A stretch of DNA of 54,270 nt. Origin: Oscillospiraceae bacterium (GTDB lineage: Bacteria > Bacillota > Clostridia > Oscillospirales > CAG-272). Below the pieces are notes generated by a model. That model did no database searches, had not been told where the DNA came from, and was given only the letters and a program-made list of their open reading frames with translations. The translations under genes were made by a program, and so were the position numbers. Positions 1-54,270 of the stretch are shown one piece after another. Numbering within the stretch: position 1 is the first letter of the stretch; every line of letters starts with the position of its first letter. The stretch covers positions 1-54,270 of the forward strand of contig SVQM01000002.1 of NCBI GenBank assembly GCA_015065335.1, given 5' to 3'.

Positions 1-29
1 ATGATATTTTCGGAGAAGGGAGGCAAATA

Positions 30-1586
30 ATGAAAAAGAGAGAAAAAAAGCCAAGAAAAAAGTGGGTAGGATCGCTTCTGCGGATGAGATTTTCAATAAT
101 CCTCTTGCTTGTGGTCCAGCTTGCTGTTATAATATATGTGTTGTTCAGTGGGAGCACTGTATCGGAGATCATAAGCTACACGCTCAGTATAATCAGCTTT
201 TTCGTTTGTCTCTACATCGTCTCTAAAAGAGATAAGGGTGCATACAAGCTTACGTGGGTGTTTCTTATACTTTTGTTTCCGCTTTTCGGAGGACTGTTTT
301 ATCTGTTCTTTCGGTTTCAGTCACCCACGAGAAGGTTCTCAAAAAGAGTTAGTGCCGTTCAGGAAAAGGCAAGACCGTTTTTGTCCCTTGCGGGTTCCGG
401 ATATAACGAGGCGTGCAGTGTTGCAAAAGAGCATACCTCTCAAATAAAATATCTTGAGAATTATGCCGGATTCCCCATATATACTGACAGTGAAACAAAG
501 TATCTCCCATCGGGAGAGAAAATGAACGAGGCTCTTCTTGAGGAGCTGAAGGCGGCAAAACGGTATATTTTTCTTGAGTATTTCATAGTAGAAGAAGGTG
601 TCATGTGGGACAGTATTCTTGAGATACTTGAGGAAAAGGTTCAAAACGGAGTTAAGGTCAGACTTATCTACGATGATTTCGGTTGCTTTTTCAAGCTTCC
701 GAAGAATTATGCCGAAAGTCTCCGTGCAAAGGGTATAGAATGTGTCGTTTTCAACAGATTCAGACCTGTTCTTACCGCAGTGCAGAATAACAGGGATCAC
801 AGAAAGATCTCCGTTATCGATGGAAAGGTTGCTTTTACCGGAGGCATAAATCTTGCGGATGAGTATATAAATGCCATTGAGAGATTCGGGCATTGGAAGG
901 ACAGTGCCGTAATGATACGGGGCAGGGCGGCATGGAGCTTTACCCTTATGTTTCTTCAGATGTGGGAGGTTTGCACCGGTATAGATGAGGATTACGGTAG
1001 CTATTATCCGTGGGAGGATAGACCATGCTCTGAGATGAGTGACGGATTTGTTCAGCCTTATGCTGACAGCCCTCTTGATGAGGAAAATACCGGTGAGCAC
1101 GTTTATCTTCAGATGATAAACAGTGCAAAGGATTATCTGTACATCACAACACCTTATCTTGTGATAGACGACAGTATGATCTCAGCGCTTTGCCTTGCGG
1201 CAAAAAGCGGTGTTGATGTCAGGATAATAACTCCCGGAATAAGTGACAGCCGTTGGGTACACGCTACTACAAGATCATATTACGGTGCTCTTATCGGTGC
1301 AGGCGTGAAGATATACGAGTATACCCGAGGGTTTATGCATGCAAAAACATTTGTATCTGATGATACTACTGCAACGGTTGGTACCACAAATCTTGATTTC
1401 AGAAGTCTGTATCTTCACTTTGAGTGCGGAGTATGGATGTATGGCAGCGGTGCCGTTGCCGAAGTGAAAAATGATTTTGAGAAAACTGTGTCAGGGTGTC
1501 ACAGGATCACCGCCGAGGAGTGCAGATGCGGACCTCTTCTGCGGCTTTTCAGAAATATTATGCGGTTGTTTGCACCGCTTATGTAA
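30..1586 (+). CDS. cls: Cardiolipin synthase (phospholipase D superfamily)
   Basis: 518-aa ORF with a GGGAGG RBS upstream. N-terminal hydrophobic helices. Two HKD motifs (HRKISVIDG and HAKTFVSDD) at the spacing typical of bacterial Cls. Confidence 0.9.
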   Translation: MKKREKKPRKKWVGSLLRMRFSIILLLVVQLAVIIYVLFSGSTVSEIISYTLSIISFFVCLYIVSKRDKGAYKLTWVFLILLFPLFGGLFYLFFRFQSPTRRFSKRVSAVQEKARPFLSLAGSGYNEACSVAKEHTSQIKYLENYAGFPIYTDSETKYLPSGEKMNEALLEELKAAKRYIFLEYFIVEEGVMWDSILEILEEKVQNGVKVRLIYDDFGCFFKLPKNYAESLRAKGIECVVFNRFRPVLTAVQNNRDHRKISVIDGKVAFTGGINLADEYINAIERFGHWKDSAVMIRGRAAWSFTLMFLQMWEVCTGIDEDYGSYYPWEDRPCSEMSDGFVQPYADSPLDEENTGEHVYLQMINSAKDYLYITTPYLVIDDSMISALCLAAKSGVDVRIITPGISDSRWVHATTRSYYGALIGAGVKIYEYTRGFMHAKTFVSDDTTATVGTTNLDFRSLYLHFECGVWMYGSGAVAEVKNDFEKTVSGCHRITAEECRCGPLLRLFRNIMRLFAPLM

Positions 1587-1604
1587 TACGAACATAAAGG
1601 ATAA

Positions 1605-2291
1605 ATGAATATGAATTTTATCTACTGCAGCTTGATAGGCTATTTTATAGGTACTATAAGTCCTTCATATATCATAGCCAAAATAAAAGGAATGGATATA
1701 AAAAAGAAAGGCTCGGGAAATGCCGGCGCATCAAATGTTCTGATCCTTTTCGGAAAAATGCTCGGTGTTATTTGTGCCGTTCTTGATATTGCAAAGGCAT
1801 ATCTGTCGATACTTCTTGCGGAGCATCTTTTCCCGGATTTTATTCATGCTTTTGCGGTGACGGGCTGTGCCTGCATAATCGGTCATATTTTCCCATTCTA
1901 CATGAAGTTCAAGGGTGGAAAGGGACTTGCGTGTCTCGGTGGTGTTATTCTTAAATTTGATGCAAAGATCTTCTTTATAATCCTTGGCGTAGAAATGCTT
2001 ATCGCTCTTATTACTGATTATATCTGCTTTGTGCCCATTACGGCTTCAGTTGCATTTTCAATAATGTACGGTGTTATCACAAACAATTCTCTCGGCTCAA
2101 CGATATTGTGGATATCAACTGTTGCGATACTTCTGAAGCATGTAGAGAATATCCACCGAATAAAGAAAGGCACGGAGGCACATCTGAGCTATCTGTGGAA
2201 GCCTGCGGCTGAGCTGGAAAGACTCAAGGAGAGTACCGGTGCCGCACCTACTGTATTTAATGATCATTTCAATCTCGATGATGATGAATAA
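1605..2291 (+). CDS. plsY: Glycerol-3-phosphate acyltransferase PlsY
   Basis: 228-aa polytopic membrane ORF with the PlsY signature GSGNAGASNV and HIFPFYMKFKGGKG. The start could be the ATG at 1605 or 1611. Confidence 0.85.
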   Translation: MNMNFIYCSLIGYFIGTISPSYIIAKIKGMDIKKKGSGNAGASNVLILFGKMLGVICAVLDIAKAYLSILLAEHLFPDFIHAFAVTGCACIIGHIFPFYMKFKGGKGLACLGGVILKFDAKIFFIILGVEMLIALITDYICFVPITASVAFSIMYGVITNNSLGSTILWISTVAILLKHVENIHRIKKGTEAHLSYLWKPAAELERLKESTGAAPTVFNDHFNLDDDE

Positions 2292-2294
2292 AAC

Positions 2295-2331
2295 AAAGCT
2301 GACCTTCGGTTTAACCGGAGGTCAGCTTTTA
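2295..2331 (+). terminator. Rho-independent terminator after plsY
   Basis: 15-bp stem aaagctgaccttcgg / ccggaggtcagcttt with a 5-nt loop, followed by T residues. It lies immediately 3' of the plsY stop. Confidence 0.6.
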
Positions 2332-2386
2332 GTCTGTCGCAAAAGTCTGTCAGGATACAAATCTACTTCGACATATAATAAAATTC

Positions 2387-2426
2387 GTGGACTTAGTCGC
2401 TTCTGGTAAGAAGCGACTAAGTCCAC
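2387..2426. repeat. Perfect palindrome (18-bp stem, 4-nt loop) in the plsY/BFD intergenic region
   Basis: gtggacttagtcgcttct-ggta-agaagcgactaagtccac, read directly from the sequence. Confidence 0.85.
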
Positions 2427-2526
2427 TCCTATTGGCTTTGCGAGTGTCGCGGGCTTTGCCCGTCGGCATGAGGCGCGAGCAAGCAAAGCCCTCTGTCGGA
2501 AAAACCGTAGGTTTTTCGACAAACTC

Positions 2527-2563
2527 AAAAGCTGACCTTAGGTTTAACCGAAGGTCAGCTTTT
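2527..2563 (-). terminator. Terminator for the minus-strand detox operon; near-copy of the 2295-2331 hairpin
   Basis: aaaagctgacctt ... aaggtcagctttt. On the minus strand the hairpin is followed by ttttgagttt. It sits directly 3' of the 2567-2782 CDS. Confidence 0.6.
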
Positions 2564-2566
2564 ATC

Positions 2567-2782
2567 TTATACTTTTTCGTGGCCCATGAGAAGCTCGGAT
2601 ATTACGTCAAGTACTTGATCGTGGCACCCGCCGCATCCTGTAGAGCAATGGGTTACTTTCTGTACATCTTCAAATGCTGCCAGTACGTCGGAGAAATTCT
2701 CCATATCTCTGAGAGCATCGGCAATGTCAAAATACGTAACCTTCTTACAGTTACAAATGGTGTAATTCTCTTTCATAGTCAT
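2567..2782 (-). CDS. BFD-like [2Fe-2S]-binding domain protein
   Basis: 71 aa with the Cys pattern CNC...CSTGCGGC, typical of Fer2_BFD domains. Confidence 0.7.
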   Translation of the reverse strand: MTMKENYTICNCKKVTYFDIADALRDMENFSDVLAAFEDVQKVTHCSTGCGGCHDQVLDVISELLMGHEKV

Positions 2783-2794
2783 TTACCGAAGAGA

Positions 2795-2950
2795 TCATGC
2801 CTCGCTGAAGCTGTCCTTACCCGCTCCGCAAAGAGGGCATTCGAAATCGTCGGGAAGATCCTCAAACTTGGTACCGGGCTCGATTCCGTTATCGGGATCG
2901 CCTACAGCCTCATCATATTCCCATCCGCAAAGCTCACATACATACTTCAT
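2795..2950 (-). CDS. Rubredoxin (51 aa, below the ORF-track cutoff)
   Basis: Manual translation of the minus strand gives [51 protein letters not shown]. It has the two rubredoxin knuckles CxxCG and CPxCG. Confidence 0.85.
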
Positions 2951-2980
2951 TTTTTATTCCTCCTAATGAGATAAATTTAA

Positions 2981-3361
2981 TTAAATATCAGTTTTCCACA
3001 GTCCGTGAAGATTACAGTAAGCATAAACTGCTACAGGCTCTTCGTCACAAAGAGCAAATCTAACTTTTGGCTCGGAATCTGTCTTAAGACACTTTCTTTG
3101 GCCACCTCTGCAGGTTTGAAGATAAACCCACGTAATGTGATGTTCTTCGGTCATGGGGTGAGAGACTTCACCTATCGAAACATTTACAAACCCATCTTCA
3201 ACAGTGACAACCGGAATGTGTTTTTCGGTGCTTGCTTCTACTGTTCCGGGTTCAAGAAGCTTCATCTTCTGACCGCAACACATCATGGGAACCCCTGCAT
3301 CGTGGATGACACCAATGATGTTTCCGCAATGCTCACAAATGTAGAATCTGTTTTCACACAT
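2981..3361 (-). CDS. dfx: Desulfoferrodoxin / superoxide reductase (2Fe-SOR)
   Basis: 126 aa. N-terminal desulforedoxin-type Cys cluster (CEHCGN...MCCG) and C-terminal neelaredoxin-type centre residues (HPMTEEHHITW ... CNLHGLW). Confidence 0.85.
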   Translation of the reverse strand: MCENRFYICEHCGNIIGVIHDAGVPMMCCGQKMKLLEPGTVEASTEKHIPVVTVEDGFVNVSIGEVSHPMTEEHHITWVYLQTCRGGQRKCLKTDSEPKVRFALCDEEPVAVYAYCNLHGLWKTDI

Positions 3362-3391
3362 AATTTTAACCTCCGAATTTTGTGTGTTTGA

Positions 3392-5182
3392 TTATTCAAT
3401 CGGTTCAAAATCCGCATATCCGTGCTTGCACAGGGGACATACGATATCCTCGGGGAGAGTGTCACCCTCATATACCCATCCGCAGATCTTGCAAACGAAT
3501 CCCTTCTTACCCTCAGTCTCAGGCTTCGGCTTAACGTTTTCCTGATAATAGGTATAGGTCATGGTGTTCTTGTCGGAGAGCACCTTTGCCTCGGTCACGG
3601 AGCAGATGAACATTCCGTGAGTATCGAGATCCACGTACTGCTCGACCTTCAGAGACATAAAGGAGTTGATATATCTGGGGAGCACCACAAGTCCGTTTGC
3701 TGAACGGAGAGGCTCACAATCGGCAAACTTATCAACGTTTCTTCCGCTGACAAAGCCGAACGCTTCAAATACCTTAAAGGGAGCATCCTCGGTGAGACAG
3801 TTGATGTTCATCTTACCGGTCTGCTTTATTACGTGGTGAGAATAATTCTCTTTATTTATGGTGACAGCGATCCTGTTGGGAGTGTTTGTTACCTGAGTTA
3901 CTGTGTTGACGATAAGTCCGTTATCCTTCTTGCCGTCATTTGATGTTATAACGTAAAGACCGTAGCCGATGTTGAACAGTGCGGTGAAATCGTTCTTCTC
4001 CGCAGAAGAATCCTGCATTGCAACATACTCTCTGGTCAGCTCCTCCACCATTGCATCGAGCTGAGCTGCACTTTCTTCATTCAGCGCTGACATGATCTTA
4101 ACGGTGGTGTCGGTGAATGTGATGTTCTTCGATTTCTCAAACATTCCTCTCATTACCTTGGCTGCGAGAGGAGCCCAGCTTCCGTTTTCGATGAGAGCAA
4201 CGGTCCTGTTCTGGTAGTTTCTCTCGGTGAGATGATTTATAAACTCACGCATGAAGGGGAAGATCTCTGCGTTATAGGTAGTGGTAGCAAGCACAAGCTT
4301 ATTATAGCGGAATGCATCCTCCACAGCCTCAGCCATGTCGCATCTTGCAAGATCGTTTACCACGACCTTGGGACATCCGTTAGCCTTCAGCTTCTCAGCA
4401 AGCTGCATGACAGCCTTCTTTGTATTACCGTAAACGGAGGTGTATGCGATGACGATACCCTCCTCCTCGGGCTGATAGCTTGACCAGGTGTTATAAAGAT
4501 TCAGGTAATATCCGAGATTCTCGGTGAGAATAGGACCGTGGAGAGGGCAGATCTTTTCGATCTCAAGACCTGCAGCCTTTTTCAGGAGCGCCTGAACCTG
4601 AGCACCGTACTTGCCGACGATACCGATGTAGTAACGTCTCGCCTCGCAAGCCCAGTCCTCCTCTACGTCAAGAGCACCGAATTTGCCGAATCCGTCAGCA
4701 GAGAACAGCACCTTATCGGTGGAATCATATGTGACGATGACCTCAGGCCAGTGCACCATGGGTGCGGTAACAAAGGTGAGAGTATGCTTACCGAGAGCAA
4801 GAGTGTCACCCTCGCCTACAACGACCTGCTTGTCGGCAAAATCCGTACCGAAGAAATTCTTCATCATTGCAAAAGCTTTTGCGGATGAAACGATCTTCGC
4901 TGTGGGATAAGTTTTTGAAAAATTAAAGATATTAGCGGAGTGATCCGGCTCCATATGCTGAACGATAAGATAATCGGGGGACTTGCCTCCGAGAGCATTC
5001 TGGAGATTGTCCAGCCACTCATGAGTAAAATTCTGATCGACGGTGTCCATAACGGCGATCTTCTCATCCATTATCACGTAGGAATTATATGCCATTCCGT
5101 TGGGGACGATGTACTGTCCCTCGAACAGATCGACCTTGTGATCGTTGACACCGATATATTTGATATCATTTGTTATGTTCAC
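3392..5182 (-). CDS. Multidomain flavodiiron protein (diiron metallo-beta-lactamase-like + flavodoxin core fused to flavin-reductase-like and rubredoxin domains)
   Basis: 596 aa. Diiron motif HMEPDH, then a flavodoxin-like segment (IVIAYTSVYGNTKK), then a flavin-reductase-like segment. C-terminal rubredoxin knuckles CKICGW...CPLCK. Confidence 0.85.
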   Translation of the reverse strand: MNITNDIKYIGVNDHKVDLFEGQYIVPNGMAYNSYVIMDEKIAVMDTVDQNFTHEWLDNLQNALGGKSPDYLIVQHMEPDHSANIFNFSKTYPTAKIVSSAKAFAMMKNFFGTDFADKQVVVGEGDTLALGKHTLTFVTAPMVHWPEVIVTYDSTDKVLFSADGFGKFGALDVEEDWACEARRYYIGIVGKYGAQVQALLKKAAGLEIEKICPLHGPILTENLGYYLNLYNTWSSYQPEEEGIVIAYTSVYGNTKKAVMQLAEKLKANGCPKVVVNDLARCDMAEAVEDAFRYNKLVLATTTYNAEIFPFMREFINHLTERNYQNRTVALIENGSWAPLAAKVMRGMFEKSKNITFTDTTVKIMSALNEESAAQLDAMVEELTREYVAMQDSSAEKNDFTALFNIGYGLYVITSNDGKKDNGLIVNTVTQVTNTPNRIAVTINKENYSHHVIKQTGKMNINCLTEDAPFKVFEAFGFVSGRNVDKFADCEPLRSANGLVVLPRYINSFMSLKVEQYVDLDTHGMFICSVTEAKVLSDKNTMTYTYYQENVKPKPETEGKKGFVCKICGWVYEGDTLPEDIVCPLCKHGYADFEPIE

Positions 5183-5257
5183 TTGTTTTGCACCTCTCTT
5201 GAACTATGAGTTGATTGTATCACATTTTTATTGAATTATCAACGGGAATTTGCAGAT

Positions 5258-5956
5258 TTATTCAAGAATTTTTCCGGAGGTGGATATGGTCACCACCTGC
5301 CATGGAATGAATTTGCCGCTGTCCATGAGCGCACGCTTTACGGCATTCTCGATACCACCGCAGCAGGGGACCTCCATACGTACAACCTTTACGCTCTTTA
5401 TGTTGTTGTTTTTGATTATCTGAGTCAGCTTTTCCGCATAATCGCCTTCGTCAAGCTTGGGACAACCGATAAGAGTTATGTGATTTTTGATAAAATCGTT
5501 GTGAAAGCTTCCGTAAGCGAATGCTGTGCAATCTGCGGCAATAAGCAGATTTGCATCGTCGAAGTAAGGAGCATTCACCGGTACCAGCTTGATCTGACAG
5601 GGCCACTGAGAGAGCTGACTTATAACGGTGGCAGATCTTACTTCAGGTGCGGCAGCTTCACGTTTGATCGTCTTTGAAAGAGTTCCGGGGCATCCGCAGG
5701 GAAGCTTTACACCGTGCTTCTTCATCTTTGCGGCACGAACTGCATCCTCATTATAAGCGGGAGCTTCACGCTCTTCAAAAGAGATGGCATCCGCAGGGCA
5801 TGCAGGCAGGCAATCGCCGAGTCCGTCGCAGTAATCCTCTCGGGTGAGTACGGCTTTGCCAGCGAGCATCTCAATTGCACCTTCGTGGCAAGCGGCAGCA
5901 CAAGCACCGCATCCGTTGCATTTTTCTTCGTCTATCTTGATTATTTTACGTATCAT
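5258..5956 (-). CDS. 4Fe-4S dicluster domain protein (function unknown, redox)
   Basis: 232 aa with N-terminal CNGCGACAAAC and CDGLGDCLPAC ferredoxin-type motifs. The C-terminal Cys-containing domain is not assigned. Confidence 0.6.
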   Translation of the reverse strand: MIRKIIKIDEEKCNGCGACAAACHEGAIEMLAGKAVLTREDYCDGLGDCLPACPADAISFEEREAPAYNEDAVRAAKMKKHGVKLPCGCPGTLSKTIKREAAAPEVRSATVISQLSQWPCQIKLVPVNAPYFDDANLLIAADCTAFAYGSFHNDFIKNHITLIGCPKLDEGDYAEKLTQIIKNNNIKSVKVVRMEVPCCGGIENAVKRALMDSGKFIPWQVVTISTSGKILE

Positions 5957-6040
5957 TTTAATTGCCTCCTTGCTTTTCTGAGGATATTATAGTATAATCA
6001 CAAGAGAAAATATGTTGAATTTTCAACAAACGGAGAGAAA

Positions 6041-6700
6041 ATGAAAAAATATTTTGAAATTCTGAAAAAGTGCCCGCTTTTTTACGGGATCGGTGAAGAT
6101 GATCTTTTGCGAATGCTCACTTGCTTCGGAGCAAAGGTGGTCTCATTTGATAAAAAATTCACGATATTTGCAGAGGGAAAATCGGTGAAGCATATAGGCA
6201 TAGTGCTTTCCGGATCGGTTCAGGTAGTACAGATGGATTACTACGGCAACAGAAGTATTTTGTCAGTCATAGGTGAGGGGGATATGTTTGCGGAGGCATT
6301 TGCTTGTGCCGAGGAGCAGTTCCTTCCCGTGTCGATCATTGCCGGTGAACCGTCGGAGGTCATGCTGATTGAGTGTTCCCATATTCTTCATACCTGTAAG
6401 AACAATTGCGGATTTCACGGACAGCTTATCTTTAATTTGATGAAGGAGCTTGCAAACAAAACGATAATGTTCCACAAAAAGCTTGACATAACATCAAAAA
6501 GATCCACCAGAGACAAGCTTATGACGTATCTTGTGACGGTGGCCAAGGAGGCGGGCACAAACAGCTTTGAGATCCCCTTTGACAGACAGGAACTTGCGGA
6601 TTATCTCGGAGTGGACAGAAGCGGACTTTCGGCAGAGATCGGTAAGCTGAAAAATGAAGGGATCATCGAAAACAGAAAGAATCGATTTGTGATTTTGTGA
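6041..6700 (+). CDS. Crp/Fnr family transcriptional regulator
   Basis: 219 aa. cNMP-binding-like N-domain and C-terminal HTH (RQELADYLGVDRSGLSAEIGKLKNEGII). Divergent from the redox cluster. Confidence 0.8.
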   Translation: MKKYFEILKKCPLFYGIGEDDLLRMLTCFGAKVVSFDKKFTIFAEGKSVKHIGIVLSGSVQVVQMDYYGNRSILSVIGEGDMFAEAFACAEEQFLPVSIIAGEPSEVMLIECSHILHTCKNNCGFHGQLIFNLMKELANKTIMFHKKLDITSKRSTRDKLMTYLVTVAKEAGTNSFEIPFDRQELADYLGVDRSGLSAEIGKLKNEGIIENRKNRFVIL

Positions 6701-6891
6701 TACTACCTTCGTCATATTTGATAAATATGTAACGTAAATTTTGTAAATGTTGCAGTGTTGTTTTTATTGGAATAATATGGTAATATATAATTGGAACTAA
6801 AACTATATAAAAGGGAGTGAATCCGGTGGGAAGGTATGAATTGCAGTAAGGAAGATATATGCTGTTATGTAATTAAAAAAGGAGACCGGCT

Positions 6892-7659
6892 ATGAAAAAA
6901 CATTTTTTGATATTAGTATCTTTGTTTGTATTTATTGCTATGTTTACAGCTTGTGCTAATCCTTCGGACGAAACGGGTGAAAAGGTGATCCCCGGAGCTG
7001 CGGAAAGTATAAAAACAGATACGATCGTCACCACCGCTTTGTCTGAGTCTGAGGAAACACCGCAGACTACGGAGGAAAGCACGGTGCATACGACTGAAGC
7101 AGCAACAAGCACTCCCGATGATAACATCGAGCTGGCACTGAATATGGATCTTATCGAAGAATACGGAATGAGCTTCGGTGAACTTAAAGCAAAGCATGGG
7201 GAGTTGGTGGGCTATGTAATGGGACCCGGAGACGGTTATTACGTTCTTGAAAATGGTTACGGATATTATTGGTTTTACACAAATTTAAACTTAGATAATT
7301 TAGTCTCCCACCCGGAAGGTGGATTCGAATATCTTCCCATTGAAGACGGTAAAATATGCCGTGGTGTTATGAATGTCTCTCCTGATTCACTGTTTAATAA
7401 GCCCTTTGAGACGCTGACTATTGAAGAAATAAAAAGCATCGAAAACTTGACTTATTTAAGAGGAGGCGGTCCAGGAGAACTCGAACCGTTCGGGTACTGG
7501 TCAGTTTTTACTTATGATGGGTGGAATAATGACCGAGTAGAGATTTCAATATCTCATAAAGATCCGGATAAGATAGACAGTTCATCTGAGGTGAAGATTT
7601 CTATTCATCCGTTGAGACTTGAGGAAAACGGAATATTCAGCGATACCGATGTGAAATAA
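6892..7659 (+). CDS. Hypothetical lipoprotein
   Basis: 255 aa with an AAGGAG RBS. Signal peptide ending in a lipobox-like FTAC, followed by a Ser/Thr/Glu-rich linker. Confidence 0.6.
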   Translation: MKKHFLILVSLFVFIAMFTACANPSDETGEKVIPGAAESIKTDTIVTTALSESEETPQTTEESTVHTTEAATSTPDDNIELALNMDLIEEYGMSFGELKAKHGELVGYVMGPGDGYYVLENGYGYYWFYTNLNLDNLVSHPEGGFEYLPIEDGKICRGVMNVSPDSLFNKPFETLTIEEIKSIENLTYLRGGGPGELEPFGYWSVFTYDGWNNDRVEISISHKDPDKIDSSSEVKISIHPLRLEENGIFSDTDVK

Positions 7660-7708
7660 ATGTAGATAACGATATAGCGGCAAACATACAACAGAAAGGA
7701 GTTCAATT

Positions 7709-8431
7709 ATGAAGAGTAGTTCGATCAATAAAGTAATCGTATCAGTTATAACCTTTGTTCTGATTATCAACTCATTCGGAATTGAAGTATATTCGAACGC
7801 TGATAAGCTTTCCGAAACACAAAGCTCTATTCGAGAATCAACATCAGTGCATAAGAATCCAACAGATAACTCCTGTCCGCATAGTTTAACATATAATTTT
7901 GACGACCAAAACATGACTGTTCCGATATACAAAGGGAATACCGTTGATTTTATGATTAATGATATTTTATCTTCGTCTGGAGACTTAGCAAGAGTATTTT
8001 ATGGCGATAACGAAGTATTCGAAGGCGAGTTTAAAGACGGGATGATTGTGAAAATTTATCACGGAGATACTCTATACGGTGAATATAATGTTGGAAATCT
8101 CCTTGAACCGTATCCGACACTCCCAAATAACGCAAATCCCTTGTCAAGAACAATTATCAACAGCAGCGCCTATGGATTTATATTGCCGATAGATAATATG
8201 AATCTTACTTCAAATATTAGTCGAGGATTAGGTAGCGCCTATGGAGGCACACAAACCGAAAACAAACGTAACCCCGGGACTTATTCCTCAAGAATTACGG
8301 TCTCTGATATTACAGGTGATTGGCGTGATGATATAGTTGTTATTTGGAGAAATACATCCGGCATGGAAAACATAATTGTATGCCATCATAGAGTCGAACT
8401 CAGAGTGCCCTGGCCGGTTATTTTCGGCTAA
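7709..8431 (+). CDS. Secreted hypothetical protein, possibly 3'-disrupted
   Basis: 240 aa with a GGAG RBS and N-terminal signal peptide. FG-GAP-like DITGDWRDDIVVIW motif near the end. The last 19 codons run through the left arm of a 32-bp inverted repeat, and the stop lies 24 nt inside the bracketed segment. Confidence 0.5.
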   Translation: MKSSSINKVIVSVITFVLIINSFGIEVYSNADKLSETQSSIRESTSVHKNPTDNSCPHSLTYNFDDQNMTVPIYKGNTVDFMINDILSSSGDLARVFYGDNEVFEGEFKDGMIVKIYHGDTLYGEYNVGNLLEPYPTLPNNANPLSRTIINSSAYGFILPIDNMNLTSNISRGLGSAYGGTQTENKRNPGTYSSRITVSDITGDWRDDIVVIWRNTSGMENIIVCHHRVELRVPWPVIFG

Positions 8432-8651
8432 AATTACGCTTTGTCGTTTGACATACATCAGTATGCCTGCACTCCAAAACGAAATTTTATCTCGAAACTA
8501 CCTCGACCGGGGAAGTTTGAAATAGTAATTTTTGTTCTGAGCGAGGGATGCGAACGATGGTATATTAGTATATTTCAAGTGAGCAGACCGAAGCTCAGGG
8601 CGAAAAGGACATTTCAAACCACTCTGAGTTCGACTCTATGATGGCATACAA
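8376..8651. repeat. 32-bp perfect inverted repeats bracketing a 212-bp segment (candidate invertible element or MITE-like insert)
   Basis: Left arm 8376-8407 is ttgtatgccatcatagagtcgaactcagagtg. Right arm 8620-8651 is its exact reverse complement. No flanking direct repeat is seen. Confidence 0.9.
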
Positions 8652-8747
8652 GGGCCTTTCAAATAAGCAGTTCAGTACCGGAGTTAAGACTGCAACCGGT
8701 CAGGATTATTACCTTACACCTTAATCAACATCAAACAAGCATTGTAC

Positions 8748-8778
8748 CAATAAAAAAGCGCACCCTCGGGTGCGCTTT
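8748..8778 (-). terminator. Terminator between convergent genes, strongest on the minus strand
   Basis: Stem aaagcgcacc / ggtgcgcttt with loop ctcg. On the minus strand it is followed by ttttttatt, just 3' of the 8794 stop. Confidence 0.65.
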
Positions 8779-8793
8779 CCTTTTACCTTATTA

Positions 8794-10542
8794 TCAGTTC
8801 CACCACAGAGCGTAGGTGTGGAGATCCTGAGTGTGTGAGAAGTCGATGCGGTTGAACTCTCTGTTCTCAAATACGTCAAGCTCACGCATGATAGTGTACT
8901 GTTCGCGGTTGTTCTCAACAACGAGACGCTGGATCATCTCATCCATCTCGGGAGATGCACCGTCACGTGCACTCTTCAGTACGAAGTTGTAGTAGTTGTG
9001 GAGAGAGATCCTTGTGCGACGAACGTTGGTGTATGCAAACTTGTTGCCTGCACCCCAAGTATCAGCCTCTGCCTTATCGAAGAGCTCAGATGCCTTGTCG
9101 TAGAATGCGAAGCATCCTGCAAGCTTATCCTTGTAGCCCTTCATGGAGATCTTGTCTGCACTGCTGTCAAAGTAGATGGTCATGTGAGCATCCTGAGAAT
9201 TGTCATGCATCAGGTTGATGAACTCAAGGATGTACTTGCCTGCCTCACCGTAGTAGTTCTCGCAGAACTCCTGCATATGGAGACGGTACTCGGACTCACC
9301 CATGTAAGGATTCCACTGAAGCTTTGCAAGGAGGTATGCACGAAGCTCACCAAGCTCACCGTTACCCTTCTGCTGAGTGATGTTACCCTGAGAGAACATA
9401 CCTACAACGCCGTTCTCGGCAAAATATCTCATGTTGGGACGGAGTGCCTCAAAGTTGGGGAACAGAGTGGACATGTTTGCGAAGTTGGTGGTGTAGTCCC
9501 AGATGTAGAGGCGGTTGGAGATAGCATTCCACTGCTTCAGATTCTCGGGGAAGGAATCGAACTCCTCGTCGTGACCGTAGCACATATCCTCAAGAGGATG
9601 ACGGAAGCAGCACTCGATGTTGCAGAGACGCACGATCATATCCTTATGAGGCTTTGTCACTGCCGGGGGCTTTCTGGTGTAACGGTATGCAAGAGTATCA
9701 ACGGTGCAGTCCGGGAACTCATCCTTGATATCCTCTTGGATGCGGTTTACGAAGCGGAGGAGAGTACCCATATGGCTCTTTTCTTCCTCGTAGACCTTGC
9801 GGCACTTCTCGCAGGAGCACTCGCCGTTGAGACCGTCTACCTGAGATACGGAGATGATCTTCTGATCGGGATGAGCGCGGAGGTCAGCCTTAACGTTCTT
9901 AAGAGTGGTCTGGTAAATATCCTCGTCGCAGAGACAAGGCATATCCCAGTGATTGAAGGTCTCAGCGAGAACGGGGATAGTATGGCAGAAGGAGCCGTTG
10001 TAATGGATGGCACCGCCGACCTTGTCGGTGATCTCGTGACCCATGCCGCCGTTGTTCTTCAGCTTTGCACAGATCATCTCATCGTCCATGGTACCCCAGT
10101 AAACATTACGGTACTCGAATACGGGGACCTGAGTGTCATCAATGTTGGAATCTATGTAGAGAGCACGCTCAACTGTGGGGATCTTCTCACAGTCAACGGT
10201 GAAGAAACGGCAACCGCAGTAAGTCTCAAGGAAGGTGTAAACTGCGTACAGAGCACCTCTTACCTCAGAGCCGAGAAGCAGGAGCCTCTCCTTGTCGGTC
10301 TTGATGGTAAATCCGTCTGTACCGAGCTTCTTTTGTGCCTTGCAGCCGGGACGGTCCGCAAAGCCTACAACGATCTCGTGATCTGCCTTGGGAGTGTCAT
10401 CTGTTACGATGGGGAACTCAGCACCTGTGATCATATTCAGATACTTTGCAAGCTCTTCGACAGCAGTCTGCTCGGACAGGCTGTGATCCTTACGGTATAC
10501 TATCACATATTTTGTTTGTTTGTCATCAGCTAAGTAAAGCAT
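8794..10542 (-). CDS. DUF4838-like putative glycoside hydrolase (cytoplasmic paralogue A)
   Basis: The ORF track gives 8794-10569. I prefer the ATG at 10542 (MLYLADDKQTKYVIVY) because GGAGG lies 8 nt upstream and the paralogue at 16056-17801 starts at the same point. GALYAVYTFLETYCGCRFF and CSCEKC motifs. Family call is from memory, with no search run. Confidence 0.6.
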   Translation of the reverse strand: MLYLADDKQTKYVIVYRKDHSLSEQTAVEELAKYLNMITGAEFPIVTDDTPKADHEIVVGFADRPGCKAQKKLGTDGFTIKTDKERLLLLGSEVRGALYAVYTFLETYCGCRFFTVDCEKIPTVERALYIDSNIDDTQVPVFEYRNVYWGTMDDEMICAKLKNNGGMGHEITDKVGGAIHYNGSFCHTIPVLAETFNHWDMPCLCDEDIYQTTLKNVKADLRAHPDQKIISVSQVDGLNGECSCEKCRKVYEEEKSHMGTLLRFVNRIQEDIKDEFPDCTVDTLAYRYTRKPPAVTKPHKDMIVRLCNIECCFRHPLEDMCYGHDEEFDSFPENLKQWNAISNRLYIWDYTTNFANMSTLFPNFEALRPNMRYFAENGVVGMFSQGNITQQKGNGELGELRAYLLAKLQWNPYMGESEYRLHMQEFCENYYGEAGKYILEFINLMHDNSQDAHMTIYFDSSADKISMKGYKDKLAGCFAFYDKASELFDKAEADTWGAGNKFAYTNVRRTRISLHNYYNFVLKSARDGASPEMDEMIQRLVVENNREQYTIMRELDVFENREFNRIDFSHTQDLHTYALWWN

Positions 10543-10735
10543 TTGGAATTCCTCCGTGAATTGCTGCAATGCAGCATAGTTATATTTAGTTTACAATACC
10601 TGTGCGGAATTGTCAATGAGTTTTGTGAAATTTACCATTGCCATTCTGAGATTCAAATTTGTTATAACAGCCGAAAGTGCCACTGCACTGAGGTGTCACG
10701 GTCGTGGGATGTGCGTTATGTTAAGACCAAACTTA

Positions 10736-10800
10736 GCCGAAATCCGCCTGTCGGGGCTACCCGACGCCGAAATCCGCCTGTCGGGGCTACCCGACGCCGA
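10736..10800. repeat. Tandem 30-bp hairpin repeat (2.2 copies)
   Basis: Unit gccgaaatccgcctgtcggggctacccgac occupies 10736-10765 and 10766-10795, followed by a partial copy. Each unit carries the hairpin gtcggg-gcta-cccgac. Confidence 0.85.
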
Positions 10801-10813
10801 TATCAGCCATAAC

Positions 10814-13273
10814 TCACAGCTCAGCTATAAATCCCTCAAGCTCAGAATTCTTGTCACAGAGATGGACGGATACACCGAAGTCTTTGTTATCCTTGTCGAC
10901 GCCGAGAACACGGACTGTAATATCCTTGTCTGCCATTTCGGGGGTAACGTCGAAATAGAAGGTGTGATTCTTTGTCATTTCATGAGCAAAATGTACCCAA
11001 CACTCCCAGATGTTTGACTGGAATGAAGGTGCTCTCTCGGGACAGCCGATAAACTTTCCGTCGCACTCAAGTACGACATATGCACCCTCGGAGCCATGCT
11101 CACCCTCAAGTCCCACAGCAAGGTAGCATCCGTCACGGAAATCGTCACGAGATACCTTTACGGACAGCTCTTTTGCAAAATGAACGTCCTTTTTGTAGGG
11201 AAGGAGATTGTTCGCACGGGGAGAATCAAGTGATATTTCCTGTCCGTTCTTTATGAGAGCGATCTTGAAGATGCGGTCAAGAGGATTCGGCATACGGAAA
11301 TAGCGGATGCCACCCTTTACGGGGTAGTATACGGCACGGCGGCGTCCGTCGACCTGTATGATGTTATGTACGTCATGAACGAGTACATCCTGAGTTGTAT
11401 TTCTGAGATTCTTCACCTCGTCGAGGTAAGAATCATTCCAGCCTGCAAGATCGAGGGAGTAGTCACACTTTGCGGGGATCTGTTGAGGATCGAGGCGGAA
11501 GGGAGGGATCCCCCATGTGATCCATGCGGGGACTTTATAGGGACGGATGAGAGTTTCGTCAAGATCGAAGAATTCGATCATAACATAGTCCGCATCATAT
11601 TCAGCGCCGAAATCAACACGGAGGCATCCGCCGTCAAGACGCATCTGACCGCCGAAGAAGGTCTTTGAGAGCCCGTCAAAGAAGGTGTCGTCATTTCCGT
11701 CAAAGGCAAATCTTGCTTCACATCCGCGGAGCTTGTAGGTATCCTGTGAGAAGAAAGCATCACGTGCAGCATTGACCTCGGGGATATCGCTCTTGCCGGA
11801 ACGCTTTACGGACTGAGCTTCAAGAGAATCGTGATCCTGAGCAAAGAATGTGACTTCAAGCTGATGCTCCACGTCTGCGGGGACATCTGCGAAGGAGTCC
11901 TTCTTTATCTCACCCAGAAGGATGGGGGCACGGAGAGTGTTGTCAAATTCGGGAATATCCATATCGAGAGCAGTACCGTCGGTGAATTCCACCTTGCCGT
12001 CAGCGGATACGATCTTTATAAGATCGGGATGACCGTTCTCGTCTTCATGGATGACCTCGTATTCACACCCCTTCAGCATTACATCGGCAATACGTGAGTC
12101 ACATACCTCAATGAGCGCCGCACGGAAAGGCTCTACGGGCACTTCAATGATATCGCCGTAGTCGAACTCACCTACGTATTTCTCAAAGGGATGGTGAAGG
12201 ATGACCGTTACCTTCTCACAAGGAGCAAGACCGATCTCCATGTCAAGGTGCATATGTACCGCACCCTCATTCCATGAGGTGTTACCTGCGGTGATGAAGC
12301 GTCTTTCGTGAGATCCTCGTACAACGGTGCCTGCGGGGTAGTAATCACCCTTGGGCATGAGCATACCGTTTACAAGAATGTCACGGTATCTGCGATGGAG
12401 ATTGTAGATGCGTGCAAGATGAGCATGCTCGTCGTCACGCATGAACCAAGGATTACCGTATATCTCGGGAGCGAGGATCAGGCAACGGCCGAACGCCTGA
12501 ACGATAAGCTCGTCCTCAAAATAATCGATGTAGGAGGAGATGCACACGCCGTGATCCTCTGCAAGTCTGCGAAGATCGGGAGTATTTCCGCGGGAAGCGA
12601 AATATCCTCGGTGGTGAGGTGCGGTCATATTGTTTCCGATGTGCACATCGGTGTATGTCTCATCTGCTCCCTGCACATATTCGCCGCCCCAAAGGAAGGT
12701 GGTGGAATACTTCATTCCTTCCTCACCGAAATACTGACGGTGGTTGAGAGTGATGAGGTCGGGGCAGTATTCACGGCACTTCTTCATGGTCTCAACGAAC
12801 ACCTCACGGTCCTTCTCGTAAAGGGGACCGCAAACCCCGTCAAACTTGAACTGTGCGAAGTTGTAGTCACGGCAAAGTGACACTACCTGCTCCTGACGAG
12901 CAGCAGCCTCTTCGGGAGTATTGCCGTATCCGCCGGGACCCATCCATACGCCCATGCGGCAGCCGAATTTTGCGGCAGCATCTGCGATGGTGCGGTATCC
13001 GTTCGGATACTGAGCCTTTATTTTGGGAGAATCCATAAATTGGAATGTCTCAAGAGAACCATCGAGGTTTCCCGCATCCCAAGCGTATATCTCAAGTTGC
13101 ATACCGTACTTTTTGTACATATATTCAAAATACGCAAGATTCGCAAGAGTCTGTGCCTCTGTAGAACCCTCATTGGTGCTGTTTATCCATGAGAAATACT
13201 GGGCTCTTGATGGGGTACGCTCATCTGCGCCTGCGGTGAGCTTGTTTTTTTCACTGAATTTCATTTTGTCCAT
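10814..13273 (-). CDS. Putative glycoside-hydrolase-like protein with discoidin (F5/8 type C)-like module
   Basis: 819-aa ORF. The FAFDGNDDTFFDG motif is typical of discoidin/CBM32-type domains. The N-terminal half resembles a TIM-barrel hydrolase but the family is not identified. An alternative start at 13264 has better SD spacing. Confidence 0.45.
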   Translation of the reverse strand: MDKMKFSEKNKLTAGADERTPSRAQYFSWINSTNEGSTEAQTLANLAYFEYMYKKYGMQLEIYAWDAGNLDGSLETFQFMDSPKIKAQYPNGYRTIADAAAKFGCRMGVWMGPGGYGNTPEEAAARQEQVVSLCRDYNFAQFKFDGVCGPLYEKDREVFVETMKKCREYCPDLITLNHRQYFGEEGMKYSTTFLWGGEYVQGADETYTDVHIGNNMTAPHHRGYFASRGNTPDLRRLAEDHGVCISSYIDYFEDELIVQAFGRCLILAPEIYGNPWFMRDDEHAHLARIYNLHRRYRDILVNGMLMPKGDYYPAGTVVRGSHERRFITAGNTSWNEGAVHMHLDMEIGLAPCEKVTVILHHPFEKYVGEFDYGDIIEVPVEPFRAALIEVCDSRIADVMLKGCEYEVIHEDENGHPDLIKIVSADGKVEFTDGTALDMDIPEFDNTLRAPILLGEIKKDSFADVPADVEHQLEVTFFAQDHDSLEAQSVKRSGKSDIPEVNAARDAFFSQDTYKLRGCEARFAFDGNDDTFFDGLSKTFFGGQMRLDGGCLRVDFGAEYDADYVMIEFFDLDETLIRPYKVPAWITWGIPPFRLDPQQIPAKCDYSLDLAGWNDSYLDEVKNLRNTTQDVLVHDVHNIIQVDGRRRAVYYPVKGGIRYFRMPNPLDRIFKIALIKNGQEISLDSPRANNLLPYKKDVHFAKELSVKVSRDDFRDGCYLAVGLEGEHGSEGAYVVLECDGKFIGCPERAPSFQSNIWECWVHFAHEMTKNHTFYFDVTPEMADKDITVRVLGVDKDNKDFGVSVHLCDKNSELEGFIAEL

Positions 13274-13354
13274 CCTTTCGGAGAATGTTTTTGTTTAATT
13301 GTACCATACATTGAAAAGAATGTCTATAATTACTCAATTATTTTTGAATACTTA

Positions 13355-13383
13355 TTGCAATATAAATGAATAAGTGTTAAAAT
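13355..13383 (+). promoter_or_regulatory. Candidate sigma-A promoter for the 13416 gene
   Basis: TTGCAA, 17-nt spacer, TAAAAT. It ends 33 nt upstream of the start codon. Confidence 0.4.
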
Positions 13384-13415
13384 GAGACAATGAGATCCGA
13401 AAGGAGTTATGACTT

Positions 13416-15614
13416 ATGAGAAAAATCCTATCACTGATAGTGGCGGCGGTAATGATCCTCGGAGCATTTGCGGCCTGCAGTACTCAGGACGAAAAGAGAT
13501 CCACAACATCATCCGGTGCAAAGAAATATCTTGCGGAGCGTCTCGGTGATGCGGCAGACGGTATCGTTCTCGGCACTGAAGCAGAGGCAGAAGTGTACGG
13601 CATCGATATGTCTGATTTCCGTGCCGAGGGTTATGTTATAAAAAACGTAGGCGGTGATACAGTTATCTTCGGTAAGACTGAGGACGGACTTGACCGTGGT
13701 GTACGTTACTATGTAAATCATCTTGCGGATGCGGAAAACGTAAATCATACCTCGGGTGAGGGCTATCGTGTAAAAAGTATAGAGATAGCGGGCCGAGATA
13801 TCTCCGAGTATTCAATATATCTCTTTGAGGGTGCGGACGAGTGTCACACCTTTGCCGCAAATGAGCTTCAGAAGTACATCGAGCTTGCTTGCGGTGTGCA
13901 TCTTGATATAGTGCGTACTCCTGTAGAGCATATGATCGCATACGAGCAGGTAATGCCCGAGGACGAGAGATTTGAAGTTCTCGGAGACGATGGTTTTACC
14001 ATTTCCGTAAAGGACAATGGTGATCTTTATATTTCCGGCGGACGCTGGAGAGGATGTATGTATGGTACATACGAATTTCTTGAAAAGTACATCGGATGGC
14101 GATTCATAGTGAATTATCAGGCGATGAAGGACACTATCACCGACGATGATTACTACCTCTACGAGGCAGAGCTCATTGAGCTTCCCGCAGGGCTTGAGGA
14201 TACACAGGTGCCCTCATTTGCATACCGTCAGGGAAGATACCAGGGATATGCTTACAGTAACATTGCAATAAAGCAGAAGGAGAACGATGTTATCCGAGGT
14301 TCTGCTGCTTACAATGGTTATGGTTATGGACGGGGTGCAAACCACGGACTTCTCGGTGGCCCCATCAAGCATGGGTACATTGATCTCAGCATGGTAGATC
14401 AGTTAGTTATCAGTGGAGTCAAACAGCCCTGCTTTACGGATGATGTCATTATTGATACAGCAGAGCAATATTATATCGATCAGATCGAGGCGAAGCTTGA
14501 CAAGGGGCAGCAGATCGGCCGAGAGATCGTTGAGGTGGACATTGCACAGAACGATACTCCCGCCTTCTGCACCTGCGATACTTGTATGGAGTATGTGATG
14601 CTTGACGGTTCCGATACGGGCCCCATGCTCTACTTTGCCAATACTCTTGCAGAGAGACTTGGTGAGAGATATCCCGGTATTTATGTGAACATACTCGTTT
14701 ATATGGGTACCACTAAGCCTCCAAAGGTGACAAAGCCTCTTGAGAATGTAAGCTGTTCCTACTGCTTCTACTGTGATACAAATAAAAATTATTGCTCAAA
14801 TCACAGCCTTAACGGTGATGACTGTACTGTTTCCGAGTCTGCGGGACTTCCCATTAACAACGCACTTTACGCAGCGGAATTTGAAGCCTGGTGCGAGATC
14901 GCAAACCGAATGACTGTGTGGATATACCCCGGCAACTGGTACTATAACCAGATCCCCACTACCGGACTTGACACTCTCCTTGATGATTTCAGATACTTCA
15001 AAGAATATAAAATTCACGGAGTATATCCCTGTATGATCTCTCCCTCCTCTTGGGATACACAGGACTACCTCATTACGTATCTTCTCTCCGAGCTTGCGTG
15101 GAATGCGGATATGACCGACGAGGAATATGCGGCACTCATCGAGGAGTATATGACCATCTTCTTCGGAGAGGGTACGCCATATCTTCTGGAATATCTCGAC
15201 TGGCTTGAGACTACGGAGAAGGATACCTGCTTTACTACACAGGGACACAGCTATCCTCAGGAGAGACAGGACTTCATCAAGGTGAAGAATGACTATGGTT
15301 ACTGTATCGAACTGTTTGAGAATGCTAAGGCTCTCGCAGGCTCTGCGCTGCAGGAAAAGGGAATCGAGCTGTTCGAGCTCCCCATGCGCTTTGCAGGACT
15401 TGTGGCAAGCTATGAGGACCATTATGTGAACGGTAATGCCGAAGAAAAGGCACTCTATATCGAGAGATATGAGGAGTTCAAGGCTCTTGCCATTCCGAAC
15501 AATTTCGCACTTCACGGACGTGTGCTTGCCGAGGAGGAGTATGACGTATCACTTCACCCCGGAACGGGACACCACCCCGCCAACGGTACCAAGGAAGAAT
15601 GGTGGACGAAGTAA
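13416..15614 (+). CDS. DUF4838-like putative glycoside hydrolase, lipoprotein paralogue
   Basis: 732 aa with an AAAGGAG RBS. Signal peptide with lipobox AFAAC. GCMYGTYEFLEKYIGWRF and CTCDTC motifs parallel those of the two cytoplasmic paralogues. Confidence 0.6.
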   Translation: MRKILSLIVAAVMILGAFAACSTQDEKRSTTSSGAKKYLAERLGDAADGIVLGTEAEAEVYGIDMSDFRAEGYVIKNVGGDTVIFGKTEDGLDRGVRYYVNHLADAENVNHTSGEGYRVKSIEIAGRDISEYSIYLFEGADECHTFAANELQKYIELACGVHLDIVRTPVEHMIAYEQVMPEDERFEVLGDDGFTISVKDNGDLYISGGRWRGCMYGTYEFLEKYIGWRFIVNYQAMKDTITDDDYYLYEAELIELPAGLEDTQVPSFAYRQGRYQGYAYSNIAIKQKENDVIRGSAAYNGYGYGRGANHGLLGGPIKHGYIDLSMVDQLVISGVKQPCFTDDVIIDTAEQYYIDQIEAKLDKGQQIGREIVEVDIAQNDTPAFCTCDTCMEYVMLDGSDTGPMLYFANTLAERLGERYPGIYVNILVYMGTTKPPKVTKPLENVSCSYCFYCDTNKNYCSNHSLNGDDCTVSESAGLPINNALYAAEFEAWCEIANRMTVWIYPGNWYYNQIPTTGLDTLLDDFRYFKEYKIHGVYPCMISPSSWDTQDYLITYLLSELAWNADMTDEEYAALIEEYMTIFFGEGTPYLLEYLDWLETTEKDTCFTTQGHSYPQERQDFIKVKNDYGYCIELFENAKALAGSALQEKGIELFELPMRFAGLVASYEDHYVNGNAEEKALYIERYEEFKALAIPNNFALHGRVLAEEEYDVSLHPGTGHHPANGTKEEWWTK

Positions 15615-15630
15615 GGAAGTAAGAAAGAGA

Positions 15631-15672
15631 CAACTCCCACAGACCAAAAAGGTTTGTGGGAGTTGTTTGTTT
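15631..15672 (+). terminator. Rho-independent terminator
   Basis: caactcccacagacc / ggtttgtgggagttg stem with a 5-nt A loop, then tttgttt. Confidence 0.7.
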
Positions 15673-15675
15673 AAG

Positions 15676-16056
15676 ATCAGTAATTTGTTACAGGCGAAAG
15701 AGCCATTGCTCTGAGCCGCCACGTTCGACGGTGCAGATCATCTTTGGTATTACTCCACCGAAACCTGCCTGTCCGTGCTACGGACTGCCGAAGTTTGCCC
15801 GTCGGGGCTACCGATATGTGTGTATGGATTTCAGTATTACAGGCGAAAGAGCCATTGCTCTGAGCCGTCACGTTCGACGGTGCAGATCATCTTTGGTATT
15901 ACTCCACCGAAGTATGCCCGTCGGGGCGTCCCGACCAGATGTGTATGGATTTCAGTATTACAGGCGAAAGAGCCATTGCTCTGAGCCGTCATGTTCGACA
16001 GTGCAGATCATCTTTGGTATTACTCCACCGAAGCATGCCTGTCGGGGCGTCCCGAC
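15676..16056. repeat. Three tandem copies of a composite structured intergenic repeat
   Basis: Copies start near 15676, 15831 and 15952. Conserved ~75-nt core: ttacaggcgaaagagccattgctctgagccgYcaYgttcgacRgtgcagatcatctttggtattactccaccgaa. Each core is followed by variable GC hairpins (gtccg-tgcta-cggac, gtcggg-gcgt-cccgac). Confidence 0.85.
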
Positions 16057-17801
16057 TACCACTGTAGTGGGTATGTTGAGAAATCGGGTACCTCGGAGAA
16101 ATCGATCCTGTGGAATTCTCTGTTTTCCTTTACGTCATATTCACGCATGAGAATGAAGTGTTCACGGTTGTTTTCCACGATAGCACGCTCGATCATCAGC
16201 TTGTCTTCTTCATTTTCAAAACGTTCCTTTGCGGATTTGAGTACGAAATTGTAATAGTTGTGGAGAGAGATCCTTGTACGACGAACATTGGTGTATGCAA
16301 ATTTGTTTCCTGTACCCCATGTCTCCGCTTCAGCTCTGTCAAAGAGCTCCGATGCTTTATCATAGAATGCAAAGCATCCTGCAAGATGATCCTTGTACCC
16401 CTTCATGGAGATGAGGTTTGCGGAGTTGTCGAAATACATATTCATGTGACTGTCCTCGGAGCAGTCGTGGATCATGTCAACGTACTTCAGGATGTACTTG
16501 CCACCCTCTCCGTAATATGCTTCACAGAATTCCTGCATATGGAGGCGGTACTCCGCTTCACCCATGTAAGGATTCCACTGGAGCTTTGCAAGAAGATATG
16601 CACGAAGCTCGCCGAGCTCACCGTTGAGATCACTGGAATTACCCTGAGAGAATACACCGACAACATTGTTGTCCGCATAGAGCCTCATGTTCGCACGAAG
16701 TGCCATGAGATTCGGAAAAATAGTGGACATATTGGTGAAATTGGTAGTGTAGTCCCAGATGTACAGCCTTTTGCATATCTTGCTCCATTTGCGGAGATTT
16801 TCGGGGAATGATCCGAATGCGGGATCTACCTCATGACATACATTTTCTATGGGGTGTCTAAAGCAGCTTTCCACATTACAAAGTCTTACGATCATGCCAT
16901 CATGAGGCTTTGTCTTCTCCGGCGGCTTTCTCGTATACTGATAAGCAAGAGTGTCAAGCACTACGTCGGGAAATTCATCCTTGATATCTTCCTTGATACG
17001 GTTGATGAAACGGATGAGAGTGCCGATGTGACTGTCTTCTTCCTCAAATACCGCACGGCACTTTTCGCAGGAGCATTCACCGTTGTTACCGTCCACCTGT
17101 GAGATGGAGATGATCTTCTTGTCAGGCTCCGCACGGAGCTTCTCACGGACATTCTTGAGGGTAGTCTGATAAATATCCTCATCCATAAGACAAGGCATAT
17201 CCCAGATGTTACCCGTCTCCGCAAGCTCCGGGATGGTGTGACAGAATCCACCGTTGTAGTGTATGGCACCGCCGATCTTATCAGTGATGGGGTGGCCCAT
17301 ACCACCGTTGTTTTTTAGCTTTGCACAGATCATCTCATCGTTCATGAGAGAGTACCAGTACACATTTCGGTATTCAAATACCGGTATCTCTGTGAGATCG
17401 ATGGATGAATCAATATAAAGAGTATTTTCAACTGTGGGAACTCTCTCACAATCCTTTGTGAAAAAGCGACATCCGCAGTATTTCTCAAGGAAGGTGTACA
17501 CTCCGTAAAGTGCACCTCGAACGGCAGAACCGAGGATCAGAATGCGTTTTTCAGACACCCTTATTGTGTAACCGTCATCGCCAAGCTCCTTGTTTTCCTT
17601 GCATCCGATACGGTCACAAAAACCTACAACGATCTCATGCTCTGCAGCTTCGGTATCATCTGTTACGACGGGAAATTCTGCTCCCGTGATCATACCGAGA
17701 TATTTTGCAAGCTCAAGAGCGGCGGTCTCTTCCGACTCGCTGTGATCTTGTTTGTATACAATAACGTATTTTGTGTCTTTTTTATTCGATAAATAAAGCA
17801 C
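16056..17801 (-). CDS. DUF4838-like putative glycoside hydrolase (cytoplasmic paralogue B)
   Basis: 581 aa with a GTG start and GGAGG 8 nt upstream. Collinear and highly similar to the 8794-10542 product (same MLYL..K.TKYVIVY start, same CSCEKC motif, same C-terminal block). Confidence 0.6.
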   Translation of the reverse strand: MLYLSNKKDTKYVIVYKQDHSESEETAALELAKYLGMITGAEFPVVTDDTEAAEHEIVVGFCDRIGCKENKELGDDGYTIRVSEKRILILGSAVRGALYGVYTFLEKYCGCRFFTKDCERVPTVENTLYIDSSIDLTEIPVFEYRNVYWYSLMNDEMICAKLKNNGGMGHPITDKIGGAIHYNGGFCHTIPELAETGNIWDMPCLMDEDIYQTTLKNVREKLRAEPDKKIISISQVDGNNGECSCEKCRAVFEEEDSHIGTLIRFINRIKEDIKDEFPDVVLDTLAYQYTRKPPEKTKPHDGMIVRLCNVESCFRHPIENVCHEVDPAFGSFPENLRKWSKICKRLYIWDYTTNFTNMSTIFPNLMALRANMRLYADNNVVGVFSQGNSSDLNGELGELRAYLLAKLQWNPYMGEAEYRLHMQEFCEAYYGEGGKYILKYVDMIHDCSEDSHMNMYFDNSANLISMKGYKDHLAGCFAFYDKASELFDRAEAETWGTGNKFAYTNVRRTRISLHNYYNFVLKSAKERFENEEDKLMIERAIVENNREHFILMREYDVKENREFHRIDFSEVPDFSTYPLQW

Positions 17802-18174
17802 TACGGGTACCTCCGCGGATCATAAGTGTTACGGTAAGTTTATAGTATGAAAACGAAAATGTCAATAACTTTTTCAAATTTCATCATGATTATTCGGAGA
17901 CGATTTCGATAAAGATCAAAATTATCCAATTAAATTCAAACCAAGCGGTGAAACGTATACATCGAGTGAATATTTATCAAATAAAATGTATATATATTCA
18001 AAAGAATAATACCGGAAATAAGCAGGTAATAAAAAGGCATATCAGAAAACTACATAATAAGATGTTGAACAATAAGGTGTTTTCTAAAATCCGATCAAAA
18101 ACAGTTTTGTGAAAAAAGCTATAAAATACAGTTTTTTTATTCAAAAAATTTATTACAAAATTGTTTCAAACACA

Positions 18175-18203
18175 TTGACATAAATGTCGCATAATGGTAT
18201 AAT
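18175..18203 (+). promoter_or_regulatory. Near-consensus sigma-A promoter heading the 32-kb locus
   Basis: TTGACA (18175-18180), 17-nt spacer, TATAAT (18198-18203) preceded by TGg (extended -10). It would give a ~250-nt leader. Confidence 0.55.
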
Positions 18204-18376
18204 ATGATGAATAATGAAATAATGTGGATAAGTGTATCTGCGCCCATATTACGGCTATAACGGTAAAAATGACCGTAATGTGCATTTTATCCCATAAAAT
18301 GTGTCGTTCGTCATAAATTTCGACAAAAGCGGAGCTTATGTGGTATGATATAGGCACCGATGAAACAAGTTTAATT

Positions 18377-18440
18377 TCTCTTTTCCGCCAAGAAGCATCA
18401 GCTTGTCGGGAGAGAGATTAAAAAATAATTTATTTTTTAC
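18377..18440 (+). promoter_or_regulatory. Terminator-like hairpin in the 5' leader (possible attenuator)
   Basis: 11-bp stem (tctcttttccg / cgggagagaga, two G-U pairs) with a 19-nt loop, followed by an A/T tract ending in tttttt. It lies ~20 nt upstream of the AAGGAG RBS of the 18457 gene. Confidence 0.35.
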
Positions 18441-18456
18441 TTCAAGGAGAAAAGCT

Positions 18457-20136
18457 ATGAAAAAGACAACCAAAAGACTTGCTCTTGCTATGGTAGTTCT
18501 TACTCTGCTCCAGGTAATGTTTGCGATCCCTTCATTCGCAAAGGCAGCTGACGGCGCAGCAGATGGCGTAGTAGAGGCAAGAGAAGCAGTAGTTCAGATC
18601 TATCTGACCTACACCGACGAAAAAGATGTTGAGTGGTACCTCAAGGCTGAGACCGGCTTCTTCATCAACTCCAATTACATCCTCACCTGTGATCATGGTG
18701 TAAACCTCACCGGTGCAGAGGTTGCTGACCTTGCAGAGCTTTACGGAGATCTGTACGAGGATGAGAGTGCAGCAGAGTACTTCCTCAAGAACTACAAGAA
18801 CAGACTCGGTTACAAGATCATGCTTGACAGAGACGTTCATGTATATGCTACTCCCACAGAGGCAAAGAGTGCGGCGTATGATTTCGCAGTACTTAAGGTA
18901 AACACCTCTCTTAACGGTATCGTTCCCCTTGCACTCGGTAATGATGATATGGTTGATGTTGACTCCGATATCACCTGTCTCGGATTCCCCTCTGTTACAA
19001 CTAACTGGACAGTAGGTAACGAGTTTAAGGCAAGCGATGTAACTCTTACAGATGGTAAGATCGGTAAGTACGAGACCATCGACGGTACTGACTACTTCAT
19101 GCATTCCGCTCTTATCGGTGAGGGAAGCTCCGGTGGTCCTACTCTTCTTGACGATGCTACTGTTGTAGGTATGGTAGGTGCTGTTGCTGTTGCTGACGGC
19201 CGTTATGCTTACTCCCTCCTCGTTGACGAGATGAAGGGCGTTCTTGATAAGTTCGGCATCGAGTACATCAAGAGAGACGGTGGAGTAGTTACTCCCGGTG
19301 ATGACGTTTGTGATCACGAGTGGGGTTCTGCTGTAATGAACAACTGCGTTCCCACTTACACCTGTTCCAAGTGTAATGAGACCAAGACTGATGCGGCTCA
19401 GCACACTTATGGTGAGTGGACCGTTATCAAGGAAGCTACTGCAGAGGCTGCAGGTGAGAAGGCTCAGATGTGTACCGTTTGCGGCGACAAGAAGACTGAG
19501 ATCATTCCCGCTACCGGTGTAACCACTACTGCTAACGCAGATAAGAAGGATGATGATAAGGGCGGTCTCGATATGATGACCATTATCCTCATCGCTGCAG
19601 GCGCAGTTGTACTTATCGTAATCGTAATTATCATCGTAGTTCTCGCAGGCGGCAAGAAGAAGGCTGCTCCCGCACCTGCTCCCGCTCAGAGACCTATGGC
19701 TCCTCCCGCACCTATGGCTCCTCAGCCTATGGCAGCTCCTATGGCTCCCCGTCCCATGGCTCCTCCTATGAATGAGGGTGCAGGTGAGACTACCGTTCTC
19801 AACGACGGTGCAGGTGAGACTACCGTTCTCGGCGGCGGTGCTGCTTGCGGTTCCCTTATCAGAACCAAGACCGGTGAGCGTATCTCAATCGTTGCTCCCG
19901 AGTTCGTGATCGGTAAGGAGAAGAGACGTGTTAACTACTGCATCTCCGATAATAACTCTATCAGCCGTGCACACGCTAAGATCATCGTAAGAGGTGGTTC
20001 TTGCTACGTTGTTGATATGAACTCTACTAACTTCACTTTCGTTAACGGAACTAAGCTTGCAAGCGGTCAGGAGCAGCTCCTGAACGACGGCGACAAGATC
20101 AAGCTCTCCGACGAGGAATTCGAGTTCAAGGCGTAA
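18457..20136 (+). CDS. Trypsin-like serine protease - TM - Pro-rich/ETTVL linker - FHA domain protein
   Basis: Start moved to ATG 18457 (RBS AAGGAG; MKKTTKRLALAMVVL signal peptide). S1 triad context: TCDHGV, DFAVLKV, GEGSSGGP. Cys-rich module, TM helix IILIAAGAVVLIVIVIIIVVLAG, PMAP repeats, two GAGETTVL repeats. C-terminal FHA signature: SRAH...NSTNFTFVNG. Confidence 0.8.
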   Translation: MKKTTKRLALAMVVLTLLQVMFAIPSFAKAADGAADGVVEAREAVVQIYLTYTDEKDVEWYLKAETGFFINSNYILTCDHGVNLTGAEVADLAELYGDLYEDESAAEYFLKNYKNRLGYKIMLDRDVHVYATPTEAKSAAYDFAVLKVNTSLNGIVPLALGNDDMVDVDSDITCLGFPSVTTNWTVGNEFKASDVTLTDGKIGKYETIDGTDYFMHSALIGEGSSGGPTLLDDATVVGMVGAVAVADGRYAYSLLVDEMKGVLDKFGIEYIKRDGGVVTPGDDVCDHEWGSAVMNNCVPTYTCSKCNETKTDAAQHTYGEWTVIKEATAEAAGEKAQMCTVCGDKKTEIIPATGVTTTANADKKDDDKGGLDMMTIILIAAGAVVLIVIVIIIVVLAGGKKKAAPAPAPAQRPMAPPAPMAPQPMAAPMAPRPMAPPMNEGAGETTVLNDGAGETTVLGGGAACGSLIRTKTGERISIVAPEFVIGKEKRRVNYCISDNNSISRAHAKIIVRGGSCYVVDMNSTNFTFVNGTKLASGQEQLLNDGDKIKLSDEEFEFKA

Positions 20137-20182
20137 GCTTTACGCAAAAGGATTTAGCAGTTTATAATTGTTAGGTGAAACT

Positions 20183-20950
20183 ATGAACTTCTTAAAAGCA
20201 GCACACACGGATATTGGAATAAAGAAAAAAACAAATCAGGATTCTGTGTTGATACAAGAAGCTTCAACAGACTACGGCCAGGTAATGCTGGCTGTAGTCT
20301 GTGACGGAATGGGCGGCCTTGCCAAAGGTGAGGTCGCCAGTTCCACTGTTATCAACGCAGTGTCAGAATGGTACAAAACTGAGTTTGCGGACATTCTTTA
20401 TGAGGGTATGGATCCGAATTCTCTGCGCATCAGCCTTGAGAATTTCATCTACCGCATGAACGAGAAGATCCAGAACTACAGTAAGGCAAACCGCTGTTCA
20501 ATGGGTACGACATTTGTTGCGTTGTTTGTTGTAGGTGATAAGTACTACGTTATGAATGTCGGTGATTCCAGAGTCTATCGTATCCGAGATTCCTTTGAGC
20601 AGATAACAAAGGATCAGACATATGTTCAGCGTGAGATGGATATGGGACGTATGACTCCCGAACAGGCAAAGACAGATCCTCAGAGAAACGTTCTTCTCCA
20701 GTGTATCGGTGCCAGCAATCATATTGCTCCCGATTTCTATACCGGAGATGTTATGCCCAACGAGTGCTTCCTTCTGTGCTCTGACGGATTTAGACACCTC
20801 ATTACTCCCGAGGAATTCTATGAGTACCTGAATCCTTACGTAGCGACCGATGAGGCAAAAATGAAGCAGGCGCTTGAGTATTTTGTGGATCTCAATAAGT
20901 ATCGTCACGAGGACGATAATATTTCAGCGGCTTTGATCAGGACATATTAA
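20183..20950 (+). CDS. stp: PP2C-family Ser/Thr protein phosphatase
   Basis: ATG at 20183 with an AGGTGA RBS. Motifs TNQDS, VCDGMGG, GDSRVY and CSDG, with a terminal DDNISA. Confidence 0.9.
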   Translation: MNFLKAAHTDIGIKKKTNQDSVLIQEASTDYGQVMLAVVCDGMGGLAKGEVASSTVINAVSEWYKTEFADILYEGMDPNSLRISLENFIYRMNEKIQNYSKANRCSMGTTFVALFVVGDKYYVMNVGDSRVYRIRDSFEQITKDQTYVQREMDMGRMTPEQAKTDPQRNVLLQCIGASNHIAPDFYTGDVMPNECFLLCSDGFRHLITPEEFYEYLNPYVATDEAKMKQALEYFVDLNKYRHEDDNISAALIRTY

Positions 20951-21072
20951 ACTGTCATTGCCGAGCTTTCAAACGTGATTGTCACGAGAGTGAAAAAAGA
21001 GCTTTTGAGGGCTCGGCAGTGACTGTTTCCGTAATTTTACGGTCATTAAATTGTGAGCAGGAGAAATTGCAG

Positions 21073-22824
21073 ATGCTTGAAATAGGATCAGTAATCGATG
21101 GAAAATATAAAATACTGAATAAGATCGGCCAGGGTGGTATGAGCGTCGTTTATCTGGCGATGAACGAGAGAGCCAATAAACAGTGGGCGATCAAAGAGGT
21201 CAGAAAAGACGGAGTTACTAACTTTGAGGTCGTAAAACAGGGACTTGTTGCAGAGGTCGATATGCTGAAAAAGCTGAATCACCCGCATCTTCCCAGTATT
21301 ATCGACGTAATCGACGGTGACGATTCCTTCCTTATTGTAATGGACTATATCGAAGGTGTATCCCTTAATAAGAAATTGAGGGAGCTCGGTGCGATCCCGC
21401 AGGAGAATGTTATCGAATGGGGTAAGCAGCTCTGTGATGTACTTGGATATCTCCATTCAAGAACTGCTCCAATCATCTATCGTGATATGAAGCCGGCAAA
21501 CGTAATGCTGAGACCTGACGGAGATGTAATGCTCATCGACTTCGGAACTGCACGTGAGTTTAAGTCGAACAGTGTTGCAGATACTACCTGTCTCGGTACT
21601 CAGGGATATGCAGCCCCCGAGCAGTTCGGAGGTCAGGGACAGACTGACGCCAGAACAGATATCTACTGTCTCGGTGCAACTCTTTATCATCTTGTTACCG
21701 GTCATAATCCTTGTGAGTATCCTTATGAGATGTATCCCATAAGACAGTGGAATCCTGCTCTTTCATCCGGACTTGAGCAGATCATTCAGAAATGTACTCA
21801 GAAAAATCCCAACGACAGATATCAGTCCTGTGCCGAGCTTATGTACGCTCTCGATCACTATCAGGATTTCGATATTGAGAGTCGCAAGAAGATGAATGTC
21901 AAGTGGCGTTCCTTCGTCGCAGCGAGTCTTGCATCAATTGTGATGTTTGGTGGTGCCGTGGGATTTAAGATCAAGGCAAACAGCGATTCTGAGAGAGCAT
22001 TTAACAATAATATCACTCATACCGAAACAATAGAGGATTTCAGAAACCTGGTGGTTGCGGCATCGGCTTTCCCCGAAAGAGTCGAACCTTATAAAAAGGC
22101 GGTCGAGATCATTCTGAGAGATTCTCAGTTTACTACAACCGAGAGAAATGCACTTCTCACCTCTCTTCTCGATCCTTCCGATACAGAGAACATTGATACT
22201 CTAAAGGAAGAAAACAATGAGTATTACAAGTTCTGCTATGATCTCGGTATTGCGTATTTCTTCCAGTATGAGAATTATACTACCGGTATAGCGAACTGTC
22301 AGAAATGGCTCGATGAGGCGGCAAAAAGTCCTGAGTATGAAAGTACCATCAATGATACTGACTACGGAATGAGTGCCGAGGATATAAAGAACGCAAAGAT
22401 GCTCAGCAAGCTTTCCGGTGCTGTAGCGCATCAGATGTCTAAAAACAACAATGTGTCTATAGACAGTAGTACAAATATTGTAAACGTAGGTGAAGAGGGT
22501 CCCACCGGAGATACTGAATACAATGAAAAACAGTATTGGGATGATCTTACCTCAATTCTGAAGCTCGAATTCTTCAATGAGTCAAATTCCATGACAAAGA
22601 GACGAGTATATCAGTGGATCCACGCAGCACTCCAGCACAATCACGTGAAAATGGCAGGCTACGGTGTAACATATAGTCAGATGAGAGAAGTAATTGATAA
22701 GGCTAAGAGTGATCTGAACAGTATTCTTATCGGTATTGCAGATACATCATCAGCTTCTTATCAGGAAGTAAAGAGCCTTCTCGATAACTATGAGACCATA
22801 GCTGATATGTGGGCAGATCAGTAA
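21073..22824 (+). CDS. Hanks-type Ser/Thr protein kinase with TM helix and extracellular non-PASTA domain
   Basis: ATG at 21073 with an AGGAGA RBS. G-loop GQGGMSVVY, AIKEV lysine, catalytic loop YRDMKPAN, DFGTA, AAPE. TM helix FVAASLASIVMFGGAVGF, then a ~290-aa unassigned ectodomain. Confidence 0.9.
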   Translation: MLEIGSVIDGKYKILNKIGQGGMSVVYLAMNERANKQWAIKEVRKDGVTNFEVVKQGLVAEVDMLKKLNHPHLPSIIDVIDGDDSFLIVMDYIEGVSLNKKLRELGAIPQENVIEWGKQLCDVLGYLHSRTAPIIYRDMKPANVMLRPDGDVMLIDFGTAREFKSNSVADTTCLGTQGYAAPEQFGGQGQTDARTDIYCLGATLYHLVTGHNPCEYPYEMYPIRQWNPALSSGLEQIIQKCTQKNPNDRYQSCAELMYALDHYQDFDIESRKKMNVKWRSFVAASLASIVMFGGAVGFKIKANSDSERAFNNNITHTETIEDFRNLVVAASAFPERVEPYKKAVEIILRDSQFTTTERNALLTSLLDPSDTENIDTLKEENNEYYKFCYDLGIAYFFQYENYTTGIANCQKWLDEAAKSPEYESTINDTDYGMSAEDIKNAKMLSKLSGAVAHQMSKNNNVSIDSSTNIVNVGEEGPTGDTEYNEKQYWDDLTSILKLEFFNESNSMTKRRVYQWIHAALQHNHVKMAGYGVTYSQMREVIDKAKSDLNSILIGIADTSSASYQEVKSLLDNYETIADMWADQ

Positions 22825-22852
22825 GATCGTTGTGTAAAGGAGTGTGATAGTG

Positions 22853-23383
22853 ATGAATAGTTCAATGTTGATTTTCAAAAATGCCGCTGCGGCGGAGGCG
22901 GGCGGATTTGCAAGTACCGCATTCGTAATTTGCCTTGTTTTGGGATGCGTGTGCCTCGCACTTGCTGTGCTTTTCTTCTTCATTTTCGATATTCCGAGAG
23001 TGTACCTTGTCAGAACAGGTAAGGGTGCTCGTAAGACTATCAAAAAAATGGAGGAGATCAATGCTCAGACAGGCAGACTCCGCAGAGTAAACGAAGAATA
23101 TATGCTGTCAGAGGATGCTCCTTTGACAGGAGATATAGGACATACACCAAGCCACGATATCAGCAGCACGCCTCAGATGCAAGGCGGAGCAGAAGGAAAT
23201 GCTACTACAGTGCTGGGACAGCAGATCGAAACTACCGTGCTCAGTAATAATGAAACTACCGTGCTTAACGGCGGTGTTCAGAATAACGCTGTAAGCAGTG
23301 CGTATTCCTATCAGAGAAAAACATCCGGAAAATTTGATGTAGTAACAAATATCGTTATGACACATTCTGATGAGATTATTTGA
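22853..23383 (+). CDS. Small membrane protein with a cytoplasmic tail bearing three (A/E)TTVL repeats
   Basis: About 176 aa; the start could be GTG 22844/22850 or ATG 22853. One TM helix (FVICLVLGCVCLALAVLFFFIF), then NATTVL, IETTVL and NETTVL within 27 residues. Confidence 0.6.
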   Translation: MNSSMLIFKNAAAAEAGGFASTAFVICLVLGCVCLALAVLFFFIFDIPRVYLVRTGKGARKTIKKMEEINAQTGRLRRVNEEYMLSEDAPLTGDIGHTPSHDISSTPQMQGGAEGNATTVLGQQIETTVLSNNETTVLNGGVQNNAVSSAYSYQRKTSGKFDVVTNIVMTHSDEII

Positions 23384-23467
23384 GGATTTTTAGAGATCGA
23401 ATAAATTAGTCAAACGGCTAACAGCTTCGGCAGATGACAAAAACATCAAAGAATTTCTGGGGGCATT

Positions 23468-23950
23468 GTGAAAATGATAAAAAAGTTTTCCTTATGTTAT
23501 AATATAACGGTCATTGGATATATATTATCGGCAATTGCCATATTGTTTGTTCCGATCTCGGATATTACGGATAACGGAAAAATAGGCGCCTTCAGCATCA
23601 TTGTGGCGATTGTGTTTTGGCTCGGACTTGTATGGGGGACCTTGAGTCTCATTATACTTACAAAGTTGAGACATAAGCTAAGAGCAAGAATGCCGAGCTT
23701 GATCGTAAAGATACCGAAAAAATTTCCCGGTATCATGAATTTCAGTATGAATATCAGACACCTGATATTATATGCTGTTATACTGATCGGAATCGTTATC
23801 ATCATACTTGATTTGATCTTGGGTTTTGCAAATCAGTATTTGATGTTTCCGGTTATCGCAGGTACATATTCTGCATTTATAATGCATTGTATGATAGATG
23901 GAAAGAATTATCAAATCTATAAAATTTTGAAGAAAGGTGAGAAAAAATGA
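23468..23950 (+). CDS. Polytopic membrane protein (hypothetical)
   Basis: 160 aa with about four hydrophobic helices. Its stop overlaps the start of the giant gene (ATGA), suggesting translational coupling. Confidence 0.55.
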   Translation: MKMIKKFSLCYNITVIGYILSAIAILFVPISDITDNGKIGAFSIIVAIVFWLGLVWGTLSLIILTKLRHKLRARMPSLIVKIPKKFPGIMNFSMNIRHLILYAVILIGIVIIILDLILGFANQYLMFPVIAGTYSAFIMHCMIDGKNYQIYKILKKGEKK

Positions 23951-26900
23951 TTGCAAAAAGCAAGAACACTAACTTCAATCGACTGTTGAGTGGATTTTTA
24001 TCACTTCTGATGGTAATGTCCGTTCTTCCTCTCGGTATCTTCTCCGTTGTTGCCGATACAGCAGCAGAGTATACCTTTGCGATAGTCGACGCAAGCGATG
24101 CGGCTGTTGCCGGCGCAACCGTAACTCTTTATGATGATAACAGAGAGGTTGCAAAAGGCGAAACCGATGGAACCGGCAAGGCGGTAATAAAGGCCGATGC
24201 CGGCGATAATGTGACCTATAAGGTGGAGAAGGACGGATACTCATCTGCTATGGGAGTTACTACTGCGGGTGCAGTTGTTACCGTAAAGCTGATCAGACGT
24301 CCTACTACAACAGTTGTAGGTTATGTTAAGGATTCTACCGGTGCTGCCATTACCGGAGCACAGGTCAAAATTGCCGATAAGGGTATTGCCATAACTGACA
24401 CTGTGGGTAAGTTCCTTATCGGAGGTGTATATACCGACGCATCATATGTAATAAACGTTACTTGCGACGGATATAAGGACGTGGCTGTTACAGCTAATCT
24501 CAAGTCCGAGAATATGATCACCATGTTCACAAAGGATGACGGAGATTTTGCGTTTGCGGCAGATAAGGTTACCGTAAAGTACGGTGACAGTGTATCTAAC
24601 ACCCTTATCAACAGCGCACCTTCAGCAAATGTTACCTATGAGTCTTCTGACGAGAGTATTGCTACAGTTGATAACAACGGTAATGTTACGATCAAAAATG
24701 TTACCGGTGCTGACGGTGTAGTTATTACCGCACGTCGTGCAGAATCACTGAACTACCTCTATGCTGAGGATTCCTACACCCTTGTAGTTGTTAAGGGTGA
24801 TCAGGCAACTCTGCAGTGGACAAAATCTGTTCCCGAGGATTATGCTCTCAACTTCAAGAGCGGCGCATATACCAATACTGTTATTGGCGGATCCGGTGAT
24901 GGTGATGTTACATACAAGTCATCTGATACGAATGTCGCTACAGTAAATAATGACGGTGTTGTTACACTTAATATGCCGGGTACCGTTACCATTATGGCTA
25001 CTAAGTCCGGCGGTGAGCTTTATAATGATAAGTCTGCTACATATAGCCTTGTTATTGATAAGGTTGAGCAGGCGCCTCTTGAGTTTGCCATTGCAAGCCC
25101 CGACTCTATCGAATATGGTCAGCAGTTTGCAAATGCTGCTTCCGGCGGTACAGTTTTAAGCGACATCATCTATTCTACAGATGATGCGACTGTTGCTGAG
25201 ATCGACACCGAGAGCAATGTTGTCGGAGCAATAAAGACCAACAGTATCGGTGCTGTAGTTGTAACTGCAACTATGCCCGGAAATGAGTATTATAAGGATG
25301 TTTCTGCATCATATACTCTGTATATCGTTGCTACAAAGCAGAAGGGCTTCCAGTTCCAGAAGGGAACCGAGGGCCTTGAGGTTGCTTGCGGAGAGACATT
25401 TACCAATGCCGCTTTCGGTAATGGTGAGACAAATGTACCCGTAGTATACAAGAGCGAAGATGATACTATCGCAACCGTTGATGAGAACGGTGTTGTTACT
25501 GCGCACAAAACAGGTATCGTTACTATCTCTGCTACTGCTCCCGCAGGCGGAAATTACTCCGAGACTACTATCAGCTATGAGCTCAATATCTATAAGGGCT
25601 ATCAGGAGCTGACTTTTGAGAATGGTAATATTGATATTCCCGCTATCTTCTACGGCGAGACATATCAGAACAAGGCGATCGCCAAGACCGGAGTTACCTA
25701 TAAGACTTCAAATAAGAATATCGCAACTATTGATGAGAACGGTGTTGTTACACCTCTCAAGTCAGGCGTCATTATAATCACTGCTACTGCTGAAGATACT
25801 GCTGATTACTATGGTGCTACCGCTACATACAGACTCACTATCAATAAGGCTGAGCCTAAGATCGAGTTTGAGAACGGTGCGGATGTAACCGTACAGTTCA
25901 ACGATAACGATAATGTATATCAGAACGAGGCTTTCTGTCAGTCAATGATAGATGACGGAACCGTGACCGATATCGCTTATTCTGTTTCCAATACAGATAT
26001 CGTGGCAGATCTTGATCCTGCTACAGGTAAGTTTACAATTACCGGTACAGGTACAGCTACCATTTCTGTAACCTTTGCAGAAAATGAAAGATATGCAGCG
26101 AAGACAGCTTCTTACACAATTACTGTTATTCCCGACGATCAGAAGATCGTATTCCCCGAGGATAAGTATACTCTTCTTTCCGGTACCAATTTTGCGACTG
26201 TACCTGTTGCAACTGAGGACGGAGATCTCTTCGGTACCGGTGCTATCACCTATGCCGTAAAGAGCGATGATAGCGGTGTTATCAAGTCATTTGATGTAAA
26301 CACCGGTGCTATAGAGTTTACTAATAAGGTTGGAACTGTAGTTATCGTTGCAACTAAGGCAGAGGACAGAAATTACAATGCCGCAACTGCCGAATATACT
26401 CTTACAGTAGAGTACTGGAAGCCCGAGAGAGAATTCTTTGCTCCTGTAGGTGAGAAGAACTATGAGGCAAATGAGTGGTATATCGGTAACGTAACCATTC
26501 AGGCAGAGGATGGATATTCTCTCAGTTTCGACAACCACGTTGATAATGCAGAGTGGCTTCCCGCTCTTGACGATGTAGTGGTCGATGACAGTAAGGAGAC
26601 CACAGTTTCCTTCTACCTCAGAGATAATAATACAGGTGCTATCACGGCACAGTATACAAAGCTCTTTAAGAAGGACTGCGTTGCCCCTTCTGCTGAGATC
26701 AATGCAAAAGAGAAGAATACATGGGAGAAGTTCCTCTCCATCTTTACCGGACTTTTCTGGGATGCAGATGAGGATGTGTTCACCGTAACTTCCTCCGATG
26801 CTACCTCCGGTGTTGCAAAGATCGAGTACTATATCGACTACGATAAGACTACTACCGCAACCTATGATGAGCTGGCTGCACTTGCAGATTCCGAATGGAT

Positions 26901-29900
26901 CGCTTATACCGATGAGGGTATTGCGGCTGATGAGAGTACCGTATTTGCAGTATACGCAAGAGTTACCGATCATGCAGGTAACTGTGTATATGTTTCAACT
27001 AACGGTATTATCCATGATCCTGCAGCTCCCGAAGTAGAGCTTACGGTTACAGGCGATACTGCAAACGGCGTGTATTATAAGGATGTAACAATTGACTTTG
27101 ATGTTACCGACGCAGAGCCTTCTTCCGGTATTACTAAGGTAACATATAATGTTGTTGTTACAGATCTTGACGGCGTTTCTACTGTTATTGTAGATAATGA
27201 AGAGTATTTTGCTGATAACAGTGAGGATCCCGAATACGCTGATCTTGTAAGAAACGTATCAAAATCCGGTACCGATATCCTTTATTATAAGGCACTTGAT
27301 TATAATAACTATACAATGAATGTTACCGTAACTGCAACTGACAGAGCCGGTAACGTAACAGTAGAAAGCACAGAGTTCTTCATTCGTGCAGACAGACCCG
27401 AGCTCGAAGAGGTCATCATCGAAGAGGGCTACGGTAAGCGTACAATTCAGTTTGCGATCAAGGATTTCCATGATCTTGAGCTGTTTGCTGAGACTGTAGA
27501 GTTTACTGTTGTTGCAACCGATATCGAAGGCAATGTGCTTGAGAATAATGACGGTAGCCTTTATACAATCGAGCCCTGGATATATGAGGGTGAAGGAAGA
27601 CATACTACAACCGCATATTTCACAGGCGATGCAATCTATAATCTGCACCTTGAATATTCCTACGATTACGATGAGGAAAAGGGCCAGGAGCCTTTTGATA
27701 CAGAGTTTACAGTAGATACCACATCTCCTACCGGTAATCTGTCAATCGATAAGACAGATAAGCTTTGGACAGACATTTTTGAAACACTTACATTCGGGCT
27801 GTGGACTAATGACAGCTTTGAGGTAGTCGGAAGTGCTTACGATAGCATTACCGGCGTAAACAGCGTTGAGTTCTATGAGATCGACGGTACACTGGTAGAT
27901 AGCAAGCTTGGTACTACCAAGGAAGAGATCGTAGCGGCACTTGACCTTGTTGAGTGGACAGCTATTGACAGTGTAGAGGACTTTACAGAGTTCGCTGTTA
28001 AGACTATCGTTCCCGACAGCCGTACTACTGTATTTGTTAAGATCACTGACGTTGCAGGAAACTACAGATACATCAGCACCGATGGAATCATCGTAGAGGA
28101 TGATGAGGCTGTGATCGAATTTACTTCCGATGATCCCGAGGCTGACGGATACTATACCTCTGATTTCAATGTAAATATTTCCGTTACCGATCCTGAGATC
28201 TATTCCGGTATCGCAAAGATCGAGTATTGGGTAGTAAAGGACAATGATACGGAAAATCCGACTCAGGAAGGTGTTCTCTATACATTCGGTGATGTAAATC
28301 CCGCATATGATAAGCTCACAAATACCTTCACCGATAATGTTGTTATTGAAACTGATAAGAACAACAGTGATAATGTCTGCCTCTATGTAGAAGTAACAGA
28401 TAATGCAGGCAATAAGACTGTTAGAAACAGCGAACAGTTCAAGATCGATAACACTGCACCTGTTGTAAATATTGAGTTCACAGGTGAAAACAAGAATAAC
28501 GGTGCACTTGACGGTAACTTTACATCCAGAGAAGTGAAGATCACCGTAACCGAGAGAACAAGCGGCTTTGATGCAGATGCAGTTCTTGCAGTACTCGGCA
28601 TTACCGCAGTTGATGCAAAGGGTAATGCAGTAGAAAATGCATACACTATTGGTGAGTGGACCACTGTTCCCGGTGAGAATATCAATGATGATACACATAC
28701 CGTAGTGATCACTTTTGCGAAGGATGCAAGATACACCTTCGAGATCGCAAGCTTTACCGATAAGGCGGGTAATAAAGCAGAGTTCGTGATCGGCGAGGCT
28801 GTAAGTGAGACTTACGGACCCGACGAATTTGTAGTAGATACAACTGCTCCTATCGCTACCGTCACCGTAAATGGTAACGATATCGTAGGAAATCTTACCT
28901 TTGATAAGGAGACCGTGAGCGTAACAGTAACACCCGATGATGCGACCTCCGGTGTTCAGTACGTTCAGTGGCTCAAGGTCAACTCCACCATTCCTATGGA
29001 GCAGGCTGAGCTTGAGGCGGCAGAGTGGTCTAATGAAGCAATCACCGAGATCGCTCCAAACGAGATCGCAACAATCTACGCAAAGATCGTTGACAATGCA
29101 GGAAATTACTGCTACGTTGGAACAAACGGACTCGTAATTGAGAATAATGCGGCAGAGCTTACCGTTACTCCTGCAGAGCCTAATGCAAACGGTTATTACA
29201 GCAACGATGTAGCTGTGAATGTTACAGTTACAGATCCCGATATCTATTCCGGTATCGCAAAGATCGAGTACTGGGTGATCTGCGATGGCATTGAGACTCA
29301 GAAAGATACTCTTGATTTGGATATCGTTGATGATCCCGTATACGATGACCTCAAGAATGTATTTGAGGGAAGTATCGATGTTATTGCTGAAAAGAATAAC
29401 AGCGATAACGTAGTTCTCTATGTGCGTGCAACCGATAACGCAGGCAACATTATCGAGAAGAGCGTAGAGCTCAAGATCGATGTAACAGCACCTGTAGTTG
29501 ATGTTAAGTATATCAACGAGACTAAGAATGACGGTGCAGTAGACGGTAACTTTACATCCAGAGGAGCAAAGATCACCGTAACTGAGAGAACAAGCGGCTT
29601 TGATGCAGATGCAGTTCTCGCAGCACTCGGAATCACAGCATTTGATGCAAAGGGTAATGCAGTAGAGAATGCATACACTATCGGTGAGTGGACTACCACA
29701 AAGGGAGCAACTCCCGATGAGGATACACATACCGTAGTGATCACCTTTGTTAAGGATGCAAGATACACCTTCGAGATCGCAAGCTTTAACGATCTTGCAG
29801 GAAACGCATCTGTAGCATATGAGGCAGACAGCTTTGTAGTTGATACAACTGTTCCTACAGGATATATTACTGTTGGTGATAAGAGCGACTGGGCACTTAT

Positions 29901-32900
29901 CCTTGAAAAGCTGACCTTTGGTCTGTTCGGAAATTCTAAGGTATATGTAAGTGCTACTACCGACGATGCAACCTCCGGTGTTCAGTTCATTCAGTGGCTT
30001 AAGACTGATGCTAAAACTGTTATGACTAAGGCTGAGCTCGATGCTGCTAAATGGTCTGATATTGATCAGAAACAGCCCTGTGCTATTCCTGATGAGTATA
30101 AAACTATCGATCCCGATGAGATCGCAACTATCTACATCAAGGTTGTAGATAATGCAGGTAACTACGAGTATTTCAATACTCAGGGAATCATCATTGAGGA
30201 TAATGCAGCAGAGATCACTATTACTCCTGCAGAGCCTAACAAAAACGGCTACTACAACAGCGATGTTTCAGTAAATATCGCAGTAACCGATCCCGATATC
30301 TATTCCGGTATCAAGGAAGTAGAGTATTGGGTAGTATGCGACGGCAAGGAGACTAAGAGAGAGAATCTCTATGCATTTGACATTGAGAATCCTGTACACA
30401 GAGATATCGCAAATACATTCGATCGTGATATCACAGTAATCGCTAATGATAACAACAGTGACAACGTAAAGGTATTCGTAAGAGTAACCGATAACGCAGG
30501 TAACGAGTTTATCAAGGAGAGCGATGTTCTCAAGATCGATGTAACAGCTCCTGTTGTAAATGTTGAGTATATCAATGAGAACAAGAATGGTGCAGCGATT
30601 GACGGCAACTTTACATCAAGAGATATAAAGATCACCGTAACCGAGAGATCAAGCGGCTTTGATGCAGACGCAGTTCTTGATGCACTCGGCATTGACGCAT
30701 TTGATGCAAAGGGTAATGCAGTAGAGAATGCATACACTATCGGCAGATGGGTTCCCGCATCAGATACAACTCCCGATGAGGATACACACACTGTAACCAT
30801 TACTTGCGATAAGAATGCAAAGTTTACCTTCGAGCTTGCAAGCTTTACCGATCTTGCGGGTAATGAAGCACAGTTCATGATTGGTGAGACTGCTTATGAG
30901 ACTTACGGTCCCGACAGCTTCGCCGTAGATACCACTGCTCCTACAGGATCAATTACGATCACTGTTAAGGATAAGGATGGTAACGATATTACAGAGGAGT
31001 GGAAGAAAGAGATTACTTCCGCAACTGCTGCAGATCCTACTATCTTTAACAGATACTACAATGCAACTATTACTGTAAGCAACACCTCCGATGATGTGAC
31101 ATCCGGTGTACAGTATGTTCAGTGGCTTAAGACTGATGCTAAAACTGTTATGACTAAGGCTGAGCTCGATGCGGCAGAGTGGTCTGATGATGCTATCACT
31201 TCTATCGCTCCCGATGAGATCGCAACGATCTACATCAAGATCGTTGACAATGCAGGAAACTACTGCTACATCGGTACAAACGGACTTATCATTGAGGATA
31301 ATGCAGCAGAGATCACTATTACTCCTGCAGAGCCTAACGAGAACGGCTACTACAACAGCGATGTTGCAGTAAATATCGCAGTAACCGATCCCGATGACAC
31401 CTATTCCGGTATCAAGGAAGTAGAGTACTGGGTAGTATGCGACGACAAGGAGACAAAGAGAGAGAAGCTCTATGCATTTGACATTGAGAATCCTGTACAC
31501 GGAGATCTCGCAAATACATTCAATCAGAATATTACAGTAATCGCTAATGATAACAACAGCGATAATGTAAAGGTATTTGTAAAAGTAACCGATAACGCAG
31601 GTAACGAGTTTATCAAGGAGAGCGATGTTCTCAAGATCGATGTAACAGCTCCTGTAATTGAAGTTGAGTTCGAGGTTGAAGAACAGCTTGATAATGCAGT
31701 AAAGAACTATTTCTACAAGCGTATTGCAACCATTACTATTACCGAAAGATCCTCTGCATTCGATAAGGGAGCTGCAAACACTGCGATCATGAGTGGTATT
31801 AAGGGCTTTGATGTAAACGGATATGGTGTTGATCTTAAGTTCGGTGAAAACGGAAACATGCATCTTGTAGGTTGGACAGATGTTAAGGGTGCAACTCCCG
31901 ATGAGGATACTCATACTGCTACAGTAGAATTCCTTGCTGATGCAAACTATACATTCGGATTCACCTATACCGATCTTGCAGGAAACACATCTGAGGCTTA
32001 TAATGCAGAAGCATTTACAGTGGATACCACAGCTCCTACCGGTTCTGTTACAGTTGGTGATCTGGGAGTGTGGGAAGCACTTCTTGAGAAGCTTACCTTC
32101 GGTCTGTACAGCAACGGAACTGTTACCGTAACAGGTACTTCAGCCGATGTTACAAGCCCTGTTCAGTATGTTGATTACTTCAAGACCGATTCTGAAGCAG
32201 CTCTTACTGTCGATGAGCTTGCAAATGTAAGCTGGACAGCATTCGGAAACGGCTTCGATGTTGCTGCCAACGAGCAGTTCACGGTATATCTGAGAATAAT
32301 CGATGCAGCAGGTAATGTAGCATATATCAGCTCCAACGGAATTATCGTTGACGATACTGCTCCCGTTGTTGAAAGCATTAAGCCTGAGGTTACGATCAAA
32401 CCCGAAAAGCCTATCAATGGATTCTATAAGTCTGACTTTACTGTCGCAGTAAAAGTCTCCGAGTCTAATGTCAAGGATGTATATTCCGGACTTAAAACTA
32501 TTACTTATGTAATTCATGATAAGGTAAGCGATGAGAAGGAAACCGGTATTCTGTATCAGTTTGATACCGTCGCTCCCGGTAAGGATCAGCTTAAGACTGT
32601 ATGGGAAGATGAAAAGGCTATTACAGTTAATGCAAAGAAGTTCAACAGTAATGATGTAGAGATCTCGGTAACTGCAGAGGATAATGCAGGTAACTTTAAT
32701 ACTAAGGTAGAGAAGGTCAAGATCGATACTACCATTCCTACGATCAGTGTGGATTACGGTAATGATACAGGAATCGGCGAATACTACAAGACCAACCGTA
32801 CTGCTACTATCGTTATTACTGAGCGTAACTTTGATCCTTCCGACGTTATTGTAACCATTACAAATACTGATAATGTAGTTCCTACTATCAGTGCATTTAC

Positions 32901-34548
32901 TACCATTAACGGAAACGGAAATGGTGATAATACCAAGCATACTGCTACTATCAAGTATACTGCTGACGGTGATTATACCTTCGATATCAAGTATACGGAT
33001 GAAGCAGGAAATGCTGCAAAGGGTGTCACAAGTAATGATGCTGAGAATCCCTTTAAGTTTACCATCGATAAGACCGTACCTGTCATTGATTGGGCTTTCG
33101 ATAACAACAAATCAACTAACACAAGCTATTTCAATGACGACAGAATCCTTACTGTTACTGTAACAGAGCACAACTTCGATCCTGCTAAGTTCATTGCATC
33201 TACTAATGGCAGATTGATCGATGGCAAGTGGGATGCAGACGGAGATAGACATATCGGTCGCTTTGAGTTTATCGTTGATGATAAAAATATGGGTAAATTC
33301 AATTTCAGTTGTGTTGTGACAGACATGGCAGGTAACAGTTACACAAGAAACGATGTACCGAATTTCGTTATCGATAAGACTCAGCCTGATCTGACTCTTA
33401 CAGATAATGTAAATCCCGATGTCACCATCGACACTCCCACTGCGTACAATGATAAGATCTCATTTACTATTACATACACAGATATTTATCTTGTTGACAG
33501 TGAGAGCGGATATGAGATCAAAGTAACTGACTCCACCGGTAAGGATGTTACTGACGACTTCAGGAAAGATGAAGATAGGTCAAGTGCTATCGAACACAGC
33601 AGTATTGCCGCTGAAGAGAAGGTTGACACGGTAACTATCACTTACACCGATGATTCAACTACCAGAAAGCTTCCCGACGGAATCTACACTATAAAGGCTA
33701 CTGTATATGACATGGCAGGAAATACAGATACAGTGACCAAGACTTTCTCCGTAAACAGAGATTCCTCCAACTATCTCGTTGATTCTTACCTTGATGGACT
33801 TATTAAGAATGCATTTAATAAGGTAATCAATGATAAGATCGTTATCCGTGAGATCAACTGTACAGAGCTTAAAAACATCTCTATAAAGGTTACTCGCGAT
33901 AATCAGACTATCACTCTTGAGAAGGATAAGGATTACGTGATCGAGGTGGTAAAAACTGATGGTGACTGGTATGAGTACAGCTATATCATCAATCCCGATA
34001 AGTTCGCAGAGGACGGAAATTACAAGATCCTTGTAGAGTCTGAGGATGGTGCAGGCAACAAGATTAGTAATATTTCCGCAACCGGCGATTACAGAAAGAC
34101 CATTGAGTTCTTCGTTGATGATACAGCTCCTACGATCATCGTATCCGGCCTTGACGATTCACCTTATGATGCTGAACAGATCACTGCATTTATCACATAT
34201 GAGGATAACATTGCAGTAGATCGTGTAGAGGTAACTGTAACAGGTGGAAGAGATGAGTCTGTAACTTATGTGATCGGTGAGGGCGATCTCAGTGATCTGA
34301 ATAAGCTCTCCGATCAGATCGAGCACATCATTAAGGCTGCCGATGACAGACAGACACTTACATTTGTAGTATACGATGAGGCAGGAAATGCGAGCGAGAG
34401 CATCACAAAGACTGTCACCGTATCTACCAACCTTTGGGTACTGTTTATCAACAACACTCCCGTACTTATCGCATCTATCGTTGCTCTGGTACTTATTCTT
34501 GGTGCTGCAGTAACAATTCCCGTAATGAGAAAGAGACGCGCAAAGTAA
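23947..34548 (+). CDS. Giant (3533-aa) Ig-like/beta-sandwich repeat surface protein with C-terminal TM anchor
   Basis: Uninterrupted 10.6-kb ORF. N-terminal signal peptide, CarboxypepD_reg-like units, a run of Big_2-like units (SSD..IATVD..G.VT...G), and many modules ending in a TD-x-AGN motif and starting with VDTTAP. C-terminal helix LIASIVALVLILGAAVTIPV followed by MRKRRAK. No LPXTG. Confidence 0.85.
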   Translation: MIAKSKNTNFNRLLSGFLSLLMVMSVLPLGIFSVVADTAAEYTFAIVDASDAAVAGATVTLYDDNREVAKGETDGTGKAVIKADAGDNVTYKVEKDGYSSAMGVTTAGAVVTVKLIRRPTTTVVGYVKDSTGAAITGAQVKIADKGIAITDTVGKFLIGGVYTDASYVINVTCDGYKDVAVTANLKSENMITMFTKDDGDFAFAADKVTVKYGDSVSNTLINSAPSANVTYESSDESIATVDNNGNVTIKNVTGADGVVITARRAESLNYLYAEDSYTLVVVKGDQATLQWTKSVPEDYALNFKSGAYTNTVIGGSGDGDVTYKSSDTNVATVNNDGVVTLNMPGTVTIMATKSGGELYNDKSATYSLVIDKVEQAPLEFAIASPDSIEYGQQFANAASGGTVLSDIIYSTDDATVAEIDTESNVVGAIKTNSIGAVVVTATMPGNEYYKDVSASYTLYIVATKQKGFQFQKGTEGLEVACGETFTNAAFGNGETNVPVVYKSEDDTIATVDENGVVTAHKTGIVTISATAPAGGNYSETTISYELNIYKGYQELTFENGNIDIPAIFYGETYQNKAIAKTGVTYKTSNKNIATIDENGVVTPLKSGVIIITATAEDTADYYGATATYRLTINKAEPKIEFENGADVTVQFNDNDNVYQNEAFCQSMIDDGTVTDIAYSVSNTDIVADLDPATGKFTITGTGTATISVTFAENERYAAKTASYTITVIPDDQKIVFPEDKYTLLSGTNFATVPVATEDGDLFGTGAITYAVKSDDSGVIKSFDVNTGAIEFTNKVGTVVIVATKAEDRNYNAATAEYTLTVEYWKPEREFFAPVGEKNYEANEWYIGNVTIQAEDGYSLSFDNHVDNAEWLPALDDVVVDDSKETTVSFYLRDNNTGAITAQYTKLFKKDCVAPSAEINAKEKNTWEKFLSIFTGLFWDADEDVFTVTSSDATSGVAKIEYYIDYDKTTTATYDELAALADSEWIAYTDEGIAADESTVFAVYARVTDHAGNCVYVSTNGIIHDPAAPEVELTVTGDTANGVYYKDVTIDFDVTDAEPSSGITKVTYNVVVTDLDGVSTVIVDNEEYFADNSEDPEYADLVRNVSKSGTDILYYKALDYNNYTMNVTVTATDRAGNVTVESTEFFIRADRPELEEVIIEEGYGKRTIQFAIKDFHDLELFAETVEFTVVATDIEGNVLENNDGSLYTIEPWIYEGEGRHTTTAYFTGDAIYNLHLEYSYDYDEEKGQEPFDTEFTVDTTSPTGNLSIDKTDKLWTDIFETLTFGLWTNDSFEVVGSAYDSITGVNSVEFYEIDGTLVDSKLGTTKEEIVAALDLVEWTAIDSVEDFTEFAVKTIVPDSRTTVFVKITDVAGNYRYISTDGIIVEDDEAVIEFTSDDPEADGYYTSDFNVNISVTDPEIYSGIAKIEYWVVKDNDTENPTQEGVLYTFGDVNPAYDKLTNTFTDNVVIETDKNNSDNVCLYVEVTDNAGNKTVRNSEQFKIDNTAPVVNIEFTGENKNNGALDGNFTSREVKITVTERTSGFDADAVLAVLGITAVDAKGNAVENAYTIGEWTTVPGENINDDTHTVVITFAKDARYTFEIASFTDKAGNKAEFVIGEAVSETYGPDEFVVDTTAPIATVTVNGNDIVGNLTFDKETVSVTVTPDDATSGVQYVQWLKVNSTIPMEQAELEAAEWSNEAITEIAPNEIATIYAKIVDNAGNYCYVGTNGLVIENNAAELTVTPAEPNANGYYSNDVAVNVTVTDPDIYSGIAKIEYWVICDGIETQKDTLDLDIVDDPVYDDLKNVFEGSIDVIAEKNNSDNVVLYVRATDNAGNIIEKSVELKIDVTAPVVDVKYINETKNDGAVDGNFTSRGAKITVTERTSGFDADAVLAALGITAFDAKGNAVENAYTIGEWTTTKGATPDEDTHTVVITFVKDARYTFEIASFNDLAGNASVAYEADSFVVDTTVPTGYITVGDKSDWALILEKLTFGLFGNSKVYVSATTDDATSGVQFIQWLKTDAKTVMTKAELDAAKWSDIDQKQPCAIPDEYKTIDPDEIATIYIKVVDNAGNYEYFNTQGIIIEDNAAEITITPAEPNKNGYYNSDVSVNIAVTDPDIYSGIKEVEYWVVCDGKETKRENLYAFDIENPVHRDIANTFDRDITVIANDNNSDNVKVFVRVTDNAGNEFIKESDVLKIDVTAPVVNVEYINENKNGAAIDGNFTSRDIKITVTERSSGFDADAVLDALGIDAFDAKGNAVENAYTIGRWVPASDTTPDEDTHTVTITCDKNAKFTFELASFTDLAGNEAQFMIGETAYETYGPDSFAVDTTAPTGSITITVKDKDGNDITEEWKKEITSATAADPTIFNRYYNATITVSNTSDDVTSGVQYVQWLKTDAKTVMTKAELDAAEWSDDAITSIAPDEIATIYIKIVDNAGNYCYIGTNGLIIEDNAAEITITPAEPNENGYYNSDVAVNIAVTDPDDTYSGIKEVEYWVVCDDKETKREKLYAFDIENPVHGDLANTFNQNITVIANDNNSDNVKVFVKVTDNAGNEFIKESDVLKIDVTAPVIEVEFEVEEQLDNAVKNYFYKRIATITITERSSAFDKGAANTAIMSGIKGFDVNGYGVDLKFGENGNMHLVGWTDVKGATPDEDTHTATVEFLADANYTFGFTYTDLAGNTSEAYNAEAFTVDTTAPTGSVTVGDLGVWEALLEKLTFGLYSNGTVTVTGTSADVTSPVQYVDYFKTDSEAALTVDELANVSWTAFGNGFDVAANEQFTVYLRIIDAAGNVAYISSNGIIVDDTAPVVESIKPEVTIKPEKPINGFYKSDFTVAVKVSESNVKDVYSGLKTITYVIHDKVSDEKETGILYQFDTVAPGKDQLKTVWEDEKAITVNAKKFNSNDVEISVTAEDNAGNFNTKVEKVKIDTTIPTISVDYGNDTGIGEYYKTNRTATIVITERNFDPSDVIVTITNTDNVVPTISAFTTINGNGNGDNTKHTATIKYTADGDYTFDIKYTDEAGNAAKGVTSNDAENPFKFTIDKTVPVIDWAFDNNKSTNTSYFNDDRILTVTVTEHNFDPAKFIASTNGRLIDGKWDADGDRHIGRFEFIVDDKNMGKFNFSCVVTDMAGNSYTRNDVPNFVIDKTQPDLTLTDNVNPDVTIDTPTAYNDKISFTITYTDIYLVDSESGYEIKVTDSTGKDVTDDFRKDEDRSSAIEHSSIAAEEKVDTVTITYTDDSTTRKLPDGIYTIKATVYDMAGNTDTVTKTFSVNRDSSNYLVDSYLDGLIKNAFNKVINDKIVIREINCTELKNISIKVTRDNQTITLEKDKDYVIEVVKTDGDWYEYSYIINPDKFAEDGNYKILVESEDGAGNKISNISATGDYRKTIEFFVDDTAPTIIVSGLDDSPYDAEQITAFITYEDNIAVDRVEVTVTGGRDESVTYVIGEGDLSDLNKLSDQIEHIIKAADDRQTLTFVVYDEAGNASESITKTVTVSTNLWVLFINNTPVLIASIVALVLILGAAVTIPVMRKRRAK
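27709..32750 (+). repeat. Five tandem ~1.0-1.13-kb coding modules inside the giant gene
   Basis: Module boundaries (V/F)VDTT(A/S/V)P fall near 27709, 28833, 29836, 30925 and 32020. Modules 3 and 4 share perfectly identical 54-nt (29991-30044 = 31119-31172) and 72-nt (30483-30554 = 31584-31655) stretches. Confidence 0.8.
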
Positions 34549-34557
34549 TTAAAACAT

Positions 34558-34643
34558 AAGAAGCAGCCTCTGCGCTGGCAAACCACAAGGAGGATGTAAT
34601 CCTGTGGTTTGCCGCCGGAGGCTCTTCTTGCATTTATTGTTTG
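34558..34643 (+). terminator. Two-tier stem-loop terminator after the giant gene
   Basis: Outer stem aagaagcagcctc / gaggctcttctt. Inner stem ggcaaaccacaagg / cctgtggtttgcc. Followed by gcatttattgttt. Confidence 0.55.
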
Positions 34644-34651
34644 AGGTAACG

Positions 34652-36541
34652 ATGTGGAACAGTAATGAAATAATTGATGATACCTATATGATAATGGGCG
34701 AGCTTGGTCGCGGCGGAACAGGTGTCATTTATCTGGCATACCATCTTCGTCTGGAAAAGTATGTTGTCCTTAAAAGAATAAAAGACAACTTTGCAAACAT
34801 ACTTAAGGTACGAACCGAAGTCGATATACTGAAAAAGCTTCACCATACGTACCTGCCTCAGGTTTATGATTTCATGCAAATGGGTAATCATATATATACT
34901 GTTATCGATTACATCGATGGATGTGACCTTGACAGATATATCAAAGAAGGTTACGTTTTTACTGAGCATCAGTTGATGACATGGCTTCGTCAATTATGTG
35001 ACGTGCTTGGTTATCTGCATAGTCAAAAGCCTCAAATACTCCACTGTGACATAAAGCCCGGAAATATAATGATAACATCCGAAGGCAACGTCTGCCTTAT
35101 CGATTTTAATATATCTCTTGATGAAGAAACAGGCAGTGAGCTTTCGGGAATAAGTCAGTATTATGCATCTCCCGAGCAATATGAAAAAGCGATGTCTATC
35201 GTCTATCATACCAAAACAACGGTGACGATAGATCAACGTACAGATGTGTACAGCCTTGGTGCTACGTTTTATCACATGATATCCGGTATCATACCGACTA
35301 TCTCAGGACCTAATACTCCTCTTAGCCAGATGGGACTTGGTTATTCCAAAGAATTTCTGGAGATCATCGATAAGATGATGGAGACCAATAAGACCTTCAG
35401 GTATAAGAACACGTCCGAGGTCGTTCGTGATATCGATAAAATACTCAGAGGCAACAGTGCTGTAGTAAAGCTTGTAAGCAGTCTTCTTGTAACATTTCTT
35501 GTATATGCCATCGTCCTTGTGTGTGGTTTCTGGATGTACTTTCACGGTAAGGGAATGCTCTACCTTGAGGATTTCAATGAAAAATATAATGATTTCGAGA
35601 TCAGTTACAATTCAGATGACTACAGAGGCGCTATTACAAAGGGAATAGAGATACTCAATAATGTGGAATACAGAGATGTGTTTGAGGATGATATCGAGAA
35701 GAAATATACGATCCTGCATTATATAGGAGAGTGCTATTTTTACGAAGAGGATTATCATGAGGCTTGTCGTTACTATAAAGAAACGGTGGAGCTTGGAGCA
35801 GATTCTTCTTCGGTCAATGTGTTTATGCGAGATTATGCGATCGCACTGATCAGAACAAATAATATCTCAGAGGCTCAAAATGTTATTGCCGAAGCGAGAG
35901 GAAAAGGACTTGATGAAGAAAACCTTAAGCTGATCGATGCGGAGATAAGAAGCATGAATAGTGATCACAGGGGTACTGTTACTCTTACAACAGAGTTAAT
36001 GCATAGCCTTGACAGAGATATATCACTCAGAGCATATCGCCTTGCGGCTGACTCATATCAAAAGCTCGGTGAGTATGATTCTCAGATAGGTTGTCTTAAT
36101 GCTATAGTAAATGTGGATCCGTCTATTCAGAACTACAGAATGATTGGAGATGCATATATCAAAAAAGCAGAAGGCTTTCATGAGAATTATATATCGAGCA
36201 GAAAGGAAGCATATGAGAGGGCTGTATACTACTATGAAAAAGTAGTGGCAAACGAATATCATAATCTGTGGGATACACTGAATATTTCAGTATCCTATAT
36301 GGAACTTGAAAAATACGAAAAGGCAATAGAGCATCTAAAAAATGCTGCTGCCAAAGAGGAGAATTACAGAATTTATATGTATCTGGCATTTTCCTATGAA
36401 AAACAGAATGACTATGCAAATGCAAGAGAAAATTGCCTTCGTGCCGTCAGACTGTATGAAAGCTCAACAGAAAAGGACAAGCATCAAAATACAAGTGATG
36501 TTATAAGAAATCTGTATCTGCTTGAGCAAAAATTAAGATAG
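34652..36541 (+). CDS. Kinase-domain - TM - TPR-like protein (EssB-topology, catalytic residues retained)
   Basis: Start moved to ATG 34652 (RBS GAGGT) because the upstream extension overlaps the terminator hairpin. GRGGTGVIY, VVLKRIK, HCDIKPGN, DFNIS, ASPE. TM helix LLVTFLVYAIVLVCGFWMYF, then ~310 aa of TPR-like helical repeats. Confidence 0.8.
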   Translation: MWNSNEIIDDTYMIMGELGRGGTGVIYLAYHLRLEKYVVLKRIKDNFANILKVRTEVDILKKLHHTYLPQVYDFMQMGNHIYTVIDYIDGCDLDRYIKEGYVFTEHQLMTWLRQLCDVLGYLHSQKPQILHCDIKPGNIMITSEGNVCLIDFNISLDEETGSELSGISQYYASPEQYEKAMSIVYHTKTTVTIDQRTDVYSLGATFYHMISGIIPTISGPNTPLSQMGLGYSKEFLEIIDKMMETNKTFRYKNTSEVVRDIDKILRGNSAVVKLVSSLLVTFLVYAIVLVCGFWMYFHGKGMLYLEDFNEKYNDFEISYNSDDYRGAITKGIEILNNVEYRDVFEDDIEKKYTILHYIGECYFYEEDYHEACRYYKETVELGADSSSVNVFMRDYAIALIRTNNISEAQNVIAEARGKGLDEENLKLIDAEIRSMNSDHRGTVTLTTELMHSLDRDISLRAYRLAADSYQKLGEYDSQIGCLNAIVNVDPSIQNYRMIGDAYIKKAEGFHENYISSRKEAYERAVYYYEKVVANEYHNLWDTLNISVSYMELEKYEKAIEHLKNAAAKEENYRIYMYLAFSYEKQNDYANARENCLRAVRLYESSTEKDKHQNTSDVIRNLYLLEQKLR

Positions 36542-36559
36542 GTGTAAAGGAGATGTATT

Positions 36560-36682
36560 ATGTCTGGAAATGAATATATAGACATCGGAATCGCACTTAT
36601 CGCAGTGTCATCGATTTTGTTTGTGGGAGCTATCACACTTATTTTGCTGTTCTACAAAAAAAGCAAAAATGATGACAGATAA
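36560..36682 (+). CDS. Possible 40-aa single-TM micro-protein (below the ORF-track cutoff)
   Basis: Manual translation gives MSGNEYIDIGIALIAVSSILFVGAITLILLFYKKSKNDDR. AAGGAG lies 8 nt upstream and the ORF fits the gene gap. No homology evidence. Confidence 0.35.
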   Translation: MSGNEYIDIGIALIAVSSILFVGAITLILLFYKKSKNDDR

Positions 36683-36726
36683 TGATATGTATATTTTTTA
36701 AATTATTATAACAGGAAGTGATATGA

Positions 36727-37119
36727 ATGAAATGTCCTAATTGCAGAAGAGATTTACCGAACAATTACCTTAGATGCCCATATTGTAATGAGCTTACGTC
36801 TCCGGGTTATGCGAACACAAGGTATAATTCCGAAACGGAGCCGGTTTACAATAATATGAGAAATAACCGTGTATATTATCAGGATCACGGTAATTATTCT
36901 CGTGATCAAAGAAATACCCAATATAATTATAATTCTGATTATTACGGGAACCAGTATTACGGTTATTCCGATAATAATTATTATTATGAAGAACCGTATT
37001 ATGAAAACGACAAGAAGAACAATGATATAAATCATATTCTTATATCTATGGCAGTTTTCATAATAGGTATGCAGATAATAAATCTGCTGGCAATATTCGT
37101 GCTGATGCTAAGACTTTAA
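36727..37119 (+). CDS. Zinc-ribbon protein with N/Y-rich low-complexity region and C-terminal TM anchor
   Basis: 130 aa. CPNC...CPYC ribbon, then a ~75-aa Asn/Tyr-rich tract (NYNSDYYGNQYYGYSDNNYYYEEPYYEN), then the helix ILISMAVFIIGMQIINLLAIFVLML. Confidence 0.6.
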   Translation: MKCPNCRRDLPNNYLRCPYCNELTSPGYANTRYNSETEPVYNNMRNNRVYYQDHGNYSRDQRNTQYNYNSDYYGNQYYGYSDNNYYYEEPYYENDKKNNDINHILISMAVFIIGMQIINLLAIFVLMLRL

Positions 37120-37149
37120 TAAAATAAACAATGAAAGGACTTTTTAGCT

Positions 37150-38763
37150 ATGCAGAGAAAAACTTTGATTGCACTTTTGTGCGGACTTCTTGCGATACTT
37201 TTGTGCCTCGGAACTGTACTTGTTGTGTATAAGTTTACACAACAGGAAGATGATACACAGATCTATCAACAGAAGCTTGATACCGGTAAGAAGTATCTTG
37301 AAAGCGGCGAATATGATCAGGCTATCGCATCATACAAAGCAGCTATCGATGCGGATCCCACAAATGATGAGGCGTACTATCAGCTTGCAATACTGTACAA
37401 AGACCTTAACAGAATGCAGGATATGAAGCTGATCCTTGAAGAGGGTATTGCAAAGACTGCTTCCGCAAGACTGAAGAATCTCTATGATTTTTATTTCAAA
37501 GAATTCCAGAGTGGAAACAATCAAAACACAGAGGATAACGGAGATATAAACATCGAAAACACGGATGACGATAAGAATGCGGAAAAAGGAAAAATCAACA
37601 TCAGCTATTCAAACAGCCGTGTTATCGCAAACTATACATTCAAGGATTATGTGATCAACTACAAAAATGCAGATCTCAATAAGGTAAATAATGAATACAG
37701 ATACACATTTACCGGTCTCAGAGGAGTTGTTTATTTCTTCAACAGTGAAGAAGGTGAAAGCATCGACTTTGCAGGGAATATTCCTTTCGATGCTGTAAGA
37801 CCTAACTATGTAATTCTCGATGATCTGTATATGATGTTTGACGGTGTTGAGGTAGGTCAGAGAGTAAAGGTTTCAGATCTTGTGCCTCTCGGTGCATCTG
37901 TTACAAAGTCTCAGGCGTATGATAATACCCTCGGAAATTATGTTCAGTTTGTATTCAACAACTGTGTATTTGAGATCACTGTTGACGAAAATGAGACCTT
38001 TGGTATGGATTCTACACACAGACTGTACTCTAAGTTCGGTACAGGTGCAGGTGACATCGTAAAGAAGTTTACTAATGTTATAAGCATCGTTGATGCAACC
38101 ACCGGACGAGGTGTTGCAAATGCGGATGTTGCGATCCGTGAAGGAACAAACACTGCAGGAACACCTGTATTTACCGGCCGTACAGACAGTCAGGGAAATG
38201 TTGAGTTTGAGCTGTATGCAGGTACATATAATATGGAAGTGACCTGTGAGGATTATATTATTGAGACATTTGAATTTGAGGTTTATTCCACAGGTATCTG
38301 CTCTGTTGAGAACATAACCATCTCTCCCGAGCTTCAGGATGCAGCGATCAGAATCGTTCTTGAATGGGGCGATTATCCTACTGACCTTGATTCTTACTAT
38401 ATAGATGATACCGGAAGAGCTAGAGTATCTTACCGTAACCGTCAGTATTATGACGGTGATAAGCTTATTGCTGAGCTTGATGTTGATGATACTACCGGAT
38501 ACGGACCTGAGACCATAACCGTATATGATACAAGCCGTGATTTTTCATATGCGATCTGTGATTTCCATAATACAGGAGAGCTGTTCTCGAGAAATGATGT
38601 TACCGTTAAGGTGTATGTGGCAGGTGAGTCTCAGCCTCATGTATTCAAAACTCCCGGTGATTCAAGTATAACAGATCCTGTATGGGAAGTATTTGAATAT
38701 TCTAACGGAAGAATCAGCTATACGGGTACTTCAGGTCAGGGAAGTCCTACAGGTAATAAGTGA
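37150..38763 (+). CDS. N-terminally anchored TPR / CarboxypepD_reg-like / DUF2135-like beta-domain protein
   Basis: 537 aa. TM helix LIALLCGLLAILLCLGTVLVV, a TPR segment (GEYDQAIASYKAAIDADPTNDEAYYQLA), a beta-sandwich (VDATTGRGVANADVAIREG...TDSQGNVEFELYAGTYNMEV) and a LEWGDYPTDLDSY...LDVDDTTGYGPETITV motif. Confidence 0.55.
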   Translation: MQRKTLIALLCGLLAILLCLGTVLVVYKFTQQEDDTQIYQQKLDTGKKYLESGEYDQAIASYKAAIDADPTNDEAYYQLAILYKDLNRMQDMKLILEEGIAKTASARLKNLYDFYFKEFQSGNNQNTEDNGDINIENTDDDKNAEKGKINISYSNSRVIANYTFKDYVINYKNADLNKVNNEYRYTFTGLRGVVYFFNSEEGESIDFAGNIPFDAVRPNYVILDDLYMMFDGVEVGQRVKVSDLVPLGASVTKSQAYDNTLGNYVQFVFNNCVFEITVDENETFGMDSTHRLYSKFGTGAGDIVKKFTNVISIVDATTGRGVANADVAIREGTNTAGTPVFTGRTDSQGNVEFELYAGTYNMEVTCEDYIIETFEFEVYSTGICSVENITISPELQDAAIRIVLEWGDYPTDLDSYYIDDTGRARVSYRNRQYYDGDKLIAELDVDDTTGYGPETITVYDTSRDFSYAICDFHNTGELFSRNDVTVKVYVAGESQPHVFKTPGDSSITDPVWEVFEYSNGRISYTGTSGQGSPTGNK

Positions 38764-38786
38764 TATAATTAAAAGGAAATATAAAA

Positions 38787-39314
38787 TTGTTGTTAATTGT
38801 AATAGGGGCACTTGCTTTAATTGTTTTGGTTATAGGAATAGTCATATTCATAAAAGCAAGAAATGATGAGATCAACAATTACTACAGCGCTGCTCAAAGT
38901 ATTCTCAAAGAGAATAAGCTTGACGATCTTCTGAAAAATCCTTATAACGGAAATGTATCTAAGGACAATTATCGTATTAAGCCGATGCTGTACATGAAAT
39001 TTAAGGATAAGAGTAAATGCAAGTATGTTTTTGATCTTGCCGAAAATGTATACATCGGTCGTGATAAGGAAAAAAACCAGGTCTGTGTAAATGAGGCTAT
39101 AGTGTCTCAGCAGCATTGCGTTATAAGTACTGATGGAGTAAATGCATATGTTCAGGATCTCAATTCAGCAAACGGACTTGAGGTCAAACGAAAGCTTACT
39201 ACATATACTCTTGGAAGCGGTAATTCGATGATACTTGTATCAAAGGATGTTCTGAAGATCGGTACTACAAAAATTAAGGTCGTCGTATTCTATTTTGATA
39301 TGACCTTGATGTAA
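38787..39314 (+). CDS. TM-anchored FHA-domain mini-protein (I)
   Basis: 175 aa with a TTG start. N-terminal TM helix. FHA signature IGRD...SQQH...NSANGLEV with the canonical G-R, S-x-x-H and N-G residues. Confidence 0.75.
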   Translation: MLLIVIGALALIVLVIGIVIFIKARNDEINNYYSAAQSILKENKLDDLLKNPYNGNVSKDNYRIKPMLYMKFKDKSKCKYVFDLAENVYIGRDKEKNQVCVNEAIVSQQHCVISTDGVNAYVQDLNSANGLEVKRKLTTYTLGSGNSMILVSKDVLKIGTTKIKVVVFYFDMTLM

Positions 39315-39463
39315 TAATATACCGCACAATCACGTAAAACTGGTTGTGCGGTATGCCGTAGAAAGATAACTTGATAAAGATAGATTTTTATCGGAATTTA
39401 AGCTTGTTTCTATGGTATTTATGATGATGCACCGATTATTGTACGGTGAGTAAGGAGATATAG

Positions 39464-42400
39464 ATGGTACTTATTGCATATAGATCGGATCTGTATAAGG
39501 AATTTGTTCTTCCCAATACAGATAACAGTGATTTTTCAATACTTCTTGATAGAGATATTTTTAAGTTTGTAGAGGATATAGATCTTCACGTAGAAGTAGC
39601 AAGATCTGTGAGAAAGCTTCGTGCGTCAAAGGATTACCGTATCAAATTGAACGGCGAAGTTGTAAACGAATGCGAGCTTCACCATGGAGATATTATTTCC
39701 ATAAAAACTAAAAACGGTGAGAGATTTAACTGTATTATTGCTGATACAGCACCAACCTTTGAAGTTCTTGAAAAATATGATATAAGTGCCACTTCATATA
39801 TCAGCATTGGTGAGGATAAGGATAATATCATATCCTACAGCTTCAATGATCTTGTATCAAAATTTCACTGTGAGATCAGACGTAATAATGACGGATTCTA
39901 TATCACCGATACAAGTAAAAACGGTATTTTCCTGAAATCCGAAAGAATAAACAAAACACATCATCTCAGGTTCGGTGATGAGATCAACATTTTCGGACTT
40001 CATATAGTATTCCTCGGAAATATTCTCGCAGTTGCATCAAACTACGGTGAGCTTTCTGTGAGCGATAAGTATTTGAAAAAATATGTTGCACCTACCAGAG
40101 AGAGAGCCACAAGAGGTTCTTCAGACGGTCATAACGAGGTGTATTTTGGACGTTCTCCCCGTCTTCATTATAACATAAACACCGATCCTGTAGATATAGA
40201 GGAACCGCCGACACCAAAATTTTCAAAAAAGAAGCCTCTCCTTTATACTATCGGTCCCGCATTTACAATGGCTATCCCAATGCTTCTCGGCTCCGGAATG
40301 GCTATCGTAAGCTCGCAGATGATGGGACGTTCATCAAGTGCTTTTATGTATACAGGTATCATAACAGCTATTGGTTCTGCCGTGATCGGTATGATTTGGG
40401 GCATACTCAATATGCGATATGCAAAGCAAACGGAGCAAGAGGAGGAGCAGGAGAGGTTTAATGCATACGGCAATTATCTGATGGAGCAGGTAAACCGTAT
40501 TCAGGAATGTTATGCTGAGAATGTAAGCTCCATGAACAGCATGTACCCTTCAGCCGTAGATTGCAGCCGATATGATGTCAACACATCTCAGCTCTGGAAC
40601 AGAAACCGTACCCATAGTGATTTTCTTTTCTGTAGACTTGGAATAGGAGATGTTCCGTTCCAGGTGGATATTTCCATACCCAGAGAGAAGTTTAATGTTG
40701 TTCAGGACAGCCTCAGAGAAAAGCCTTCTGTTATAAAAAGTGAATATGAAACACTCAGAAATGTTCCCGTGGGAATAGATATGGCAGAGGCGAGACTTTA
40801 CGGTATTGTTGGCGGTAGGAATAAATCCGGTGCCATGAAGATCATGTATGATATCGTCTCACAGGTAGCGGCGAATAACTGCTACACAGACGTAAAGATG
40901 GTCTTTATATATAATGAAAAAACAAAATCCGACCGTGATATGTGGAACTTTGCGAGATGGCTCCCTCATACGTGGTCTGAGGATAAGAAAACACGTTATC
41001 TTGCCACAAACAAGAATGAGGCAGCAGACGTGTTCTATGAGCTTGCCAATATTATGCGAATCAGAGGCGAGAATACAAAGGATTCTATAAGCGGAAAGCA
41101 GCCTATTCAAAAGCCTCATTATTTGCTGTTTATTCATGATGCGGAGATGCTTGAAGGACAGCTTATATCAAAATATGTGTTTGATCCCCGTCCCGAATAC
41201 GGTCTTACCACATTTATTATGAGCGATCTTTATACGAATCTTCCCAATGAGTGTGAGAATATTATTCAGCATGACGGACAGTTCTCGGGGATCTACAATG
41301 CTACTGAAGCCGTAACAAAGAAAAAGGCGGTAAAGTTTGACAGCGTATCTGCAAATGAGGTAATGGGCCTTGCAAAAAGACTGTCAGATGTAAGAGTCAA
41401 TGAGATAGAAAGTGTTCTTGATATACCGTCCGGTATTGATTTCTTTGAAATGTACGGTGTCAATTCTCTTGCGGAATTTGAAGTGTCCGAGCGTTGGAGA
41501 AAAAACAGAACTTTTAATACCATGAAGGCACTTATTGGTAAAAAAGCCGGTGGCCAGGATTGTTATCTTGATATTCATGAGAAATTCCACGGTCCTCACG
41601 GACTTGTTGCAGGAACTACAGGCTCCGGTAAAAGTGAGCTTCTTCAGACATATATGCTGTCTCTTGCAATAAATTACAGCCCTGAGGATATCGGTTTCTT
41701 CGTAATCGACTACAAGGGCGGTGGTATGGCAAATCTGTTTGAAGGACTTCCTCACATGATCGGTCAGATCTCTAACCTTTCCGGAAACCAGATCCGCCGT
41801 GCTATGATCTCAATTAAAAGTGAGAACAGACGACGCCAGCGTCTTTTCAACGAAGCAGGTGTCAATAACATAAATCTGTATACAAGACTTTACAAAAACC
41901 ATGAGGTCAGTGTGCCGATACCGCATCTTTTCATCATTATTGATGAGTTTGCGGAGCTTAAAAAGGAAGAGCCTGATTTCATGAGAGAGCTTATAAGTGT
42001 AGCTCAGGTTGGACGAAGCCTCGGTATCCACCTTATTCTTGCAACTCAGAAGCCTAACGGAACTGTAGATGATAATATCTGGAGTAACTCAAAGTTCAGG
42101 CTCTGTCTCAGAGTTCAGGACAGACAGGATTCCACCGATATGCTTCATAAGCCTGATGCTGCGTATATTTCCCAAGCAGGACGAGCATATCTTCAGGTGG
42201 GAAATGACGAGATCTATGAGCTGTTCCAATCCGGTTGGAGCGGTGCCGCATATAACGAAAACGAGGGACTTTCCAAGATAGAGATCGCAAAGATGATCCA
42301 GAATACGGGAAAGACCGCCATTGTGGGAAGCCGTCATCAGAAGAAGGCTAAGGACAGAGAGCGAAACGAGTGGTACAGCCACGTTGCAGAGTGTATCGAT

Positions 42401-44452
42401 ACCGTTGTAAAAGAAATGGGATTTGACAGCGTCGCTTCATTCAAAGCTACTGATGGTGGTGATACCGATAGCCTTTTGACTGATGTGATCAAGGAAATGA
42501 CATCCCGAGGACTCGATTTTGCGGATACTAAGGCTAACAGAATGAGCCTTGAGAATTTTATAGAGCTTTGGCCTGAGACATCAGAGATATCTGATGTAAT
42601 AAGAGCAGTTCAGGAAAAGGCATCCGATGGCGGAATAAAGCTGCCTGAGAAAAAAGAGAAAACTCAGCTTGAGGCGATCGTTAATTATCTTGCAAAGGTA
42701 GCTGCATCTGAGGGATATAATTATAATCTCCAGCTTTGGCTCCCCGTTCTTCCTCAGACTATGTATCTGCAGGATATAAATAACCATGCTGATATGTTTG
42801 ATCCTGTGATGGGTTGGAAGCCGAACGCTACTGACAAATGGGATCTCAGTGCGGTCGTGGGATTGTATGATGATCCAAAAAATCAATCTCAGCTTCCTCT
42901 TACTGTGGATTTTTTAAATAACGGACATCATGCTGTATGTGGAATGGTAGTAAGCGGTAAGAGTACGTTTATGCAGACGCTTATGTATTCTCTTATAAGC
43001 AAGTACTCTCCCGATCATCTTAATATGTATCTGCTTGATTTCAGCAGTCATATGCTTGCTCCATTTGAAGCAGCACCTCATTGCGGTGGTGTCGTATTTG
43101 ATCAGGATACAGATAAGGTGTCAAAGTTCTTCAGTATGCTCACCGCAGAGATGAATCGCAGAAAAGCTATGCTCGGCGGAGGAGATTTCGTTCAGTATAT
43201 CAAATCCGGCAAGGGCAATCTTCCTGCATGGGTTGTTGCGATTGACAATTACGCCGGATTCAGAGAGAAAACGAACAATGAGTACGATGATGCTGTTCTT
43301 CGAGTTGCAAAAGAGGGTATCGGTTACGGTATCTTCCTTGTAATCAGTGGTGGTGGATTCGGAATAAGTGAGATCCCCGGAAGAGTGGGAGACAATATCA
43401 GAACTGTTATAAGCCTTGAGATGGGTGATAAGTTCAAGTACATGGATGTTCTCAGGACTACGGGAATCACAACACTTCCCGAGGTGGGAGTAAAGGGACG
43501 GGGACTTGCAAATGTTGACGGAAATATCCTTGAGTTCCATACGGCTCTTGCTTGTGTAGCTGATGACGACTTTGTAAAGAGCCGTATCCTTGAAGAAAAA
43601 TGTATGGAAATGAATGAGGCTTGGACAGGTGCTAAGGCAAGACGTATTCCCGAGATACCTCAGGACTTCACATGGAACGTATTTGAGGAGCTTGATGAAT
43701 ATAAGAGTGTCGTTGGCAATGGAGAAATCCTTCCTTATGCTCTTTGTGAAAATGACGCATCAGTTTACGGCGTTGATCTGTCAAGAACGTATTGTTATGC
43801 TATCAGTGGTAAGGGAAGAACAGGTAAGACAAATACACTGAAGCTTCTTATGCTTTCGGCAGATATTCTCGGTGGAAAGATGTTTGTGTTCGAAAACGGT
43901 ATCCAAGAGCTTAAAAAGACTGCCGAAAAATGCGGTGCTGAGTATATTTCAACCGACAAGGAAATATTTGATTTCTGGAGTGGTATCAAGGATGAGTTTG
44001 TGCGCCGTAATAAGATAAAGCGTTCCCTTGTTAATGACGGTCGCAGTGAGGCTGAGATATACAGTGTAATGAAAAATGAGGAGCCTATGTATCTGTTTGT
44101 GGCAGATATGGGTTCATTTATGGACAGCATTTACAACCCCGAGGCAGGAGTTGGTGAAATGAAGGGCTTTGTAGAGAATATTATGGAAAAAGGAATGCTG
44201 CATAATATTTTCATTTTCGGTTGCATAAATACAGATAATGTAGCTGTTACCGGTACATATCAGGCATATAAGAGCTTTGTGGGATATAAGACCGGTGTGC
44301 ATCTTGGCGGTAACGTGAATTCACAGAGGATATTTACATTCCAGAATATTCCTTATGCGGAGCAGTCTAAGGCAATGAAGAAGGGTATTGGACTTGTACC
44401 CTCTGCTGAGGATGATTCTGTGGCAGAGAGGATTGTAATTCCCGTAGTGTGA
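39464..44452 (+). CDS. essC: EssC/YukB-type FtsK-SpoIIIE family T7SS ATPase
   Basis: 1662 aa with an AAGGAG RBS. Two N-terminal FHA-like domains (second one: SKFH...TSKNGIFL) and two TM helices. A degenerate P-loop (GGRNKSGA), then Walker A motifs GTTGSGKSE, VVSGKST and GRTGKTN. Confidence 0.9.
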   Translation: MVLIAYRSDLYKEFVLPNTDNSDFSILLDRDIFKFVEDIDLHVEVARSVRKLRASKDYRIKLNGEVVNECELHHGDIISIKTKNGERFNCIIADTAPTFEVLEKYDISATSYISIGEDKDNIISYSFNDLVSKFHCEIRRNNDGFYITDTSKNGIFLKSERINKTHHLRFGDEINIFGLHIVFLGNILAVASNYGELSVSDKYLKKYVAPTRERATRGSSDGHNEVYFGRSPRLHYNINTDPVDIEEPPTPKFSKKKPLLYTIGPAFTMAIPMLLGSGMAIVSSQMMGRSSSAFMYTGIITAIGSAVIGMIWGILNMRYAKQTEQEEEQERFNAYGNYLMEQVNRIQECYAENVSSMNSMYPSAVDCSRYDVNTSQLWNRNRTHSDFLFCRLGIGDVPFQVDISIPREKFNVVQDSLREKPSVIKSEYETLRNVPVGIDMAEARLYGIVGGRNKSGAMKIMYDIVSQVAANNCYTDVKMVFIYNEKTKSDRDMWNFARWLPHTWSEDKKTRYLATNKNEAADVFYELANIMRIRGENTKDSISGKQPIQKPHYLLFIHDAEMLEGQLISKYVFDPRPEYGLTTFIMSDLYTNLPNECENIIQHDGQFSGIYNATEAVTKKKAVKFDSVSANEVMGLAKRLSDVRVNEIESVLDIPSGIDFFEMYGVNSLAEFEVSERWRKNRTFNTMKALIGKKAGGQDCYLDIHEKFHGPHGLVAGTTGSGKSELLQTYMLSLAINYSPEDIGFFVIDYKGGGMANLFEGLPHMIGQISNLSGNQIRRAMISIKSENRRRQRLFNEAGVNNINLYTRLYKNHEVSVPIPHLFIIIDEFAELKKEEPDFMRELISVAQVGRSLGIHLILATQKPNGTVDDNIWSNSKFRLCLRVQDRQDSTDMLHKPDAAYISQAGRAYLQVGNDEIYELFQSGWSGAAYNENEGLSKIEIAKMIQNTGKTAIVGSRHQKKAKDRERNEWYSHVAECIDTVVKEMGFDSVASFKATDGGDTDSLLTDVIKEMTSRGLDFADTKANRMSLENFIELWPETSEISDVIRAVQEKASDGGIKLPEKKEKTQLEAIVNYLAKVAASEGYNYNLQLWLPVLPQTMYLQDINNHADMFDPVMGWKPNATDKWDLSAVVGLYDDPKNQSQLPLTVDFLNNGHHAVCGMVVSGKSTFMQTLMYSLISKYSPDHLNMYLLDFSSHMLAPFEAAPHCGGVVFDQDTDKVSKFFSMLTAEMNRRKAMLGGGDFVQYIKSGKGNLPAWVVAIDNYAGFREKTNNEYDDAVLRVAKEGIGYGIFLVISGGGFGISEIPGRVGDNIRTVISLEMGDKFKYMDVLRTTGITTLPEVGVKGRGLANVDGNILEFHTALACVADDDFVKSRILEEKCMEMNEAWTGAKARRIPEIPQDFTWNVFEELDEYKSVVGNGEILPYALCENDASVYGVDLSRTYCYAISGKGRTGKTNTLKLLMLSADILGGKMFVFENGIQELKKTAEKCGAEYISTDKEIFDFWSGIKDEFVRRNKIKRSLVNDGRSEAEIYSVMKNEEPMYLFVADMGSFMDSIYNPEAGVGEMKGFVENIMEKGMLHNIFIFGCINTDNVAVTGTYQAYKSFVGYKTGVHLGGNVNSQRIFTFQNIPYAEQSKAMKKGIGLVPSAEDDSVAERIVIPVV

Positions 44453-44531
44453 TCGTTTGTGTGTCAGTAAAGCATTGTGTTGTACAGTTTTCAAAGAGAG
44501 GAAACCTTTGTAAAAGGGTACGGTATATGAA

Positions 44532-45248
44532 ATGGTTTCTGTTCTGTTGAACAGCGGCAACTCAAAGGAACTTCGGTACCTTGAGGATTATACAAAATTT
44601 TTGTCGGCAAGAGTAAGTGAGGATGAATGGGAATACAGTGTTTTCCGGTCAATGGAGGATGTCCTTGCTTATCTTGACGGCTGTCCCCTCATAGATATAG
44701 CCTGCGTTGATCTGACGTTGAAGGGTGGACTTGACGGTGCTAAGCACATCCGCGGGCTCAGCGGAAACACCTTTATGCTTGTAATAGCAGATAAAAATGT
44801 TTCACCAATGAGCTACATAAGTCCCGATGTCATGGCAACATCGCTTTTGCTCAGACCTTTTGACGGGGCTCAGCTCAAGGAAGTCGTCGGAAAAACCGTT
44901 AAAACTTACATCAAAAAGTTTCGTGAGAATGATGTAAAGGAAGATGTGTTTGTTGTAGACGGCAGGGATGGGAAACAACTCATTCCTTATGATAGAATAT
45001 TCTGTTTTGAGGCTCGTGAAAAAAAGGTGTTTGCTGTGACAGATAACGCAGAGTATCCGTTTTACGATACTCTTGAGAATCTTGAAAAAGAGCTTCCGAA
45101 GCAGTTTGTCAGATCACACAGAGGATTTATCGTCAACGTGGACAGGATAGTAAAGATACTTTTGTCACAGAGTATCATCATGATGGATGATGAGATGGAA
45201 GTACCTCTGTCGAGAAGCTACAAGAGCAGGTTTAAGGATATAGTCTGA
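44532..45248 (+). CDS. LytTR-family DNA-binding regulator with atypical receiver-like N-domain
   Basis: 238 aa. C-terminal LytTR signature (FCFEAREKKVFAVTDNAEY...FVRSHRGFIVNVDRI). The N-domain has a candidate acceptor Asp (IACVDL) but lacks the N-terminal acidic pair. No histidine kinase is present in the window. Confidence 0.8.
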   Translation: MVSVLLNSGNSKELRYLEDYTKFLSARVSEDEWEYSVFRSMEDVLAYLDGCPLIDIACVDLTLKGGLDGAKHIRGLSGNTFMLVIADKNVSPMSYISPDVMATSLLLRPFDGAQLKEVVGKTVKTYIKKFRENDVKEDVFVVDGRDGKQLIPYDRIFCFEAREKKVFAVTDNAEYPFYDTLENLEKELPKQFVRSHRGFIVNVDRIVKILLSQSIIMMDDEMEVPLSRSYKSRFKDIV

Positions 45249-45259
45249 GAGGCATCGTA

Positions 45260-45973
45260 ATGAGAGAAAGTGTATATAAATCATACAGCATGAGAGGGAC
45301 AGAGCTCGCTCTCTTACTGGCATCAAAAAACAAAAAAAGCATTCATTCCTTTGGGTTTATTGACGGAACTGAAACAAAAGAGGATTATGTTTATGCTATT
45401 GACCATATGGTAAAGCAGGGAATAGCGGAAGTAAGGGATGAGAAAATAATTGTAAAAAAGCCTTACGATGAGATGCTTGATTGCATGGTCAATGCAAAGG
45501 AAGTTATAACCATAAGATCGTCAAATGATGAGCTGAGAGATTACTGTATCTATTCGGAAAGTGATGACTCTGTCCTCGTTCTTGGTTTTTCTTCGCTGAA
45601 AAAGAATCAAGTGGTCCTTACACATCTTAAAAGCAAGGAATTTATGGAGTCATTTCTGTCTAAGGAGTATTTTCCGAGCGAGGTATTTGATTCTGTGGGT
45701 GAAGAACCCGAGGTAGTTTCTCCCGATATATTTATGAACATGGTGGATATGCTCAGGTATAAGAGGGATATAACAGATGTGCGTTTTCTTCTCGGGATAG
45801 ACATTATAAGCAAAGTGAGACTTGAAAGAGAGAGCTTCATTGTTGCACATATGCCTACAGGAATTTATACGGTCCGTTGCAGAGGTAATGACTTTGACGT
45901 TGAAATGTATAATAAAGAAATGTTTGAGAGAAAGCTCTTTAAGATCGTGAAGGGAGATTTTGACGAGATATGA
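45260..45973 (+). CDS. Hypothetical cytoplasmic protein (T7SS-locus accessory)
   Basis: 237-aa ORF, 11 nt after the LytTR gene and overlapping the YukD-like gene by ATGA. No motif recognised. Confidence 0.5.
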   Translation: MRESVYKSYSMRGTELALLLASKNKKSIHSFGFIDGTETKEDYVYAIDHMVKQGIAEVRDEKIIVKKPYDEMLDCMVNAKEVITIRSSNDELRDYCIYSESDDSVLVLGFSSLKKNQVVLTHLKSKEFMESFLSKEYFPSEVFDSVGEEPEVVSPDIFMNMVDMLRYKRDITDVRFLLGIDIISKVRLERESFIVAHMPTGIYTVRCRGNDFDVEMYNKEMFERKLFKIVKGDFDEI

Positions 45974-46218
45974 TAACGGTAATGATACATTCCGTGATGT
46001 TTGATGCGGATTATGAATTTTGTCTTGATTCAAATACTGCAGTGGGAGAGCTGGCAGATGAGATCGGAGAAGTGATCTGCCAGAAGGAGCAGTGCAGACT
46101 TAGCGGTGATCCCGAACAGTTTATGCTATACAGCCTTGAGCGCAAATGTGTAATTGATCCCGGGGCAACACTGAGGGATTACGGTGTAAAAACAGGAGAT
46201 ACATTGTATTTCGGCTGA
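45970..46218 (+). CDS. esaB: YukD/EsaB-like ubiquitin-fold (beta-grasp) protein
   Basis: 82 aa. Size, position relative to the essC/WXG genes, and the C-terminal TLRDYGVKTGDTLYFG pattern are typical of the YukD family. Confidence 0.7.
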   Translation: MITVMIHSVMFDADYEFCLDSNTAVGELADEIGEVICQKEQCRLSGDPEQFMLYSLERKCVIDPGATLRDYGVKTGDTLYFG

Positions 46219-46282
46219 AAATGTGCAACTCATCCTCTAAGAAGTGTCGTTTGTCAGTTTTTGTGCCTGATGTACGGTAATG

Positions 46283-46291
46283 TGATATAAT
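46283..46291 (+). promoter_or_regulatory. Candidate extended -10 element (TGaTATAAT) upstream of the WXG100 genes
   Basis: tgatataat lies 66 nt upstream of the 46358 start and is followed by an A-rich leader. There is no good -35. Confidence 0.3.
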
Positions 46292-46357
46292 GATACCGTC
46301 GAAAGAACAAAGCACAAAAACAAAACAAAAAACAATAAAGAAAAGAGGAAAACTACT

Positions 46358-46654
46358 ATGATCAGAGTATCAGCAAACGAGCTTATAGCAAAGGCAAACG
46401 AGCTCAAGAATCTTAACGCACAGCTTAAGGCAGCCATCGGTGAGCTTGAGGCAAACGAGGAGACACTGAGAACCATGTGGGAAGGCGAAGCAAACGACGC
46501 ATTCCACACCGCATTCACCAATGACAAGATCCAGATGACAAACTTCTACAATGCTATCGAGGTATACATCTACCGCCTCCTTGAGATCGCTGCTAAGTAT
46601 CAGCAGGCAGAGGCAACGAGCAAAGAGATCGCATCCGCAAGAACATACCACTAA
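46358..46654 (+). CDS. WXG100 family protein (EsxA-like) 1
   Basis: 98 aa with a GAGGAAA RBS. Helix-turn-helix layout with a central W-E-G (TMWEGEANDAF). Confidence 0.85.
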   Translation: MIRVSANELIAKANELKNLNAQLKAAIGELEANEETLRTMWEGEANDAFHTAFTNDKIQMTNFYNAIEVYIYRLLEIAAKYQQAEATSKEIASARTYH

Positions 46655-46687
46655 TAATAAGACAGAAGAGAAAAGGAGAAAAAGAAA

Positions 46688-47002
46688 ATGGAAGGCATTC
46701 TTAGAGTAACACCTGCTGAGCTTATCAGCATTTCAAACGAATTCAGCGGAAAGGGCAGCACTATCAGCTCCCTTACATCAGAGATGACAAACCAGGTAAC
46801 CGGACTTTCATCAGTCTGGGAGGGCGATGCAGCAACTGCATTCGTAACCAAGTTCAGAGGGCTTGACGATGACATTCAGCTCATGAACAGAATGATCCAG
46901 GAGCACGTTCAGGATCTTCAGGATATGGCTAATGCTTACAGCCAGGCTGAGAGCGCAAATCTCAGCGATATCGAAGGATTTTCTTCCGACGTTATCGTTT
47001 GA
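46688..47002 (+). CDS. WXG100 family protein 2
   Basis: 104 aa with an AAGGAGAAA RBS. SVWEGDAATAF motif and a C-terminal ...EGFSSDVIV. Confidence 0.85.
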   Translation: MEGILRVTPAELISISNEFSGKGSTISSLTSEMTNQVTGLSSVWEGDAATAFVTKFRGLDDDIQLMNRMIQEHVQDLQDMANAYSQAESANLSDIEGFSSDVIV

Positions 47003-47032
47003 TTTGAATAGATAGCTTACCCTTGAATTTCA

Positions 47033-54089: not shown

Positions 54090-54270
54090 GGCGTCGATGA
54101 AGACGGAACCTATAACGAATTTCCCAGAGAGCCGGGGGTGGTGCGATCCCGGTAAAGGACTATAGACTTCCCATCCCTTCTGAGCCGGAAGCCCCAAAGG
54201 TATAAACACCCAGTAGGCGTTTCCCGTGTATGCTACGTCAGTGCATAGAAGTTGTTGGACTTCGAAGAGG
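54090..54270 (+). promoter_or_regulatory. T-box-like leader, copy 2 (truncated by the window end)
   Basis: gATGAag K-turn motif, CAGAGAG (54125-54131) and distal loop GGUGCGA (54140-54146). Same 3' conserved block as copy 1. The expression platform lies beyond the window. Confidence 0.5.

Follow-up and report, generated by a model that had tools for sequence, protein, structure and literature searches.

The duplicated GAGETTVL motif of a protease-FHA membrane protein is most likely a phosphorylation and docking site of a switch controlling a gut clostridial type VII secretion locus

The window analyzed here, a stretch of 54,270 nucleotides of DNA from an Oscillospiraceae bacterium, carries a perfect direct repeat of 24 nt, ggtgcaggtgagactaccgttctc, within a gene that also encodes an FHA domain, which raises the question of what the duplicated peptide does there. 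A sequence-only reading had held that the repeat encodes two GAGETTVL units in a cytoplasmic linker. All features located below lie on the forward strand. The two copies were confirmed by sequence reading at 19777-19800 and 19807-19830; a repeat search returned a longer unit of 30 nt (19771-19800 and 19801-19830, 93% identical), and TRF reported a period of 30 with 2.2 copies over positions 19777-19841. Even with up to three mismatches allowed, the 24-mer had two copies only, against an expectation of 0 from 100 shuffles. Read in the frame of the ORF at 18457-20136, the repeat gives NEGAGETTVL NDGAGETTVL (residues 439-458), with the two GAGETTVL units spaced 10 residues apart: an FHA-distal unit 1 (19777-19800; G-A-G-E-T445-T-V-L448) and an FHA-proximal unit 2 (19807-19830; G-A-G-E-T455-T-V-L458).

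Whether the DNA or the peptide is the conserved feature was decided by comparing 63 motif pairs, one of them from the window and the other 62 from orthologous loci. In 62 of the 63, and in 61 of those from orthologous loci, the two copies stand 10 residues apart, and their codons diverge. The two 24-nt units of a pair shared 14 to 24 of their 24 bases, mostly 18 to 22, and complete identity was restricted to the window and one other locus (L076). Perfect DNA identity of the two units is thus lineage-specific, so that the feature standing above chance is the conserved peptide, and the differences at synonymous sites between the two units in 61/63 pairs argue for selection on the protein. A role of the DNA itself, for instance in programmed slippage or as a binding site, was rejected because only 2 of the 63 pairs are identical in DNA.

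The gene concerned (18457-20136) encodes a protein of 559 aa, here called TrypFHA, for which an identical 559-aa database protein exists (P0001). Its signal-peptide-like N-terminus is followed by a trypsin-like (S1) protease domain predicted to be extracytoplasmic (18652-19173, residues 66-239; Pfam Trypsin_2, 63.6 bits vs a cut-off of 27.6), in which H80, D142 and S225, the last within G-S-S-G-G-P, are invariant in an alignment of 38 TrypFHA sequences of 32-59% identity (alignment A1) and may be read as the catalytic triad. A single hydrophobic segment at about residues 369-405 contains the TM segment assigned from the sequence and a hydropathy scan (19576-19650, residues about 374-398), after which comes KKK; this arrangement, together with the signal-peptide-like N-terminus, places the following linker in the cytoplasm, as had been claimed. 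The linker (19651-19848, residues 399-464) is Pro/Met/Ala-rich before it reaches the two motifs, and AlphaFold2 predicts it to be disordered, with pLDDT values of 51-61 throughout and around 51-52 over the motifs; in this single-chain model, computed with no phosphate and no second chain, the motif is undocked. The first FHA strand of the model begins at residue 465, so the end of motif 2 is 6 residues from the fold, and T455 and T445 are 10 and 20 residues upstream of it, respectively. The earlier estimate of about 20 residues between repeat and FHA domain is roughly adequate for the Pfam boundary (25 residues from L458 to residue 484), the predicted fold beginning closer to the repeat.

The gene order TrypFHA, PP2C, STK1 and sm179 is fixed across related loci, and a Hanks kinase and a PP2C phosphatase accompany the motif protein, a single locus having TrypFHA alone. 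The PP2C-type phosphatase, a candidate eraser (20183-20950; Pfam PP2C_2, 47.6 bits, above cut-off), is a conserved neighbor with 81 ORF matches in 80 loci plus the window. Also a conserved neighbor is STK1, the candidate writer (21019-22824; Pfam Pkinase, 170.7 bits), a Ser/Thr kinase of the Hanks type that has both a TM segment and an extracellular domain. The fourth gene, sm179 (22853-23383), encodes a single-TM protein of 176 aa made up of a TM helix, a juxtamembrane helix, a disordered tail and a C-terminus, of which the juxtamembrane helix and the C-terminus are conserved; it is without an FHA domain, and searches of Pfam, NCBIfam and homologues returned no curated family match. Its tail carries three further copies of the motif (23201-23266; A-T118-T-V-L, E-T127-T-V-L and E-T135-T-V-L), overlooked by the sequence-only reading, in a region of pLDDT below 50. 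Residues T128, T135, T136, V137 and L138 are invariant in the alignment of sm179 (alignment A3), and the number of copies varies across species from 0 to 7, with none in 9 of 71 homologues.

Conservation of the motif in orthologues had been set beforehand as a test of its significance. Among 119 TrypFHA homologues with a recognizable IG[KR]E landmark in the FHA domain, the pattern ET.[VLIM]L occurred upstream of that domain at least once in all 119 and at least twice in 112, and the motif was kept down to about 30% identity. Alignment A1 shows no variation at G441, T445, L448, G453, E454, T455 and L458, in contrast to the surrounding linker. The last motif stands at a fixed distance of 29-34 residues (mode 31) from the glycine of the FHA IGK, the distance from the TM segment to the motif ranges from 30 to 85 residues, and the motif and FHA domain are found as a cassette on other N-terminal modules as well. 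A repeat that arose lately by slippage within a low-complexity linker, and that is devoid of function, would be in line with the identity of the two units in the window's DNA, with the copy number range of 1 to 4 among homologues and with the Pro/Met/Ala-rich tandem arrays nearby, such as the period-27 array reported by TRF at 19711-19770. However, this reading is already contradicted by the 10-residue-spaced pairs with divergent codons and by key residues that are invariant at 32-59% overall identity, and we consider it scarcely credible.

The motif is also largely specific to the two protein families described above. Across the ORFs of the 80 related loci and the window (827,303 aa), ET[TSGA][VLI]L was found 240 times, 160 in TrypFHA, 71 in sm179 and 9 elsewhere, while the reversed control pattern was found 8 times and permuted ones 14-18 times. 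Within the window's 34 proteins TTVL occurred 5 times, compared with 0.38 on average and never more than 4 in 1000 shuffles. The motif is absent from the window's EssC, both small FHA proteins, PP2C, the second kinase STK2, the WXG100 proteins and YukD. The giant surface protein has a single ETGIL, in line with a shuffle expectation of about 2, and the sole further match is a segment of the STK1 activation loop, described below. A search of the published literature for the motif peptides, alone or together with FHA, gave no relevant match.

The residue preferences point to the kind of site involved. Position 0, the first Thr of the motif, was Thr in 179 and Ser in 4 instances in TrypFHA, and Thr in 183 and Ser in 3 in sm179 (about 98% Thr over all instances). 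On the other hand, the second Thr is variable (T/S/G/A in TrypFHA, with E/Q/D too in sm179), T and S interchanging freely at this +1 position. Position +2 is V, L or I, position +3 is Leu in about 99% (182/183 in TrypFHA), and the Gly residues beside the motif are conserved. As FHA domains read pThr and not pSer, and select on the +3 residue, the resulting consensus, [E/D]-T-x-[V/L]-L, fits an FHA ligand. Of the 'TT' acceptor proposed earlier, the first Thr, constrained together with Leu at +3, is thus retained and the second is not; in the likely register, this first Thr corresponds to T22 of GarA (pT-S-V-F), V/L taking position +2 and L position +3, instead of the literal 'ETT' alignment. 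A hydrophobic +2/+3 pattern is likewise present in the ligands of DgcB, GarA and OdhI (PMC6733907).

The T-[TS]-V-L core is strand-prone and could act without phosphorylation, and an alternative is that G-E-T-T-V-L docks by beta-strand addition onto the kinase, PP2C, the YukD-like protein or another part of the secretion system, its Thr being structural. The beta-branched and hydrophobic character of the motif and the conservation of its flanking Gly residues suit such docking, as does the binding of the unphosphorylated DgcB tail to its own FHA cleft (PMC6733907). Nevertheless, a structural role of Thr hardly accounts for the near exclusion of Ser from position 0 when T and S interchange at +1, and the motif invariably occurs together with a kinase, a phosphatase and an FHA domain. 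Moreover, its consensus extends to a known autophosphorylation segment, the kinase activation loop: directly before the G-T of its P+1 loop, STK1 has the segment D-T-T-C-L (21580-21594), and D-T-x-x-L-G-T was found in 76 of the 77 readable loops of STK1-type kinases (DTTCL in 49; the exception is DTICI), so that loop and motif have a [D/E]-T-x-hydrophobic-L consensus in common. This likeness might be coincidental, since Hanks kinases often have a hydrophobic residue before G-T. Taking these points together, we judge phosphorylation-independent docking unlikely and favor a phospho-acceptor.

The same loop bears on another reading, in which the motif is phosphorylated without being an FHA ligand: phosphorylation would act directly on protease activity, stability or localization, and the FHA domain would dock on the phosphorylated activation loop of the kinase. 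The loop has the same pT-x-x-L pattern, mycobacterial FHA proteins are recruited to autophosphorylated kinases, and the GarA-PknB structure 6i2p is among the Foldseek matches of the FHA domain. We hold this reading to be very improbable given that Leu at +3 and a Thr-only position 0 are constraints of the type that a reader imposes, and are observed in both motif-bearing families. Docking of the FHA domain on the loop and its reading of the motif are compatible and not mutually exclusive.

In TrypFHA, residues 465-558 (19849-20130) form an 11-strand beta-sandwich fold of pLDDT above 90 in the AlphaFold2 model, within which Pfam FHA (PF00498) matches residues 484-550 (56.0 bits vs a cut-off of 20.7). 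Foldseek retrieved EmbR, DgcB, FhaA, OdhI and GarA (probability 1.00, rmsd 1.0-1.9 A; target TM-scores of 0.8-0.9 for isolated FHA domains), and all of these closest solved relatives bind pThr peptides; of the solved structures, DgcB was closest in sequence (E 7e-10, 33% identity), and the FHA domain of Rv1747 (6cah) was among the PDB matches. Residues G486, S503, R504, H506 and N525 are conserved in the TrypFHA family; in the 249 alignable sequences the Asn is invariant, the pocket reads S-R-x-H in 226, and the canonical Arg position, occupied by K487 in the window, is always basic (K in 201, R in 48). We know of no characterized pThr-binding FHA domain with Lys at this position. Judged from its model and conserved pocket residues, the domain may be competent for pThr reading, the canonical Arg being Lys in about 80% of the family.

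These structural relatives raise the possibility of a strict cis switch of the GarA/OdhI type, in which the phosphorylated motif would fold onto its own FHA domain for autoinhibition, with no intermolecular network. The candidate acceptor Thr residues do lie in disordered sequence ahead of an FHA domain that has GarA, OdhI and DgcB among its relatives, and the 20 residues between T445 and the fold are comparable to the distance from pT14 to V32 in DgcB. Yet the proximal copy, the best conserved one, is only about 10 residues from strand 1, probably too short a tether for the apical pocket, so binding of this copy in cis is sterically unlikely, and up to 7 copies of the motif in the FHA-less sm179 would make sense only for reading in trans. 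TrypFHA is, furthermore, outside the GarA/OdhI family: the OdhI model NF041660 gave no match at E <= 0.001, and membership was rejected on this ground and on the signal-peptide/protease/TM architecture. An exclusive cis switch is consequently improbable. The GarA/OdhI-like architecture that had been proposed stands as regards the Thr motif in a disordered segment before the FHA domain and not as regards kinship, and the cis or trans docking proposed with it finds support in a residue pattern that fits an FHA ligand, cis binding being doubtful for the proximal copy.

The surroundings of the operon provide further candidate partners. By its EssC, WXG100 and YukD-like proteins, the window qualifies as a type VII secretion (T7SS) locus of the Firmicutes type: the EssC-type ATPase with its FtsK_SpoIIIE domain (39464-44452) matches NCBIfam T7_EssCb_Firm with 1060.6 bits vs a cut-off of 778.4, five WXG100 ORFs (46358-48516) each exceed the cut-off of 27.3 bits, and the YukD protein scores 28.3 bits vs 27. 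EssC was reached in only 7 of 80 loci, as the giant gene fills the downstream side of the 10-kb flanks. The N-terminal FHA domain of EssC reads I-G-E, with Glu at the canonical Arg position, and a phospho-link to the secretion ATPase is therefore not obvious. Two TM-anchored FHA proteins, of 175 aa (38787-39314; Pfam FHA, 42 bits) and 194 aa (48513-49097; 58.6 bits), have the canonical G-R, S-x-x-H and N residues and are candidate readers, so that, with TrypFHA itself and EssC, the locus encodes several FHA proteins. It likewise encodes two kinases, the second being STK2 (34604-36541), with a TM segment, TPR repeats and DFN in place of DFG. The suggestion that both write the motif is plausible for STK1, the conserved neighbor with the same loop consensus, and weakened for STK2, since TPR kinases of its type are not constant neighbors and were found within the 10-kb flanks in a minority of loci.

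We thus favor the view, to which we assign a probability of about 0.6, that the GAGETTVL pair is a phospho-acceptor and docking motif of a kinase/phosphatase/FHA network at this T7SS locus. The co-transcribed STK1 would phosphorylate the first Thr of each unit (T445 and T455), the adjacent PP2C would remove the phosphate, and FHA domains would read the pT-x-[V/L]-L epitope. The proximal copy would most likely be bound in trans, by the FHA domain of a neighboring molecule or by the two small membrane-anchored FHA proteins, and the distal copy may be bound in cis or in trans. Together with the copies of sm179, those of TrypFHA could form a multivalent, phosphorylation-dependent docking network that gathers membrane components of this kinase-, phosphatase- and FHA-rich locus, the extracytoplasmic trypsin-like protease included. 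The sequence-only reading is in this way partly supported: its general idea largely stands, and its details have been refined.

The analysis supplies concrete conserved candidate acceptor sites (T445 and T455 in TrypFHA; T118, T127 and T135 in sm179), names a likely writer and eraser, and adds a component not described before, a membrane protease with a cytoplasmic FHA domain. Gut bacteria that can be grown in culture carry the module, among them [Ruminococcus] torques ATCC 27756 and Faecalicatena orotica DSM 1287, which makes the idea directly testable. A more speculative extension, possible but in our view doubtful, is that [E/D]-T-x-[V/L]-L serves as a common phospho-code of a kinase-regulated T7SS class in gut Clostridia, one kinase writing the epitope on its own activation loop, on the protease-FHA protein (two copies) and on the single-TM scaffold (0-7 copies), and at least three membrane-anchored FHA readers condensing a secretion-competent cluster. 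On this extended reading, a trypsin-like protease outside the cytoplasm, a functional analogue of the mycosin MycP, would be coupled to secretion through multivalent pThr-FHA contacts.

Compared with known systems, TrypFHA resembles GarA and OdhI in its disordered segment N-terminal to the FHA domain with an E-T-T-x-hydrophobic acceptor motif, which in those proteins is phosphorylated by Hanks kinases and read as pThr by the FHA domain. GarA of Mycobacterium and OdhI of Corynebacterium are small soluble regulators of TCA-cycle and glutamate enzymes that are shut off in cis, with their motif about 30 residues from the fold, whereas TrypFHA, 559 aa long, is anchored in the membrane and bears an extracytoplasmic protease; its two motif copies lie 20 and 10 residues from the fold, and Lys replaces the canonical Arg. 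In the FHA-GGDEF protein DgcB of Bdellovibrio (PDB 6hc0/6hc1), the FHA domain binds its own disordered N-terminal tail, L-E-K-pT14-S-I-V, in which pT14 has hydrophobic residues at +2 and +3 and lies 18 residues before the fold, its authors being undecided between cis and trans binding (PMC6733907). Unlike TrypFHA, with its membrane anchor, two sites, co-encoded kinase and phosphatase and T7SS context, this diguanylate cyclase is soluble, its acceptor site is single and its kinase is an orphan.

For the FHA-proximal T455 the best analogue is human TIFA, in which pT9 is reportedly so near its own FHA domain that binding is intermolecular and phosphorylation leads to head-to-tail oligomerization. 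Condensation of TIFA is mentioned in PMC10865109. TIFA is a eukaryotic adaptor of innate immunity with no sequence relationship to TrypFHA past the FHA fold. Multivalent pThr-FHA contacts are also said to cause clustering of the M. tuberculosis ABC transporter Rv1747, like TrypFHA an FHA membrane protein with two acceptor Thr residues, in TrypFHA candidate ones, in a disordered linker. According to passages of PMC8339232, the residues concerned, T152 and T210, are phosphorylated by PknF. Rv1747 differs in having two FHA domains that flank the linker, an ABC exporter body and acceptor sites without a repeated consensus peptide.

Among secretion systems, the closest parallels come from passages of Garrett et al. 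2024 (PMC11217815). In the T6SS pathways described there (PpkA-PppA-Fha1, and TssL-Fha of Agrobacterium), phosphorylation of a membrane component brings in an FHA protein and switches secretion on. The locus here likewise combines a membrane Hanks kinase with a PP2C and an FHA protein, although the system and the phylum are different and the acceptor sites of those pathways are single, with no common repeated motif. The same passages propose control by threonine phosphorylation for the newly recognized subtypes T7SSd, T7SSe and T7SSj, and the parts that they describe (an EssC-type ATPase with FHA, WXG100 and YukD-like proteins, a membrane kinase, a PPM phosphatase and separate FHA proteins) match the window; by description, TsxI, a large Ig-like protein with a Sec signal and a C-terminal TM, corresponds to the product of 23947-34548, the single-TM proteins TsxH and TsxK with their short unstructured cytoplasmic stretch resemble sm179, and TsjD of T7SSj is a membrane kinase with TPR. 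Judged by these published descriptions, the accessory set of the three subtypes (kinase, PPM phosphatase, FHA protein, TsxI and TsxH/K) is present in the window. The passages on T7SSd/e/j name no acceptor site or motif, and a trypsin-like protease-FHA component is not mentioned in that paper, where 'trypsin' has 0 occurrences. The motif system is thus a variation on the already known pThr-FHA mechanism and, if the favored reading is true, a bacterial case of multivalent short-motif pThr-FHA assembly that would stand beside Rv1747 and TIFA.

The sequence-only reading had reported a 24-nt direct repeat encoding two GAGETTVL units upstream of the FHA domain of a 559-aa protein (ORF 18457-20136; signal peptide, trypsin-like protease, transmembrane (TM) segment, linker and FHA domain; here TrypFHA), and this was borne out by reading of the sequence, a repeat search, TRF and a mismatch search. 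ggtgcaggtgagactaccgttctc is present twice, at 19777-19800 and 19807-19830, within a 30-nt unit (19771-19800 and 19801-19830) whose copies share 93% identity; TRF gave a period of 30 with 2.2 copies, and allowing up to three mismatches only these two copies were found in the window, where zero were expected. In the frame of the ORF the units read NEGAGETTVL-NDGAGETTVL (residues 439-458), and they follow a Pro/Met/Ala-rich tandem array (19711-19770; period 27, 2.2 copies, P-M-A-P repeats) that makes up the linker from the TM segment to the motifs. At the DNA level, 63 motif pairs were compared, 62 from 80 related genomic loci plus the window's own. The paired 24-nt units had 14-24 of 24 bases alike, mostly 18-22, with identical pairs only in the window and in one other locus (L076), and where the amino acid was the same the codon was also the same at only 59% of positions. 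This divergence and low codon sharing show that the duplication is old and has been kept up as protein sequence; the perfect identity of the window's two DNA units arose by local accident or by recent gene conversion.

The matches listed included 120 homologues, all of them Trypsin_2 plus FHA proteins. The IG[KR]E landmark could be recognised in 119 homologues, and every one of them has one or more ET.[VLIM]L copies no further than 90 residues upstream of the FHA domain, with two copies in 103 and three in 9. An alignment of 38 sequences with 32-59% identity to the query revealed G441, T445, L448, G453, E454, T455 and L458 as the invariant linker columns; H80, D142 and S225, read as the catalytic triad of the protease, are also invariant. 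Loss of the motif from proteins that conserve the FHA domain, which the sequence-only reading had named as evidence against its proposal, was thus not what we found. Its "TT motifs" hold for the first Thr of each unit and not for the second (446 and 456), which is S, G or A in homologues. That the units are a neutral repeat, for which the perfect DNA identity might speak, is extremely improbable beside this conservation.

A residue-preference pattern permitting Ser or Thr at position 0 (the first Thr) gave 179 Thr and 4 Ser for the protease-FHA family, with T (115) or S (56) at +1, V/L/I at +2, Leu at +3 in 182 of 183 instances, and Glu at -1 in 159. Because FHA domains tell pThr from pSer and select on the +3 residue, an FHA ligand would be expected to show just this combination of a Thr-only position 0, free T/S at +1 and a hydrophobic +3 that is fixed. 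Given the Thr-only position 0 and the fixed +3, we regard phospho-acceptors that are not FHA ligands as quite improbable. The same hydrophobic +2/+3 rule has been described for DgcB, GarA and OdhI (PMC6733907). The position-0 Thr and the hydrophobic +2/+3 residues point to E-[pT]-x-[V/L]-L as the functional register, with a putative phosphosite at its Thr. This register, not the literal "ETT", corresponds to pT22-S-V-F of GarA.

A six-frame TT[VIL]L scan of the window returned five in-gene TTVL instances, two in TrypFHA and three (A-T-T-V-L, E-T-T-V-L and E-T-T-V-L; motifs at 23201-23266) in the gene at 22853-23383, which encodes a 176-aa single-TM protein; in 1000 shuffles of the window's 34 proteins TTVL occurred 0.38 times on average and at most 4 times. 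Comparison of this protein with curated families gave no match. In its own family, a TM helix is followed by a juxtamembrane helix that is conserved (TGKGARKTIKKMEEINAxTGRL), then by a disordered tail in which (E)-T-x-[V/L]-L occurs 0-7 times, and finally by a C-terminus that is likewise conserved (F.I.K....IHT.E.I). Position 0 is Thr in 183 instances and Ser in 3, +3 is Leu (178) or Met (8), and +1 is freer still (T, S, E, D, A, Q). When every ORF of 50 aa or more from the 80 loci and the window was scanned (827,303 aa), ET[TSGA][VLI]L occurred 240 times; the protease-FHA family accounted for 160 of these and the small TM family for 71, with 9 elsewhere. In the same set the reversed control pattern occurred 8 times and permuted ones 14-18 times. 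Set beside the near-exclusive Thr at position 0, a docking motif independent of phosphorylation appears unlikely.

In TrypFHA, Trypsin_2 (residues 66-239) and FHA (484-550) both exceed the Pfam cut-offs. The signal-peptide-like N-terminus and the single further hydrophobic segment (about residues 369-405), followed by KKK, predict that the protease lies outside the cell and that the Pro/Met/Ala-rich linker, both motifs and the FHA domain lie inside. Between protease and TM segment, residues about 286-345 (19312-19450) are Cys-rich (C-x...C-x5-C-x2-C ... C-x2-C); many homologues have PF07554 at this place instead, so the spacer is a module that lineages have swapped. The motif-FHA cassette is also attached to other N-terminal modules, as found in a search of 1.84 billion representatives with a motif-plus-FHA query (133 clusters at E <= 1e-30).

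For the TrypFHA tail, an AlphaFold2 model built from 73 aligned sequences gave pLDDT >90 for the FHA sandwich (residues 465-558), 51-61 in the linker and about 51-52 across the motifs themselves. With the FHA starting at 465, T455 and T445 stand 10 and 20 residues ahead of the first strand. Among homologues, 29-34 residues (mode 31, in 76 of 119) separate the Thr of the last motif from the IGK glycine, and 30-85 separate the TM segment from the first motif. The fixed spacing of the last motif holds the proximal copy about 10 residues from strand 1, probably too short a tether for its own apical FHA pocket; TIFA provides a precedent for trans FHA binding forced by a short tether. The distal copy, at 20 residues, matches the 18-residue spacing of DgcB, for which both cis and trans binding were allowed for (PMC6733907). 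A pure cis switch of the GarA kind, which the distal spacing would allow, is in our judgement unlikely, to about the same degree as phosphorylation-independent docking.

Foldseek and phmmer searches of the PDB placed the TrypFHA FHA domain with the pThr-binding domains of EmbR, Bdellovibrio DgcB, FhaA, OdhI, GarA and Rv1747; the DgcB structure, bound to its own phosphorylated N-terminal tail, shares 33% identity (E 7e-10). The canonical Gly-Arg is Gly-Lys in TrypFHA, its I-G-K lying opposite I-G-R of DgcB in the phmmer alignment. Among 249 alignable family members the Arg position is basic in all (K in 201, R in 48), the Asn never varies, and S-R-x-H occurs in 226, against 23 with G-R-x-H. R61, K72 and R76 converge on the phosphate in DgcB (PMC6733907). 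The pocket looks competent, with Lys at the Arg position a genuine caveat. The small TM-anchored FHA proteins at 38787-39314 and 48513-49097 are fully canonical (G-R, S-x-x-H, N). Unlike these, the FHA domain of the EssC-type ATPase (39464-44452; about residues 113-176) may not read pThr, because I-G-E replaces I-G-R, with Glu at the phosphate-binding Arg position.

Gene order is essentially invariant across loci: TrypFHA, a PP2C phosphatase (20183-20950), a Hanks-type kinase (STK1; 21019-22824) and the small TM protein, followed by a 160-aa TM protein and a giant Ig-like protein; in the window this row lies on one strand, with gaps of about 19-122 nt or overlaps. The STK1-type activation loop is D-T-x-x-L-G-T in all but one (DTICI) of 77 readable loops, DTTCL in 49 of them, and D-T-T-C-L-G-T in the window (21580-21594). 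As in the motif consensus, an acidic residue precedes a Thr that does not vary, +1 is variable, +2 is hydrophobic and +3 is Leu. Because the loop mirrors the motif and kinases autophosphorylate this loop, STK1 may, on circumstantial grounds, write the motif epitope; equally circumstantially, the active kinase could also be a docking site for FHA domains. In the second kinase (34604-36541), D-F-N stands in place of D-F-G and H-C-D in place of H-R-D, and TPR repeats follow the TM segment (compare TsjD); it lacks the D-T-x-x-L-G-T loop, and only a minority of loci showed it within their 10-kb flanks.

We favor, at a probability of roughly 0.6 for the whole, an explanation in which STK1 would phosphorylate the first Thr of every [E/D]-T-x-[V/L]-L unit in the protease-FHA protein and the small TM scaffold, PP2C would erase the mark, and FHA domains would read it, mainly in trans, so that membrane components of the secretion locus would come together in a multivalent assembly dependent on phosphorylation. 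What the analysis shows directly is the motif with its conservation, residue logic, disorder and synteny, together with the FHA fold and pocket; that the motif is phosphorylated, by which kinase, and that binding and assembly follow, is inferred.

The type VII secretion set of the window is complete, including EssC, which exceeds its NCBIfam cut-off, and a YukD-like gene (45970-46218) ahead of five tandem WXG100 paralogues (46358-48516), among which lies a 121-aa ORF (47086-47451); the window also encodes an additional FHA protein, the TPR kinase, a TPR protein and a LytTR regulator. Between TPR kinase and TPR protein, a 130-aa ORF (36727-37119) has a zinc-ribbon-like C-x2-C...C-x2-C at its N-terminus, then a low-complexity region very rich in Asn and Tyr, and a TM segment at its C-terminus. 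The WXG100 genes and the FHA gene are directly followed by a gene for a 358-aa protein (49113-50189) without a family match in Pfam or NCBIfam; its N-terminus is helical and its C-terminal half is Gly/Ala-rich and glycine-zipper-like, and it might be a T7SS substrate or membrane-active toxin. Three paralogous DUF4838/GH20b-like (GH67N-like) putative glycoside hydrolases directly upstream (8794-10569, 13416-15614 and 16056-17801) are apparently unrelated to the locus.

The part list matches the T7SSd/e/j subtypes of Garrett et al. 2024 (PMC11217815), with kinase TsxD, PPM phosphatase TsxF, FHA protein TsxJ, Ig-like TsxI and single-TM "unstructured" TsxH/K. The 3533-aa giant protein (23947-34548; a Sec signal, numerous Ig-like repeats that include long internal near-duplications, and a TM anchor at the C-terminus), a conserved neighbor downstream of the kinase module with 44 ORF hits across loci, resembles TsxI, and the small TM protein may correspond to TsxH/TsxK. 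Garrett et al. suggest phospho-regulation of these systems and mention no trypsin-like protease-FHA part, and their passages on the subtypes name no acceptor site (PMC11217815). A literature search with the motif strings found nothing relevant to the motif. The kind of mechanism, in which an FHA domain is paired with a pThr acceptor in its own chain or in a partner protein, beside a Hanks kinase and PP2C, is known from GarA/OdhI, DgcB, TIFA, Rv1747 and the T6SS threonine phosphorylation pathway; new with respect to these are the specific repeated consensus peptide, its sharing by two membrane protein families and a kinase activation loop, a trypsin-like protease outside the cell fused to an FHA domain in the cytoplasm, and the position within a T7SS locus of gut Clostridia.

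Follow-up and report, generated by a model that had tools for sequence, protein, structure and literature searches.

What role does a gene product that joins an extracellular protease to an intracellular FHA domain play in a type VII secretion (T7SS) locus, and in which direction would its two ends communicate across the membrane? The question is raised by a plus-strand gene cluster in a 54,270-nucleotide stretch of Oscillospiraceae DNA (hereafter, the window). To our knowledge, what is known of type VII secretion in gut Firmicutes comes almost solely from T7SSb, and T7SSe/j-type loci, defined bioinformatically in 2024, are without experimental work.

Gene structure and 5′ leader

The gene lies in a single, uninterrupted ORF (18403..20136, + strand). 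As the first-pass annotation had stated, it opens the cluster; a 655-nt AT-rich spacer, within which the predicted promoter lies, precedes it. Independent gene callers, applied to four metagenome contigs, place the start at the ATG at 18457, which yields a product of 559 residues; an AAGGAGA ribosome-binding site (18444-18450) lies 7 nt 5′ of this codon.

18175..18203, + strand: putative promoter of the sigma-70 type (TTGACA-17 nt-TATAAT, extended -10 TG; 12/12, consensus match only)
18210..18456, + strand: structured 5′ leader (RNA fold z-score -3.5 against 200 shuffles)
18457..20136, + strand: coding sequence of the protease-TM-FHA protein, the T7SSe "J-slot" protein (ORF, Pfam, homologue clusters)

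The predicted promoter is located ~250 nt upstream of the start codon. The leader features a hairpin (~18380-18420) followed by an A/T-rich run immediately 5′ of the ribosome-binding site, matches no Rfam family, and is possibly an attenuator. The sequencing runs containing this sequence are DNA metagenomes only (faeces, sheep gut), with no RNA run among them.

The protease-FHA architecture defines a large family

The whole architecture recurs in at least 130 protein clusters and in ~70 species-level genomes. Carriers are mostly Lachnospiraceae and Oscillospiraceae, gut and rumen Clostridia that include [Ruminococcus] torques ATCC 27756, and their proteins bear generic database annotations. 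Since more than 120 clusters have the architecture in full, it is not due to chance. That the protease and FHA parts are two genes joined artificially, whether through faulty sequencing or assembly or through a wrong ORF call, is barely conceivable. Protease and FHA parts do lie in different frames at three related loci (L042, L068 and L077), indicating that such breaks occur in draft MAGs. However, the ORF in the window is unbroken, the identical protein was called on 20 independent contigs, and the same full-length architecture is found in 119 of the best 150 representatives at 50% identity, as well as in the clusters mentioned above; together, the clusters, representatives and contigs refute an artefactual fusion.

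The fusion had been described at first reading as unusual. As a statement of rarity this fails, the protein belonging to a large family conserved in gut and rumen Clostridia; the architecture is common, and no paper describing it was found. The first-pass annotation likewise knew of no characterised protein of this kind. A literature search (protease with FHA and T7SS, DUF6382, Tse names) retrieved nothing beyond Garrett et al. 2024 (PMC11217815), the paper that defines this type of locus. A protease component is never mentioned there, and no Lachnospiraceae, Ruminococcus or Blautia appear in the accessible portion of its supplement.

The extracellular region resembles HtrA proteases

The extracellular part of the protein consists of the following elements.

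18457..18543, + strand: signal peptide, residues 1-29 (hydropathy and charge calculation)
18574..19296, + strand: extracellular S1C/HtrA-like protease domain, residues ~40-280 (Pfam, AF2, Foldseek)
18694-18696, + strand: codon of catalytic H80, context LTCDHGVN
18880-18882, + strand: codon of catalytic D142, context YDFAVLKV
19129-19131, + strand: codon of catalytic S225, context GEGSSGGPT
19309..19491, + strand: Cys/His-rich, beta-rich stalk module, residues 285-345 (alignment, AF2)

The signal peptide, already noticed at first reading, has a KK..KR n-region, a hydrophobic core (residues 8-28) and an A-K-A/A cleavage-type site according to hydropathy and charge, and 25 of 26 aligned homologues carry a hydrophobic N-terminal segment. 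Residues 66-239 match Pfam Trypsin_2 (E 4e-17; 63.6 bits, curated cut-off 27.6). H80, D142 and S225 are invariant in the family alignment (26/26), and the three residues occur together in 68 of 71 species-level sequences. Both the order His-Asp-Ser and the GxSGGP-type serine motif (GSSGGP) fit S1C peptidases. The AF2 model of the domain has a pLDDT of 85-93, and Foldseek matched it to HtrA1, DegS, DegP, DegQ and MarP (target TM-scores 0.66-0.80, E ~1e-12); the scores for HtrA1 and DegS, chymotrypsin-like double beta-barrels, are 0.77-0.80. A PDB sequence search with the whole protein returned matches to FHA domains and to the Cys module only, so that the kinship of the protease had to be traced by fold comparison. 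Two additional helices (residues 86-116) sit between His and Asp in the model, and no PDZ domain was matched in Pfam at E up to 0.1. Thus, the S1-type protease region first read from the His/Asp/Ser contexts has an intact triad and a chymotrypsin-like fold. By sequence and model, the ectodomain is a PDZ-less HtrA/S1C-like protease, for which proteolysis itself is predicted.

In Gram-positive bacteria, HtrA proteases are anchored in the membrane and have secreted proteins as substrates. This precedent, together with the HtrA-like fold and the GNSGGP-type motif, would suit a housekeeping quality-control protease of the Sec pathway that merely adjoins the T7SS genes, or an autoproteolytic, shed ectodomain. 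We consider either very unlikely. Pfam reveals no PDZ domain, the anchor is reversed (a signal peptide together with a C-terminal TM helix versus the N-terminal anchor of housekeeping HtrA), the gene order with T7SS signalling genes is almost invariant across Clostridia families, and the tail cassette described below is specifically shared with a T7SSe component.

The family includes a pseudo-protease clade, in which H, D and S are lost but the Trypsin_2 fold and the cassette are kept. These sequences appear to be a single clade, and hence count as roughly one evolutionary event. The clade parallels the mycosin MycP, since the presence of MycP, not its activity, stabilises the T7SSa complex (PMC5082899).

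The Cys-rich module noted after the protease at first reading holds six Cys and two His residues (C285, H287, C297, C303, C306, H316, C339 and C342), is modelled as beta hairpins (pLDDT 64-78) and matches residues 1075-1134 of the solved "IgA protease" chain 9qa6_A (E 6e-6). In the 26-sequence alignment it is conserved in the closest subclade only; elsewhere in the family, this position is taken by a helical module resembling FIVAR or by a stretch of low complexity.

Topology and cytoplasmic tail

The remainder of the protein comprises a membrane anchor and a tail predicted to be cytoplasmic.

19573..19644, + strand: single TM helix, residues 373-396 (hydropathy 3.66; AF2 helix 373-396)
19654-19662, + strand: KKK, residues 400-402
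19663..19764, + strand: cytoplasmic, disordered Pro/Ala/Met-rich linker, residues 403-436 (pLDDT <50, AF2)
19777..19830, + strand: two identical GAGETTVL motifs, residues 441-448 and 451-458 (alignment)
19843..20133, + strand: cytoplasmic FHA domain, residues 463-559 (Pfam, 6hc1 alignment, AF2)

The TM helix is flanked by a charge of -2 on the N side and by positive charge on the C side, where K400 and K401 are nearly invariant in the 26-sequence alignment. Given the acidic N-flank and the KKK, the positive-inside rule places the N-terminus outside and the C-terminus inside. The predicted type I topology derives from hydropathy and this rule only, and agrees with the one TM helix and KKK described at first reading; the FIVAR-type extracellular module at the stalk position of many homologues is also consistent with an outer N-terminus. 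The linker, first described as a PMAP repeat, differs in length and sequence across the 26 aligned proteins.

By comparison, the tail beyond the linker is highly conserved: mean identity within the family is 55% in the FHA cassette, 37% in the protease and 26% in the stalk. Residues G441, T445, L448, G453, E454, T455 and L458 of the two GAGETTVL copies, which had been recorded as ETTVL repeats, are invariant in 26 sequences, and the first Thr is conserved in 70/71 (copy 1) and 71/71 (copy 2) species sequences. The GarA ETTS phospho-switch is laid out in the same way, as E-T-T with a hydrophobic residue at +3 in a disordered stretch that precedes an FHA domain (PMC5448819). We propose that the first Thr is a phospho-acceptor and that pT-x-x-L is an FHA ligand. 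In the AF2 model, residues 423-461 have a pLDDT <50 and the motifs are undocked from the FHA domain. The second motif lies ~9 residues before the first FHA strand, and with so little room binding in cis may not be feasible. A strict pattern (E/N/D/Q/A-T-T/S-hydrophobic-L/I) occurs among the 22 proteins of the locus twice in this protein, three times in the TseH-like protein and once, weakly, in the LytTR protein, and is absent from the others.

The FHA domain matches Pfam at residues 484-550 (E 5e-15; 56 bits, curated cut-off 20.7), is modelled with a pLDDT of ~90 and beta strands from 465 to 558, and aligns residue by residue to the solved FHA domain 6hc1. Its assignment to the inside, as in the first-pass annotation, follows from the positive-inside rule. 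The phosphothreonine-site residues are G486-K487 (canonical G-R), S503-R504-x-H506 and S523-T524-N525. S503, R504, H506 and N525 match the canonical 6hc1 positions and do not vary among the sequences (71/71); where the canonical G-R pair has Arg, 64/71 have Lys and 7/71 have Arg. In view of this Lys, phosphothreonine binding is plausible, not assured. Weak sequence matches to GarA and OdhI were detected, as was a weak Pfam similarity to the YscD cytoplasmic FHA-like domain (31.6 bits, cut-off 33.2).

The latter similarity, the Arg-to-Lys change at a key phosphate-contact position and the existence of the pseudo-protease clade would fit a mainly structural scaffold subunit of the membrane complex, like YscD/PrgH of the T3SS or MycP in its structural role, in which proteolysis is secondary or vestigial and FHA binding is independent of phosphorylation. 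A precedent is the FHA of T7SSb EssC, which lacks phosphothreonine-binding residues and binds the pseudokinase EssB (PMC11217815). Such a role seems quite unlikely. The triad is retained in 68/71 species sequences and in every one of the 26 aligned ones, which speaks for selection on activity; similarly, the invariant Thr of the ETTVL motifs, together with the active-site-bearing kinase and the PP2C encoded in the operon, argues for real phospho-regulation.

The locus encodes a complete T7SSe/j-type gene set

Downstream of the protease-FHA gene, the window carries the following genes.

20168-20950, + strand: PP2C/PPM Ser/Thr phosphatase, TseF-like (Pfam PP2C_2; NCBIfam Stp1/IreP-like, E 4e-56)
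21019-22824, + strand: Hanks-type Ser/Thr kinase, TseD-like (Pfam Pkinase, E 5e-50; synteny)
22844..23383, + strand: 179-aa single-TM protein, TseH-like, with three (E)TTVL motifs in the cytoplasmic tail
23468..23950, + strand: 160-aa polytopic membrane protein, recognisable in some related loci only
23947..34548, + strand: giant Ig-repeat surface protein, TseI (Pfam Big_2, CarboxypepD_reg; synteny)
34604-36541, + strand: second kinase, with TPR
36727-37119, + strand: zinc-ribbon plus C-terminal TM protein, TseK-like
37150-38763, + strand: TPR/CarboxypepD_reg protein
38787-39314, + strand: TM-FHA protein
39464-44452, + strand: EssC-like ATPase with N-terminal FHA
44532-45248, + strand: LytTR protein
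45970-46218, + strand: YukD-like protein
46358-48516, + strand: five WXG100 genes
48513-49097, + strand: TM-FHA protein
49113-50189, + strand: Gly-zipper-rich 358-aa protein
50223-50495, + strand: DUF4176 protein

The PP2C and kinase genes directly downstream, and the link to a type VII locus through the EssC-like ATPase and the WXG100 genes, are as the first-pass annotation had proposed. The gene set described for T7SSe/j-type loci by Garrett et al. 2024 (PMC11217815) is complete in the window: the types TseA1/A2, B, C (FHA-EssC), D, F, H, I and K are all present, as assigned by domain type and topology rather than by comparison with the authors' own sequences. The kinase with TPR, the second of the locus, is similar to TsjD of T7SSj.

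The PP2C gene lies directly downstream of the protease-FHA gene in 80 of 82 related loci, and the order protease-FHA protein, PP2C, kinase, ETTxL-repeat TM protein and giant Ig-repeat protein is found in nearly all 82. The first kinase has one TM helix (residues 298-318) and a helical ectodomain. In the TseH-like protein, the motifs are located at residues 118-141 and the TM helix has a positive C-flank; its homologues bear 1-7 ETTxL-type motifs in 51 of 69 loci. The TseH-like protein is a probable kinase substrate and FHA ligand. The giant TseI-type protein has hydrophobic segments at either end, a signal peptide as well as a C-terminal TM. In the FHA of the EssC encoded here, G-E replaces G-R, and this FHA may consequently not read phosphothreonine.

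The protein occupies the TseJ slot

TseJ, composed of DUF6382 and FHA, is among the core components predicted for the Bacillota T7SSe and has been described bioinformatically only (PMC11217815). Across 120 residues, the (ETTVL)x2-FHA cassette of the protease-FHA protein shows 56% identity to the cassette of P0241 and P0252, both of them DUF6382-FHA proteins. P0241 consists of DUF6382, a zinc ribbon, two GETTVL copies and FHA, and its gene occupies the same operon slot (locus L087), upstream of genes for PP2C and kinase, for a 165-aa TM protein that carries two GETAVL copies, and for two further proteins, one of 167 aa and one giant. Thus, the C-terminal (G)ETTVL x2 plus FHA cassette, the operon slot and the gene set of the locus are shared with TseJ. 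In contrast, the protease-FHA protein lacks DUF6382 (no Pfam match), and whereas TseJ is not predicted to be membrane-bound, it features a signal peptide, an HtrA-like protease, a stalk and a TM helix. The idea that DUF6382 is a diverged protease domain was rejected, hhalign giving a probability of 0.1% against the protease. Because the cassette is 56% identical to that of P0241 and the slot is the same, we regard the protein, on the strength of its sequence, as a variant of the TseJ slot whose cytoplasmic domain has been exchanged for a TM helix and an extracellular protease.

Only L059, L076, L080 and L082 show no protease; they encode TM-only forms that keep the cassette. A match confined to residues ~400-559 does not in general mean that a locus lacks the protease: most such loci have a full-length ORF with GxSGGP, and at three the protease lies in another frame. 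L047, L057, L060 and L068 are either truncated by a contig end or ambiguous in this respect. Since the cassette is also found on DUF6382 and TM-only proteins, the conserved function would reside in the cassette, with a swappable ectodomain. This favours an inside phospho-signal that controls or positions the outside protease over outside proteolysis that signals inwards.

A rival reading is that of inward signalling. The ectodomain might respond, by cleaving or binding, to an extracellular cue: envelope proteins that are unfolded or damaged, a change in the giant TseI filament, or an encounter with a competitor or phage. Oligomerisation induced by the substrate would then cluster the tails, in a DegS-like or RsgI9-like logic, leading to phosphorylation and FHA-mediated activation of the T7SS. 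Foldseek neighbours include the stress-sensing HtrA protease DegS and the S1C ectodomain of RsgI9 from C. thermocellum (7sjy), the latter described as a protease-like, cellulose-binding sensor (PMC12203970). In the actinobacterial Esr system, a surface Ig-repeat sensor acts through kinase/phosphatase and a phosphorylated FHA protein on Esx (PMC13622651). Moreover, catalytically dead variants retain the fold, which fits a binding role, and the ectodomain evolves faster than the tail, as is often the case for sensors. However, the cassette works in the same slot without this ectodomain, both in the DUF6382/TseJ type and in the four TM-only loci, so sensing by the ectodomain cannot be its core function. 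The kinases' own large ectodomains could sense instead, and one TM helix followed by a ~60-residue disordered linker is poor at conformational relay, although clustering could still occur. We hold an outside-in sensor to be possible but doubtful.

Proposed mechanism

The reading we favour, and believe on balance to be probable, is that of a phosphothreonine adaptor, controlled by kinase and phosphatase, through which a protease akin to mycosin is docked on the secretion machine. The cytoplasmic tail (linker, two GAGETTVL copies and FHA) would be the constant, functionally central part of the J slot. The Hanks kinase encoded two genes downstream would phosphorylate the first Thr of the E-T-T-V-L motifs on the protease-FHA protein and on the neighbouring TseH-like protein, and the PP2C encoded next door would remove the phosphate. 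The resulting pT-x-x-L sites may be read by the protein's own FHA, by the two small TM-FHA proteins and possibly by the EssC FHA. Reading in cis would constitute a self-inhibition switch like those of GarA/OdhI, and reading in trans would assemble or activate the secretion complex. The tail would keep the HtrA-like protease on the machine's outer face, and in this position the protease might process or quality-control T7SS substrates or the giant TseI, or stabilise the complex, a role likened to that of mycosin in actinobacterial T7SSa.

The sequence analysis demonstrates the domain architecture, the hydropathy-based topology, the intact triad, the conserved motifs and synteny, and the equivalence of the TseJ slot; phosphorylation, binding of the motifs by FHA, the substrates of the protease and the direction of control are what we infer. 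Analysis of the locus points to no particular protease substrate. A precedent comes from Actinobacteria, where Esx is controlled through an FHA output protein that is phosphorylated on threonine (PMC13622651).

A two-way coupler of a previously undescribed kind, in which ETTVL phosphorylation read by the FHA domains sets, across the single TM helix, the oligomeric state and with it the activity of the protease, and substrate-driven oligomerisation on the outside feeds back on phosphorylation of the tail, appears unlikely. If it were true, the firing of a gut-commensal T7SS would be gated by a surface protease checkpoint.

Comparison with known systems

The proposed adaptor would matter for a clostridial system whose carriers belong to genera common in the gut of humans and ruminants, among them [Ruminococcus] torques, Faecalicatena, Blautia, Dorea and Mediterraneibacter. 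Culturable carriers exist, for instance R. torques ATCC 27756 and Faecalicatena orotica DSM 1287. T445, T455 and the ETTxL repeats of the neighbouring protein are concrete candidate sites for the long-suspected phospho-regulation of T7SS through FHA domains.

Like the protease-FHA protein, MycP of T7SSa is a serine protease whose gene belongs to a T7SS locus. In both, a signal peptide precedes an extracytoplasmic catalytic domain, and a TM anchor follows on the C-terminal side (here by hydropathy). However, MycP has a subtilisin (S8) fold rather than a chymotrypsin (S1C) fold, is devoid of an FHA or phospho-motif tail, and belongs to a different T7SS subtype and phylum. The resemblance is one of analogy, not homology: a dedicated membrane protease would be a functional parallel to mycosin that arose independently from another protease fold and that, in this case, shares one polypeptide with the system's phospho-signalling cassette.

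HtrA, DegP, DegS, DegQ and MarP (Rv3671c) are the best structural matches and share the extracytoplasmic location, and the family consensus around the catalytic residues (TNxHV, DFAxLK, GNSGGP) is HtrA-like. Sequence identity to these matches is only 11-21%, and the protease-FHA protein differs from them in the missing PDZ domain, the C-terminal TM following a signal peptide, the FHA tail and helices 86-116.

With GarA and OdhI, the protein shares E-T-T-x in a disordered stretch N-terminal to the FHA domain; in GarA, the ETT-type motif is a target of Hanks kinases (PMC5448819). GarA, however, is a small, soluble metabolic regulator with one motif, while the protease-FHA protein is a membrane protein in a secretion context, with two motifs very near the FHA domain and a predicted phosphorylation.

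Secretion systems controlled by threonine phosphorylation, namely T6SS PpkA/PppA/Fha, Agrobacterium TssL-Fha and Esr-Esx, likewise bring together an FHA protein, a PP2C and a Hanks kinase of the membrane, all encoded alongside the secretion genes (PMC11217815). In Esr, a giant surface Ig-repeat protein acts through a kinase on a pThr in the disordered region of the FHA output protein (PMC13622651). Fusion to an extracellular protease is seen in none of their FHA proteins, and their components are non-orthologous to those described here. The RsgI9 protein of C. thermocellum (PDB 7sjy, S1C-NTF2) is also a single-pass signalling protein with an outer S1C protease-like domain, but it is oriented the other way round, its cytoplasmic anti-sigma domain being N-terminal, and has neither an FHA domain nor a link to T7SS.

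Domain organization of the protease-TM-FHA protein

The first gene of the T7SS locus encodes a 559-aa protein described in the first-pass annotation as an extracellular trypsin-like protease tethered through one TM helix to an FHA domain, and domain searches, sequence contexts and hydropathy bear out this description in every detail. Pfam searches revealed a Trypsin_2 domain at residues 66–239 (E 4e-17) and an FHA domain at residues 484–550 (E 5e-15), both well over the curated cut-offs, and no PDZ domain. NCBIfam yielded only weak, sub-threshold similarities (MarP-like protease, FhaB/FipA, OdhI and TagH). The sequence contexts highlighted in the annotation are those of the catalytic residues, namely H80 in LTCDHGVN, D142 in YDFAVLKV and S225 in GEGSSGGPT; the triad is intact. 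Hydropathy and charge calculations identified two hydrophobic segments, supporting the proposed signal peptide and single TM helix. The protein features, all encoded on the + strand, are as follows.

Residues 8–28, +: signal-peptide-like segment (hydropathy), preceded by KK..KR and followed by A-K-A|A
Residues 285–342, +: Cys-rich module between protease and TM helix, with 6 Cys and 2 His (sequence)
Residues 373–396, +: very hydrophobic TM helix (hydropathy), with an acidic N-flank and KKK at 400–402
Residues 403–436, +: Pro/Ala/Met-rich linker after the TM helix (sequence)
Residues 441–448 and 451–458, +: two identical GAGETTVL motifs (sequence)
Residues 463–559, +: FHA domain (sequence)

Because the TM helix has an acidic N-flank and is followed by KKK, the positive-inside rule predicts that the protease lies outside and the tail inside the cell.

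An AlphaFold2 model built from a 26-sequence alignment (mean pLDDT 75) is confident in the protease region (pLDDT 85–93) and in the FHA domain (pLDDT ~90). The Cys module is modelled as beta hairpins (pLDDT 64–78), residues 373–396 are helical, and residues 396–461 are disordered (pLDDT <50). Foldseek searches of the PDB with the modelled protein placed the HtrA family on top (E ~1e-12), with target TM-scores of 0.77–0.80 for the protease domains of HtrA1 and DegS-deltaPDZ and lower scores for full-length DegP/DegQ chains. Further matches were MarP of M. tuberculosis and, from C. thermocellum, the anti-sigma factor RsgI9 through its S1C-NTF2 sensor ectodomain. In the family alignment, the consensus at the catalytic residues is HtrA-like (VLTNxHVV, MDFAxLKL and GNSGGPLL). 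Alignment of the FHA domain with the solved FHA structure 6hc1, residue by residue, shows the canonical S-R-x-H and S-T-N elements in place; the Arg of the canonical G-R pair is replaced by Lys (K487).

The Cys/His-rich beta module of the stalk (residues 285–345; 19309–19491) matches residues 1075–1134 of a solved "IgA protease" chain, 9qa6_A (E 6e-6). The module could represent a short juxtamembrane unit that recurs in Clostridial surface proteins and that either binds zinc or is held together by disulfides.

Gene start and leader region

The ORF spans 18403–20136 on the + strand, and ATG 18457 is the likely biological start codon. An AAGGAGA ribosome-binding site occurs 7 nt upstream, and the same ATG was selected by independent gene callers on four metagenome contigs encoding an identical 559-aa product. 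In a sequence-archive search, the sequence was found in DNA metagenomes only. Upstream of the gene is an AT-rich spacer of 655 nt with two features.

18175–18203, +: perfect extended -10 sigma-70 promoter (consensus match)
To 18456, +: structured leader of ~250 nt (region 18175–18456 including the promoter; fold z-score -3.5)

As spacer, promoter and structured leader all precede it, the gene is the first of its unit. The leader closes with a hairpin and an A/T-rich run just 5' of the ribosome-binding site and matched no Rfam family; it may act as a transcription attenuator or provide another form of leader-based control.

Organization of the T7SS locus

The genes of the locus all lie on the + strand, with short or overlapping spacers, in the following order.

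Order 1, +: protease-TM-FHA, PP2C, Hanks kinase with one TM helix, 179-aa single-TM protein, 160-aa polytopic membrane protein, giant Ig-repeat surface protein
Order 2, +: kinase with TPR repeats, zinc-ribbon protein with C-terminal TM, TM-TPR, TM-FHA
Order 3, +: EssC-like FtsK/SpoIIIE ATPase, 1662 aa, with N-terminal FHA
Order 4, +: LytTR, YukD-like, five WXG100, second TM-FHA, Gly-zipper-rich 358-aa protein, DUF4176

The PP2C and kinase genes were correctly placed directly downstream of the protease-TM-FHA gene in the first-pass annotation. The order protease-TM-FHA, PP2C, kinase, 179-aa protein, (160-aa protein) and giant surface protein is retained in almost all of 82 related loci compared by tblastn with the window proteins; PP2C is directly next in 80/82. 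The same arrangement surrounds a 33%-identical homologue found on 129 contigs.

Matched by domain types and topology rather than by the authors' sequences, the gene set corresponds to the T7SSe component list (TseA1/A2, B, C, D, F, H, I, J and K) defined by Garrett et al. 2024 (PMC11217815). Since a TPR-kinase is a feature of T7SSj in that scheme, the locus mixes T7SSe and T7SSj traits. The main text of the same paper never mentions a protease component.

Additional features of the region were observed. Each of the two Hanks kinases has one TM helix; the first (21019–22824) features a helical ectodomain, the second (34604–36541) an extracellular TPR domain. The LytTR DNA-binding protein gene (44532–45248) lies inside the locus, right after EssC, and a YukD/ubiquitin-like gene (82 aa, 45970–46218; Pfam YukD 28.3 bits, cut-off 27) just before the WXG100 genes. 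The 358-aa protein (region 49113–50495), encoded after the five WXG100 and TM-FHA genes and before DUF4176, combines a helical N-terminal part with a hydrophobic C-terminal part rich in glycine zippers and has no Pfam match; it resembles a membrane-active T7SS toxin accompanied by accessory or immunity genes. A 121-bp tandem repeat (15788–16056, 2.2 copies, 92% match by TRF), the family of which extends from ~15650, lies within the spacer that separates two convergent DUF4838 glycosidase-like genes; judging from ORF translations, there may be a third copy upstream that has diverged further.

The tail cassette and the TseJ slot

The 124-residue tail cassette, (ETTVL)x2-FHA, was searched separately against 1.84 billion representatives, yielding 133 clusters at E <1e-30. 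The protease domain is present in 119 of the best 150 matches. Two others of these 150, P0241 and P0252, are TseJ-type proteins composed of DUF6382, a zinc ribbon, two GETTVL motifs and FHA, the cassette of which is 56% identical to that of the window protein. P0241 fills the identical slot, being followed by PP2C, a kinase with 54% identity to the window kinase, a 165-aa TM protein with two GETAVL motifs, a 167-aa membrane protein and a giant protein. At the same position, four loci (L059, L076, L080 and L082) encode only TM, motif and FHA. Because the DUF6382 and TM-only forms share the cassette in the same position, the constant element is the cassette, the N-terminal part having been swapped. 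DUF6382 was ruled out as a relative of the protease domain (hhalign probability 0.1%). In these terms, the window protein fills the TseJ slot of Clostridial T7SSe/j-like loci and features a TM helix and a predicted outside protease.

The main rival reading is that the protein is an outside-in sensor following DegS-like or RsgI9-like logic, both of which are among the structural matches of the protease region. That the cassette works in this slot with no ectodomain at all makes such a reading less likely.

Tad/Flp pilus genes (Flp, TadE and prepilin peptidase A24) are found immediately upstream of the locus with the DUF6382-FHA (TseJ-type) equivalent (L087, 1–9985), echoing the T7SS–Tad linkage reported for other subtypes.

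Distribution and conservation of the family

Searching 5.8 billion clustered proteins recovered 132 clusters. Among the matches listed, all 120 clusters feature the Trypsin_2 + FHA architecture, with lengths of 470–606 aa. The architecture, initially considered unusual, is therefore common and generically annotated; the other half of that assessment holds, as no paper describing such a protein was found in the literature searched. Neither a characterised member nor an account of where the family fits in the T7SS scheme was found there.

A species scan (one genome per species) detected 96 relatives, and 80 loci were kept. The great majority of carriers are gut and rumen Lachnospiraceae and Oscillospiraceae/Ruminococcus, and cultured carriers include [Ruminococcus] torques ATCC 27756, Faecalicatena orotica DSM 1287 and F. 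faecalis. Two carriers are labelled non-Firmicutes (L011, a Bacteroidaceae MAG, and L023, a Coriobacteriales MAG); their loci resemble Clostridial ones, and the labels probably reflect mis-binning rather than horizontal transfer.

Residues invariant in the family alignment include H80, D142 and S225, G441, T445, L448, G453, E454, T455 and L458 of the GAGETTVL motifs, and S503, R504, H506, N525, T527 and N530 of the FHA domain. Among 71 full-length species-level sequences, the H-D-S triad is intact in 68, the first Thr of the two ETT motifs is T in 70 and 71, respectively, and position 487 is occupied by Lys (64) or Arg (7). On average, pairwise identity is 55% in the FHA domain, 37% in the protease and 26% in the stalk. 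Only the closest subclade has the Cys module; in most other members its place is taken by a low-complexity stretch or by a FIVAR-like module (PF07554), a domain typical of Gram-positive surface proteins.

In the remaining 3/71 sequences (L039, L048 and L055), all three triad residues are lost together. Together with P0133 and P0176, these form a clade with substitutions of H by D/E/Q or K and of S by I/V, and D/Q/N at the Asp position. The Trypsin_2 fold (P0133 still scores at E 4.5e-13), TM helix, both ETTVL motifs and FHA domain are kept, and these members are natural pseudo-proteases.

ETTVL motifs in a neighbouring membrane protein

Among 22 locus proteins, ETTVL occurs twice in the protease-TM-FHA protein, three times in the tail of the 179-aa protein, once, weakly, in LytTR, and nowhere else.

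22844–23383, +: 179-aa single-TM, TseH-like protein with three (E)TTVL in its cytoplasmic tail

Its homologues carry 1–7 ETTVL-type copies in 51/69 loci; for instance, that of R. torques has seven EETTLLN repeats. By rough estimate, chance would yield ~0.06 such four-residue patterns per protein of this size. These repeats resemble a docking array to which the locus's FHA domains could bind. Classically, FHA domains prefer pT-x-x-(I/L/V) ligands. In the protease-TM-FHA protein, the motifs combine an acidic residue, Thr-Thr and, at +3, a hydrophobic residue, within a disordered stretch N-terminal to FHA. The ETTS phospho-switch of GarA shares this layout, and its main phospho-site is the first Thr (PMC5448819).

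Proposed function and comparison with known systems

We propose that the kinase, which is of the active type, targets the first Thr in the ETTVL motifs of both the protease-TM-FHA and TseH-like proteins for phosphorylation, and that PP2C reverses this modification. FHA domains of the locus would read the phospho-sites in cis or in trans, leading to T7SS assembly or activation. The protease-TM-FHA protein has a G-K pair in an otherwise canonical pocket, and the two TM-FHA proteins carry canonical G-R, S-x-x-H and N residues; the EssC FHA domain, with a G-E pair, is a doubtful phospho-reader. The tail would keep the HtrA-like protease on the outer side of the machine; there the protease may process exported substrates or the giant TseI protein and/or stabilise the complex.

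The protein belongs to the S1C fold group; HtrA proteins, however, are defined by a PDZ domain, which it lacks. Its cassette is TseJ-type, but it is neither soluble nor equipped with DUF6382, as TseJ is. Because its fold differs, it is not a mycosin. By analogy, it would act as a phospho-adaptor of the TseJ/GarA type joined to a T7SS protease resembling mycosins. Three comparisons support the proposed mechanism. MycP, the mycosin of T7SSa, is essential for complex stability while its activity is dispensable (PMC5082899), a picture that the natural pseudo-protease clade fits. Threonine-phosphorylation control is established in T6SS (summarised in PMC11217815). In the actinobacterial Esr pathway, Esx is controlled through a surface Ig-repeat sensor, a kinase/phosphatase pair and an FHA output protein that is phosphorylated in its disordered region (PMC13622651).
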